Made by a program: the position numbers and the translations under genes. DNA of 64,000 nucleotides from Antechinus flavipes. Its lineage: Eukaryota. The stretch covers positions 104,284,001 to 104,348,000 of the forward strand of contig NC_067401.1 of assembly GCF_016432865.1 (NCBI RefSeq). The letters run 5' to 3'. This document shows, in pieces, positions 1 through 64,000 of the stretch (position 1 is the first letter of the stretch; every line of letters begins with the position of its first letter). The notes below the pieces were generated by a model. It ran no database searches. It was not told where the DNA came from and saw only the letters and a program-made list of their open reading frames with translations.

Positions 1-940
1 CGGGAGATCACAGAGGCTGCTGTGCTCCTCTTCTACAGATGACCATTGTGTCATTCTGAAACTAGAAATTGTCACTTTCATGGATGGGTAACCTCCCTTC
101 TCTTCAAGAACCAACATGAGATGATTTATCTGGGCATATAATATGTAGCATAATAAATTCTATTGAAGCATGACTTTTGCTTTCTGTGTGAACTTGGGCA
201 AGGCTCTCAAATTCTCTGTACCTTCTTTTCTTTATCTGTGCAATGAGAGTATTACATTAGACATGCTCTAGCTCAGGACTATGGTACCATGATCCTATGC
301 CTATGGCTGGATAGTTAAAGCATTTTTGAAGCACTTACTATATGCCAGGCACCGTGTTGAAGGGCGAGGATTAAAAACATCTACATCCTTGCCATCGATT
401 GTTATGGTAGTGGCGGAGCAGTGTCCTGGAAAACAACCCAGGCAGGAGGCTATCATTTTTCTGGGAAATGACATGGAGGACTGATGCCAGGCAAGATAAG
501 GTGAAAATGTACTTAAGAGAGCTCACAGTGGCTTTAGAGGAAGAGTTCAAGATCCTTGTTGGGGGGGTGGGGAGGATGAGGATGGTGCTTAGATTGTAAA
601 CCTGACTTAGAAATAGCAACCTTAGGTCCCTCCTAGCTCTAAATCTCTGAGTTCCTTACATTCATGGAGCTGTTCACAATTCATTCTTTGAGGTAAGGGA
701 TTGGTTTTCTCCAGAGTTTAACCCAAAGCTTTGCACATAGTTGATGATTAAACAGCATTTATTGAATTTAATTGTATTTTTCCTTATCTGTCACCTTAAT
801 AATATTCCTTCAGATTTGTTTAATTTCATTATACTGTCCTGAATTCATTATTCATCTTGAAATCATCCTCCTACCGTCTTCTATGGCTCTAGCAATTGAC
901 TTAAATTCTTTCCTTACAATCATGACTCAATAGCTAAGGA

Positions 941-1165
941 GTACAGTGGATAGAGAACTGGAGTACAGTTAGGAAGACTTGAGTTTAAATCCAGCCTCAG
1001 ACACTGGCTATGGGATGTTGGGCATGTCACTGAACACTGCTTCCCTCGCTCAGTTCCTCATGTAAAAATAAGCTGGAGAATAAAATGGCAAACTGTTCCA
1101 ATATCTTTGTCAAGAAAAACCCCAAAATAAGGTAGCAGAGAATAAGACACCATTGAACAACCATA
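941..1165 (+). mobile_element. CORE SINE (MIR/MAR1-like); one of many, e.g. 2420-2680, 14553-14670, 15010-15240, 29280-29640, 34600-34760, 42820-43400, 45780-45897, 46750-47000, 59470-59720
   Basis: gtggatagag / gagttcaaatcc / ggcaagtcactt / gaggaaactgaggc consensus motifs. Confidence 0.75.
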
Positions 1166-1639
1166 CTCAGGATTAACATCCCTGTTTTAGACCTTGAGAT
1201 TTTGGTCACTATCCTTTAAGATGAGGGGCAAAGAACCTCTCCTGTGGAAGGCCTTGCAGATGTGCCCTCCACACCATCCCTGCATGTATCAGAGCTTTCT
1301 CCTTTAAGATCACCTTATATGTTTCTATTTTTGTTTTATTTGCTATATCTTCTTTTAGAATGTAAACTCCTTGAAGGTAGCATCTGTTTTTGCCTTTCTC
1401 TGTCTCCCCAAGTCTTAGCAGAGTCCGGAGGAAATAAATGTCTAACAAATGCTTGTTGGTCAAACTGTCACTGCTGAAAACTAACAGAGGGAGGAGCCCT
1501 CAGAACAGAGAAGCTGACCTCACTAGCTAGCTCTGTGCTCTTGCTGGGCTCAAGCCTGTAAACATATATGATGAGAGCTCAGAGGCTGAGGTTTTCTCAA
1601 CTCAGTTCTGACAATTTATTAACTCACACAAGATCAGCC

Positions 1640-1820
1640 ACAGCGTGGAGGAAACTGTGGCCGGACTAATTATGAGGGTTCTGTGCTTCAGCGAAGGCCT
1701 GTGCTTTCCCCCACCAGCATGCCTTTGCTTCTTATTATTTTCAAGGCAGTGTAAACCACACTGAGGGGGGCTAGGTGAGGGAAGCAAGTGTCAGCTGGGG
1801 GGTTGAGGAATCCTGTAGAG
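1640..1820 (+). promoter_or_regulatory. Putative CD244 proximal promoter/5' UTR
   Basis: Directly upstream of the ATG; RUNX-type AACCACA at 1754-1760 and GAGGAA ETS-type core near 1648; motif match only. Confidence 0.35.
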
Positions 1821-1875
1821 ATGCTTTGGAAAACTTTCACTCCACTTCTCTTCCTTGTCTTGCTTCAGAACCAAG
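1821..1875 (+). CDS. CD244: CD244 exon 1, signal peptide MLWKTFTPLLFLVLLQNQ(G)
   Basis: ATG at 1821, hydrophobic leader, phase-1 donor CAAG|gtaag at 1876; joins in frame to the IgV exon; resembles human 2B4 leader MLGQVVTLILLLLLKVYQGK. Confidence 0.85.
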
Positions 1876-3594
1876 GTAAGGGGTACCAGAGGGGGGATTA
1901 AGTATGATTAGGACCAGAGAGGTGTTGTGAGGAATAGAGAGCTACAACAAATGGAACACCCCTCCATTACTAAAATAATTGAACTGTCTTAGCTTCTGAG
2001 ATATCACTGATGCAATTAAAATCTAATGAAATAGATGGGGCACCAATTTGGGAATGAGATTGTGGGTGAGAACTCAGTGATTGTTACCAACTCCCTTAAT
2101 GGTCCCAAACAGAATCTCTAAGCAGGTCTTCTTGCTTCCTGCTTTTGTTCCTGAACTTCATCTTTCCAGGCTGTGAAATAAAAAGAACCATTCCTGACTG
2201 TGTGCACTGGATAGGTCTGAAAACCTGAGTTCAAATCTGGCTTTAGACACATACTACTTGTGTGATCCTGAAGTAGTTATTTAATTTCTGTCTGCCTCAT
2301 TTTCCTCAACTCTAAAATGAACATAATAATAGCACCTACCTCTCAGGATTGTTGTGAAGATTAAGTAAAATAAGAATTGAAATGCACTCAATCCAGTGCC
2401 AGGCATATGGTTTGTTGTTCTTGAGTGGTTTCAATCATGTCCTACTTTTCATGACCCCATTTGGGGTTTTCTTGGCAAAAATACTAGAATGGTTTGCTAT
2501 TTCTTTTTTTAAATAATAATAATACTTAATTTCTTAAACAACAGTTTAGAAACTGAGGCAAACAGGCTTACATGATTTGCTCAGTCACACAGCTACTAAG
2601 TGTTTGAGGCAGGATTTGAGACTCATCAGGAAGATGAGTCTTCAAACTCAGTGCTCTATCCCCTGTGCCACCTAAGTATATATAAATGTTATATATAATG
2701 TTAGCCATTATTATTGTCTTAGAAGTTCCAGGGAGCCAACGAAGATATTTGAGCAAGATGTTAACATGGCTATATCTGTGCTATGTATTATTTTCTAAAC
2801 TCGTTGAGAGTTCTATTAAAGGGAATGCAAACTTGAGCCAAGCTGACTAATTCGGAAGCTTTTTCAATAGTCCATGTGCAAAGTAGAAGCTATATAAATA
2901 GAGAGAAGGACATGGAATCGGAGGTATCTGTGGGGATAGACAGTGTAAGATTTAGCAAGTGATGGTATATATGAGCTGAAAGATAATGAGAGCTCCAGAT
3001 TGTGAACCTGTTTCACTGAAAGAATGGGGGTACCTTTAATGGGAAGGAGGAAATTTGAAGAACAGGAAAGTTCAGATAGGGGAAAGATAATAAGCTTTGT
3101 TTTGGACATGTTGATTGTGAGATGTCAGTGGGACACGGTTGGGTATGGGGTGGAAGTTCAAAAGAGAGTTTAGGGGTAGGAATCACCTATATGGAGATAA
3201 TAATTAGAACACATGGGAATTGATAAGATCAAAGGAATGAGTACACTTAAAGAAGAGGAGTGTATCTAGGACAGAGCCCAGGGTTACACTTGTATGAAAG
3301 GGACAGGCTGTGTATAACTGTGTATGAAACTCAGCAAGGGAAACTGAGAAGGAATGATTAGCTGTAGAGAATTAGGAGAGAGCTCTGTCACAGAAGCCAA
3401 GGGAGAAGAGAGTAAGGATCCAAGAGAATGGAACACTGTCAAAAGTAGCAGAGAGGTTAAGGAATATGGGGACTCAGAAATGACCATTGTCCAAGGACTA
3501 ATTGATTGACATATGAACATAACAATGTAACACTATGGATTATCATTCACATTATACCAACTCCAGTTGTTAATTGGAAACATTGTCCTTATTT

Positions 3595-3700
3595 TTGATC
3601 TCTCTCTTTGTCTGTCTCTGTCTGTTACTCTCTCTGTGTCTCTCCCTCCCTCTCTGTCTCTCTGTCTCTGTCTCTCCATCTCTCTCCCTCTCCATTCTTT
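3595..3700. repeat. TC/TCTG microsatellite
   Basis: Direct reading. Confidence 0.9.
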
Positions 3701-4569
3701 CTCTCTCCAAATATATGTATGTATATATGTACTTAAACATGCATATTGCAAATTTATTATTTCTCCCTTAACATGTCATTCATGTCCCATTCTCAAAATA
3801 ACACAGCTACCACCCTAGTCCATTGTGTTTATTTAACCTCCTCTGAACTATTAAAACTATATCCTTATTATTCTCTCTGCCTGTAATCTTCTTCTAGTCT
3901 CAAACATCCTCACCTAATATGTCAATGTGAGTTTTCTAAAGTGCAGTCTGCCCATGTCATCCCCATCCCCATACTAAATAAATTCCAGTGGCTCCCTCTT
4001 CCCTTCAGGATGATATAGAAATACTGTTGCTTGATATTTAAAGCTGACAGTCTAACCTTTCACACTTTTAAAATCTTCTTACACTTGGCTCCATTTTATA
4101 CATTTTACAATTCAGCTACATTGACCTATTTCTCATTTCTCATATACAAGACTCCATTTCCTGACTTTGTGACCAGGGTCTAGAATGCTCTCTCTCCTCA
4201 TCTCTGCATCCAAGAAACCCTGACTACTTTCAAGACAGGTGAAATGCTACCTTTGTTATGAGACCTTTCATGGTTTCTCCAGCCAACAGTTTTTTTCTTC
4301 TAATATTACTTTAAATATACTTTATAAGTGTCTTGTGACCCTCTCCAATTATCCTGATCTATGTCTTACCAATGAACCCAAATGACTGACCGAGAAAGTG
4401 AGGCTGGTGACTTTGCACAATCCATCATCATTTAAATCCAACTGTCATGGCATCACGTCCCTAGGATCAGGGTCCTCTTTAAGAATGAAGGACAAACAAA
4501 CAACAACCTTTGTGAGTAGAGCTGGTCCATTGGGGACTTAGCTGAACTGTTCAATTTAGAAATATATCT

Positions 4570-4820
4570 TTTCCTTTTTTTCCTTTGTTCATTACTTCCC
4601 TTCCTCCTTTCCTCTCTCCTTCCTTCTCTTCTTCTATCCTTCACTCCTTCCCTCTTTCCTCCCTCCTTTCTTCCATCCATTCATTCTTCCTTTCTTTGCC
4701 CCTTCCTTCCTTTCTGCCTCCCTTCTTTCCATTCCTCTCTTCCTTTCTTTTCTCACTCTTTGTTTTTCTCTTTTTTCCTCCTTCCCTCCCCCTTTCCCTT
4801 CCCTTCCTTCTTCACTCCTT

Positions 4821-4858
<38 letters not shown>

Positions 4859-4862
4859 CTTT
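4570..4862. repeat. CT-rich low-complexity tract ending in (CT)n
   Basis: Direct reading. Confidence 0.9.
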
Positions 4863-6035
4863 ATTTCCTCATAATGAATTATACCCTTCCTATGGGTGTT
4901 TTGCCCAAAGAAATGTATTTTTTTTCATTAATGAAACCTCCCAAGATATATTGGGGTTTACTGGCTAGATACTTTTCTATGGACCACGATTTAAATCCAA
5001 GTCACTCTGGCTTTCATTGCTTGACCGACAAGAGGTCCCAGAGCAAGTCCCAGTTGACCATATTTGGGTCCTGATTGGTTCACAATGAATATAAATAGCA
5101 ATTGTTTCTGTTTTGGAAAGAATCCTTGAGTGTCTTTATCTCTCAGATTGGACTATTTTACATGGCGGGGGGGACAGGTAAAAGAGGCCATTACTTGCCT
5201 CATATTTTACCTAGCTTTAATAAGTCAAACTGAAAACTGTTAAAGAAATTATCTTTAAAAGGCCAAGGTCTCCTACTGTATCCAGGACCAGTTCCAGTAT
5301 TCATGATTCATATATTGCCACTGGATCCACATCTCTGGAAGAAAAAAATGGGGCTGGTGACTTTGAATAGCCTTCCCTCACATAAATCCAAGTCTTTTGC
5401 ATGTCATGGCATCACCTCCCTGACATCATGGTTGTCTTCCTGAACCAAGGACAAACAATAGCAGCAAGTGTCTTGTACATTCATTTGCATGTTGCTTTTC
5501 CCATTAGAATATAAAGTCCTTAAAATTTTTGCCTTTTTTTGGATTCCCAACTTTTGCACACTGTTTAACCCATAGAAATCACTTAAGAAATGCATGCATG
5601 GTTGGCGGCCAGTTTCCTCATTTGTAAAATGAGCTGGAAAAGAAAAAGGCAAACCACTCCAGTAGTTTTGCCAAGAAAATCCTAAATGAGGTCTTGTTGA
5701 GGTGGATGTGACTGAAACAACTGATCAGCAACAATAACAGCAATAAATGCTTTGTTTTTTAAGTATGTTTCCTGTAAAAGAATCTGTTGTAATGTTTATT
5801 ACCTATGCAAAATAAATGAAAAGTAGTTTTATGGGGTGAATATACTAGAATGTGAGGGAATTAGAAAAGACTTCTTATAGAAGGTGGTATTAAAGCTGAC
5901 CTTCTAAGCTAACTAGAGATTTTGAAAAAGAGGTAAAGATGGAGCTCATTCCAGGCATATGAGTCAAGCAAAGAGTTGGAAGTATGAAGCATGAGAAACT
6001 GGAAGGAGAACAGTTTAAATTTTCTTTTATGTTTT

Positions 6036-6468
6036 CAGGATAGCATTTTTTAAAATAACTTTTTATTGATAGAACTCATGCCAGGGTAATTTTTTACAGC
6101 ATTATCCCTTGCATTCACTTCTTTTTTTTTTTTAATTTAAATTTTATTTTAGTTAATAATAACTTTGTATTGACAGAATCCATGCCAGGGTAATTTTTTA
6201 CAACATTATCCCTTGCACTCGCTTATGTTTCGTTTTTTCCCCTCCCTCTCTCCACCCCCCCCCAAGATGGCAAGCAGTCCTATATATGTTAAATATATCC
6301 TTGCATTCACTTCTGTTCCAATTTTTCCCCTCCCTCCCTCCACCCCCTCCCCCAGATGGCAAGCAGTCCTATATATGTTAAATATGTCCTTGCATTCACT
6401 TCTGTTCCAATTTTTCCCCTCCCTCTCTCCACCCCCTCCCCCAGATGGCAAGCAACAGGATAGCATTT
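6036..6468 (-). mobile_element. Composite L1 3'-end insertion with 13-bp TSD
   Basis: caggatagcattt at 6036-6048 and 6456-6468; two L1 tails inside and three 88-89 bp tandem units. Confidence 0.8.
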
Positions 6469-6786
6469 AATGGATTGAATGCATAGTAAGGCTAGAAAAT
6501 TAGCTTGGATAAGTGATAAATTTTTATTTGATCTTTGGGTTAATATCGAAATACTCAAATTTATTGGGCAGGAGAGTGATATGTTCTGAAACATGTTTTT
6601 GTAAAGCCATTTTAAATAACTAGATGGAAGTAGAAGAAGAGAGAGTGTGAGGGTAGCTAAGTGGCAGAGTGGATAGAACACCAGAGTTCAAATCTAGCAA
6701 CAGATACTTAATACCTCCTAGCTGTGGGACCTGGGCAAGTTACTTAACCCCAAATGCTTCAACCAAAAAAAAAAAATAAAAAAAAA

Positions 6787-6789
<3 letters not shown>

Positions 6790-6829
<40 letters not shown>
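6790..6829. repeat. (GT)n microsatellite; others are (TA)n at 54794-54843 and (GT)n at 62252-62287
   Basis: Direct reading. Confidence 0.95.
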
Positions 6830-6832
<3 letters not shown>

Positions 6833-7731
6833 AGCATGAGATTTTTGGTGTCTCTCAACAACCAAAGACCCCACAATGGTGATCATCAAATACTCAAATG
6901 TCTTTGGAAATCTGGGTGTCCCTGGAAGGCAGAGATCAACCCTGATTAGGGAACAATAAATGGAAAAGTGGACTTTTAAATGAGGTTGTGAGCTGAAAGC
7001 CTTCAGTTCCTCCTGCTGAGAATGTGGCTTGGTGAGGATTCTAATCTTGATCTTGAGATCAGTCAGAATGGTTGCCTTATTTTCTCCACTTTGGTTCAAC
7101 AGCCTATGTGAGTGAACAAAAGCAGGGGATATTGGTAGTGATCCAAAACTGAGGCTTTACTGGACACAGTCCATGACAGGATAATGGGACAAGAGACTTG
7201 AGAGAAGAATCATTCATTTTATGTGAGAACAAAAAAAAAAAAATACTTAGATATTTTTCTTCTCATAATGGCACGTTAGCTATACAAAGAAGTTTGAAAA
7301 AGTGATGGCTTTTCTTTAGTTTGTATTGACATATGTTCTGGTTCTAGATAAAGAAGAGTTTTATGCAGTTTCTCTAAGAACAAATTTAGGCAGACTAGAT
7401 CATCATTTGACATAGGCTTAGAAATACTGGCTATCCTGTCCACAAGAAAAGTGGGAAATTGTCTCATGTTTATCCTTTGACTCTATGTTCTTTTATCCTA
7501 GATCATAAATTCTGGGGCAGAGCCATTCATTATGGCTCTGCATACAGGTAATATTTAGCATAGAAGATTTATTTGGGAGAGGACAAAAGGGAACGCAAGG
7601 AAAAGAATTCTACTTTAGTGCTACACTGAGACTGCTCTGTGAACATATATATTAACCTTCATTTTGGAGGGTTATAGATATTGTACTCTCAAAGCTAGTG
7701 ACCTCTCATTTCCTGAACTTTTCTCTCTTAG

Positions 7732-8067
7732 GAACACCAGGTTCTGATATGAGCATAAATGTCATCATGGGAGGTCGTATCCAGTTACAGCCAATTTGGA
7801 GTCAGGAGTATTCATCCAGTTCAAAATTCACTTGGTTTGTGACACTATCTTCAAGTAAGCAGACAATTAAAATACTGAGTTGGGAAACAGATAAAAAGAT
7901 GAAATGTGAAGCTAAGCAATTTAAAGACAGAGCTCATATCCAGCCTGACAACTTGACTTTATTCATTAACTCAGCTCAGAAGAATGACAGTGGTTGCTAC
8001 TACATGCAAATCACCAGTCAATCAGGACAAACTTTTAAGTCTACCTCATTCCAGGTTTCCGTGTTTG
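7732..8067 (+). CDS. CD244: CD244 exon 2, IgV domain (GTPGSDMSINV...IQLQP...FTW...ILSW...NLTLFINSAQKNDSGCYYMQITSQSGQTFKSTSFQVSVF)
   Basis: Acceptor ttctctcttag|ga, donor TTTG|gtgagt, phase 1-1, open frame; motifs match human 2B4 (LQLQP, ILKW, NLSLLIKAAQQQDSGLY, TSISG..TFQVFVF). Confidence 0.93.
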
Positions 8068-8159
8068 GTGAGTATCTATGATGATATTTTCCAGTCCCTT
8101 TATCAGCATTGCAGTACCTGTTTCACCTGGGCCAATTCTAACAGAATTTTTGCATCTAG

Positions 8160-8447
8160 ATCCTGTCCAAGCTCCACAGATCCAGGTGACTGGAAAATCA
8201 TGGAATAACACCTTATGCCATGTGAACCTGTCCTGCTTTGTTCCTGGGAACAGTAATTTGGTATACACTTGGTACAGAGGGAGAGAACGAATTAAAACCT
8301 CAGGAAAGCATGCCCATGTACAGCTCTATATCCAAGCCAACACAGAGAATTTTTATTCTTGTAATGCCAGCAACCCAGTTAGCTCAGCAAGCCATACCAC
8401 CAACCTTGCCCAGGCATGTGCTAGCCCAGATTATAGAACAAGCCCAG
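8160..8447 (+). CDS. CD244: CD244 exon 3, IgC2 domain (DPVQAPQI...CHVNLSC...YTWYRG...YSCNASNPVS...CASPDYRTSP); alternative start at 8145
   Basis: Acceptor catctag|at, donor CCAG|gtaaga, open frame, four Cys and WYRG/CNxSNPVS as in human 2B4 C2. Confidence 0.93.
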
Positions 8448-11400
8448 GTAAGAAGAATATATCTTTACTAAATATCACATCTTTTTTGATAGTGACAAAA
8501 TCCTTCTAATATTTTTTTGAAGTATGTGAGAGCCATGGTTCTTAGTTAGTTTGAAAGAATTCAAAGAGATTATCTTGTAGTCACAAAAGCATTGATTTTT
8601 GCTATATCTGATGGACTAAGCTCTAAGTGAGTCTAGTGATTAAAAAAGAGTTTGGGGAGAGCTTTATATGTTGGAAATTTGGGGCTTAGCTAGTAGGTCA
8701 ACAGCCTATAAGGTTACAAATTAAAAAGAAAGATAAGAAAGCATCTAGGAAGGAGATTTTCATTCAAGTAAGGATATAGGATGTCTTTTATCAAGGTACT
8801 ATAAACTTGACAGGATGGGGTTTCTGCAGGGGACAAATAAGGAGCAACAGATAAGATGTTTTAGTATTCCACATTCCTTAGCTCGATAAGTAGTTTTGAG
8901 TAGACCTTGGAGTCTGTTCTATAATCTCTCCCATTTTTGTCTTTGGGGGAAAGGAAATTCTGGGAAGAAAAGTTGAAGGTCTTGTTCTTCTACAGGAGCT
9001 GTGGCTGCTTCAAGTTGGAAGGCAGTGTAGAGCTGAATCTTCCTTACAGGGAAGGTCTCACTCAAAGGAGTGATTAGCTCAGAAGCAGGGTTAGAAGCTG
9101 GTTGAAGCAGCATCCAGTGGGTCTTGTAGTGTTGGCCACCATTCAAAGGTTAAATGACCAGAGCCTAAAGGAAATAAATCTAGCAAGTAGGGGATTATGG
9201 AATATGGCATTCTAAACAGTAAAAAAAAAGTTGGTTGGCAAAGAATACATGTGCCAAAGTGTTTAATAGTAGTTAGGCATTGGTTAGAGAGGAGGACTGG
9301 TTAAGGGTCTCCAGTGGGAGGCTTTTCTTTTGATAGGGCCTTCAGAAATATAAAGTGTTTCCCTCAGGGGCATAGATGGTGCCTGAAATCAGGCTTGTCC
9401 TAGTCTGATGAAAGAATTAGTTCTCCCCTCTTCCTCTCCCTCCTCCCCCAACTAACAGGAGCCCGCAGGATGTGGCAGAGAGAGCATACAGGGTGGGATA
9501 GAGAAGGCAGGAGAGTGCACTAAGAGATGGGCCTTCATTCTTGGGATATTATGATTGAAAGCACACAAAACATGGTTTAAGAAGTGTGGAAGAAAACAAT
9601 CGATGTGGACAAATTATGATTAGTTTTTTTTTTTTTTTCATCTTTCCTAAGAACTGAGGATGCAGGTGAAGGGGAGATAATATTTTAAGTGCCCCAGTCA
9701 CAATTTGTTTTATTTGTGATGTGAAGGTTGGGCCATAGTTACTCTGTAAAAAGCTTGGTAGCCAAAAAGAGGTATGATCTCTTTTAGTAGAGACTTTGCT
9801 GTTCTTATGCTACCCTGGCTCTTCCTCCTGAGTAATTTTCTCTGCAATGAAAGTAAAAATAGACTTAATTCAGGAAGTGTGACACCAGTTGGAGCAATAT
9901 AACCTCAGGGGAATGACATCATAACTTGTCTTTCTGACATACAGTAAGGATGGAATGGGACTGTAATCAAAATTCCATTGAACAAATAGCCTATGTAGCA
10001 TTGGGATGAACGTAGAGCCCAGCAAAGAGAAGCCACGATCCCCAGGAAGAAGATTGCTTCGGGGAGCTGAGATTATATTTAACTTAAAAGTAATCTTCAG
10101 AAAGGGGGGATACTACTAGGTCAGCTGAAGCATTCAACCTTTCCTTAACAGGGATCTTAGAATAGTCCTCTGTCAAAAAGCAGGATGTTGAGTTTAGCCC
10201 AAACCCCTATATGAGGCATATGTGAAAAGTCTGTCTGCCCATCTTTTTCAAGCAGGCAATCTGATATTCTTTCCCTAAACAGACAAGTATACCTTTTCTG
10301 AACAGGTTTTAGAAGAAGGGGGTTAACAGCATTTTCAGGGTTCACTTGGGCACAAAATATTAGATCTTGGACAGGTCTGTTAATCCTGCCTAATAGTGTT
10401 TTCTAGGCTCTGACCAGTGAAAATAGATTTCACGGGACTGGAGGGCAATCTCTGTAGCTTGGTGTAGACCTAAGAGAAATTTCTACTGGCTTGTCTGTGA
10501 GATTAGAAGCTACTTTGAGAGTATTTAAAAGCATCCAGAGGATGAAAGAGCATATCCCTTCTCTTTTGCAAGGACCTATTATAGGATAGAAGATAAGAAT
10601 TGGAGAACTTGGGGGAGTAAGATTTTAGCCAGTGTATAGGTTGGTCAGCAGACTCTTTTGTGGCTGCATCAACAAGCCAATTTCCTATGGCTTAGTCTGT
10701 GCATATCAAATTAGTTACATGTTTGTACCACAGGACACATAGTACAACAGATATTTTTCCATATTAGGAATAAACTTAAATAAAATTGAATTTCCCATTG
10801 ATATAACACAAAATATTTCATAGCTTTACATGCCTCTAAGAAAACTGATTGTACTGAAATTCTCTTCTCCAAACTACACTGAAGATGTTTCAACAAACAA
10901 GAACTGTTGACTCCCACAAATAGTTGTATTAATTGTTTTTACATCATTTTGAAACCTTTAAGCACCTTATTTCATATATATATATACATCTAGTAACAAA
11001 TAAATGACTAGGTCAAATAGTCATTTGTCGAATGACTACATATTTTCAGATAGAAAATAATCATTTATTTAATGAATATACATTTTTATCTTACATACTT
11101 ACAATGTGCTCGTGGCTTCTATTGACCAATTACTCTGAATATAGAAATTTTCTGTAAGAGAAAAAAGCAGGGACATGATCATTACAGAAATCATCCTTAA
11201 CTCTGTTTGACCAGGTATGAATCACAAATGATAATTACCATTGGTTAAGTGATAACCAAATATGCAGTTACAATTTTACTCTATAGCCAGATTCAAGAAT
11301 ATGTGGAGAACATTATTGTATAAAGCAATGCAATTGGGAAATAGAGTTAGTAGGAGCCTACTTTCAGGGTGGAATGGTGGGTTTACTGATTAAATGGTCC

Positions 11401-11984
11401 ATCATTCACACCAGAAATCAGACTCAAAAAAAAATAATAGTATATAATATCCCAAGACATTTTCTCTCAAATAGCGAAGTCCAACATTAGAGGCTTATCC
11501 TTCATCAGAGACTTCAGCTCTCAAGGATCACATATCTTAAATAATAAGTGTTATATTGGTAACAGTAAGAGATTGATAACAGAAAATTCACACTTAACTT
11601 AATTTTAAACAATATTACACAAATGACTTTGGTTTAAGATGCTCAATAACCAATTATCCAAGATGGGATGTAGGATCATAACAAATAGATGAAAAATTAT
11701 AAAATGTGTTCAATTATGAAAGCTTTAAAGTGACTTTTATGCAACCAATTAAATTAGCCTCATCAAAATTACAAAATTTATCAGGCCTTACCTACATTAG
11801 ACATTTTGCTTAATATCTTTCAATAGTTTTTCCTTTCTTTTTCTTTTAAAACTATCCTGATTTAAAAATCAAATGAGATAATATTTGCAAAAGCACTTAG
11901 CACAATGCCTGAGACATAGTAAATGGTTAGTGAATACTTGTTCCCTTCCCTCTTCCCAACGATTCCTTGCACTTCCTTGCACAG

Positions 11985-12011
11985 GACAGGTACATAATAA
12001 TTCAATGTAAG
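11985..12011 (+). CDS. CD244: Candidate shortened CD244 exon 6 (DRYIIIQCK)
   Basis: Polypyrimidine tract ending gcacag|, donor AAG|gtaaaa, phase 0-0, 110 bp before the next exon; YIIIQCK resembles human YSMIQSQ. Confidence 0.4.
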
Positions 12012-12121
12012 GTAAAAGGTTCTTATCTTTTAAGATAAGTTGGAGTATGGCAGAGATAATCTCTCCACATCATTGTCATCACCCTTTCTTTTATAATAGT
12101 TTAATTTTTTCCTTTCACTAG

Positions 12122-12187
12122 CTTTCTGCTTCCAATCTTGCTGGTCAAGATAAATCAGTGCATTCATCAGTACAATTCTCCAAGCAT
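12122..12187 (+). CDS. CD244: CD244 cytoplasmic exon 7 (LSASNLAGQDKSVHSSVQFSKH)
   Basis: Acceptor ttttttcctttcactag|, donor CAT|gtaaat, 66 nt, phase 0-0; aligns with human SSAPTSQEPAYTLYSLIQPSRK. Confidence 0.7.
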
Positions 12188-13255
12188 GTAAATCTCCTCC
12201 TTCAGGATGAGTATTTATATGTTTATATTTGTATGAACATGCATATCTATATCCATTAGTGGACATTCAGAATATATGTCTATGCTTGCCTTTTTGTGAT
12301 GTGAAAAGCTTGTGTGTTTAAGGGCCTGAATGTATGGGTGATGTGGAGAACTGCCTTTCACAGGTTTAGGGTTAAGGATGTAGCCTCTGGCCTCTGCTGT
12401 CTTAAGCATATCTGTTAAATAATTGGAACTCTAGTATGAAATACCTATAGCTTAGAATTGATGGGTAAACAAGAGATGGGTTTTCTTTTCTAGGAGAGTG
12501 AGGAATCTCAGAATACTGAGATCCAATTGGGAAAGAAAATACAAAGAGAGAGAGAGGGAGTATTTAGTCTGGCATAAGCAAGAAACCAGAAGAGATCTCT
12601 GTGAGTAGCCAGGGGGACTTAATGTAATTCAGTCTGTCTAGATAGGGAGTAGAATCTAGGGACAACTTGAAAAACAGAGTAGGCAAAGGTGATACCAAGA
12701 TCAGTATAAATGACCCAAACCCAAATCCTCAGAAAATCAAATGGAAAGACCTTGGACATGGATAGCTTTGGTCAATGCTGGACAAAGCTGGGTGGTCTCT
12801 ATGCTGCTAATTATCAGCTTCCAGACATCAGTGATTCAATTGTCCTGGATATATTAAAAAAGACTAGTCTAAATGTGTGTTGCTGTCAGAAGGAGATAAG
12901 GGATGGGAATCCATCTATGTTACTAAGACTGCAGCCAGCCACAACTAGGAGCCCCAGAATCTGGGGTTAAGTCAGTGACAGAAAGATACCCACTTCCTTT
13001 CTCACCATTATCTATAGTCAGATCTATGTCCAGAGACAAAATGCCATATAAGGTGTTCTTTGCTCTTTCACTAGAGGTCACAAAGCAGCATTGTTTATAT
13101 TTTGGGAAATAGATGCTAGGGGGGACTGACTAGGAGACCCTTGATGCTTCTCAAAATCTCCATCTGCACCCTCTGATTGGGTCCAAATTTAATGTGACCA
13201 TGACAATTGCATCTCTCAACTTTGAGCCGACTTCTCTCTTTCTCTGAATTTTCAG

Positions 13256-13315
13256 CAACCTTTTCCCAATCAAGTAAACTCCAACTCATCCCATCCAGTT
13301 ACTATCTATCAAGAG
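13256..13315 (+). CDS. CD244: CD244 cytoplasmic exon 8 (QPFPNQVNSNSSHPVTIYQE), carries the intact ITSM TIYQE|V
   Basis: Acceptor tctctgaattttcag|, donor GAG|gtaagt, 60 nt, phase 0-0; matches human NHSPSFNSTIYEV. Confidence 0.85.
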
Positions 13316-13383
13316 GTAAGTTACAAAATTGCCTTCTGAATATACTGGCTTCTCACATCCATCAAACCTCTTCTCAGGGATAA

Positions 13384-13960
13384 TGTTGAGGTTCAGAAGG
13401 AGACCCCAAGGGACACAGACTGATGTCACAGGGTATCGCAAAAGAATTTGCAGACTTGAATCCATCTCCAAGTCAAAGGGCAAAGTTTATTGTAATTGTA
13501 ATACCAATTTAAAGTGGGCTAAGTTCCAAAATGATTTAGCAAAGAACTAGAAAAAAAATAAAATTATAGGACAAAGTTAGAAAGACAAAAGCTGCATGTT
13601 ACTTATTTGCTAATTTTATGTCTTAAAGGTAGGATTGAGAGATGGTCTATTCACTGTTGTCTCAGGAACTTGGTTATCACTAACCAGCAGATTATCTATC
13701 AGTCAGCAGTATTGGTAGGACTATCCTAAAGCCAGAAGATTTTAGAATCACTGATAGACAGATGGTTAGAACAATAACACTCTTAAGGTCAGAGGACCTC
13801 AGGATCATTGCTATATCATCCCTAAAATCTAGAGAAAAAAATATATAACTATATTATTATATTTCTAAGGCCACAAGACTTTGTTATCATTGACAGACAG
13901 ATTGTTAGAATAATAATACTCTAGGGTCAGGGGACCCCAGGATTACTGCTAGAAATTCTA
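13384..13960 (-). mobile_element. ERV LTR (antisense) in CD244 intron 8; right boundary approximate
   Basis: Reverse complement ends ...ctgaacctcaaca and aligns with the LTR at 24655-24993 (aataaactt, tggagatgg). Confidence 0.7.
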
Positions 13961-15978
13961 CCTACCAGTATCATTTATCTTGAGAGAGTGCATAGTTCTC
14001 ATGTATCACTGATTAACTGTCTGTAGAACCTAGGAACCTGCCCACCATTTCAAAGAGAACAAAATTGAACCACACTAAATGTGTGGTTCATAAATAAATG
14101 CTTCCTTAGGGTCAGTCAGTTACCCGTTTTGGACTAAAGCACCTGAATCCATAGCAGCCTAATGGCTTAGTTCCAAAAGAGTAGAACTTCCTGGGCCACA
14201 GATGGGCAAGACCCTGTTCAAATGTGCCTAATAAACTAATTTTGCCTTTCTGGTTAATCATCCAACAGATTTCATAGGTATTTGTGTAATAGAGCAAATG
14301 GTTTGCCAGCGGATTAGAATATGATGCTAACAAGGTCTGGATCACTGATTTGTTGATAAACCCTGTTGATGGCTAAAGATTGCAAATCCTAACCATAGGC
14401 TATTTTCTTATAAAATCATACCATACATTGAAGGTAGGCTGGGCAAGACTGTCTGGCTCATGTAGGATATTCTAGGGTTCATTAGTACTACCAGGACTGC
14501 AAATCAAAAACTGTGTTATGGGATAACTAGATGGTACCCCCATGATACATGGGGAGCACCAGCCCTGGAGTCAGGAGAACCTGAGTTCAAATCTAGCCTC
14601 AGACACTTACTAGCCATGTGACTCTGGGCAAGTCACTTCACCTCAATTGCCTCACAAAAAACAACAAAATAATCTCCTCCCCATCAAAAAAAACAAACCA
14701 AAAAATCCTGCTCTAGAGCAGTATTTGGCAAATAAATGCTTTTGGTTTTTGGTTTTCTTGCTCCCTCACCCCTAATTCACTTTTTAATTATGAAACAACA
14801 TTTCCACTGGTTCTCCTTTCCCTTCTCTTATATAGAAGTAACTTTTGGAATTCTGCCTTGTCTATACCTCTAAACTGACTCAGATTGTTTGTTAGTTGAA
14901 TTGGGAAATTCTGCCCAAGAATGGAGTTGATACCAGAGTGTGATTATGAAGAAGCCCTTATCTCTCCAAAGTACAGAAGCAGCAAACAGCAGCTTCCTGG
15001 GTATGAGACACCCAAAGCTTCCTATTAGTCTTTGACTCTTTGTGACCCCATTTGGGATTTTCTTGGCAAAGATACTGCAGTGGTTTGCCATTTCTTTCTC
15101 CAGATCATTTTACAGTTGAGGAAACTGAGACAAACAGGGCTAAGTGACTTGCCTGAGGTCACACAGCTAGTAAGTGTCTGAGGCTGGATTTGAATTCTGG
15201 ACCTTTTGACTTCAAGCCCAGCACTTCATGCATCGTACTACTACCCCCATCCCAACATGTAGCACTTAGGAAATGCCAGACATTGTGTTCAACACAAGAT
15301 TTGCAAATATAAGCATAAATGTATCTAAATATGCATATACTTTTATCTATATATCTATATGTTTATATATGTAGAAGTCTATATTTCTACATATGCAAAA
15401 TGCCTCTATATCTCTGTATAGAGATAAATATAAATATATCTATTTATGATACCATATAATATAAATGATACCATAAAATATAAATATAAAATGTATATAT
15501 ACAGATTATATACACATATAAATATATAGACTATATATACACAAAAATATATATGTGCATATTTGTATTTTTTTTGTGTGTGTATTTAGATAAAGAAAAG
15601 GAAAGAATGAAAGAGACAGAGAGAGACAAAAGAGACTAGAGATGGAGAGTATGTCAGCCCTGCCCTCAAAGACCTTAAATTCTAATGGGAAAAACAACAC
15701 ATAAAGGGAATGGTGACTGGGAGGGATGGGGGAGTATTCTGGGGAGATAGAAAGTGTATCTGGGAAAGAGGGAGATTAAGAGGTCCAAAGATGAATTGAT
15801 TTACTTTCCCACGGACTGGAGTCTGGATACTGGAAGACTTGGTATGGAAATTCAAGTCTTATATCCTGTATGGTGTTTTGTATTACCAGTCAGGAGTGCA
15901 GGAGTGTGGTGGCTTGGATATGGTCAGATTGTAAGCCTAATGATAGGTACTGAATTAATGTCATTGCTTCTTCCTCAG

Positions 15979-16038
15979 GTCCAGAAATTCAATCGACTGT
16001 CTAGCAAGGAGTTGGAGATTTTCCAGCTCTATTCTTAA
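15979..16038 (+). CDS. CD244: CD244 last coding exon (VQKFNRLSSKELEIFQLYS*)
   Basis: Acceptor cttcttcctcag|gtc; matches human C-terminus RLSRKELENFDVYS; TAA ends at 16038. Confidence 0.9.
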   Translation, partial: VQKFNRLSSKELEIFQLYS

Positions 16039-16102
16039 TAATGACAGCTACTATCTGAAATGAACATATTGTTGAAGCATTTTGAGAGCGAAGAGATTTG
16101 GT

Positions 16103-16108
16103 AATAAA
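16103..16108 (+). terminator. Candidate polyadenylation signal for CD244 (another AATAAA at 16774)
   Basis: First AATAAA after the stop codon; usage unproven. Confidence 0.35.
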
Positions 16109-17329
16109 AACAGCTCATATTTTTATAGGTCTTGCAGGTTTACAAAGCTCTCTATTCACATCAATCACATGATGAAAAGAGTGCGAAGACTACACAAATA
16201 TTCCAATAGTTTACAACCTTATCAATGTGGACAGTCTCTCTAGTGATGTGGATCACCATTCATTTTTGCCTGCCTATTTTGTGTGACACTTTAATCTAAT
16301 ATCAGGGGGTCCATCTCACATGCTGGAAAACTTCCTGGATCTCACATCACAAGAAATGTGGAATACAAATGGAATACAAAGCTATCATCCTATTATCCCC
16401 TTGTCCACAGGCCCAACTCATGTTCCTTTTCAAACATAAACTTTGTTGTTGACATTTTTTGCTCTAATTCTTTTATAAAGTTTCTTATTCTATGCTGCAG
16501 GATGATCAAATCTACTGTGCACTTATCCACTGCTCTCTGGTCAATCATCTGTATTAATTCTTTAAGGGCTATAACATTCTATGACTTATTAGCCATGCAA
16601 TAACATTGGTGAGAGTGTTGCTTTTAAAAAGATGAAACTTTGTTTTTGTGAATCTTTACACATGAGGAAATGAACTCTTGAAGCCCTAAGTGACTTGCTC
16701 ATGGTCAAACAGCAAGTTACTGTCAGCGTTAAATCTTCCGGTTCTATATTTGTTTTTAGCTACGATTGTCTGGAATAAAAATACAATTTAATCACCTGTG
16801 TCTACTTTGGAGGCTGAAAAAGTTGACAATGCTGGATAATTCACCAAAGACCTTGATATAGTTCCCCTACCAGTGCATAGCTCTGGAGAGGATATCTGGA
16901 GTATATTTAAGGCTTATGTTACTTAAATTTTATAATTGTTCTAGAAGGTTATTGCTAATATTCATCATAAGAGACAAAGATGGCTGGCACTGTTTTCTGC
17001 CTCACAGGTAGAGATATCAAGGCATAGAGAAGCAATTTTACTGAAAGTCACATAACCAGTCACTAAATATAAAGATGTTCATTTTCTGAGATTCTAATCA
17101 ATTTATAAGTCTTTATTAAGCATTTAGTACATAGTAAGCATTGTGCTAAATGTTGGGTACAAACACAAAAGCAGTTTCTGACTTCAAGGAACTTACCTAT
17201 TAATGTGTGGGGAAAAACCACATAAATAAATAGGGATGTACATTTTTCCCATTGACATTTTTTAACTTTAATTCTTTTAAAAAGTTAGATAAGATAGACA
17301 TGGAATTATGTGTCTTTTTCCAGAAAAAT

Positions 17330-18375
17330 AGAGTTCTTAACATTTTTATGTCATGGACTCCTTTGGCAGGCTGGTGAAGCCATGAATGCTTTGTCATGTT
17401 TTTAAATATATAAAATATATTACAAAGGAAACCAATTGTGTTCAGATACAGTTACCAATATATTTTCTCAATAATATTTTATTTTTTCAAATACATGTAA
17501 AGATAGTTTCCAAGATTCATTTTTGTAAAATTTCGTGTCCAATTTTTTTCTCCTTCCCTCTCCTCCTGCCCCTCTTGATGCAGGTTGTGGTCCCTTTAAG
17601 AATTGATTTATTTCTGATTTCCAATATCAATCCAGGAAGCTAGGACCTTTTCATTCACCAATCCTGGTCAATAGTACCCCTTTGAATTCCAATAGAAGAT
17701 CTGGGCCTGTCCCAGCCCCCACTTGGATCTGAGCCAACTTGGGCTCTCCCAGCCCCCATTCTGATCTGCTCAGGTTTCCCAAGCAAACTCTAGCCCTCAC
17801 TGGAACCCAGGGAGGAGCCAACTTGGGATTCCACCCACAGGCCCCTTTAGCTAAATCTCTCCTTATAAAAGAATCAAACTGGAGCCCTCTCTTTGCAGAG
17901 GGTCAAAACACGCTACACCCTAAGGACCCTCTGTCCATTGGAATCCTGTTTCTGGCGCCCTCTTATCTCTACCTTCACCTATTTCCTTAACTATACTTAA
18001 ACCTTACTTCTAAACCCCATAATAAAACTCTTATCTAGCTTTTCAGGCCTATAAATTCCTTTATAGAGGACTCTCCTGCTGCTACTAGATCTCATTTAAC
18101 TCTGTATCTTTGCGCCAAATCTAAAGGGGTTGCAGGGGAGCTCTATTTGACTCCCTGTACCCCAAACCTGCCAATAGACCTCAATTAAACTCTAATTTCA
18201 TTTAGGTACCCCATATCTAGACCTTATCACCCTCTCCAAGACAGCAAGCAATATGATATAGGTTAAACATATGCAATTCTTTTCAATATATTTCCTTATG
18301 TTTCATGTTATCAACATTTTTTAATTAAAAAAAAAACAAAACTAAATTCACAGACCCCAGGTTGGGAACCCTGGA
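17330..18375. mobile_element. Old non-autonomous DNA transposon (hAT/MER-like) split by an L1 tail and an LTR
   Basis: Left part resembles 30190-30410; right end cacagaccccaggttgggaaccc follows the L1/LTR insertions. Confidence 0.5.
17576..18229 (+). mobile_element. Solo LTR, 654 bp, TG...CA, 6-bp TSD CCCTCT
   Basis: TSD at 17570-17575 and 18230-18235; TATAAAA at 17864, AATAAA at 18021; inserted in an L1 3' UTR. Confidence 0.85.
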
Positions 18376-18739
18376 GCCATTGGGGTGGGGCATTATAGGA
18401 AAGGTTAACTGCAGAAGACCGCATTTGAGTTGAACATTTGAAAGAAGCCAGTGTTAAGAGGCAGGATTTAGAACAGCAAAAATTCTACATCTGCAGTATT
18501 GTCATTGCAAGACTAAGAGGAAGGAGATAATGATGTAATAGGACTCGGTGGCTCCCTGATCTTTGTCGGGGTTGGGCCTGGATTAGAAAACCCTGAGTTT
18601 CCTAACAATCCCTCCTACCTTTTCACTTGGTCTCGGGAAACTCCCAAAATAATCCCCAATTTCAATTCATTTGGAGATTTCGATCTAGGCAGTAATCCCC
18701 TCCCGTTATTGACCTGGAAACTTGGCCTTACAAAGCTAA

Positions 18740-19420
18740 ATAAAATTGAACCCTATATCCCAAATCTTTCACTCTGCTTATAGATGAAAGGCAGGGCCAG
18801 GTCCTACGGGGCATAACTCAGTCTCTGGGACCTGACCCCAGATCTGTTGCCTACTTCTCTCTCTCTTTTTTGTTGAGGCAATTGGAGTTAAGTGACTTGC
18901 CCAGGGTCACACAGCCAGCAAGTGTTAAGTGTCTGAGACCAAATTTGAACTCAGGTCCTCCTGACTTCAGGGCTTGTACTCTATCCACTGGGGTACCTAG
19001 CTGCCCCACAGTTGCCTGTTTCTCAAAGAAAATGGACTTTGTTTCTTTAGAATGGCTCTCAAGCCCTAGAGCACTGGCTGCTACAGCCCTTCTAACTGAA
19101 GAAGCCTCACAACTCACTCTAGGGCACTAGAGCATTTTAGAAACCAAAGCGCATCGGTGGCTTGCTAGTGGGACACTTACTAGATATCAGGCTTTCCTAC
19201 TGAACACCCCTGTCACTCTGTTCCCTAACAACATTCAATCAGAGACACCAGTCATAATTGCAAGGAAACTTTAGATTCTGTCTATTCCAGCTGACCTGAC
19301 TTGAGGGGCATTCCTCTTAACAACCCAGATAGTGAATGGTTTATAAATGGGTCGAGTTTTCTTAAAAATGGGGAAAGAAAGGCAGGTTATTCTGTGGTGA
19401 TCCTCAATAGCATAAATACA
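18740..19420 (+). mobile_element. Gamma-like ERV pol fragment (RT connection-RNase H), interrupted by a SINE; second copy at 20624-21304
   Basis: KSFTLLIDERQG..GITQSLGPDPRSVAYFS|KKMD..RALAATALLTEEASQLTLG..PLNNPDSEWFINGSSF..KAGYSVV, like MLV-type pol. Confidence 0.85.
18860..19010 (-). mobile_element. Short tRNA/CORE SINE (WSINE1-like) in ERV pol; second copy at +1884
   Basis: ggggcagctagg...gagttcaaat...aattgcctca + A tail on the - strand; imperfect 14-bp TSD gttgcc(ta/tg)(c/t)ttctc. Confidence 0.85.
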
Positions 19421-21309
19421 CTGGGATCCCATAGTCATACTAAGGGATGGCTTAAATGGCTCTCCCAGCCCCCATTCTGATCTGCTCAGGTTTCCCAAGC
19501 AAACTCTAGCCCTCACTGGAACCCAGGGAGGAGCCAACTTGGGCTCTCCCAGCCCCCATTCTGATCTGCTCAGGTTTCCCAAGCAAACTCTAGCCCTCAC
19601 TGGAACCCAGGGAGGAGCCAACTTGGGCTCTCCCAGCCCCCATTCTGATCTGCTCAGGTTTCCCAAGCAAACTCTAGCCCTCACTGGAACCCAGGGAGGA
19701 GCCAACTTGGGATTCCACCCACAGGCCCCTTTAGCTAAATCTCTCCTTATAAAAGAATCAAACTGGAGCCCTCTCTTTGCAGAGGGTCAAAACACGCTAC
19801 ACCCTAAGGACCCTCTGTCCATTGGAATCCTGTTTCTGGCGCCCTCTTATCTCTACCTTCACCTATTTCCTTAACTATACTTAAACCTTACTTCTAAACC
19901 CCATAATAAAACTCTTATCTAGCTTTTCAGGCCTATAAATTCCTTTATAGAGGACTCTCCTGCTGCTACTAGATCTCATTTAACTCTGTATCTTTGCGCC
20001 AAATCTAAAGGGGTTGCAGGGGAGCTCTATTTGACTCCCTGTACCCCAAACCTGCCAATAGACCTCAATTAAACTCTAATTTCATTTAGGTACCCCATAT
20101 CTAGACCTTATCACCCTCTCCAAGACAGCAAGCAATATGATATAGGTTAAACATATGCAATTCTTTTCAATATATTTCCTTATGTTTCATGTTATCAACA
20201 TTTTTTAATTAAAAAAAAAACAAAACTAAATTCACAGACCCCAGGTTGGGAACCCTGGAGCCATTGGGGTGGGGCATTATAGGAAAGGTTAACTGCAGAA
20301 GACCGCATTTGAGTTGAACATTTGAAAGAAGCCAGTGTTAAGAGGCAGGATTTAGAACAGCAAAAATTCTACATCTGCAGTATTGTCATTGCAAGACTAA
20401 GAGGAAGGAGATAATGATGTAATAGGACTCGGTGGCTCCCTGATCTTTGTCGGGGTTGGGCCTGGATTAGAAAACCCTGAGTTTCCTAACAATCCCTCCT
20501 ACCTTTTCACTTGGTCTCGGGAAACTCCCAAAATAATCCCCAATTTCAATTCATTTGGAGATTTCGATCTAGGCAGTAATCCCCTCCCGTTATTGACCTG
20601 GAAACTTGGCCTTACAAAGCTAAATAAAATTGAACCCTATATCCCAAATCTTTCACTCTGCTTATAGATGAAAGGCAGGGCCAGGTCCTACGGGGCATAA
20701 CTCAGTCTCTGGGACCTGACCCCAGATCTGTTGCCTACTTCTCTCTCTCTTTTTTGTTGAGGCAATTGGAGTTAAGTGACTTGCCCAGGGTCACACAGCC
20801 AGCAAGTGTTAAGTGTCTGAGACCAAATTTGAACTCAGGTCCTCCTGACTTCAGGGCTTGTACTCTATCCACTGGGGTACCTAGCTGCCCCACAGTTGCC
20901 TGTTTCTCAAAGAAAATGGACTTTGTTTCTTTAGAATGGCTCTCAAGCCCTAGAGCACTGGCTGCTACAGCCCTTCTAACTGAAGAAGCCTCACAACTCA
21001 CTCTAGGGCACTAGAGCATTTTAGAAACCAAAGCGCATCGGTGGCTTGCTAGTGGGACACTTACTAGATATCAGGCTTTCCTACTGAACACCCCTGTCAC
21101 TCTGTTCCCTAACAACATTCAATCAGAGACACCAGTCATAATTGCAAGGAAACTTTAGATTCTGTCTATTCCAGCTGACCTGACTTGAGGGGCATTCCTC
21201 TTAACAACCCAGATAGTGAATGGTTTATAAATGGGTCGAGTTTTCTTAAAAATGGGGAAAGAAAGGCAGGTTATTCTGTGGTGATCCTCAATAGCATAAA
21301 TACACTGGG

Positions 21310-23879
21310 ATCCCATAGTCATACTAAGGGATGGCTTAAATGGCTCTCCCAGGGATTCCTGGGTCCCAATCAGAGGGATTTCCTTCCTCCTAGATTTCAG
21401 AGGGAATATGGGAGGGCTCTGAGAGAAGCACAAAAAGTTCATCCATAGGTCTGAGATGGAAAATTGGGTCCTCAACATCATTATTTAATCATACCCCAAC
21501 AAGGGAGCAGGACAGGAGGGAATAATAGGAAAGGAGTGTTTAAATAACAGCCCACCAAACTATCTGGGCAGAGGGAAGGTCTCAAAACAGTTCTTAAATT
21601 TCTCTTCAATCCCTGTTACTCTTTGGGGAGAGGGGCAGGTGAGACCAGAGGACCCATATCAAAAAAGTCATATCAAAGTTATCCTGGGTTCAACTACCAT
21701 GATGGAGTAAGGGGAAGTCTGATCAAGCCTCAAACCCCTGCCAGAGGGCAGTCTCTCTTCCAGTGCCCTCATGATTGCACTTGGGGCAAAGGCCTGGGAG
21801 TCTCCTACAAGGCCAGTTGCAAGCTTAGTGGCCCTGGCTGTGAAATCTAAAGCATAAACCCTCATGGTTTCCGGCTATGGCAGCAGCTAAAAATTGAACC
21901 TGTTCCTTGTTTCTTGCTCTGGCTTTTACTCTGTGTGTGTGGTCTTCTACTCTGCAGTTGTTTTGGTCCCTATTTTTAAACTTTAAAGTCTGTTTCTAAC
22001 AGCTGAGTTTGGGAAGTTTGAGGTCCCAAGGCTAACTTCTGCATCTTCATCTGAATATCTGGGGCAGATTGATTAATAAAAATGCATGCTGAGGACAGTG
22101 ATCCCCTCTGGAGAAATGGGGTCCAGATTAGTGTTATTTTTTTAGAGCCTCTACAAGGTGCCCCTGAAAGAGGGTAGGTTCTTCTCACTTTCTTGGGTAA
22201 CTTCCCTAAGTCTTTCATAATTAGAGCAAGTTAAAAGGTGCTCCCTTTTCCCTCTAAGGGTGGGCTACTGACTTAATGATCAGATTAATTAAATTCAAAA
22301 TCCAAAAGAATCAGTTATAGCCCTGAGTGATTTTATCTCTAATAGCAAATTCTACCAATCAAAGCTTAGGGCTAGATAGATTTTAAAAGTTTAGCAGGAT
22401 TTAAGCCCATAAGACAGTTTATTTAATATGTCTTAAATATATCCTAGTGTAGAGGATCATGTTGGCTTATAGGTTCTTAGTAAACATATTCCTTGTTTAG
22501 AAGCTATAAATCCTAAACAAGCTTATTTCTCAGGGCTGATGATACCTACCCTGATGATTTCAAAAAAAGCTGGCAAGCTTACAAATTAAGGAGTGTTAAC
22601 AGAGACCCCAGGGAAGAGGTTAAGCTTGATAAGGTGCCTAGCCCGATTATTTTTAGTGCTTTTGTGGGCTGTGCTGTTTGATACTTCCCCCACTCTGTGA
22701 AGGGGGAAAGGAGTTCACACCTTATATTTAGAGGTAGAGTGGTCAGTGATGATCACTATCCCACACTACCTCAAAGTAACTGTGGAACCCCAACTTTTCA
22801 TCATTTTTCACAGTCACATTAAAAAAACCCCATAAAGTTATTAAATATGGAACAATTATATCCAATAAAGCAGTTAACATTCATATAGCATGTTTTAAAG
22901 CAATTATATCCAACAAAGCAGTTAATATTCATATACCATGTTTTATGTTAAGCACTTCACAACAAAATTTATTATTTCTCTTGACAAATTAGAAAATTAG
23001 GCAGAGATAAAATAGTTTGCCATAAATTTCATAGCTAATATATATCCATAATTGAGCTACAGAATGATAGTCTTACCAAATGCAGAGGCTGACTGGCTTT
23101 CTGGGTGCTGCCAGAGGGTACCTGAAGTCTTCTCAGGCAGTTGCTAGACAGAATCTGCTGAAAGCTGGCATGATTGGTGCCAGGGCTCAGGGAATGTTGA
23201 CCATGGAGCCTGACCCTCAACTTCATCCCTATTCCTCTAAGCTAAATTGGGGTTATTTTGGGCAAGGCTGTGTCAAGTCCCCATGGTTTTGCATTCTTTG
23301 CAGGTGTGGCAGAATTTGAATTTCCATATAGTTCTGAGATGAGAAGAGTGAGCAAGCAGATTGATCTTGTTAGCAATCCCCACAACTGAGATGTTTTAGG
23401 ATTTTTTTTTTGCAATTTTAAAATGACTAGTTGCCAAAGTTCGTGATCATTGCTTTCAGAATTTTGAGAATTTGCTAAAGATGTTTGGCTCTCACAACCT
23501 TTGAGAATAACAAAATCTAGGCTTATAGAACAAACATGACACAGGGATTCTACAAGAGATGAAGACACACACAGAATAACATGAAAGAATACTGTCCCAT
23601 CTTTGCCAAAAAGCCATAAAATGTTGCCCAAAACTATCCTATAGCATTTCCCTCTCCTCTGACATCCCAGAGGAACTTTGCTGAAGACTGCAAGAATTTC
23701 CCAGTCTGGGCATCCCAAGTCCAGGAAAATTTGTTGAGTATGGAGTTCATGATGATCCAGACAAGCCTTCTCCCAGTGGCTTGAGGTGTCTCACTATAGG
23801 ATTGTGGGAGAAAAAAATGAGAGGCTTATCTTGACAAAGAGGAAATCAAGCTAGGGGAGGCCCTATATGGGCCACCAAA
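21310..23879 (-). mobile_element. ERV internal remnant: PBS, long leader, gag (zinc knuckle), protease, start of RT
   Basis: Knuckle CPKC..GHWKRDCP at about 21745-21788; protease EPRITL..D.G and CPAPLLG.D; RT start WDPGIPGRA; all interrupted. Confidence 0.8.
23860..23877 (-). promoter_or_regulatory. Retroviral primer-binding site, tRNA-Ile type
   Basis: TGGTGGCCCATATAGGGC, 2 nt after the LTR terminal CA; compare tRNA-Ile(AAT) complement TGGTGGCCCGTACGGGGA; the internal mismatches fall at CpG positions. Confidence 0.7.
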
Positions 23880-24250
23880 TGTTGAGGTTGAGAGGGGGAC
23901 CTCAAAAGTCCCAGACCAGTATCATGAGGTGTGTCAAAAGAATTAAGCCTGCCATTCTTTTGAGATATCTTACAACACTAGTCTGTGACCCCAAAACTTT
24001 TGCAGTCCCTTTGGAAGGGGACCTAATCCTAATTGCCTCAGCAAAAAGTAAATAAATAAATAAAAAATTTTCATTCTTCATGTCATTCTCTCTACCTTAA
24101 TGCCTAGGCCACCTGAGTATGCCTTTCATTGTGTATAATGTCACTGTTCTACCCATTATCCTTATTCCTTTGAGGAGACAAAAGCAGGGGTTTGGGGGAA
24201 AAGTTCTTTGGTATTTATCCTAGGAAAAACTGTCTGGATGAAAGACATTC
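23880..24250 (-). mobile_element. 5' LTR of the minus-strand ERV; outer boundary uncertain
   Basis: Reverse complement ends ...ctctcaacctcaaca, followed by the PBS. Confidence 0.65.
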
Positions 24251-24259
24251 ATGATAGCC

Positions 24260-24993
24260 TTGTCTGACCCCTCCCCAAGTCTTCCTCTGGGTGGAGTTCT
24301 TGGTTCCTGTCCTTAGTAATCCCCATACTAATTTCACCTTTAATCTTTTTTTTTTTTTTTTTTTGCTCATATTTGGCCACTGCATTTCTAATCTACTTGT
24401 GATTGTTTCTTCCAGGCTCCAAGTCATGAAATTCCAACTACTTGGTCTACCTGAGATCACCTGAGAACTGATTCTGACACTCAGCAGACTCTGCTGATGC
24501 CCCTACAAGTCACTTGTCTCTTCTCTCAGTCTGGACCCCACTGGGCCGGACCAGCTCTATGCTCCTTGTCCCCCTGAAGCAGCTCCAGAGGATGAGACCT
24601 CTGTCCCTTCGTTCCAGATGAATTTGGATTTGTACTGCTTGAGGTGGGAAGGATGGGGTAATGACCCTGAGGCCACCAGGCCATGGCAGTGCCCAGTTTT
24701 ACAAACAGTGCTGGCTGTTAGATAACAATCTGTTGGTCAGTAATAACAAAGTCTCTGAGATAATAATGAGGTGCATACCAAACCACTCTTCAATTCCTCC
24801 TCTAAGACTATTCCTCAGTTCCACTTCTAAGCTATAAAATAAGCTTATTTTTTGGAATTTAGCTTGCTTCAACTGGTGTTACAATTATAATAAACTTTTT
24901 CCCTTGACCTGGAGATGGTTTCAAGCCGGCAAATCCTTTTGAGGCACCAATTTGCAACACCCAACCTTTTGGAGTCCCTTCTGAACCTCAACA
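24260..24993 (+). mobile_element. ERV 3' end: env-tail remnant, polypurine tract and 3' LTR (about 24655-24993)
   Basis: SSRLQVMKFQLL resembles a gamma-type TM tail; gaggtgggaagga PPT; LTR with TATA, AATAAA and terminal CA. Confidence 0.65.
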
Positions 24994-25676
24994 AATTCAT
25001 AGAGGTTAAGTGTTTTGTTCAGGCACTCATGCATTGAGAGACTGGATTTGAAGTCAGGAAATTGCACTCAATCCAGCAAACTTTTCATCACACAGAGAAA
25101 GGGCTTCTTAGAGGGTGAAATGGAAAGAAATAGGTATCGTGACTAGGAAAGGGCTAGGTCTGCTGTAGAAGCTCATGGGTGGGGCATTTGGCTGATTTTG
25201 TCAACAGATACTGGGGCTGAGCGTGCAGCAGGGAGAAAAGACCATTCTACCTTGGAGAAAGACATGATATGATGGCTATGGGAGCCTGGGTTGAACACGT
25301 GAGCTAGATAAGGGAAGAGGCAAGTCATGTTCCTTGGACTAGAAGGGGGTGGAAGATAGGAAACAATGTTCCTCTTCTTCTCTTAAAGAGGAATCATGAC
25401 CCCTGGCAGGTCAACATCAAGATCCAGTTCTGTTTGTCCTGTTTTGGTTCCTACTTTGCTTCTCTGTTTCCTAAGTTTCTTCCCCTTTACAAATTCTTTT
25501 TCTGTTTCAAGTCTCCAGACAAGTCATTTCTCTTCTGTGAAGCATTCTCTGGTCTCTTGGTAATGAGGAAAGAGCACTAAAGCACGGAAAAAAAAAAAAG
25601 ATTTAAATTGATTCAACCCCAGTCTCCTTTATTGGCTTACACTGTAATTGGACAAGTCACTGCCCTTTTCAAATCC

Positions 25677-28600
25677 AAAATGAAAGAGTTGGATTAGATG
25701 AATTTCAACGTGTTTTACAGCTCTGACAAACCCATAATTATTTCTCTTATCTTTTCTTTCTTTTGATCTAAAATATTATTGCCACCATATTTTAATTCTT
25801 CATGATGGCCTGCTATGAACTGGCCTACCAACTTCATGTGTCCAAGGCCTAATAAGTGTAAATTCTTCTTGATCAGGAATAGTCTCTTATCCTTGCTTTA
25901 TTTGTATCTTGTATCTCAGAGTCAGAGCCAGAGGGAAAGTGGTTAATGCAATAAGCAGAAGATAAAAACCTAGAGAAACTTTCATTACATGTCTGAAGTC
26001 AGAGAGAGGGGAGGTAAAATTGGGGAAATAGAAAATGAGAAGTCCAAGGAGGGTTTAGGAAAATGGGAGCAGAATGAACAGCTGGTTTGAAGTCAGGTTG
26101 AAGGTTATGAAATAATTAAAATGTTCTTCCTTATCTCTCTCTCTCTCTTTTTAAATTTTATAATAACTTTTTATTGACAGAATCCATGCCAGGGTAATTT
26201 TTTTTACATTATCCCTTGCACTTGCTTCTGTTCCGATTTTTCCCCTCCTTCCCTTCACCCCCTCCCCTAGATGGCAAGCAGTCCTATATACGTTATGCAA
26301 TATGTTGCAGTATATCCTAGATACAATATATGTTTGCAGAACCAAATAGTTCTCTTGTTGCACAGGGAGAATTGGATTCAGAAGGTATAAATAACTTGGG
26401 AAGAAAAATAAAAATACAAATAGTTTACATTCATTTCCCAGTGTTCTTTCTTTGGGTGTAGCTGCTTCTGTCCATCATTTATCAATTGAAACTTATATCT
26501 CTATTTAGGATTATTTATGTGGATCATTCTTTGAAGGGAAGCTGGCATAAAAACAGCATTGAAATTTGATAGAGAATGAAATTTATTTTATACTTAATAC
26601 TTGATAGATGTCTCTCTTAAACCTATTGTACAGTCATTATGGTAGAACTGAGTAAGATTTGTTATTAATGTCCAAATTAGTCAGCTAATTGATTTGCATA
26701 TCAACAGTGTTTATTGGCTAATATGCTGTATCATTTTGATCAATTAGCATCCCAAAGGGTTAGAATTAGGATCAGAATTAGATTTAGTCATAGATCTTTT
26801 ATAGATAGAGGTTTAACTCTTAGCTGGGGTGTCCTAGAGCCAGCTTCAATGAGTTTGTGAGAACTCAATTCTTCAGTTTTATTATGAACACTTACATCTC
26901 AAGCATCAACCATCACTACAAATAAGGGCTTGATTTTTGTTTTGTTGATTGTCTAGACTTAAGAAAATATTAATAATGTAGATTAAACATGTTTTTTGTT
27001 GGATTGAATTTTTTATTTATTTGTTTCACAGTGTTGTTAAACATATACTAGGACACCCCTGGTTCTTAGCCTCTCTTTCTAATTTTTATTAGAATAACAG
27101 ATAATTCTGTCAATTTCTGCCTTAGTAATACCAGATATAAAAGAGGACTGTCCCTCTAGAAAGCAGTGGTCACCATGGGGCAGTTTTGAAAAGTCCAAAG
27201 TCTGCAGTTTGTAAGGTCTGTGAAGTGAATGATTTATTCATCAGTTAAAATGAAAGAGTTGGATTAGATGAATTTCAACGTGTTTTACAGCTCTGACAAA
27301 CCCATAATTATTTCTCTTATCTTTTCTTTCTTTTGATCTAAAATATTATTGCCACCATATTTTAATTCTTCATGATGGCCTGCTATGAACTGGCCTACCA
27401 ACTTCATGTGTCCAAGGCCTAATAAGTGTAAATTCTTCTTGATCAGGAATAGTCTCTTATCCTTGCTTTATTTGTATCTTGTATCTCAGAGTCAGAGCCA
27501 GAGGGAAAGTGGTTAATGCAATAAGCAGAAGATAAAAACCTAGAGAAACTTTCATTACATGTCTGAAGTCAGAGAGAGGGGAGGTAAAATTGGGGAAATA
27601 GAAAATGAGAAGTCCAAGGAGGGTTTAGGAAAATGGGAGCAGAATGAACAGCTGGTTTGAAGTCAGGTTGAAGGTTATGAAATAATTAAAATGTTCTTCC
27701 TTATCTCTCTCTCTCTCTTTTTAAATTTTATAATAACTTTTTATTGACAGAATCCATGCCAGGGTAATTTTTTTTACATTATCCCTTGCACTTGCTTCTG
27801 TTCCGATTTTTCCCCTCCTTCCCTTCACCCCCTCCCCTAGATGGCAAGCAGTCCTATATACGTTATGCAATATGTTGCAGTATATCCTAGATACAATATA
27901 TGTTTGCAGAACCAAATAGTTCTCTTGTTGCACAGGGAGAATTGGATTCAGAAGGTATAAATAACTTGGGAAGAAAAATAAAAATACAAATAGTTTACAT
28001 TCATTTCCCAGTGTTCTTTCTTTGGGTGTAGCTGCTTCTGTCCATCATTTATCAATTGAAACTTATATCTCTATTTAGGATTATTTATGTGGATCATTCT
28101 TTGAAGGGAAGCTGGCATAAAAACAGCATTGAAATTTGATAGAGAATGAAATTTATTTTATACTTAATACTTGATAGATGTCTCTCTTAAACCTATTGTA
28201 CAGTCATTATGGTAGAACTGAGTAAGATTTGTTATTAATGTCCAAATTAGTCAGCTAATTGATTTGCATATCAACAGTGTTTATTGGCTAATATGCTGTA
28301 TCATTTTGATCAATTAGCATCCCAAAGGGTTAGAATTAGGATCAGAATTAGATTTAGTCATAGATCTTTTATAGATAGAGGTTTAACTCTTAGCTGGGGT
28401 GTCCTAGAGCCAGCTTCAATGAGTTTGTGAGAACTCAATTCTTCAGTTTTATTATGAACACTTACATCTCAAGCATCAACCATCACTACAAATAAGGGCT
28501 TGATTTTTGTTTTGTTGATTGTCTAGACTTAAGAAAATATTAATAATGTAGATTAAACATGTTTTTTGTTGGATTGAATTTTTTATTTATTTGTTTCACA

Positions 28601-28824
28601 GTGTTGTTAAACATATACTAGGACACCCCTGGTTCTTAGCCTCTCTTTCTAATTTTTATTAGAATAACAGATAATTCTGTCAATTTCTGCCTTAGTAATA
28701 CCAGATATAAAAGAGGACTGTCCCTCTAGAAAGCAGTGGTCACCATGGGGCAGTTTTGAAAAGTCCAAAGTCTGCAGTTTGTAAGGTCTGTGAAGTGAAT
28801 GATTTATTCATCAGTTAAAATGAA
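25677..28824. repeat. Tandem duplication, period 1570 bp
   Basis: ORFs at 26151 and 27721 are identical; junction aaaatgaa(a/g)gagtt. Confidence 0.95.
26148..26492 (-). mobile_element. L1 3'-UTR fragment (second copy at +1570)
   Basis: Same L1 tail family as 6121 and 49793. Confidence 0.8.
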
Positions 28825-31800
28825 GGAGTTTCTTCACCATGTAATAAAGTGTTTCTAGACTCTTGTACTTCTGAGGATTTGGGATCTTTCCTTTTCCTTA
28901 CAAAATACCAAACATCTAGCTCATCCACTATTGTCTCCGTATGTCAATGCCCTAGGTATGTATCTGTTTACCAGGCTTCTTGATAGCTTCTGGGAGTTTT
29001 GTTTCCACAAAACTGTGAATAAATGTCCACAGATATATGGTTATCTGCAGGCTTCCAAATGACTCTGCTCCAGACAGAGACATACATGCCACTTTCATTG
29101 ATAAGGTCATGTTTTAGAGTCCTTGCACAAATAGGCTTGTGTTAATGCTGTTTTCTGACAACCTGTCCAGTTTGCTCTTTCCTCAGAGACAAGTTCCAAA
29201 TTCTTTTAATTGCCAATGGAAGTAAGGAAGAAAATCAGCATTTATCAAGTGCCTACCTACTAGGCTAAATAACTAGGCCAAAGTCAGGAAGACCAAGCAA
29301 TTCACTTAGCCTTATTTGCCTCAGTTCCTTATTCACAAAATATGCTGGAGAAGGAAATGGGAGACCACTCTAGTATTTTTGGCAAGAATCCCAAATGGGG
29401 TCACAAAGAATCAGACATTACTGAAGTGATTGAACAAAAACAATGTGGTAGGCACTGTGCTAAGCATTTTACAAATATTATCTCATATGATCCAAAACTG
29501 TGGGAGGTAGGTGCTCTCATAATCGTATTTTACAGATGGGGAATCTGAGATTGTGACTTGGTAAGGGTCCTATAGCTAATAAATGCCTAAGGCCAGATTG
29601 AATTTTTAACTCCAGGCCCAGTGCTGTCTATTGTACTGCTTAGCATCCACAGTCTGTTCTTCAGCAGCTCCTGTGACAAATTGTCTGAACTCAGAAAAGT
29701 ATTTATCTTACAACTTCTTTCCCTCACTGCTGTCAAATGCCCAGGCTAATTCTGACCCTTTTTTCAGCTGAAACCTGAGGAAAGTTTAGCCTTGGTCAGA
29801 CTAGGACCAGTGTTTTTCCTTTTAAGTGCTTCATTCAGGCAGTAATACATGTTTGTTTGTTTGTTTTCATTCATATAGATTTGATACATCACATATAATT
29901 ATAAAAGTATTGTATGGGTCTGATGAAGGAGATACTAAAATCAATAAAATTTGACTATTCCAGGAACTTAAAACTATGTAGAGGCTAAGACATGGGACTT
30001 ATTTCAACACTCAGGAAGTCATAATTTCATCAGACATAGCTGCAACACAAACTACAATACAAGGTGAAATGTGAGAACTGCCCTATAGGAGATATAAAAT
30101 GATTTAAAAGTTCTTCAAACATCTAGAAGAACAAAAGGTCAAGAATATTAAGAAAATATAATCTTATACCAAAGGAGCTTGCTCTATCCTAGGAATTCTT
30201 AACTTGTTAATATGTGTCATGGATCCCTTTTGAAGTCAGGTGAAACTTATTGATTCCTCCTTAGGCTGATGCTTTTAAATGTATAAAAAACACATAAGGT
30301 TCCAATAGAAACCAATTACATTGAAATAAACTTATAATGTTCCTAGCTCATGGACCTATAAAACCTATTCATGGACCCCTTGAGAGTCCATGGACTTAGA
30401 TTAAGAAGCCCAAACCAAATGAATGGCATTCTATCACATTCTTTCTCTATTCACTTGTTGATTTCCTTTTTGAAGAGGTGATCATTTGTGGACAATATTT
30501 GGCTTGAGTTGGAAAAACTGGAAAATTCCTAGGATGCCATGTTATCCAGTGATACCACATAGAGTGGAATTTTGAACTATATGAGAGTTTATGTTTGTTA
30601 GTGGCTATCCTCTCATCTTTTCCAGATGTTTGCCCAATTAATTCACTCTCCTATCTTTAGTTGATTTTCATCTATTGATATTTTCCTCTTGACATATAGA
30701 AAACAACAATAATATAATTTGCCTCCCCCTTTCCTTAAAAATATCAAGAACTTCTCATTTAAAATTGAAATGTTTTCTAATTATAGTTCTATATCTTCCT
30801 ACTTTTCTGTCAAACTTCCAGAAAGAACTGTGTTCACTTTTTACCTCTACTTTTTCATAAACCACTTAATTTTTTTATTCCTTTGCAATCACAATAATAT
30901 AATGAAACTATGTTCTATGTGATTTCCAGTAAGCTCCTAAATGCTAAATTTGGTGCTCTTTTGTCAGTTCTCATCTTCTTCCACACTTCTCTAATACTGA
31001 ATATTGCTGATCACTTCTTCCTCTTGGATTCTCTCTTCCACTTGTTTCTTTGATGATGTTTTTTCTTAATTCTTTTCCTACCTGTCTGGCCCTTTCTCAG
31101 TCTCCTTTGTGGGGACATCTTTTACTTCTTGAATATGGGATCACCTCATGATTCTCTTTTGGCTTCTCTTCTCCTTAGTGATCTTATCTGTTTCCATCAA
31201 TTCAGTGATCAACTCTATACACATGATTCCCAAATTTATATATCCAGCCTTAACTGCTTTCCTAAACCCTAGGCTTTTCTCCACTGTTAAATGACTGCTG
31301 AACATTTCCATCTGAATATTGAATTAGCATTTAAATTCAACATATCTAAAACAAAATTCATTATCTCCCCATCCTAAATCTTTCCTTACTCTAAACTTTT
31401 CTGTTTTTCTTGGGTACTACCATCTTCTTACTCATATTAGTAACCTTACAGTCAATTTTGAGTCTTCACTTGCAAACCTGTCCTCCCAGACCTAATCAGT
31501 GGTCAAGCGTTGATTTTTTTAGCCATACTATCTCTCAAATTCCTCTCTTTCTCCCACTACCATGGCTTTTGTTACCTCTTTTTTGGACCATGATAATAAT
31601 CTCCTAATTTGGATTCTTGTCTCTAACCTTCTGAATTTGTCACTTCCCTGTTCAAAAACCCTCAGAGAATCCCTGTTCCTCTAGAGATTAAAAAACAAAC
31701 AAACCAAATTTCTCAATTGGGTATTCAATGACTCTCCACAAGGTGGCTCAGAAGTAGGAGTCGCTGTTTATGATGGAAAGTATTAACTGAAGTCAGTGTT

Positions 31801-31909
31801 CCTAGGTTCATGTGAGTGACCGTGTAGGAGTATAGGCAAATCATTTGACTATATATTTGTTACAAAGAATTTGTTTTTCTTTTCTTTTTATTTTTCAATG
31901 GGGCAAGAG

Positions 31910-32044
31910 NNNNNNNNNNNNNNNNNNNNNNNNNNNNNNNNNNNNNNNNNNNNNNNNNNNNNNNNNNNNNNNNNNNNNNNNNNNNNNNNNNNNNNNNNNN
32001 NNNNNNNNNNNNNNNNNNNNNNNNNNNNNNNNNNNNNNNNNNNN
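31910..32044. other. Assembly gap (135 N); others at 56110-56250 (141 N) and 57211-57458 (248 N)
   Basis: N runs. Confidence 1.
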
Positions 32045-33343
32045 CAATATAGGAGATGCTGTGAATTTTCAGATGGTCACTGTATTATTCGTTTTACTTA
32101 ACCATTTTACATTGTTGCAAGAGACTTTTCAGGAAGTGAGAGTGGTCTATGTTTGCAATGTAAATGTTTGCAATGTAAAAACAAAAAACCTCAATAAAAA
32201 TTTAAATATAAAGTGAAAGAAATTTTACTAGATTATTTTAAAGGTTCCTTCCCATTTTGAAATTCTATTTCTAGATTTATGATTCTGTCTTTCTTTTATC
32301 AGGTTCCTGACAGAAATTATTTTATTAATATGTTAAAAACCAAATTATTAAATTAGGATCCAGGTTTTTCTTCTTTATTTCTTCATTTAAGCCCAGGCCC
32401 TATAAAAAGTCAGTTTCTGAAGGACAGGACTGGTTGATAAAATTGTTTAAGTCCTTAAGATACATGTTTTTTAATTTTATATGGGACCCCACCCAATTAA
32501 GAAAACTGACTTCTGGTTAGGATATAAACAGATCCAGTCTGGGCAAGTTCTTATTCCAGGGAAATGAACCCCTGTCCTGGTGCTCTTCAATTAGATGTTT
32601 GCCCAATTAATAAAGATACTCATATCTTTTAGTTTAGGGTGATCCAGTTCATAAAGGACAAAACCAGCCCAAATGATCTAGATGGAAATGGATTCTTTTG
32701 TCCAGGTGATTGGAGGTGGCTGAATCTTAAGATCAAGCCACATTCTCAGCAAGAGGAGCTGAAGACTTAGTCTGCCTTTTCATCAAATGTCCATCAATCA
32801 GGAGAAATTTTCACTTGTCAGGAGCATTTCCTTTCACAAATGTTTCTACCAGTTTATTTTTGGTTACCTAGAGACAACCACTGACAAGCAATTTATTGGT
32901 TGTCAGCTACCTAATTAAAAGGTTATTAATTACCCAGAAACTCTGTCTCAGGTTTTTCATTCATCACATTACTCTGCTTAATGTAGTTTCCATGTTTGGT
33001 TATACTAAACTTGACATTCTCTCTCTGATCTCCATTCATTCTCTATATTTAGTATTTAGCTCCTTCTGACTTCCTCCTCTTGGGATCACTCCATATATTC
33101 TGTAGCATATCTGACCTGGCTCAAATTCTCCCAAGAGAAGCCTATTGTTAAAAGTTTAGTTGTAAACAATCACAAATACTTGTATTATTTTTTACTATGA
33201 AATACCACATCCCAAAATATTCATTTATATGCATCCCTCCCTATTCCCTGCTGCTCAGTGGACTCTGAAATAAGATAGCCCCAATAATCTGTGGGAACAT
33301 TTAAGGAGGCAAAGATGGTTGGGAATGTGAGTGTGGGAGAGGT

Positions 33344-33629
33344 CATAGCAGAGCAAGGGAAAGAAATAATTACTAGGAGGTAAGCAAGAGCTGTTCCTAA
33401 CAGGATTCTTGGCTGTACAGATGTAGTTCTTTTTATTGTCCCCAGGTCTCAAAGAGATAATGAGAATAAGATAGATCTTCGTGGGAAACAAGGATTCTTC
33501 CCCCTAGTGGTGTCGTACTGTATGTCACATTGTCTGCATAACTGTTGCCCTGTACTGATAGGTCATTGTAATAGTAAAGGTTTGTTCCTCATTGGTGATC
33601 AGATTCATTATATTTTTAACTTTCTATAG
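33344..33629 (-). pseudogene. Decayed SLAM-family IgC2 exon
   Basis: Acceptor cacattgcag|; pieces MNLITNEEQTFTITMT / SVQGNSYADNVTYSTTPLGGRILVSHE / LILIISLRPGDNKKNYICTAKNPVRNSS in three frames; first Cys and the Trp are lost. Confidence 0.8.
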
Positions 33630-33857
33630 CTGCAATGTGTGAAGGAAAAAAAAACAAAGGCTCATGAGAAAAGTGAAGTCAAATTCCTGTTTTATTCTTT
33701 TTCTGTCAGTGCTAATGTTTTAGAAATGCTTCCCCAAAACATTAAAAACAATTTTTTTAAAGAAGCTTTTCCATGGTTCAGTTTGCTATTTTTCTCTGTT
33801 AAAATTATAGGATTTCAGAGTTTAGAATTGACTTCAGGGACTATCTAATCCAAACTG

Positions 33858-34216
33858 GACTTGTTCAGGAATTTTGCAACAATATAACATAATGCTGGAG
33901 AAACTGAGGCAAGATTAGAGAGTATTTAATATTTTATTTGAAAGGGAGAGATTTCCTGGGACCAAATGGATCCATGTTTTGGTCTCAGGACTGAATGAGA
34001 CTATCCTCTCCAAGAATCCAGCAAACAGATTGTTAACAGATTGTTAGTCCCCCACTCTCAGCAGCCTAACTCTGCCTCTGCCTCAGTCTACTCCCTCTGT
34101 CTGAGCCACGTGTCTATATGTCATTGAGAACTCACATTGTTTGCTGGATACTTGGAGATGATAGTCTCATTCAGCCCTGAGACCAAAGCATGGATCCATT
34201 TGGTCCCAGTAAATCT
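33858..34216. repeat. Fold-back LTR-like remnant with 79-bp inverted arms (33949-34027 and 34138-34216)
   Basis: Arms are reverse complements with 5 mismatches; 110-bp spacer. Confidence 0.85.
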
Positions 34217-35084
34217 TAGGTATGTGAGGCTGGATTTGAACTGATGTTCTTGATTCTGGATCCATCATGCTGGGCTCATCATTCCAGGTTCCCTGTGCCA
34301 CTTAGGTTCTTCTTAATAAATAACAAATAAAATGGACATTCCCATGTCCAAAACTGCTCTGGGCTCATCATCTAACCTAAATCATAGATAGCTATCCTTT
34401 AAATAGACACTTGTAACCCCAGAAGATAATGTCCTGGGAGCTGCAGGGCTATGGGGAAATGATTTCTAGCTGTTCTTTATATCTGTGAAATCTTTCCTAA
34501 TTTCTCCATTCATTTGGATTTCTCAAAGCTTCCCCATTTCTCCCTTTATGTTTTTGTTCAATAGCTTTTTTCAGGCATATCGAGTGTTTGTGATCACATT
34601 TGGGGTTTTCTGGAGTGTTTTTCCATTTCCTTCTCCAGCTCATTTTACAGAGGAGGAAACTGAGGCAAATAGAGTGAAGTCACTTGCCCAGGATTATACA
34701 GCTAGTAAGTGTATGATGCTGGATTTGAACCCAGGTCTTCCTAAGTCCACTAAGGATGCTCTATTAAAGACTAAAATTAAACTCCACACTAAAATTTTTG
34801 AGATCTCTAATACATTGGAAAATACAAAAGAAAATTAAGCATGAAATAGCAGCTAAGTAGTACCATGGACAGAGTACTAGACTTGTAGTCAAAAAGACCC
34901 AAGTTAAAATCCAGACCTAGAAACTTTTTAGTTAACCAAATGTAGAATGGGCTGCTTTTGGATGTAGGCAAAATTCTAGAGCTGGGGGGCATCTCAAAAG
35001 TCATCTTATCCAATGCTTTCATTTAATAAATGTGTTTATGTATTTTATGAGCATTTATAATTTGCATCTTCTAATTCTCCGAAC

Positions 35085-35371
35085 CTGAGTAAATGAACAG
35101 ACTCTGGAAGACTTGGTGCATACACAAGTTCTGTATTTGCACATTAGAAATTTGCTGGGAAAAATTCCTGGAAGGGTCTCTACCTCTTTGGGTCTCTGGG
35201 TCTTGGCTCTGTTCATCCTTCCTATTTCTCCTGGTTCTGTCATGTTAGGGAAAGTATTTGAAATTGAGGCAATGCTCTCAATTCCTGATGGAATCTCCAT
35301 TAAGAAAGTAAACAAGTTCTCCGGACTCCAATCACCATTATGGGAGCAGTTATTTTCTGAGGTTCCTAGCT
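35085..35371 (-). pseudogene. Decayed SLAM-family IgV exon (LY9/SLAMF7/CD84-like)
   Basis: Acceptor tctctatag|; pieces in different frames: TAPIMVIGV, GELV/TFLMEIPSGIESIA, EPG, RDPSRNFSQQISNVQIQN; several frameshifts. Confidence 0.65.
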
Positions 35372-37337
35372 CTATAGAGATTGATTAGAAATGGAAGCAT
35401 TGACTCTTTTTGTCCAGACTTGAAGGGTTCTCCAGGCCTTTGAATAGTTTTCTCCCTACAATGTCCTTATTTTGCCCTGAGTCACCCTCATCTTAATTTC
35501 CTCCATGGACATTTAACTCTATACTCAACCCTTTTATTCCTATTCCCAGGGAACACTCACAAGCCCTAAAGCATAACTCCTTCAGTCTCATTTTATTCCT
35601 TTTTTTAACTCTTAGATAACTTTTCAGACTTGATTTAATTTGAGGTGAAGATAAATTCATCATTTCCAATTTTATCACCATGCTATTAATGAATATGACC
35701 TTCCTCAACCACTTTCTCTTCTGTTTGGAGGGCTGGAAGATGGAATACCAAACTCCTCCCAAAGCTTTCTTTTATGGATGACAGAAATTGGACTTTCAGT
35801 TCATTGTACTTTGCATCTAGTGCTCTGCCTGGTTGCAGTCTCAGGGAACAATATACTCCTGGTATCCTATTGCTCCCACCTCTTTTTGTGTGTTGTGTGT
35901 TGTAAGCTCTATGAGGACATGGACTGCCTTTTTCTTATATGTATCCTCAGCACTTAATACAGGGCCTGACACATAGTAGGTTCTTAATAAATGTTAATTA
36001 AATTGAAAATGAAATGGTTCACAATTGATTCATAACTGGCTTTTTCACTATCAGGCCAGGTTCATACTCAAACTATCTTTTTAGTGTCATAATTTAGTAC
36101 ATTCTGAGCTAGGAAACCAGAGAACCTGGCTGTTAGAATTGTATAAAAATATAGAGGAAATGAGTTCTGAATAATTGTGAAGATTTTCCATGTATAAAGA
36201 ATGTATTTTTGTATTTTGTATTTTGAATATGATTTTTGTGATCTTTATTTTGGTTCCTCAGAAGTCTTCACTGCTGTTTTTTTCCTTGTTCTCAGTTGTG
36301 TTTTGTCCATGCTTGAATATGTGACCTCTGAGTTGCTAGAATACTATATTAGTTAATACATAGATCATTTTGAGAACTATTTCAGTAGTTTAACTGAGTT
36401 TGCATACTGTTATTTCCTAGGAAGTATATAGGTATAGAAATGTGAAAAATTGAGAAGAATTAGGAACAAGAAGAAGGATGAGGCTGCTTTTCTGAGGCCC
36501 CTGAATTCATGTCTGGATGGCTGTACATTTCATCTATATAAGGTATTCCTTTGGATTCAAGCTGTGGTAATAAGTATCTTGAGAATAGTCCTAAGGCCAA
36601 ATCCTTGCAGATGCTCAGGGGCAGCTGAAAACCACTTAAAGACAAATGAAAGAAATAGTTACCTGGACAGAGATCTCAAGAAGGGGTGATTTGATTGCTA
36701 CTAAGGCATAGAGGATTTCTAACCATGTATGTTTAGTTCCAGTCACCCTCACAGAATGTCATACCTGTCTTGAAGGATTATTGGGATATTCAAATGAGAT
36801 AATGAGATAATGTAATAGCACTTTGCAAACTTTAAACTTCTTCATAAATGCCTGTTATTTTATTAAATGGAATATTTGGGAGTACCCTTATCTAGTAGTA
36901 TAAGCATCAGCAAACAAGACCCAGAAGTCAGTGAGAGAAGATCCAGAGTCTACAGTTAGAAGATTGGGCTAATTTAAGTTTCAGTTTGACTTTTTCTTTT
37001 ATGAGTGTTAATTTGACCTTTTCTTTTATGAGTAAATTGCTTCAGGGTGCTCCATCCACAGTTTTTTCTTTTTAAAATTTGGCAATGGGATAGGGTTAGG
37101 GATGTTATGGGGACAATGGGAATAGATTCAAAGGATTTCAGATTGGGAGGAAGCTTAGAAGTCTTTCAGCTCAATTGGTACCTGAGGAAGAAGCTTATCT
37201 AATGCCTATCTGCCAAATAGTCTCTAAGTGACTATCTCCAGTTATAGAGAACTCTTTGAGAAGCAAAGAATTCCATTTCTGGCAGCCAAAATTTGACTCT
37301 CTTTTGGAAGACTATCATGAGATTTAGAACTAGTAGG

Positions 37338-37801
37338 TGTAAGGGTTAAAAAGCCGCTAGGAGCAAGGGATGCAGTTAAAGGCATGTGGGAGGACCTGAG
37401 GGATGAGAGGTACTGAGACACTGGCGAGTTCTATGTGAAGGTGGGGCATAGCCTCAAGAGGTGGTGTCTGACCCCAAGTATCACTCAGGTATTCCTTAGT
37501 ACTCTCAAATTCTAGCACACCTCCCTCCCTCTTCTTGGGCCAATACCGTTATGATCTGTTTGTCCAGGTTTCTAGAGGACCTCCTCTTCCCCCAGACCCT
37601 CAGTGAAGTATAAATATGTGCTACCTAAGAATAAAGTTCTCTTTTGCTTCACCCCTACCTCCTGGTCGGTCTATCTCTGTGGGATCTGGGTTGGTGCTCA
37701 AAGACGGGTACGTATGGCCTAACCGTGCCATTGATGGACGGGCAGTAAAGAGGAACTCTAAGGGGAGCTACAAGGTTAGAGTAGTGTTAAGGGATGCTTC
37801 A
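37338..37801 (+). mobile_element. Solo LTR, 464 bp
   Basis: TG...CA, TATAAA and AATAAA, flanks agtagg/ggtagg (6-bp TSD with 1 mismatch), retained CpGs. Confidence 0.8.
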
Positions 37802-40561
37802 GGTAGGAGCAATAGAGTTTCTGTAGTCCAACCCTCTACTGGACTCATTTTACAATTAATTTGAAGCCCCAACTGATATAACTTCAGTAACCTTCTAAGG
37901 TATCTAGCCTCAGAAGCAATGTGAGTGCTGTTATTTCCTAGAGAAAAATAAAGTTTTTATTTTATAAACTCTTTGTACACAGTTCTGCCTTCTGGATTCC
38001 TCTTTTACATTATAGTCCTTCAAATACTTGAAGCCAAACAGTCCCTTCTGCCCTTTCCTCTATAGACCAGGAATCCCTATGTCATTCACTTTTTATATGA
38101 AATGAATGCAATATCCTTTATAATTTGAATCACACTCCCCTGGATGCTCTCCAGCTTGTCAAGGTCATGCTTGTGTAGTAGGTACACTTTCTCAAACCTC
38201 TCTGGGAGCATGCTTATTTGCCATTCCTGGAGATGAGCTAGAATTCTACATGTGCAGAGTGGAAGTTAGGATTCCGTCTGCTTCTGACTATGTATGACTC
38301 ATTATTGGATTGAGTCCATCTGATTAACTGCTAACTCTGTGGAGTTAGCACTCCTCCTCCTTTCTGGTGTTGAAGCATGAGAACTATTTGAAGCTGTTTC
38401 CAAGAGAGTTAGCTGGAAGAAATGGCAAAAAGACTTATTCCCTATTTGATTCTATATAGCTATGAGTATATATATCCTGTCTCAGTAAGGTTCTTGCAAC
38501 TTAACATAATTCTTTAGATTGAATTCCATTAGAGCAGAATAGAATGGATTTGAATTAGCTTTTTGGGTGAATAAAAAGAAAAGCAACATGTGTCATGGTA
38601 TCCTGTTGACTCAGAATGATCTTTCAGCTCACTAAAAATAGTTCTTCTTAGGAACTGTTATATAGCCACACCCCAGCAAAATCTCAAAATAGTGATGTTG
38701 AAAGAGAAACTTATTCGACTGTATATGATCTAGTAAATATATCCAACAAATGTTGGATGTATGCTCTTTCTATGGATGTAAAGTAAAATACTTCTTGTGA
38801 AAGGCCTAGGGAAACTATGAGATTCCCTTCAAACCTATGATGAAGCATATTACCCCTTGACAGAGAAATGATGGGCATAAGGTACAGAGACATACTTTTT
38901 TTTGGATATGACCACTGTATGGATTAATTTTGCTTGCCTACTTTTTATTTGTTTTTTAAATAAGGGATTCTCCCCCCAACCCTGTTTTCTTTCTCTCATT
39001 TTTTTTGATGGGAGATAGCAAAAGTGATGTCAAAAAAGAAAGTCATTGTAACATATTTTAAAATGCAGAGAGAATAGAAAGGAGTTCAGAAGAAAGCACA
39101 AAATGGGATGGTTTTCAAAGTAATTAATAGAAAATATTATATTACCTCCCTACCCTTTTTTGAAAAAAAAAAGCAAGTGGAATTTCCTTTTTGTGTATGT
39201 TCTGCTATCTGTATAGAAATGTTCTTTTTTTCCCCTTGGTGTTTAAGTTCAGAACAAAATTACATTAAAAAAAAATAGAATTCCCCTTATCCATCAAATT
39301 TGCAGTCCTCTCCAAAAAAGAAGAGGTTTTTCTGGTATCATCTATTCTTCAAGAAACATTGCTTATTCTTTGTTGTCATCAATCTTATCCTCATTCTGAT
39401 ATTATACCTCTCAGCTAATAGATTCAAGTGATACTTCTTTTGAAGCTAGAGAAAGATTACATCATTACCTCTCTACTGCCCAGGCAATAGTTCCTGAAGG
39501 TCCTTCCTTTCTCTAAGGTTGATATGCAGGCTGAGAGTTTATTATGGATAGAATAACATACAAATGTAGAAATATTTCCATCATCCTATGGTTTCTTGAA
39601 TAAAAATAGGGATACAATTGAGGGAAAGCATTCCATTTTCCTCCTTTAAAAATTATATTTACTTATTTTTAACATTTTTTTTTAATTTTGAGATCCAAAC
39701 TCTCTTTTTCCCTCTAGCCCCTTCTCTACCCATTACTGAGAAGCAGCATGATATCCATTATACATGTGAAGTCATGCAAAATATATTTCTATATTAGTGA
39801 TGTTGAAAAAAGCAAGAAAAACAGAAAGTGAAAAAAATATGCTACAATCTGTACTCAGAGTTCATCAATTCTCTGGAGGGGGATAGCATTTTTCATCATG
39901 AAAAATGACAATATTTTCCACAATCACTCTCTTTGAGAAATACACCATCTCATAAGAAATGCAATGCTAGGAATTCCAATGAGGGTCATCATTGAGGTCC
40001 AGAGCCTCAAGGGAAAGGTAGTTCTTTTCTTCTATCCCATTGGTCTTTGGGGACATGACCTCAAATTCCCATGGCTCAAAGAATAACTCATATTCTGTAG
40101 AAAAATATTCTGTCCATCTTGACCTCTAAATCTAAAGTGGATTTCTGAACTATCCTTTCTAAAAGTATGGTTTTCCTCTTATTTGAAGTGACAAATGTAA
40201 TTGTTATAATGCATGTAAAGTGTTTAATATTACAATATTGAAGGGGATAGACTTTTGAGAGGAGAAAAAGAGAAAGTATTCAAGTCAAGTCAACAAGCAT
40301 TTATTAAGCATCTACTATATCAACATTATGTTAAGCATTAAGAATGACTACAAAATATTTCTTGAAGAAGGTTTGAATCATAAGAGAAAGCTAAGGGAAA
40401 TAGGTAGAGCTAGCCATAGTAGAGAGGACATTGAACTTATAAGAAGACAATTATTAGTTGTATGAACCTGAGCAAATCCCTTCACTTGCCTCAGCCTCAG
40501 TTTCCTTATCCAATAAAATGAGAGGCACTTCCTAAATACTTTTTCCATGCCAGGCACTTTC

Positions 40562-41381
40562 TTTCTTTCATTCTTTTTTTTAAACTTTATTAAAGTTTTT
40601 TATTTAATTTTCCAACATTGACCCTTGCATAACCTTTTGTTGCAAATTTTCCCCTCCTTACCCCCAGCCCTTCCCTTAGCTGGCACATTGTCCAATATAT
40701 GTTAAATATGTTGAAATACATGCTAGATCCAATATATTTATATATATACATATTTATACAGTTATCTTGTTGCACAAGAAAAATCAGATCAAGAAGGAAG
40801 AAAAAGAAAAACTGAGAAAGAAAACACAATGCAAGCAAATAATTACAGAGAGAGTGAGAATGCTATGTTGTGATCCACACTCTGTTCCCATGGTTTTCTC
40901 TCTGGGTGGAGATGGCTCTCTTTATCACTGCACAAGTGGAACTGGTTTGAATCATCTCAATGTTGAAGAGAGCCATGTGCATCAGAATTAACCGTCCTGT
41001 AGTCTTGGTGTTTCCTTGTATACTGATCTCCTGGTGCTGCTCATTTCATTTAGCAGCAGTTCATGTAAGTCTCTTCAGGCTTCTCTGAAATCATCATGCT
41101 GGTCATTTTTTTTTTTTTTACAGAGCAATAGTATTCTATAGCATTCATATACCATAATTTATTCAGCCATTCTCCAATTGATGGGCATCCATTCAGTTTC
41201 CAGTTTTAGTCATTACAGAGGACTGCCACAAACATTTTTGTACATGTGCAAAATCTCCTTTAAAATCTCTTTGGGGTATAATCCCAGTAGACACATTGCT
41301 GGGTCAAAGGGTATGCACAGTTGGATAACTTTTTGAGCATAGTTCCAAATTGCTCTCCAGAATGGTTGGATCCATTTACAG
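40562..41381 (-). mobile_element. 5'-truncated L1 with 16-bp TSD
   Basis: catgccaggcactttc at 40546-40561 and 41382-41397. Confidence 0.9.
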
Positions 41382-43409
41382 CATGCCAGGCACTTTCATT
41401 ATTTAGCAGCCCCTGTTCCTGGGGATCTTAACCTTGTTTTCTTTAATCTTAATGAATAAAACTTGTTAGGTCAGCTCATTAGATCAAAATACAGATTTGC
41501 AGTTGAAAGTAACCTTAAGTAGCCATTGAATTCAACCTTTTTTCCTAGTCACTTTTAATGCCAGTGCTTTCCTATGAGACGATCTCCATTTTATTCTATA
41601 TATGCAGTTTCTTATTTGTGTATAGTTGTTTACATGTTATCTTCCCCATTATACTGTGAGCCTCTTGAGAGGATGAATTTTGCTTGTTTTCTTGTTTTTC
41701 CTTTTTTTTTTTTTTTAACATAACTAGCACTTAACATAGTATTGACATAGAAGGTGCTTAATAAATGCTTGTTGACTTGACTTGAAGATACAATATTTTT
41801 CTATGGAATATGAGTTATTCTCTGAGCCATGGAAATTTAAGGTCATATCCCCAAAATGCAATGTGACAGAAGGAAAGAACTATCTTTCTCCTGAGGTTGT
41901 AGACTTCAGTGATGGGCCTCATTGGAGTTCTTAGGATTTCAATTCTTATGAGATGATGTACTTGTCAGAAAATCCTTAAGAAATGACACAAAGGTAGAGT
42001 AGATAGCTGGAGACATGGATCACTTCTTTATTTTTCTTTTTATTTCTTGTATTTGTGCCCCTCCCCCTCCCCACCAGTGCTAAGCATGAAATTTATCATC
42101 CCTCACAGCCCTCAAGAAAGCAGAATTTGCTACAGACTCTGGATGAAGCAAGTTTGGAGAGATCTTCAAGGTCTTAAATTGCCTCCACCATATATTCAGT
42201 GATGCCCTATATCATACCTAGCATGTAGTGAACTTAAATGTTTGTTGACTTGACTTGTTGACATTTTCAAGGGAAAAGGCAGGATCTGGATCAGGAAGAA
42301 AAATGTTCATAATCATTGAGCTGGAAGGAAATTAGAAAACATCTTGTTCAACCCATTTATTTTATATGATCAGGAAACTGAGACCTGGAGATATGAGATA
42401 ACTTATCCAAGTTTATACAGTTAGGCAAGGTATAACCATGACTAGATTCCAAAGCCTCATGGATTCTGTCTCTATCAGACTACCTGATCCTCAATCTAAT
42501 GTTCTTTCCAATCATATACATGGCACTAATTCTCTCTCTAAGACTATCATATCTTTATAAAAACTCCATTATGCCCTGAGAAATATGATCAAAATAATGG
42601 AGTACATTAGGCAGTACTCAGCATGGATGCATCTCCTTTCATCCCCTCTTTCTACAACTTTTACTCTTCCCTCTTCCTCAATCCCCTCATTTACTTGATA
42701 GCAATGGCAACCATTTCTAAAGATTTCCAGAGGGTCAAAAGTTGTGGGAATTTTCCCAGCCATCATTGCTGGTCTTGTCCAATCCCAAATTTATAAAATG
42801 ACTCTTCTTAATTTGCTGTTCTTGTTGGTCAGTCATTTTAGTTGTGTCCAATTCTTTGCAATCCCATTAGGAATTTTCTTGGCAAACTTACTGGAGTAGT
42901 TTGCCATTTCCTTCTCTAACTCATTTTTGATGAGGAAATTGAGGCAAATAGGGCTAAATGATTTACCCATGATCACATAGATAGTAAATGTCTGAGGTCA
43001 GATTTGATTGCAGGAAATGAATCTTCCTAATTCCAGGCCCAGTGTATTATCCACTGAACCATTCTTCTTAAAGAAATGAACATGAGTAATAATTCCAAAT
43101 ATGATATCACTAGTTGAGCCAATTTAGGTGGTGCAATGAATTGAGGGCTGGACCTGGAATCAGGAAGATCTGAATTCAAATTCAGCCTTGGACACTATTG
43201 AGGCAAATAAAAATTAAGAGATTTGCCCAGCATCACACACTATGAGCTGTGTGATTCTGGGCAAGTCTCTTAATTTTTATTTGCCTCAATTTCCTCAATA
43301 GGAATAATAATAATATTTATCTCTCAGAGTTCTTGCAAAGATCAAATAAAATAAGAGTTTAAAGCACTTAGAGGAGTGTTTGGTACATAATAGTCACAAT
43401 ACCAACACA

Positions 43410-43863
43410 ATTATTTTCGGTAAAACTAGACCCAATATGCTAAGATTTGCTGCTATGAAGGAGGTTTGAAAGACCACAGCCTGAGACCAGAATAAAATGA
43501 GATTATTATATGGTATAATATAATAATAATAATACATATTATTATACATGCACACACACATACATGCACACAGATGGTACCCATGATCTAAATTGTCAAT
43601 TGTGTTTTAGAATTTCCTAAATTTTACAGATGGGGGTTACCTAGGCAAAGAAGGTGTGAGGATAAACTTAGATAAACCAAGATTAACTGAAAATTCAGAG
43701 AAGCTGTATTAGCAGCACCAGAATTAAAAATCAGAAATAGAAATAACTGTGAATTTACCCTTGTACAGACAGAGAAGCCACAGGGGCCACAATTAGGGTT
43801 GGAGCATCTGATGCTAACTTTGACAAGTAGGCAAGACTAAGATGAGTCTTGGGCTGACCTTAC
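43410..43863 (-). mobile_element. Probable LTR-like element; boundaries uncertain
   Basis: LTR-like composition ending ...ggctgaccttaca; no TSD found. Confidence 0.4.
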
Positions 43864-45134
43864 AACAAAGGCCCTGCAGACATAGATTTAAATCTTTATA
43901 ATGAGAAAGGAGGAAATAGTTACCACATTAACTTCCACACTTTCCTGGTCTGGTTTCTGCACAGAGTGGGTTGCATAGAACAGCAGAAGGGGGAGGCATA
44001 GGTAGATACAGTTAGCCTGAAAGAAGAACTGGAGGGTCTGATTAACCAAAAAGTTAATATGAGTCACCAGTAATAGGACTACTAAAATAAGCCAAGGTAG
44101 CCTGAGAAGCATGGTGTTTAGAAATGGGAAGGTGATAATATCATGGCATTCTGCCACTATCAGAACATCTTTGGAGTGTTGTGTTTATTTTGGGGTGCCA
44201 CATTTTAGGAAGAACACTGATGAGCTTGAGAGCATCCAGAAAAAGGGAACTGAGATGATGAAAAACTGAAGTTTATGGCAAATAAGGATGAGTTGGAGAA
44301 ATTAGGAATGCTTAACCTTGAAAAGAGAAGTCTTTGGGGAATCATGCTAGCAGTCTACAAGTTTTCTAAGACTTCCTCATAGAAGAGAGATTAATTTTTT
44401 TTCTTTGTGGTCCCAAAAAGGCAAATCTAGAATCAATGGAAAGAAGTTGTAAAGAGGCAGATTTAAGTTTAATGTAAAGAGAAATTTCCTGACAATTAGA
44501 ACCAAGGTTTTATTGGAATCAACTTGTTCTAGCACTCAAGAGCTACTATAAATCAAGGCTTGATTTATTGTTTGTCTAGGGAAGGAAATAAGCATTTATA
44601 TAGTGCCTACTATGTGTCAGACACTTTACACATATGATATCATTTGATCCTAGTAACAACCTTGAAGAAGTAGGTACTATCCCTTTTTCTATTATGTAAT
44701 TGAGGTAATTTATATTATGAAATGGAGATTATATGACTTGCATAGGATAACACAGTTAATAATTGTCTGGGGCTGTATTTAAATTCAAATCGTTTTGACT
44801 CTAGGCCAAGAGCACTATTCATTGTATCATCTAGCTGCCTTCTCTTATTAAGTCCAATCTTAATAAAATACTAGAGAAAAAGGTGATGATGCAGATTAAA
44901 CAGAAAAACATGTCCTGTCTAAGAAGCTGGTTGTTAAATATGTATTAGCACACCCCTGCTGAGAACTATCAAATAGTGAAATGTGTTTTCTCAGAAGGAA
45001 ATAAATTCTCTTTCATGAATGGGATTCAATCAAGAATTGAATGATCATTTATTGGGTTTTTTAGAGAAAGGATGATTTTTTTCAGATAAAGACTGGACTA
45101 TGTAGTCTCTGTAGTCCTTTCCAACTCAGATGGT

Positions 45135-45571
45135 TGTTGTGCCCTGCTTTCTAGATCCCCCATGGCAGCATGATTGAAACATACTGTTTTAGTGGAGGAG
45201 TGATGAGGTGGGACTCCTGAGAATGGTAGAAATATGGAGTCTGCTTATCCAAGATCTTCCCCCTTTATATACCCTAATACCCTTATGTAACCAAAACAAC
45301 ACGGGGCATGTGCTAAGTATATACTGGGCATGTGGGACCACATAAACAACTTGCTATTACATGTAGTTTGCCACCTGGGATCACTCTTTCCCACCTAGTA
45401 TCACTCTGCTTCAATCACAACACAGGCAGTCACTGCCCACTGACTTCTCAGGAAGGCCAAGACCTCTTAGGGGAGATGGAGAGCTGAATCAGACCTTGTC
45501 AGCAGGTTCCCTTTGGGCTGACGGGTCTTATACCTCACCCAGAGTTCCCCTACTGTCTGTGGTCCTCTACA
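45135..45571 (-). mobile_element. Solo LTR, 437 bp, TSD GATGGT
   Basis: TG...CA; TSD at 45129-45134 and 45572-45577; TATA-like gtatataaag on the - strand. Confidence 0.85.
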
Positions 45572-47579
45572 GATGGTGACAAGGATATTAAGTGTGATGT
45601 AAGATAATGATGGGTGCTGTGTGCAAGATATAAGGAGAATGTCTCTTGCTTTTAAGTGACTTTTGATTGTATTAAACCATCTATATAAATCCAGGAAGGA
45701 AGTAGGAAAGAAAGAGTTGGGAGGTTCAGTACAGTATAGGAAGGGGAGGTAAACTGTCAGATAAGATTTTTATTTATTTATTTTAGTGAGACAATTGGGG
45801 TTAAGTATATAAATATTAAATGTCTGAGGTTAGATTTGAACTCAGGTACTCCTGACTCCAAGGCTAGTGCTCTATCCACTTTATATCTAGCTGTCCTTTA
45901 GGTAATACTTAAAACTAGCTAAATTTCTATCCCTCATTCTTTGGACTTTCTTTACCATGATCTTGAGAACCTCCCTCCCTTATTTTTCAGCTTTCTATTA
46001 TGGATTGCCTTCTTCCGTGGAAATGTAAGCTCCTTGATAGAAGGAATTATCTTTTTTTCCCAATTATGTTTGTATTCCCAGCATTTAAGACATGTCTGGG
46101 ATATTGCAAATGCTTGTCAATTTGACTTGACTCATAGATACTTTTGTACTAGCTGGAAAAACCTCCTCTTGAGTAGTGTCCTAAAGAAATATTTTGAAGA
46201 CATCATCCACAAGTCAGAACCTCAAATAATTTGAAAATCTTTTTCACTTCAATCCATAGATTCATAAACTTTATAGTTGAGAAGGATCACAGATATAAAG
46301 TGTCAGTCATCTAGTCCACTTCCCTCCATTTTATAAGTAAAGTGTATTAAGTTACTTTCCTAAAGTGGCACAGATAGCAAATGTTGGCCATATCCTTAAA
46401 TTTAAAGATGAGGAAACTGAGTCTTGTAGAAGGGGAAATGACTTACTTAACATTTCATATAAGCAATGGCAGCAATTGAGAGTAGGATCCAGGTTTCCTG
46501 ACTCCTTATCTGCTCAAGAATAGCTCTATCTTTGTATCCCAACAAGGTACAATATGCAGAGGTTATAGTCAATGATAGAATTAAGTTAAGGTCATGATAC
46601 ATGAAGAGAACTACATTGATCCTCGAGATGGATATGTGTTCTCTCTCTCCATTTTGGATAGAGAAGGTACTTCTCATCTTCCCTGCATATTTTCCTGGAC
46701 ATAAACACTTAAGATCCCACACAAGGAGAAGGGAAGAGGTAGGAAATCAAAGTTTATTAAGCATGTACTAAGTGCCAGCTACTATGCTAAACACTTTTAC
46801 AAATATCTTATTGCAACAAGGGGCCCAGTGAACAGAGCCCTGAGACTGGAGTTAAAAATATCTGAGTTCAAATTCAGCTTCAGATATTTACTAGTTGTGA
46901 CCCAGGACAAAGCCCTTAATCTGTTTCCCTCAGCTTCTCCAACTGTAAAATAAGAATCATAATAGTAATTACTTCAGGATTGTTAAGATCAAATGAGATA
47001 AAAGTGTTGATCCCTAAGAAGATAATCTTTCTCCTCAAACCTACCCAAGGTACATTGAGTACTTTCAAAAAAATTTTTTTGCATGTTTGTTCAATCAAGT
47101 CTTCCTAAAGGATAAAATAATTTTGTCATGGGGTCCTTTTAAGTCTGATTTCCATGATAAATGGTCCTTGGCCAAGAGTCTTGGCCTCTGTTCTCATTTC
47201 CATCTTAGCAGACTTAACTTACTTTTCTGCAAACCACTCCCTCAGTGCCCAGGCACTCACTTCCTCTTCATCTTAATTTTTAAAAGTAATTATTAACATC
47301 TGCACTTCCCTCCCCTAATCTGGCTCCAAAGCTTAGATGGTAGAAAGAGGAAGTTTTTCTATAGGGGTTATTCACACACAGAGATCCAGAAAATAGTTTG
47401 CTCAATCCTGTTTTTAACTAAAATGGTCCATCCCAGACTGTGGCCACTCTTCCTTCTCAGTATCCTCCTGGGTGAGTACACACTGTTATACTATGATCTG
47501 AGGCTTCAGGTGCTTCACTTTCCAGTTTCTCTCTTTCACCTTTCACTACTCTAATCTTTCTTGGCTTTGAACTGACCAC

Positions 47580-49530
47580 TTTCCAAGTCAGAAAAATATT
47601 GCTGTTACTGTGTAGAATATTCTCCTGGTTTTGCTTACTTCACTTTACAGCAGTTCATGTGAATATTTTCAGGTTTTTCTGAAATCATCCTGCTTGTCAT
47701 TTCTTATAGTATAATAGTATTCCATCAAAATTTTATGTCACAACTTGCTCAGTCATTCCCCAATTGATAGGCATTCCTTCAATTTCCAGTTCTTAGCCAC
47801 TGCAAAAAAAAAAAAAAAAAAAGCTGCTATAAATGCCTTTGTACAAATAGGTGTTTTTCCCTTAAAAAAAAAATCTCTTTGGGATAATGGTCTAATAATG
47901 ATATTACTGGATTAAAGATTAGATACAGTTTGGTTGCCCTTTGAGCATAGTTCCAAATTGCTCTCCAGAATGGGTTAAATTAGTTCACAACTTCATCGCA
48001 ATACATTATGTTCCAGTTCCCACCCCCACCCCCCAGTCTATTCATCACCTTCCTTTTCTGTCATGTAAGACAATCTGATAGGTATAAGGTGGTATCTGAG
48101 TTGTTTTACTTTGCTTTTCTCTAATCAGTAGTGATTTAGAACATTTTTATATTACTATAGATAGCTTTGATTTCTTCATCTGAAAACTGCTGGTTCATAT
48201 TCTTTGACCATTTATTGTAGTGTTCTCTTCTTTTCTAAAATATGATCGTTCTCTGGAGGAGCAGGTTTCTTGGGGAGCTTCTGGAGGCAGCCTTAGTTTC
48301 AGTTCAATAATCACCTCAAATACAGCCAGCTGTTAAAGTACAGTCCTTTATTGTCTCTTCCAAAGTAGCCCAGTTAGTTTTCTTAGAGGCCTATCTCCCT
48401 CCTTGGTTCCAAGAGCTCTTGCAGCTTGTCCTTTGTCACCTCCAGCTCCCTCTGAATCTCCAATTCTACTCTTCTCAACTGACTCCTCGCTGAGGCTCTG
48501 AGAGCTTTTATAGGCTCTTTTAGAGGCATAAACTCAAAAGTTGACTCCTCCTCCGAGAGAGTGGGATTGTGGGTTCCTGACTTGTGAATCTCCCGAACTT
48601 GTGAACTCTAATGTGTGAGCTAATGTGTGAACTCTCAAAGGTGTAAACTTAAGTACATAAGCATTGTTTCTATCAATTCCAGTGAGTTAATACTTTGGAA
48701 AGATTCTAACAATTTATCAATTGGGGAATTATCTGAATTTTTATAAATTTGACTCAGTTCTCCATATATTTGAGAAATAAGGCCTACTTGATATAAAATT
48801 GTTTCCTATTTTTCTGCTTTCTTTAATTGAACTGATTTTGTTTCTGCAAAAACTTTTTAATTGTATATAATAAAAATTATTTATTTTGTATTTTGTAATG
48901 TTCCTCATCTCTAGTTTAATCCTAAATTCTTTCCTTACCCATAGACCTGACAGGTAAATTATTCCATGCTCCCTTAATTTCCTTATGGTCTAACCTTTAT
49001 GTATGAATCATGTATCCATTTTAACCTTATCTTGGTATATCAAGTGAAATATTGGTATTTACCTAGTTTCTGTCAGAGTATTTTCTAGTTTCCCTAGCAC
49101 TTATTATCAAATGGTGAGTTTTTGTCCCCAAAGTTTAGGTCTTTGGATTTATTAAACATTAAATTACTAAAGTAACTTACTACAATGTATTGTGCACCTA
49201 ATCTAGTCCACTGATTCACTGCTCTATTTCTTAGCCAGTACCAGATTTTTTAGATGATTACTGCTTTATAATGCAGTTTGAGATTTGATATGGTTAGTCC
49301 AACTTCATTCACATTTTTTCCCATTGATTTCCTTAATATTCTTGATCTTTTGTTTTTCCAGATGAATTTTGTTATTTTTTTTAGTTCTATAAAATATTTT
49401 TGGTAGTCTAATTGGTATAATTCAAAGTAGAATAATTTAGGTAGAATTGTCATTTTTATTATGTTGATTCTATCCTCCCATGAGGTAGAATGAATTGCTC
49501 TTCCTTGAGCAATTCATATTTTTCCAATTA
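47580..49530 (-). mobile_element. Older L1 (ORF2 C-terminal part and 3' UTR) interrupted by an LTR
   Basis: ILPKLFY..KFIWKNKRSRI..LKLHYKA is L1 ORF2; sequence resumes across the LTR. Confidence 0.85.
48216..48711 (-). mobile_element. Solo LTR, 496 bp, TSD ATTTAT, inserted in L1
   Basis: TG...CA; TSD at 48210-48215 and 48712-48717. Confidence 0.88.
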
Positions 49531-52177
49531 TTTAGATATCTGTAAATTTTAAGGAACTATGAAAATATTAGTTATTAACATGTATCGGTTGTCAAAGTTC
49601 AGAATAGACTAGACCAAAGTTTCACCTGAAAAGAAAAAAAAAAGCCAAAGTTTTGCATTTCCTCTGGTCAGGTTTGGATATATACCAGAGAGAAATTTGG
49701 CAAATTTCCATTGTGCCAAATCATTTCCATAGACAACAAGTAGAGGATGGAATTTCTTCTCTCTACAACTCATAATTCAGTTCCTGTTTTCTTTCTTTCT
49801 TTTTTTTTTAAATTTTAAATTTTATTTTATTTAATAATAACTTTGTATTGACAGAATCCATGCCAGGATAATTTTTTTACAACATTATCCCTTGCACTCG
49901 CTTATGTTTCGTTTTTTCCCCTCCCTCCCTCCACCCCCCCATCCCAAGATGGCAAGCAGTCCTATATATGTTAAATATGTTGCAGTATATCCTAGATACA
50001 ATACATATTTGCAGAACTGAACAGTTCTCCCGCTGCACAGGGAGAATTGGATTCAGAAGGTAAAAATAACTCGGGAAGAAAATCAAAAATACAAATAGTT
50101 CACATTCATTTCCCAGTGTTCCTTCTTTGGGTGTAGCTATTTCTGTCCATCATTTATCCATTGAAACTCAGTTAGGTCTCTTTGTCATAGAAATCCACTT
50201 CCATCAGAATACATCCTCATACAATATCGTTGTCGAAGTGTATAATGATCTCCTGGTTCTGCTCATCTCACTTAGCATCAGTCCATGTAGATCTCTCCAA
50301 GCCTCTCTGTATTCATCCTGCTGGTCATTCCTTACAGAGCAATAATATTCCATAACATTCGTATACCACAATTTACCCAGCCATTCTCCAATTGATGGGC
50401 ATCCATTCATTTTCCAGTTTCTAGCCACTACAAACAGGGCTGCCACAAACATTTTGGCACATACAGGTCCCTTTCCCTTTTTTAGTATCTCTTTGGGGTA
50501 TAAGCCCAATAGAAACACTGCTGGATCAAAGGGTATGCACAGTTTGATAACTTTTTGGGCATAATTCCAGATTGGTCTCCAGCAGTTCCTGTTTTCTGAG
50601 ATTCTTGAAAGGATGGTCTGAATTTAGGAAAGATCTTTGACAAATGGTGAGTTTTTGTCCCCAAAGTTTAGGTCTTTGGATTTATTAAACATTAAATTAC
50701 TAAAGTAACTTACTCCAATGTATTGTGCACCTAATCTAGTCCACTGATTCACTGCTCTATTTCTTAGCCAGTACCAGATTTTTTAGATGATTACTGCTTT
50801 ATAATGCAGTTTGAGATTTGATATGGTTAGTCCAACTTCATTCACATTTTTTCCCATTGATTTCCTTAATATTCTTGATCTTTTGTTTTTCCAGATGAAT
50901 TTTGTTATTTTTTTTAGTTCTATAAAATATTTTTGGTAGTCTAATTGGTATAATTCAAAGTAGAATAATTTAGGTAGAATTGTCATTTTTATTATGTTGA
51001 TTCTATCCTCCCATGAGGTAGAATGAATTGCTCTTCCTTGAGCAATTCATATTTTTCCAATTATTTAAATATCTGTAAATTTTAAGGAACTATGAAAATA
51101 TTAGTTATTAACATGTATCGGTTGTCAAAGTTCAGAATAGACTAGACCAAAGTTTCACCTGAAAAGAAAAAAAAAAAAGCCAAAGTTTTGCATTTCCTCT
51201 GGTCAGGTTTGGATATATACCAGAGAGAAATTTGGCAAATTTCCATTGTGCAATTTCCATAGACAACAAATATAGGATGAATTTCTTCTCTCTACAACTC
51301 ATAATTCAGTTCCTGTTTTCTTTCTTTCTTTTTTTTTTAAATTTTAAATTTTATTTTATTTAATAATAACTTTGTATTGACAGAATCCATGCCAGGATAA
51401 TTTTTTTACAACATTATCCCTTGCACTCGCTTATGTTTCGTTTTTTCCCCTCCCTCCCTCCACCCCCCCATCCCAAGATGGCAAGCAGTCCTATATATGT
51501 TAAATATGTTGCAGTATATCCTAGATACAATACATATTTGCAGAACTGAACAGTTCTCCCGCTGCACAGGAGAATTGGATTCAGAAGGTAAAAATAACTC
51601 GGGAAGAAAATCAAAAATACAAATAGTTCACATTCATTTCCCAGTGTTCCTTCTTTGGGTGTAGCTATTTCTGTCCATCATTTATCCATTGAAACTCAGT
51701 TAGGTCTCTTTGTCATAGAAATCCACTTCCATCAGAATACATCCTCATACAATATCGTTGTCGAAGTGTATAATGATCTCCTGGTTCTGCTCATCTCACT
51801 TAGCATCAGTCCATGTAGATCTCTCCAAGCCTCTCTGTATTCATCCTGCTGGTCATTCCTTACAGAGCAATAATATTCCATAACATTCGTATACCACAAT
51901 TTACCCAGCCATTCTCCAATTGATGGGCATCCATTCATTTTCCAGTTTCTAGCCACTACAAACAGGGCTGCCACAAACATTTTGGCACATACAGGTCCCT
52001 TTCCCTTTTTTAGTATCTCTTTGGGGTATAAGCCCAATAGAAACACTGCTGGATCAAAGGGTATGCACAGTTTGATAACTTTTTGGGCATAATTCCAGAT
52101 TGGTCTCCAGCAGTTCCTGTTTTCTGAGATTCTTGAAAGGATGGTCTGAATTTAGGAAAGATCTTTGACACATGGTG
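49108..52177. repeat. Tandem duplication, about 1530 bp, with a few differences
   Basis: ORF offsets 1533 and 1528; junction ca(a/c)atggtg. Confidence 0.95.
49793..50582 (-). mobile_element. Young 5'-truncated L1 with 15-bp TSD (second copy at 51322-52110)
   Basis: TSD cagttcctgttttct at 49778 and 50583; ORF2 end LLGLYPKE..CAKMFVAALFVVARNWK..WLGKLWY..EYY. Confidence 0.92.
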
Positions 52178-52604
52178 TCTAGTTTATCTGTTCTTCCCAA
52201 ACCACAAAAAGGTAACCCAAAATAGGTGCTTCCATTTTCCTGTTACTATGTTTTTAACCTCTTACAATTTTGGCTTCTGACCTTATCATGACACTGAAGT
52301 TTCTGTTTCCAAAGTTAATAAAGAGATGCAACTAGATGGTGCAGTGGATAGAAAACTAGTAGCCTTAGACACTTAATATTTATTTAGCTAGTTACTTAAG
52401 GCAAGTCACTTGATTCTATTGCCCCTCCAAAAGTCAAAATTAATAAATGTTTTAGTTGCAAAAATCTAATGAGTTTTTTCTCAATTCTTATTCTCCTTGA
52501 AGAATTGTTGATCATTCTTTAAAAATGAATTTTTATTGATATCTTTTGGTTTTACATTTTAAAATTTGCTTTTATATCCCTCTCCTACCCTCTTTCCAGA
52601 AAAT

Positions 52605-53102
52605 CATTCCAAATTAAAATAAATGTTTAAAAATAAGAGAAAAGAAAAAGAGGAATAAGAGTGAAAAAAAAAACAGCAAAATGTTCAGTATAATGAAAAA
52701 AATCTGACAAGATAATGTTGCAAACCATGGAACCTACCCTTCTCCTTGGCCATCTTTTGCAAAGAAGTAGGAATGGGAATGTTATTGTATCTTATCTTTA
52801 GGGCCATGTGCATCTTTGTAACTTTTCAGCATCTGTTTTCAAATGTATTGTAATCATCTCAAATAGAAACAAACGTTTAAAAATAAGAGAAAAGAAAATG
52901 AGGAATAAGAGTGAAAAAAACCCCAGCAAAATGTTCAGCATAATGAAAAAAATCTGACAAGGTGATGTTGCACACCATGGACCCTACCCTTCTCGTTGGC
53001 CAACTTTTGCAAAGAAGTAGGGATGGAAATGTTATTGCATCTTATCTTTAGGGCCATGTGCATATTTGTAACTTTGCAGCATCCATTTTCAAATGTATTG
53101 TG
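52605..53102. repeat. Diverged 250-bp tandem duplication
   Basis: gtttaaaaataagagaaaag at 52625 and 52875; scattered substitutions. Confidence 0.9.
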
Positions 53103-53689
53103 TTTGTTGTTCTTTCCATTTATGTTGGTTTAATCCTTATGTTGTTTTCTTGAGCCTTTGGAATTTAAGAAGATTATGTCTTTGATTTTATCCTTGTTTC
53201 CCTGAAAAAAAAATAAGGAACAATTTTAATACACCATCCATTCTCCACTTGCTACGTACTTTTTCTTTTGCAACCTCTCTGTCCTCTTCAAATCAAAATC
53301 TTAGGGATCCCTGAGATGCAAGTTTACTAGAAAGGGTGAGCTAAGGCCAAAACCTGACTTTCTTGCGAGAAACTCAGGATTCCTTTAATTCTCATGGTTA
53401 GGTAATTCTAAGGTCTGAGGGTGGCAAGTACATATGCTGGTTATTGAAACCATCTAGTTCCTAAATCATTGGTTAATTGCCGCATTGCGTTCCCTCTTAT
53501 GTTCCCTCTCCTCTCTCCTTGTCCTCCCCTCTTTTATACATACTGGTTAGATAGATGAGACTTTTGTCTGTCTATTAAGTATTGATCACATTCTGTATAG
53601 AAAGCTAGTAGACAGTCCTAGAAAATGTGTGGAATATATGAAACTAGCAAAGATGGCTGTAGTGAATGTTACTTATTCTCCAAGTTTTG

Positions 53690-54790
53690 GGGGCAAGAAT
53701 TCATTATTTGACAAGAATTCCTTGGAAAATTAGAAATTAGTTGGGCAGAAATTAAGCATAGACCAACATCTCACACTGTATACCAAGATAAGGTCAAAAT
53801 GGGCAAATGATTTAGACATAGAGAAAGAGAGTTCATTAGCAAATTAGAAGAGCATGGACATTTTTCACCTCTCAGATCTATGGATAAGGGAAGAGTTTAT
53901 GACAAAACAAGAAATATAGAGAATCACAGAAAGTAAAATAAATAATTTTGATTATGTGAAACTAAAAAGCTTTTGCACAAAGAAAATCAATGTAGCCAAA
54001 ATTAGAAGAAAATCAAGAGCGTGAGAAAAATTTTACAGAAAATTTCTCTCACAAAGGCCTCAAACATATGGGAAGCTGAGTCAAATTCATAAAAAAATTA
54101 AGAGCCAGTCCCCAAATGATAAATGATCAAATATGAACAAGTAGTTTCAGAAGAAATCAATGAAATCCATAGTCATATGAAAAAAATGCTCTAAATCACT
54201 AATGTATAGGGAAATGCAAGTTACAATAATTCTGAGGCACCATTTCACATCTAATAGATAGGTTAAGATGGCAGAAAAAGAAAATTACAAATGTTGAAGG
54301 AGAGATGGAAAAATAGGGACATAAATTCATTGTGCAGGAGTTGTGACTGGTCCAACCATTCTGGAGAACAATTTGAAACTAGACTGAAAAGGCTATAAAA
54401 CTGCATACCCAGCAATACCACTGCTAGGTCTGTATTCCAAAGAAATTTGAAAAAAAAGAAAAAAGGAAAATTACTTATATGTACAAAAATATTTATAGCA
54501 CCTCTTTGGAAATTGAAGAGATGCTCGACAATTGGGGAATGACTAAACAATTGTGATATATGATTTTGATGGACTTGTGCTTTAGGAAATGATGAAGGAG
54601 ACGATTTCAAAAAGCCCTGGCTTTAAAGACCTATATGAATTGACACAAAGTGAAGTTAGAACCAGGAGAACAATATTTATAAACATCAGTATTGTAATAA
54701 TGATCGACAATGAAAGACTTAGCTACTCATGATGAAAAATGGTGTTTACTACCAAAGAAAGAATTGATGAACTTTTAATACAAATTGAAG

Positions 54791-54848
<58 letters not shown>

Positions 54849-54970
54849 CTTTTTTCCCCAACATGGCAAATATAGATTGCTTGATTCCACATGTATAATT
54901 GATATGTTGTTTGCTTTTATAATTGGTGGGATAAGGGCAAAGAAAATTTGGAACTCACTTTAAAAAAAAT
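53690..54970 (+). mobile_element. Old L1 ORF2 3' part and 3' UTR
   Basis: Degenerate L1 motifs (ccatctcacac..ataccaagataa, ctgctaggtctgtattccaaaga). Confidence 0.8.
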
Positions 54971-57900
54971 GAATGTTAAAAATATTTTTGAAAAAGAGAG
55001 CTTCTTGAAAAATCCACATGAGCTTCTTGAAAAATCCACATGAGCTTCTTGAAAAGAAGAACTGTTTTTGCCTTAAAAAAGATGTTTAGAGACCAGAAGA
55101 TCATGCCTCCCAGTTTATGCCCAAAGACTTCTTGAGTTTGGTCTAACAACATCTTGATTTGAATCCTAATGGTGCTACTTTGTATCTTTGGAGAAAGCCC
55201 TCTAGATCTCAATTGCCTCATGTTAGATAACCTTTAAGATCCCTTGCAGTTTAAAATCCCACAACACTAGCTTCCTGCTTGCTTTCTTTTTGTCCAAATC
55301 TGATCTCTTCTTTAGTAGCTTGGTCCTCAATTTACATTCTTAACTACCACCTCCCTTTCATCCTTAAGTCTTTGATACTGAACTTCCATATGTTCCAGTT
55401 CCCTATTTCCCCTTCTTCAAACCTGAGCTACAATAAATTTGGGAGAGATTTATTTACAAGGGAAGGATAAAGTTTGCAACCTCTCCAAAAATAGTAGAAG
55501 AAAACTCAGTGTGCTCAAGATTATACCTGAGCAGTCAAAACTAGTGACTTATGATTGGAACTAAACTTACTAACTAAATTGACCTTAGGCCAACATTATT
55601 AAGGATTTAGCCATTGTGAGGAGAACACATCTGCTCTAATTCAATTAAGATCCCATTTCAACCTGGGATCTCTTCCCCTTATCCCCAGCTCAGAACAACA
55701 TCCAGCCATATTGCTGGGCCCTTTGTTCCACACACTTCCTCATTTACATGACTTAGTACCTTGGTTAATTTATAATAAGCATTTGTGATGACCAGTTGGG
55801 AAGAGATATCGATACCTCTTACAATGATTCCCCCTGTTCATGAGTTAGCATATGCTAACATGTTATGGGGAATATTATAAATTATTCTCATAACAATGAC
55901 TGATAATTCTCTGAAAGTATTTCAGAAATATTGTTTCTTTACCCAGGTCTAGCCTAACTATTTGACAGATTTGCATAATTTTTCTTCATTTTTTTTCTTT
56001 CCTAGTATTTCTCAGTTCAATAAGTTGCCTAGGAGCAATTTGGAATATGTATTTGTTTCCCATCTTTGCCATTTCTATCTATGCAATTTGGGACAAATCA
56101 TTTAATCTGNNNNNNNNNNNNNNNNNNNNNNNNNNNNNNNNNNNNNNNNNNNNNNNNNNNNNNNNNNNNNNNNNNNNNNNNNNNNNNNNNNNNNNNNNNN
56201 NNNNNNNNNNNNNNNNNNNNNNNNNNNNNNNNNNNNNNNNNNNNNNNNNNCCAAGGTTTCAAATCCATTTACATATGACTCTTTTTAATTGATAGAGATT
56301 GATTACTCTTAAGCTTGGTGCCACTGTAGGGTTTGATGGAGTATCCTAATACTCTTGAAGTTAATAGAGTGGTATTGAATAAGGGCTTGGCTATGATTTA
56401 CCTAACTATCATAGATAATCACTATGAGCCTAGAAAAAGTACTAAGAGATCCTAGATCCATAGTTGTCGGATTTAAATTTTAGTTTTTATAAAGAATAGA
56501 AGACATTCTTTAGTCAAATACCTTCATTTTACATTAGAAAGTCTGCATCTCTAAAAAAATTAAATGATAAGTCAGTTCTGTATGCTTTTTCCACCACCCC
56601 CTCCCTCTCTTCCCTCCTCTCTCCCTCTCTTCCTTTTTTCCTTTTTTTCTTTTTCCTTCTTTGTAAAAATATTTAATTCAGCTAAAATTATTAAGTACAT
56701 AATACATGAAAAGAATTGTTAGATGCTGGCAATATGAAGACAGAATGAAAGATTGTCCTCAAGGAACTAACAGTCCATTTAGGGCATGGGGATACTGTAA
56801 TAGTTACAGATAGATAATAAAAATTATGTACAAATTAATACAAAGTAATTTCCAAAAAGAGAGAGCCTTTATAATTTGGGGATCAGGAAATAACTATAGG
56901 AGATGGCTCCTCAATTGTGCTTTGAAATTATTTAAGGATTCTAAGAAGTGAAGAAGGAAGAAAGAAGTATATTCTAGATATATAGGACTACTTTATTTCT
57001 GTAGAAATATATATGTTGCCAAGAAAACCTGTTTTTGTTCATTGATACTTAGTATCCATGGATAAAGAATGATCCAGAGCGGGTTATGAGAAGCAAAAAT
57101 TCTGAGACACTGAGACAAATGTTTGTCCTTAAATCCTCTGATAGAGATAGAGCAGACACACAGAAAGACAGAGACAGAGAGGGAGAGAGACAGCGACAAA
57201 GAGACAAAGANNNNNNNNNNNNNNNNNNNNNNNNNNNNNNNNNNNNNNNNNNNNNNNNNNNNNNNNNNNNNNNNNNNNNNNNNNNNNNNNNNNNNNNNNN
57301 NNNNNNNNNNNNNNNNNNNNNNNNNNNNNNNNNNNNNNNNNNNNNNNNNNNNNNNNNNNNNNNNNNNNNNNNNNNNNNNNNNNNNNNNNNNNNNNNNNNN
57401 NNNNNNNNNNNNNNNNNNNNNNNNNNNNNNNNNNNNNNNNNNNNNNNNNNNNNNNNNNAGAGCTCTAGAAGGAACCTAGAAATGTGATGGTGATTGTGGC
57501 TCTAAGGGAGTCAGAATTCTATCCCTAGGTATTGCTATGGGAAAGAAGATAGAGGATATTTCCTAGAATTCTCATTCTTTGCATTCATGAATCATCAAGA
57601 ATCTGATATATTCTAAGATACTGACCCTCATTACAAGGGTTGTGACTGTTTTTTCCATGAACTATTCTATAGCTGAGTAGGATGGTTGGAGGACCTTACT
57701 AGTCATATTATCAACCCAAAGAAATCCAATGTCACCATCATACAAGATTATAGATAACCTAAGGATCTATAATGAGTGTCATGAAAGAGAAACCAGTAAT
57801 TTAAAAATTTTAGCTTTATGACTAGAATGGGTCACATTTTTTTTTTTTTGTTTTGTTTTTAGAAGCCAGGTTGAGGAGAGGTAATGATACTCAGTGGTGG

Positions 57901-59809
57901 TTAATGGGGAAGGAGGAGGATGATACTAGATATAAAGCTTTGGGAGAGAGTAAAAGGACCAGTCACTGACTTCAGATTTAGATACTGATTTAACTCTGCT
58001 GCAGATAAGTTGTTTCTAAGGGACAACAACCAAAAAGAAGATATGAATTGAGACTAGATTAATAATAGTTCACATAGAGACAGCTTTAAGGTTTGCAGAA
58101 CTTTTTGCAAATAAAGATACATGAGCTCATTTGATTCTCACAAGTGTAAGGTAGGGGCTATTATTTTCCTCATTTTACAGATTAAAAAAAGTAAGGCTCA
58201 AATTAGTTAAGTGACATGTCCAGTGTATGTCACTAAATGTATGAGATAAGCTTTAAACTCAGATTTTCATGATTTGAAATACAGTTTTCTTTCTGCCACA
58301 CTACACCACTTCCTCTGTGAATAACTCCATGACAGTTTAGAACTCTGGTTGCTCTTCTAAGAAGGTTGCTAAAATCATAAATATCATAGATTTTGAAATG
58401 AAAAGAGCCTTAGAGATTAGCTCATCCAATGTCTTCATTTTCTATTTGGGAAAACTGAGGCCAAAAAAAATTAAGTAACTTACTGCTAAAGGTCAAATAG
58501 CTAGTAAAAACATTTTTTGGGGGAGGGAAAGAACAGTGGATTGAAATGTCAAAACAATTAGAAAGGACCTGGTAGGTATTTCTGGCTATAATATGGATCA
58601 ATCATTTTGCAATTATCTTAGAACAGAAAAGTATAACAATAAAAAAGACAGATCATTGGACCAACATAGCTTTTTCCTCTTTAGTCAGGAGAGTTCTAGT
58701 TTGAATAATAATGGTAATTTCATTTAGGGGCTCTATGAAGAAGCCAGAATGAGAGAATTCACTTCAGAGGATGGTTATTAGAACTCAAGAATTCATATCT
58801 AGATTAGGAGAATCTGTGCTCAGGAAGGTCTTTAACAAATTGACATCTAAACTGTTCTGTCCCAGATTCCAGATAGGGATCACAAGTTAAATTCTGTTTC
58901 CCAAATTCTTTCAAAAATTTTTATTTAATTTTGTTGGGGTTTAAACTATTTTACATCTCTTATAAAGATGTCAGAGTATTTAAGGTTTTTCTGACCTGAG
59001 AAGTACTGATAATCCAATGCCATCCTAGAAACACAAAATGAGATGAAGACTAAAATTTACAACCATCCAACTCAGTCCTCTCCACTCAAGTCTAGAGAAA
59101 ACCAAGGTTGGACATTATTTAGTGATCCTTAATCAAAGTTTACTCAGGGTAAAAGTAGGAAAAATCATTCCAAATGATTGGACAGTTAGAATTTGCATCC
59201 ATTAGTCTGAATCTCATTTCTGTATCAATGGAATCACCCATTATGTCCAGAAATATTTTTTTCAACCTTTCAAGAGTATGAGAAGACATATAGCCTTTTA
59301 AGGAAGTGGAATTTTAAAATCATAAGGAAAGTATACAGTGAATGGCACAGATGATTAGAAGAAGCCCATATGTCAATAAAGGCAGGAGAAAAACTGAAAG
59401 TTCATAGAATTTTTAAAATTTTATGAAGAGATCATAGAAATATTTTGAAAGGATGGTGATGGACTTGAGAGAAAAGGGGAAGGGAATAAGTAATTTATAG
59501 CACCTACAACATGTCAACCACTATGCTAAGTGCTTTTTTTTTTTTTAACAAATAATCTCATTAATTCTCATAACAAATCTCATTTTACAGTTGAGGAAAC
59601 TGAAGCAAACAGAAGTTAAGTGAGTTGCCCAGAGTAAAACAGCTAGTAAATGTGTGAGGCTAAATTTGAATTCAGGTCTATCTGAGTTCAGGGTCAGTGT
59701 TTTATCCAGTAGTTGTCTCCATATCTATCTAGTTGTTTCTATAAATAGGAAAATTCAGAAGAGAGATAAGGCTTTTTTCGGGAGAGGGGGGTGGAAGAAC
59801 TAATGAGTT

Positions 59810-60775
59810 TTTATTTTTGTTTTTAATGGTATTTTATTTTTTCAAATATGTGCAAAGATAGTTTTCAACATTTACCTTTGAAAGACCTTGTGCTCCAAAT
59901 TTTTCTCCCTTTTCCTCTCCTCTTCTCCCCCATCCCCAAGCAATTCTATGTAGATTAAACATGTACAATTCTTCTAAACATATTTGCATATTCATCATGC
60001 TGCACACACACAAAAATCAAATCAAAAGGCAAAGAAAACCACAGGAAAGAGAAAAAACCCAAGCAAACAAACAAAAAACAAAAAAGGTGAAACTACTAAG
60101 CCTTGATCTATATTCAATCTCCATAGTTCTCTCTCTGGATGTGGATGACTCTTTCCATCATAAACTGGAATCATAATTCCCTATTGTAATTGCCTTGAAT
60201 CGCCTCATATTAAAAAGAGCCAAGTCTATCACAGTTGATTTTCATATAATCTTGTTACTGTGTACAATGTTTTCTTGGTTCTGCTCACTTCACTCAGCAT
60301 CAGTTCCTATAAATCTTTCTAGACTTTTCTAAAATCAGCCTGCTCATCATTTTTTATGGAACAATAATATTCCATTATATTCATATACCATGGCTTATTC
60401 AGCCATTTCATAAGTGATGGGCATCCACTCAGTTTCCAGTTCCTTGCCACAACCAAAAGGGCTGTTATAAAGATTTTTGCATATGTGGGTTTTTTTTCTC
60501 TTCTTTATGATCTCTTGAGGATACAGACCCAGTAGAGACACTGCTGGATAAAAGGCTATTCTAGTCACAGTCTGATAGCCCTTTGGTCATAGTTTCAAAT
60601 TGTTTCCCAGAATGGTTGGATCAGTTCACACCTCTACCAGCCATGCCCTAATATCTTAGTTTTCCCACATCTCTTCCCACATTTATCATTTTTTTCTGCC
60701 ATCTTAGCCAGTCTGATAGGTGTGAGGAAGTACCTCAGAATTTGCATTTATGTCTTAATATGTCTTAATTTGCAT
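59810..60775 (-). mobile_element. L1 3' end
   Basis: Same family as the other tails; flanked by atgagtttt(t)atttt direct repeats. Confidence 0.8.
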
Positions 60776-60896
60776 TTATGAGTTTTATTTTGGACACATT
60801 TAGTTTGAGATGCCTGTAAACATTAAGTCCAAAATATTCTATAGGGAATTGGGAAGACTAGAATTCAGAAGAGATACTAAGACTGAAAAAGATCTT

Positions 60897-61313
60897 TGTA
60901 ATGACCGTGTATTTAAAATCAGCCGGAGTCAGGAATTCAGGTTAAGGGAAAAATCTTCAATATTTATTGAAGTGAAGAGGTGAATAAACATTGCAATAGC
61001 AAATATAGGCAAGAAAGATTGCGATAGCAAATATAGGCAGTTGAGACAGGAAGCCAGCTAAGAGAGAGGGACGCGAGCCGAGCCAACCGTGGCAATGGCA
61101 ATCCCAAAAGCCTCTCCTCCCCTTCCTTTTCCACTCCCCTGCCTCCACCCACCAAAATCGTCATTTCCTATACAACACATCAGGACTTGCACAAAGAGTG
61201 GGTGGGGGCCATTCTTTCTCCAAGCTTATATATTAATAGAGTATGGTCCAATTACTATTTAGCCTCATGTGCTTGGGACCTCAGTGCATCAACTCAAGCC
61301 TCAGCCCATTATA
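60897..61313 (-). mobile_element. Solo LTR, 417 bp, TSD GATCTT
   Basis: TSD at 60891-60896 and 61314-61319; tgtaatgggctgaggcttgagttgatgc-type LTR start on the - strand (here ta-), recalled from dasyurid genomes. Confidence 0.85.
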
Positions 61314-62247
61314 GATCTTGGAGTCATTTGCTTAGAGATAATATTTCAATTCATAGGACCTGTTAAGATCACTTAGACAGAATAGAGAGTGGATGTAGAG
61401 AGAGAAAAGAATCTGAGACAAAGTCTTGAGATCACTCACAGTAAAAGAACTCAATAGAGATAATGATTTTACAAAAGAAATTGAAGACTATCAGATAAGT
61501 AGTAGGAGTTGCCAGAGAGAGCAGGGTCATGAAAACCTAGATAAGAGAGAGGATCCATGAGAAGAAGTTGGTCAATAGTTTCAAATGTTATACAGAAGAA
61601 TGAAAACTGAAAAGAAGACATAAAATTTGTCAAGTGCTGGAATCCTTTACTCACGGAAGATAATCCCAAAGGTCCTGGAGATTCCCCTCTTCCTAGACTG
61701 AAATAATGTGTAGATGCCTGGGAGAATATTTACAGCTAATCTGGATTGGGGATGGGAGTGGAAAGAAAATGAGAAGATACTTTTAAATACAAAAACATTT
61801 GATCCTGGTCCTTTAGGGGAATTTCCTTTCTGATTCATCTGGGAAAATCAATTTTTCTCTTAGAAAAAAGTAATTCAGATTAAGTGCTTTTAAAGAGATT
61901 TCAAATTTATTTGGCTCAGAGCCTTCATTTAGGAGAAATGTATACATGGTAACCCATAGTGTTCTAAGATATACTCCTCACTTGTAATTTTGAACTTCAT
62001 GTTGTTGTAAATGACATTTTTACTAAAAGGAGGTTAAATGCAACAATTAATTGAAAATTCTATTATCCAATGAATGAGTAACATTTCTTACCCAGATATA
62101 GATTTGATGTCAACTTGCTAGCAGCTATCTGGCTCACAGCTATTTCACTCACTCATCTTCAATTTATGCTCAAAAGAAGTCTGATATTCCTAGGGAGTGA
62201 CCACCACTATGTTGTTCCAATTCAAAACTACTTTCTCAGGGTTTTAG

Positions 62248-62289
<42 letters not shown>

Positions 62290-63064
62290 GGAAATACATT
62301 CCTGCTCTGCCATACAAAACAAGGGCAAAACCTTTAGTCGTTTTACTTTATGTGAGTACCCTTTTTTGAGGATTCTTTTTCTTTTTCTTAAAACAAAAAT
62401 TCTTCTGTTTTTATCAACTGCATTTCTCATCCTTCCACTTCCATAGCCATGCATGCCTTCAAGTGGACACCACTTATTTTCTTCATCAGTCCAACAGAAA
62501 AGGGAAGGAAAAAGGAGAGAAGATTCAGTGCGTTCCATATTTAATTATATGAAAGAAAATATGAGGACAATTGTAGTCATTCCTTTGCCATTTCTATTTT
62601 AAAGGAAGAGATCTGGTACACATAACTGATGTGCTCATCAAATTTTTTGCTGAAGCTCAATAGTTCATGGGGTATAAAGTCAGGAAGTAGAGCCAACATA
62701 GACTATGACTGACAGAAGTAAGATCCAAGATTTCAACAGAATGGAACTCTGGACTGAAGTCAAGAAGATATATGTATATGTAGGTTAAATCTAAAATCCT
62801 CACATGGATCAGAAAAGCAAATGTCCAAAGATAGAGTAGGGAGAGGCTGCTTTGAAATAATTTTCATTAATAGTTAGTAGTTAGTAGTTAGTTTGCTCTT
62901 GGAAGCCTTCTCAATTTATAATTTGGGGTCTTTTATTCTTCCTATGCAACCAGTTATAAAATCAAAAATTACACTGAGCTCCAGTCAGTTTGGTGACTGT
63001 CATCATCCTAAAATATTTGGTGGAATAGGAAGGAAACACTGCAAAATATAATTGATACCACTGT

Positions 63065-63400
63065 GACCTGGAACTATTGTGTTTGATGGAGATTCAATAT
63101 TAGGTATCTTTTGGAGATCTCGGGACATCTATCTCCCAAATTATACTTGCATAGTCAGAGATCTAATCAGTGATTAGATGGAGATAGTTCTCTGTTCTTA
63201 ATGGACATATTTTTTGCAGATAATCATTTCAATTCCTATCTTCTCAGGAGGCTTTGGAATGATTACTTGCATAGTATAGACCAGGTTTTATGATTGTTAC
63301 AAAGGAGTGAATTGTCTTCGCTTCCTCTGTTGAATACTTTAAGGATCAGCTTCTCTCAGTTGGAGCCCAGTAGGGACAGGTCACACATAACCTTTGGTTC
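63065..63400 (-). pseudogene. Possible second, heavily decayed SLAM-type IgV exon
   Basis: One frame with stops reads LKYSTEEAKTIHSFVTIIKPG...ENYLHLITD*ISD...EIDVPRSPKDT*Y*ISI, loosely like the CD84/SLAMF6 V domain. Confidence 0.3.
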
Positions 63401-64000
63401 TGAGCTATTGATAATCAGAAGGCTCATCTTCCCTGTCTATAATGTCTCCAGGACATGAACTTTCTTGAAGCCCCCAACATGAAATGACATTTCAGAGTCA
63501 GAGGATCTTCATTTCTTTGAAAAGCCTTTATGCAACAATATTTTTGTACAGAAAGGTTTCATAGCTCATATTCTCTTACACTAAAGATGTCATGGAAATG
63601 CTGTTTTCTTATACTGTTTAAACTTGTTTCAGTTCTTTTCAACAGACACTTATTATATTTTCCCTAAATAAACCTTTATTAGCTATCTATCACATCTAAG
63701 ACATTAGTCTAGATAACTGGGATACAAAGAAAAAATGAAAAACAGAAACTAACTTTAAGTTTCAGTTTCCTCATCTGCAATATGAGGAGTGGGAATAGAT
63801 AACATCTAAAATACTTAATTAAATCTATGATTCTAAGAGGACTGGGTAGCCCTAGTAGCCTCTGTTTTTAGAAAAAGAAGCAGTTGTCCTCCCAAACCCT
63901 TTCCAGAATCTGAGTTGGGGGATCTCTTAGAAATATACCTTTTAATTTCGAGTATGTTTATGGAATAAAACAAGAATTTCCATAGTATAGTATAAGATGC

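Follow-up and report, generated by a model that had tools for sequence, protein, structure and literature searches.

Putative loss of the transmembrane and first two ITSM exons from the CD244 (2B4) gene in the Antechinus flavipes reference genome

The CD244 locus and its retained exons

NK cells and CD8 T cells carry 2B4 as a conserved co-receptor. The window analysed here, a stretch of 64,000 nucleotides identical in sequence to the Antechinus flavipes assembly GCA_016432865.2 (chromosome record CM028220.1), contains a gene that, judged by its sequence, is the single CD244 (2B4) ortholog of this species. The RefSeq protein XP_051852534.1 ("2B4-like") maps onto the window, and the reading frame of the V exon, when used as a query of representative proteins, returned the opossum ortholog. 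Furthermore, the CD244 loci of the devil (Sarcophilus harrisii) and the dunnart (Sminthopsis crassicaudata) are colinear with the window over a span that opens 1.8 kb ahead of the start codon and runs past the stop. No other Ig-type exons were found in the rest of the 64-kb window, no second 2B4 protein of A. flavipes came up in protein database searches, and no Antechinus transcript-derived proteins were found with XP_051852534.1 as the query. The following exons were located:

1821..1875, plus strand: exon 1, start codon and signal peptide; 55 nt, ending in phase 1; tblastn with opossum, dunnart and devil 2B4
7732..8067, plus strand: exon 2, Ig V domain; 336 nt, phase 1/1; splice sites read
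8160..8447, plus strand: exon 3, Ig C2 domain; 288 nt, phase 1/1; orthologous donor CAG/GTAAGA at 8448
12122..12187, plus strand: remnant of the third-ITSM exon; 66 nt; matched to the koala ITSM3 exon by tblastn (E=0.003)
13256..13315, plus strand: fourth-ITSM exon; 60 nt, native phase 0/0, ending TIYQE/V; tblastn E=7e-07 against the dunnart protein; splice sites read
15979..16038, plus strand: last coding exon; 19 codons plus stop; tblastn E=1.6e-07; amino acids identical to dunnart

The leader shares 74% identity with that of opossum and differs at one residue from the leaders of dunnart and devil, and an exon fit with exon 1 reproduces XP_051852534.1. The V domain matched PF11465 (Receptor_2B4) at E=1.1e-14, with 54.9 bits against a cut-off of 21, and its best PDB matches were the V domains of CD48 and 2B4. 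This match and the colinearity with the devil and dunnart loci uphold the naming of the gene as CD244 in the original prediction. The C2 domain matched PF13895 (Ig_2, E=3e-07), its cysteines line up with the cysteines of eight further marsupial 2B4 proteins, and its exon boundaries agree with the dunnart exon at 10434-10721. Synonymous and nonsynonymous changes in the ectodomain numbered 6/14 in Antechinus versus 8/15 in devil, with no sign of relaxed constraint in a comparison that has little power on so short a branch. Between 47 and 76% of the V+C2 words were present in runs X19-X22, at most a hint that an mRNA is made.

Tblastn and splice-site reading confirmed what had been proposed for the leader, V, C2 and last cytoplasmic exons, namely that they are open and bounded by canonical splice sites. 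The ITSM4 and last exons carry no Antechinus-specific change in 120 nt, where the intron rate of 2.8% would predict 3.4. In the relic ITSM3 exon, His stands for Tyr in all three dasyurids. The Antechinus copy is still open and keeps its AG acceptor, in dunnart the exon contains an in-frame stop and its acceptor reads AA, and the dunnart and devil proteins leave this exon unused.

The absent exons and the junction

The transmembrane (TM), ITSM1 and ITSM2 parts were present in all 2B4 proteins retrieved from eleven other marsupial species, which include opossum, Gracilinanus, koala, wombat, brushtail possum, sugar glider, tammar wallaby, Dromiciops, dunnart and devil. In the A. flavipes window, by contrast, tblastn of all 64 kb with the TM-to-ITSM2 segments of four 2B4 proteins (dunnart, devil, koala and opossum) gave no match above chance level. 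The features that define the interval, and the positions of the corresponding exons in the dunnart (locus sequence L002) and the devil (locus sequence L005), are as follows:

8448..11862, plus strand: retained 5' part of the ancestral C2-TM intron; colinear with dunnart 10722-13319 and with devil up to 10865, at 88-92% identity
11863..11872, plus strand: putative deletion junction, 10-nt microhomology TAAAAATCAA; present at both parental sites in devil, less exactly in dunnart
Dunnart exon map: TM 18855-18968; ITSM1 19880-19935; ITSM2 22451-22516
Devil exon map: TM 16164-16274; ITSM1 about 17171-17239; ITSM2 22467-22541

A single colinear break was seen at the same place against both outgroup genomes. 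The left block ends at 11872 in both, and the right block restarts at devil 24865 and dunnart 24821. In the dunnart alignment, window 11536-11872 corresponds to dunnart 12978-13319 and window 11926 onward to dunnart 24874 onward; in the devil alignment, window 10617-11872 corresponds to devil 9549-10865 and window 11926-18971 to devil 24918-32086. Window 11887-11925, just right of the junction, was masked in these comparisons. The absent block measures 14.0 kb on the devil sequence or 11.5 kb on the dunnart sequence and holds exactly the TM, ITSM1 and ITSM2 exons, no part of which was found elsewhere in the 64 kb. At the junction, unique sequence is joined to a SINE tail, and the sequence on either side differs from the outgroups to an ordinary degree. 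Repeat-mediated recombination or collapse was rejected, given that the parental breakpoints share only 10 nt.

These results, with a hydrophobicity scan, bear directly on the original prediction, which had described 8448-11984 as a gap-free stretch without a recognisable TM or ITSM1 exon. The stretch and the junction are indeed gap-free (the only N runs of the window are at 31910, 56110 and 57211), and both exons are missing from it. The list was nevertheless incomplete, as the ITSM2 exon is gone too. The suggestion that an exon had merely diverged too far to be seen was refuted by the devil and dunnart alignments, which show that the whole block containing the exons is absent. The end coordinate of that stretch had come from a presumed 27-nt exon at 11985, which is not an orthologous exon. 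This open AG..GT segment (11985..12011, plus strand; DRYIIIQCK), which has the look of a weak ITSM, aligns to dunnart intron (about 24933-24959), which has GG in place of the acceptor AG. It is distinct from the ITSM2 exon (dunnart 22451-22516) and plays no part in the RefSeq model. A hydrophobic open reading frame at 21851-21976, 5.8 kb downstream of the stop, was also set aside; all three frames are hydrophobic there, and it was taken as T-rich non-coding sequence.

By tblastn, synteny and hydrophobicity, this gene copy thus has neither the membrane anchor nor the basic stop-transfer feature of 2B4. A multi-ITSM tail (TxYxxV/I) cannot be read in frame either, with only the ITSM4 exon left, out of frame from the ancestral donor. 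The arrangement could be explained by a single deletion of about 11.5-14 kb, joined at the 10-nt microhomology, which would have removed ancestral exons 4-6. Exon 4 would have supplied the transmembrane segment and basic stop-transfer, exon 5 (56 nt) the first ITSM together with a shift of reading phase from 1 to 0, and exon 6 the second ITSM.

Predicted products and competing explanations

The lost exons sum to 236 nt, so splicing of C2 to any remaining ancestral exon is out of frame. Joining the C2 donor (8447, phase 1) to the surviving ancestral acceptors yields TM-less predicted products of 234-254 aa, each consisting of the signal peptide, V, C2 and 8-28 unrelated residues, with no anchor and no ITSM. 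The read-through tail after 8447 was considered as a TM or GPI signal and rejected as too polar (Kyte-Doolittle mean 1.18). From these products we infer that the allele could not signal as 2B4. The C2-to-ITSM4 splice, expected from the shortened ancestral exon order, would put the stop in the last exon, and the mRNA would therefore escape nonsense-mediated decay. Such an mRNA would give a 254-aa secreted ectodomain, a possible CD48 decoy. An mRNA that includes the relic exon at 12122-12187 would be degraded, its stop lying 94 nt upstream of the last junction. The locus combines the marks of a secreted decoy in its sequence (a signal peptide and an intact V/C2 ectodomain, with no anchor in any predicted product) with those of a unitary pseudogene (three deleted exons, a frameshift and no other A. 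flavipes 2B4 protein found).

The RefSeq model XP_051852534.1 regains frame only through three non-orthologous splice sites, and it too lacks a TM. Its best 17-residue Kyte-Doolittle mean is 1.54, versus 3.0 in relatives, and its junction segment was rejected as a TM or GPI signal at that value as too polar. It is a forced model built via cryptic splice sites, and its middle part is unfit for comparative work. Should RNA-seq back the cryptic sites of this in-frame Gnomon model, the product would differ from our prediction but would still be TM-less.

A recent, real microhomology-mediated deletion that left a null or secreted-decoy allele is probably the explanation of the locus. The original prediction had named a natural deletion giving a secreted or decoy 2B4 and early pseudogenisation as separate possibilities; both fit the breakpoint, the three lost exons and the frameshift. 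The tail exons, now useless, are unchanged, which points to a young deletion. On this sequence evidence, the lack of any Antechinus-specific tail change leaves a young deletion, a polymorphic one or an assembly error, and undecayed tail exons are equally expected from an artefact or from a private heterozygous allele. A collapsed assembly, also raised originally, is made less likely by the junction. It would mean that CD244 is intact in the animal, that wtdbg2 skipped about 12-14 kb and that the junction at 11863-11872 is unreal. The fully intact ectodomain and the unaltered tail exons are what a working gene would have, and the assembly was made from noisy CLR reads (PacBio at 100x; PMC9290055). 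Moreover, only about 6 kb downstream, a stretch of 1,738 bp is perfectly duplicated in direct orientation, the two copies being bridged by three perfect 84-bp repeats; devil has one copy, and a local assembly error is possible there. However, the microhomology at the junction is short and imperfect, no long near-identical repeats flank the block to cause a collapse, the flanks diverge ordinarily from the outgroups, and the gap-free contig comes from an assembly with 100x coverage and a contig N50 of 51.8 Mb. We therefore regard an artefact as unlikely.

Within the favoured reading of a real deletion, there is an appreciable, though minority, chance that it is heterozygous or of low frequency in the reference male and that the species keeps a membrane 2B4. 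The apparent youth of the deletion, the intact relic and tail splice sites, and the habit of haploid consensus assemblers of keeping one allele of a structural variant are all in line with this. Nothing in the window argues against it; protein searches gave no alternative haplotig protein with a TM, although haplotigs may have been purged. That the deletion is instead fixed in Antechinus, so that a signalling NK/T-cell co-receptor would have been turned into a germline-encoded secreted CD48 decoy of about 254 aa, appears quite improbable on the sequence; if true, the 2B4-CD48 axis would act only via a soluble blocker. A new or highly diverged TM exon in the retained intron, giving a short-tailed membrane protein, is very improbable. 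The sole phase-1 hydrophobic AG..GT candidate there (9793..9852, plus strand) is open in phase 1/1 and contains 17 fairly hydrophobic residues, but it is at chance level, with 0.4 such segments per frame expected from shuffles. Its best 17-residue Kyte-Doolittle mean is 2.05 versus about 3.0 in real dasyurid TMs, no basic stop-transfer residues follow it, and its acceptor is a poor one, the third AG after the pyrimidine tract. Furthermore, the dunnart homolog is ordinary intron with frame-breaking 5-nt and 1-nt indels, the region is absent from devil, and synteny puts the true TM exon inside the missing block.

Significance and relation to known forms of 2B4

Antechinus is a genus known for stress-driven immune collapse, and it is already used to model immune senescence and male die-off. 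No papers linking Antechinus and CD244 were found in a literature search. A real deletion that is common in Antechinus would amount to a naturally occurring knockout, or soluble version, of the 2B4 checkpoint; if it is an assembly error, the finding flags a reference defect at an immune locus. The activating signal of 2B4 is carried by the first ITSM (PMC12506779), and a germline-encoded TM-less 2B4 is not described in that review.

The closest relatives of the Antechinus gene are S. harrisii XP_012403443.1 and the S. crassicaudata 2B4-like protein, encoded at the orthologous locus in colinear DNA of 88-92% identity. The leader, V, C2, ITSM4 and last exons are shared with identical splice phases, whereas Antechinus is without exons 4-6 and its tail exons are unreadable in frame from the ancestral C2 donor. 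A V-C2 ectodomain with no membrane anchor is also found in the predicted isoforms X1 and X2 of the sugar glider (Petaurus breviceps). In that species, however, the 114-nt TM exon is optionally skipped in frame, all ITSMs are kept and a full-length isoform X3 coexists, while the loss in Antechinus is genomic, obligatory and frame-shifting. The mouse (long, short) and human (2B4-A, 2B4-B) splice forms are likewise natural 2B4 variants that alter signalling capacity (PMC12506779), but all known forms retain the transmembrane segment. Among soluble decoys of the CD48-2B4 axis, a parallel may be seen in A43, a herpesvirus soluble CD48 homolog (PMC13575745): if secreted, the Antechinus product could likewise act as a soluble Ig-domain partner that blocks the CD48-2B4 contact. 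Unlike A43, which is a viral ligand mimic, the putative Antechinus decoy would be the ectodomain of the host's own receptor.

Gene identity and intact exons

The plus-strand gene was identified by sequence homology as the CD244 (2B4) ortholog. Its V exon matched Pfam Receptor_2B4 (E=1.1e-14), the C2 exon that follows matched Pfam Ig_2, and the nearest solved structures to the V exon were the CD48 and 2B4 V domains. XP_051852534.1 (P0111, 'natural killer cell receptor 2B4-like', 326 aa) mapped exactly onto the window, and, in a string comparison of the unmasked window, all 18,038 bases shared with the Antechinus flavipes sequence GCA_016432865.2, CM028220.1 (L003, offset 180) were identical. 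Direct sequence reading and protein-to-exon fitting, by which the exons listed below were defined, bore out the original prediction that the leader, V, C2 and last cytoplasmic exons are intact.

Intact CD244 exons in the Antechinus window
1821-1875, + strand, leader exon with start codon and signal peptide (sequence reading, protein fit)
7732-8067, + strand, V exon, phase 1/1 (sequence reading, protein fit)
8160-8447, + strand, C2 exon, phase 1/1, preceding intron 92 nt, donor CAG/GTAAGA
13256-13315, + strand, ITSM4 exon, phase 0/0, TIYQE/V at its end
15979-16038, + strand, last coding exon, 19 codons and stop

A tandem acceptor was observed 15 nt upstream of the C2 exon (8141-8159), with AG at 8143-8144 and 8158-8159. 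The 15-nt insert between the two sites is open and similar in Antechinus (EFLHL), devil (EFFLL) and dunnart (EFLLL).

The missing exon block

The transmembrane (TM) and first-ITSM exons had been reported as unrecognisable after C2, and their absence from the stretch 8448-11984, which holds zero N, was confirmed. No convincing TM exon was found there by hydrophobicity scans and phase-aware AG..GT enumeration, and tblastn with the segment from TM to ITSM2 of dunnart, devil, koala and opossum 2B4 gave chance matches only (E>1) over the whole window on both strands. The second-ITSM (ITSM2) exon was absent as well, which extends the earlier observation. It is highly improbable that a TM exon lies hidden in the locus. 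A phase-1 hydrophobic candidate at 9793-9852 was rejected as chance level; it has a poor acceptor, corresponds to dunnart intron with indels and is absent in devil. Likewise, a 27-nt stretch (11985-12011) considered as an exon corresponds to dunnart intron and has no AG there.

In the alignment, the TM, basic stop-transfer stretch, ITSM1 and ITSM2 were present in the 2B4 of all eleven other marsupial species retrieved. Genomic sequence for comparison came from two outgroups, the dunnart (Sminthopsis crassicaudata, L002) and Tasmanian devil (L004 and L005).

CD244 exons in the dunnart (L002), and the third-ITSM exon in all three species
L002 5001-5055, leader exon
L002 10006-10341, V exon
L002 10434-10721, C2 exon
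L002 18855-18968, TM exon, 114 nt, phase 1/1
L002 19880-19935, ITSM1 exon, 56 nt, phase 1 to 0
L002 22451-22516, ITSM2 exon, 66 nt
L002 26108-26170, ITSM4 exon
L002 28403-28462, last exon
Window 12122-12187, L002 25065-25130 and L005 25110-25175, third-ITSM relic exon

Compared by blastn with dunnart and devil, the window matched in long colinear blocks that were 88-92% identical, interrupted by a single break common to both. The left block ended at window 11872 (dunnart 13319, devil 10865) and the right block restarted at 11926 (dunnart 24874, devil 24918); the window copy used in alignments and searches had 11887-11925, which begins 15 nt to the right of the breakpoint, masked as N. In dunnart coordinates the missing block spans 11,501 bp, in devil coordinates 13,999 bp; the exons it carries are exactly TM, ITSM1 and ITSM2, and their sequence was found nowhere else within the window. 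This synteny refutes the suggestion that an exon had diverged too far to be seen, and attributes the missing exons to a single deletion block spanning three exons.

Comparison of the outgroup flanks with the window sequence and the masked alignments placed a 10-nt microhomology common to both parental sites at window 11863-11872. This microhomology is flanked by unique intron on the left and a SINE-like element tail on the right, a pattern characteristic of microhomology-mediated end joining or of slippage during replication, not of long-repeat recombination or collapse.

Other features of this intron were also observed. An N run in the dunnart assembly (L002 12944-12977), opposite window 10677-11535, is clear of the breakpoint; N runs in L002 and in the window were kept as they stand. 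About 1.7 kb of the post-C2 intron (8876-10616) is present in dunnart and absent in devil, a gap that appears to be an independent devil-lineage deletion in the same intron. The sequence at 8518-8932, close behind the C2 exon, has a second copy, 76-78% identical, in dunnart (L002 15231-15638) and devil (L005 12625-13021). This copy falls inside the block lost from Antechinus and suggests that part of the intron was duplicated long ago in dasyurids.

Predicted products and age of the loss

In dasyurids the third-ITSM exon is a relic. Its motif carries Tyr to His in Antechinus, dunnart and devil (3/3); the dunnart exon has an in-frame stop and AA replacing the AG acceptor, and in Antechinus the frame is open and the AG acceptor kept.

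The lost exons sum to 236 nt, which is not divisible by three. Products were computed locally with ancestral splice sites, starting at the C2 donor 8447.

Predicted products from donor 8447
To relic exon 12122: 236 aa, stop 94 nt upstream of the last junction, therefore a likely nonsense-mediated decay target
To ITSM4 exon 13256: 254 aa, stop within the last exon
To last exon: 234 aa
Read-through of the donor: 246 aa

Every product lacks both TM and ITSM and comprises the signal peptide, V and C2 followed by a brief run of unrelated residues. In the RefSeq model the frame is preserved solely by features that have no orthologous splice site in dunnart: a weak donor at 8491 (ATA/GTGACA), an extended exon (12122-12230) and, at 13227, an acceptor. 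The junction segment of that model is not TM-like either (Kyte-Doolittle mean 1.54 versus about 3.0).

Antechinus-specific changes were polarised with devil as sister and dunnart as outgroup. Intron substitutions amounted to 112/4007 (2.8%), and the 120 nt of the orphaned ITSM4 and last exons carried 0 changes, where 3.4 would be expected (Poisson P about 0.03). Synonymous/nonsynonymous counts in the ectodomain were 6/14 in Antechinus and 8/15 in devil, with no extra relaxation visible in this comparison of low power. Given the unchanged tail exons, the deletion is recent on the Antechinus branch, or polymorphic, or not real.

Origin of the deletion and known 2B4 forms

The most likely reading, and a probable one, is that the deletion is real and young and leaves this allele either null or coding for a secreted ectodomain. 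An assembly artefact is unlikely: the junction type counts against repeat collapse, and yet local errors may exist, as ~6 kb downstream there is a duplication of 1,738 bp accompanied by an 84-bp x3 array, both of them perfect. The assembly was built from 100x PacBio CLR reads with wtdbg2 and Pilon polishing (contig N50 51.8 Mb; PMC9290055).

The direct duplication (17731-19468 and 19615-21352) is 100% identical and begins 1.7 kb beyond the stop codon of CD244, its copies are bridged by the tandem array (19458-19711), and devil has one copy of the sequence; it is either a very recent event or a false assembly duplication. As for sequencing runs, 47-76% of V and C2 words were present in runs X19-X22. 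The many small runs X1-X18 of organism A, from eight studies, resembled one another in the share of these words that each contained (0.18-0.24). The latter probably derive from a relative, perhaps devil, sharing the V end into C2; the protein over this part is identical between Antechinus and devil.

No paper on CD244 in Antechinus was found in the literature search. Interest in the locus would rise if the deletion were fixed and the secreted form expressed. In mouse (long and short forms) and human (forms A and B), every known 2B4 isoform retains the TM (PMC12506779), whereas the predicted Antechinus products have none. In the sugar glider (Petaurus breviceps), RefSeq predicts isoforms (P0107 and P0109) in which the TM exon is skipped in frame while the full form coexists, and soluble 2B4 may therefore arise in marsupials through alternative splicing.
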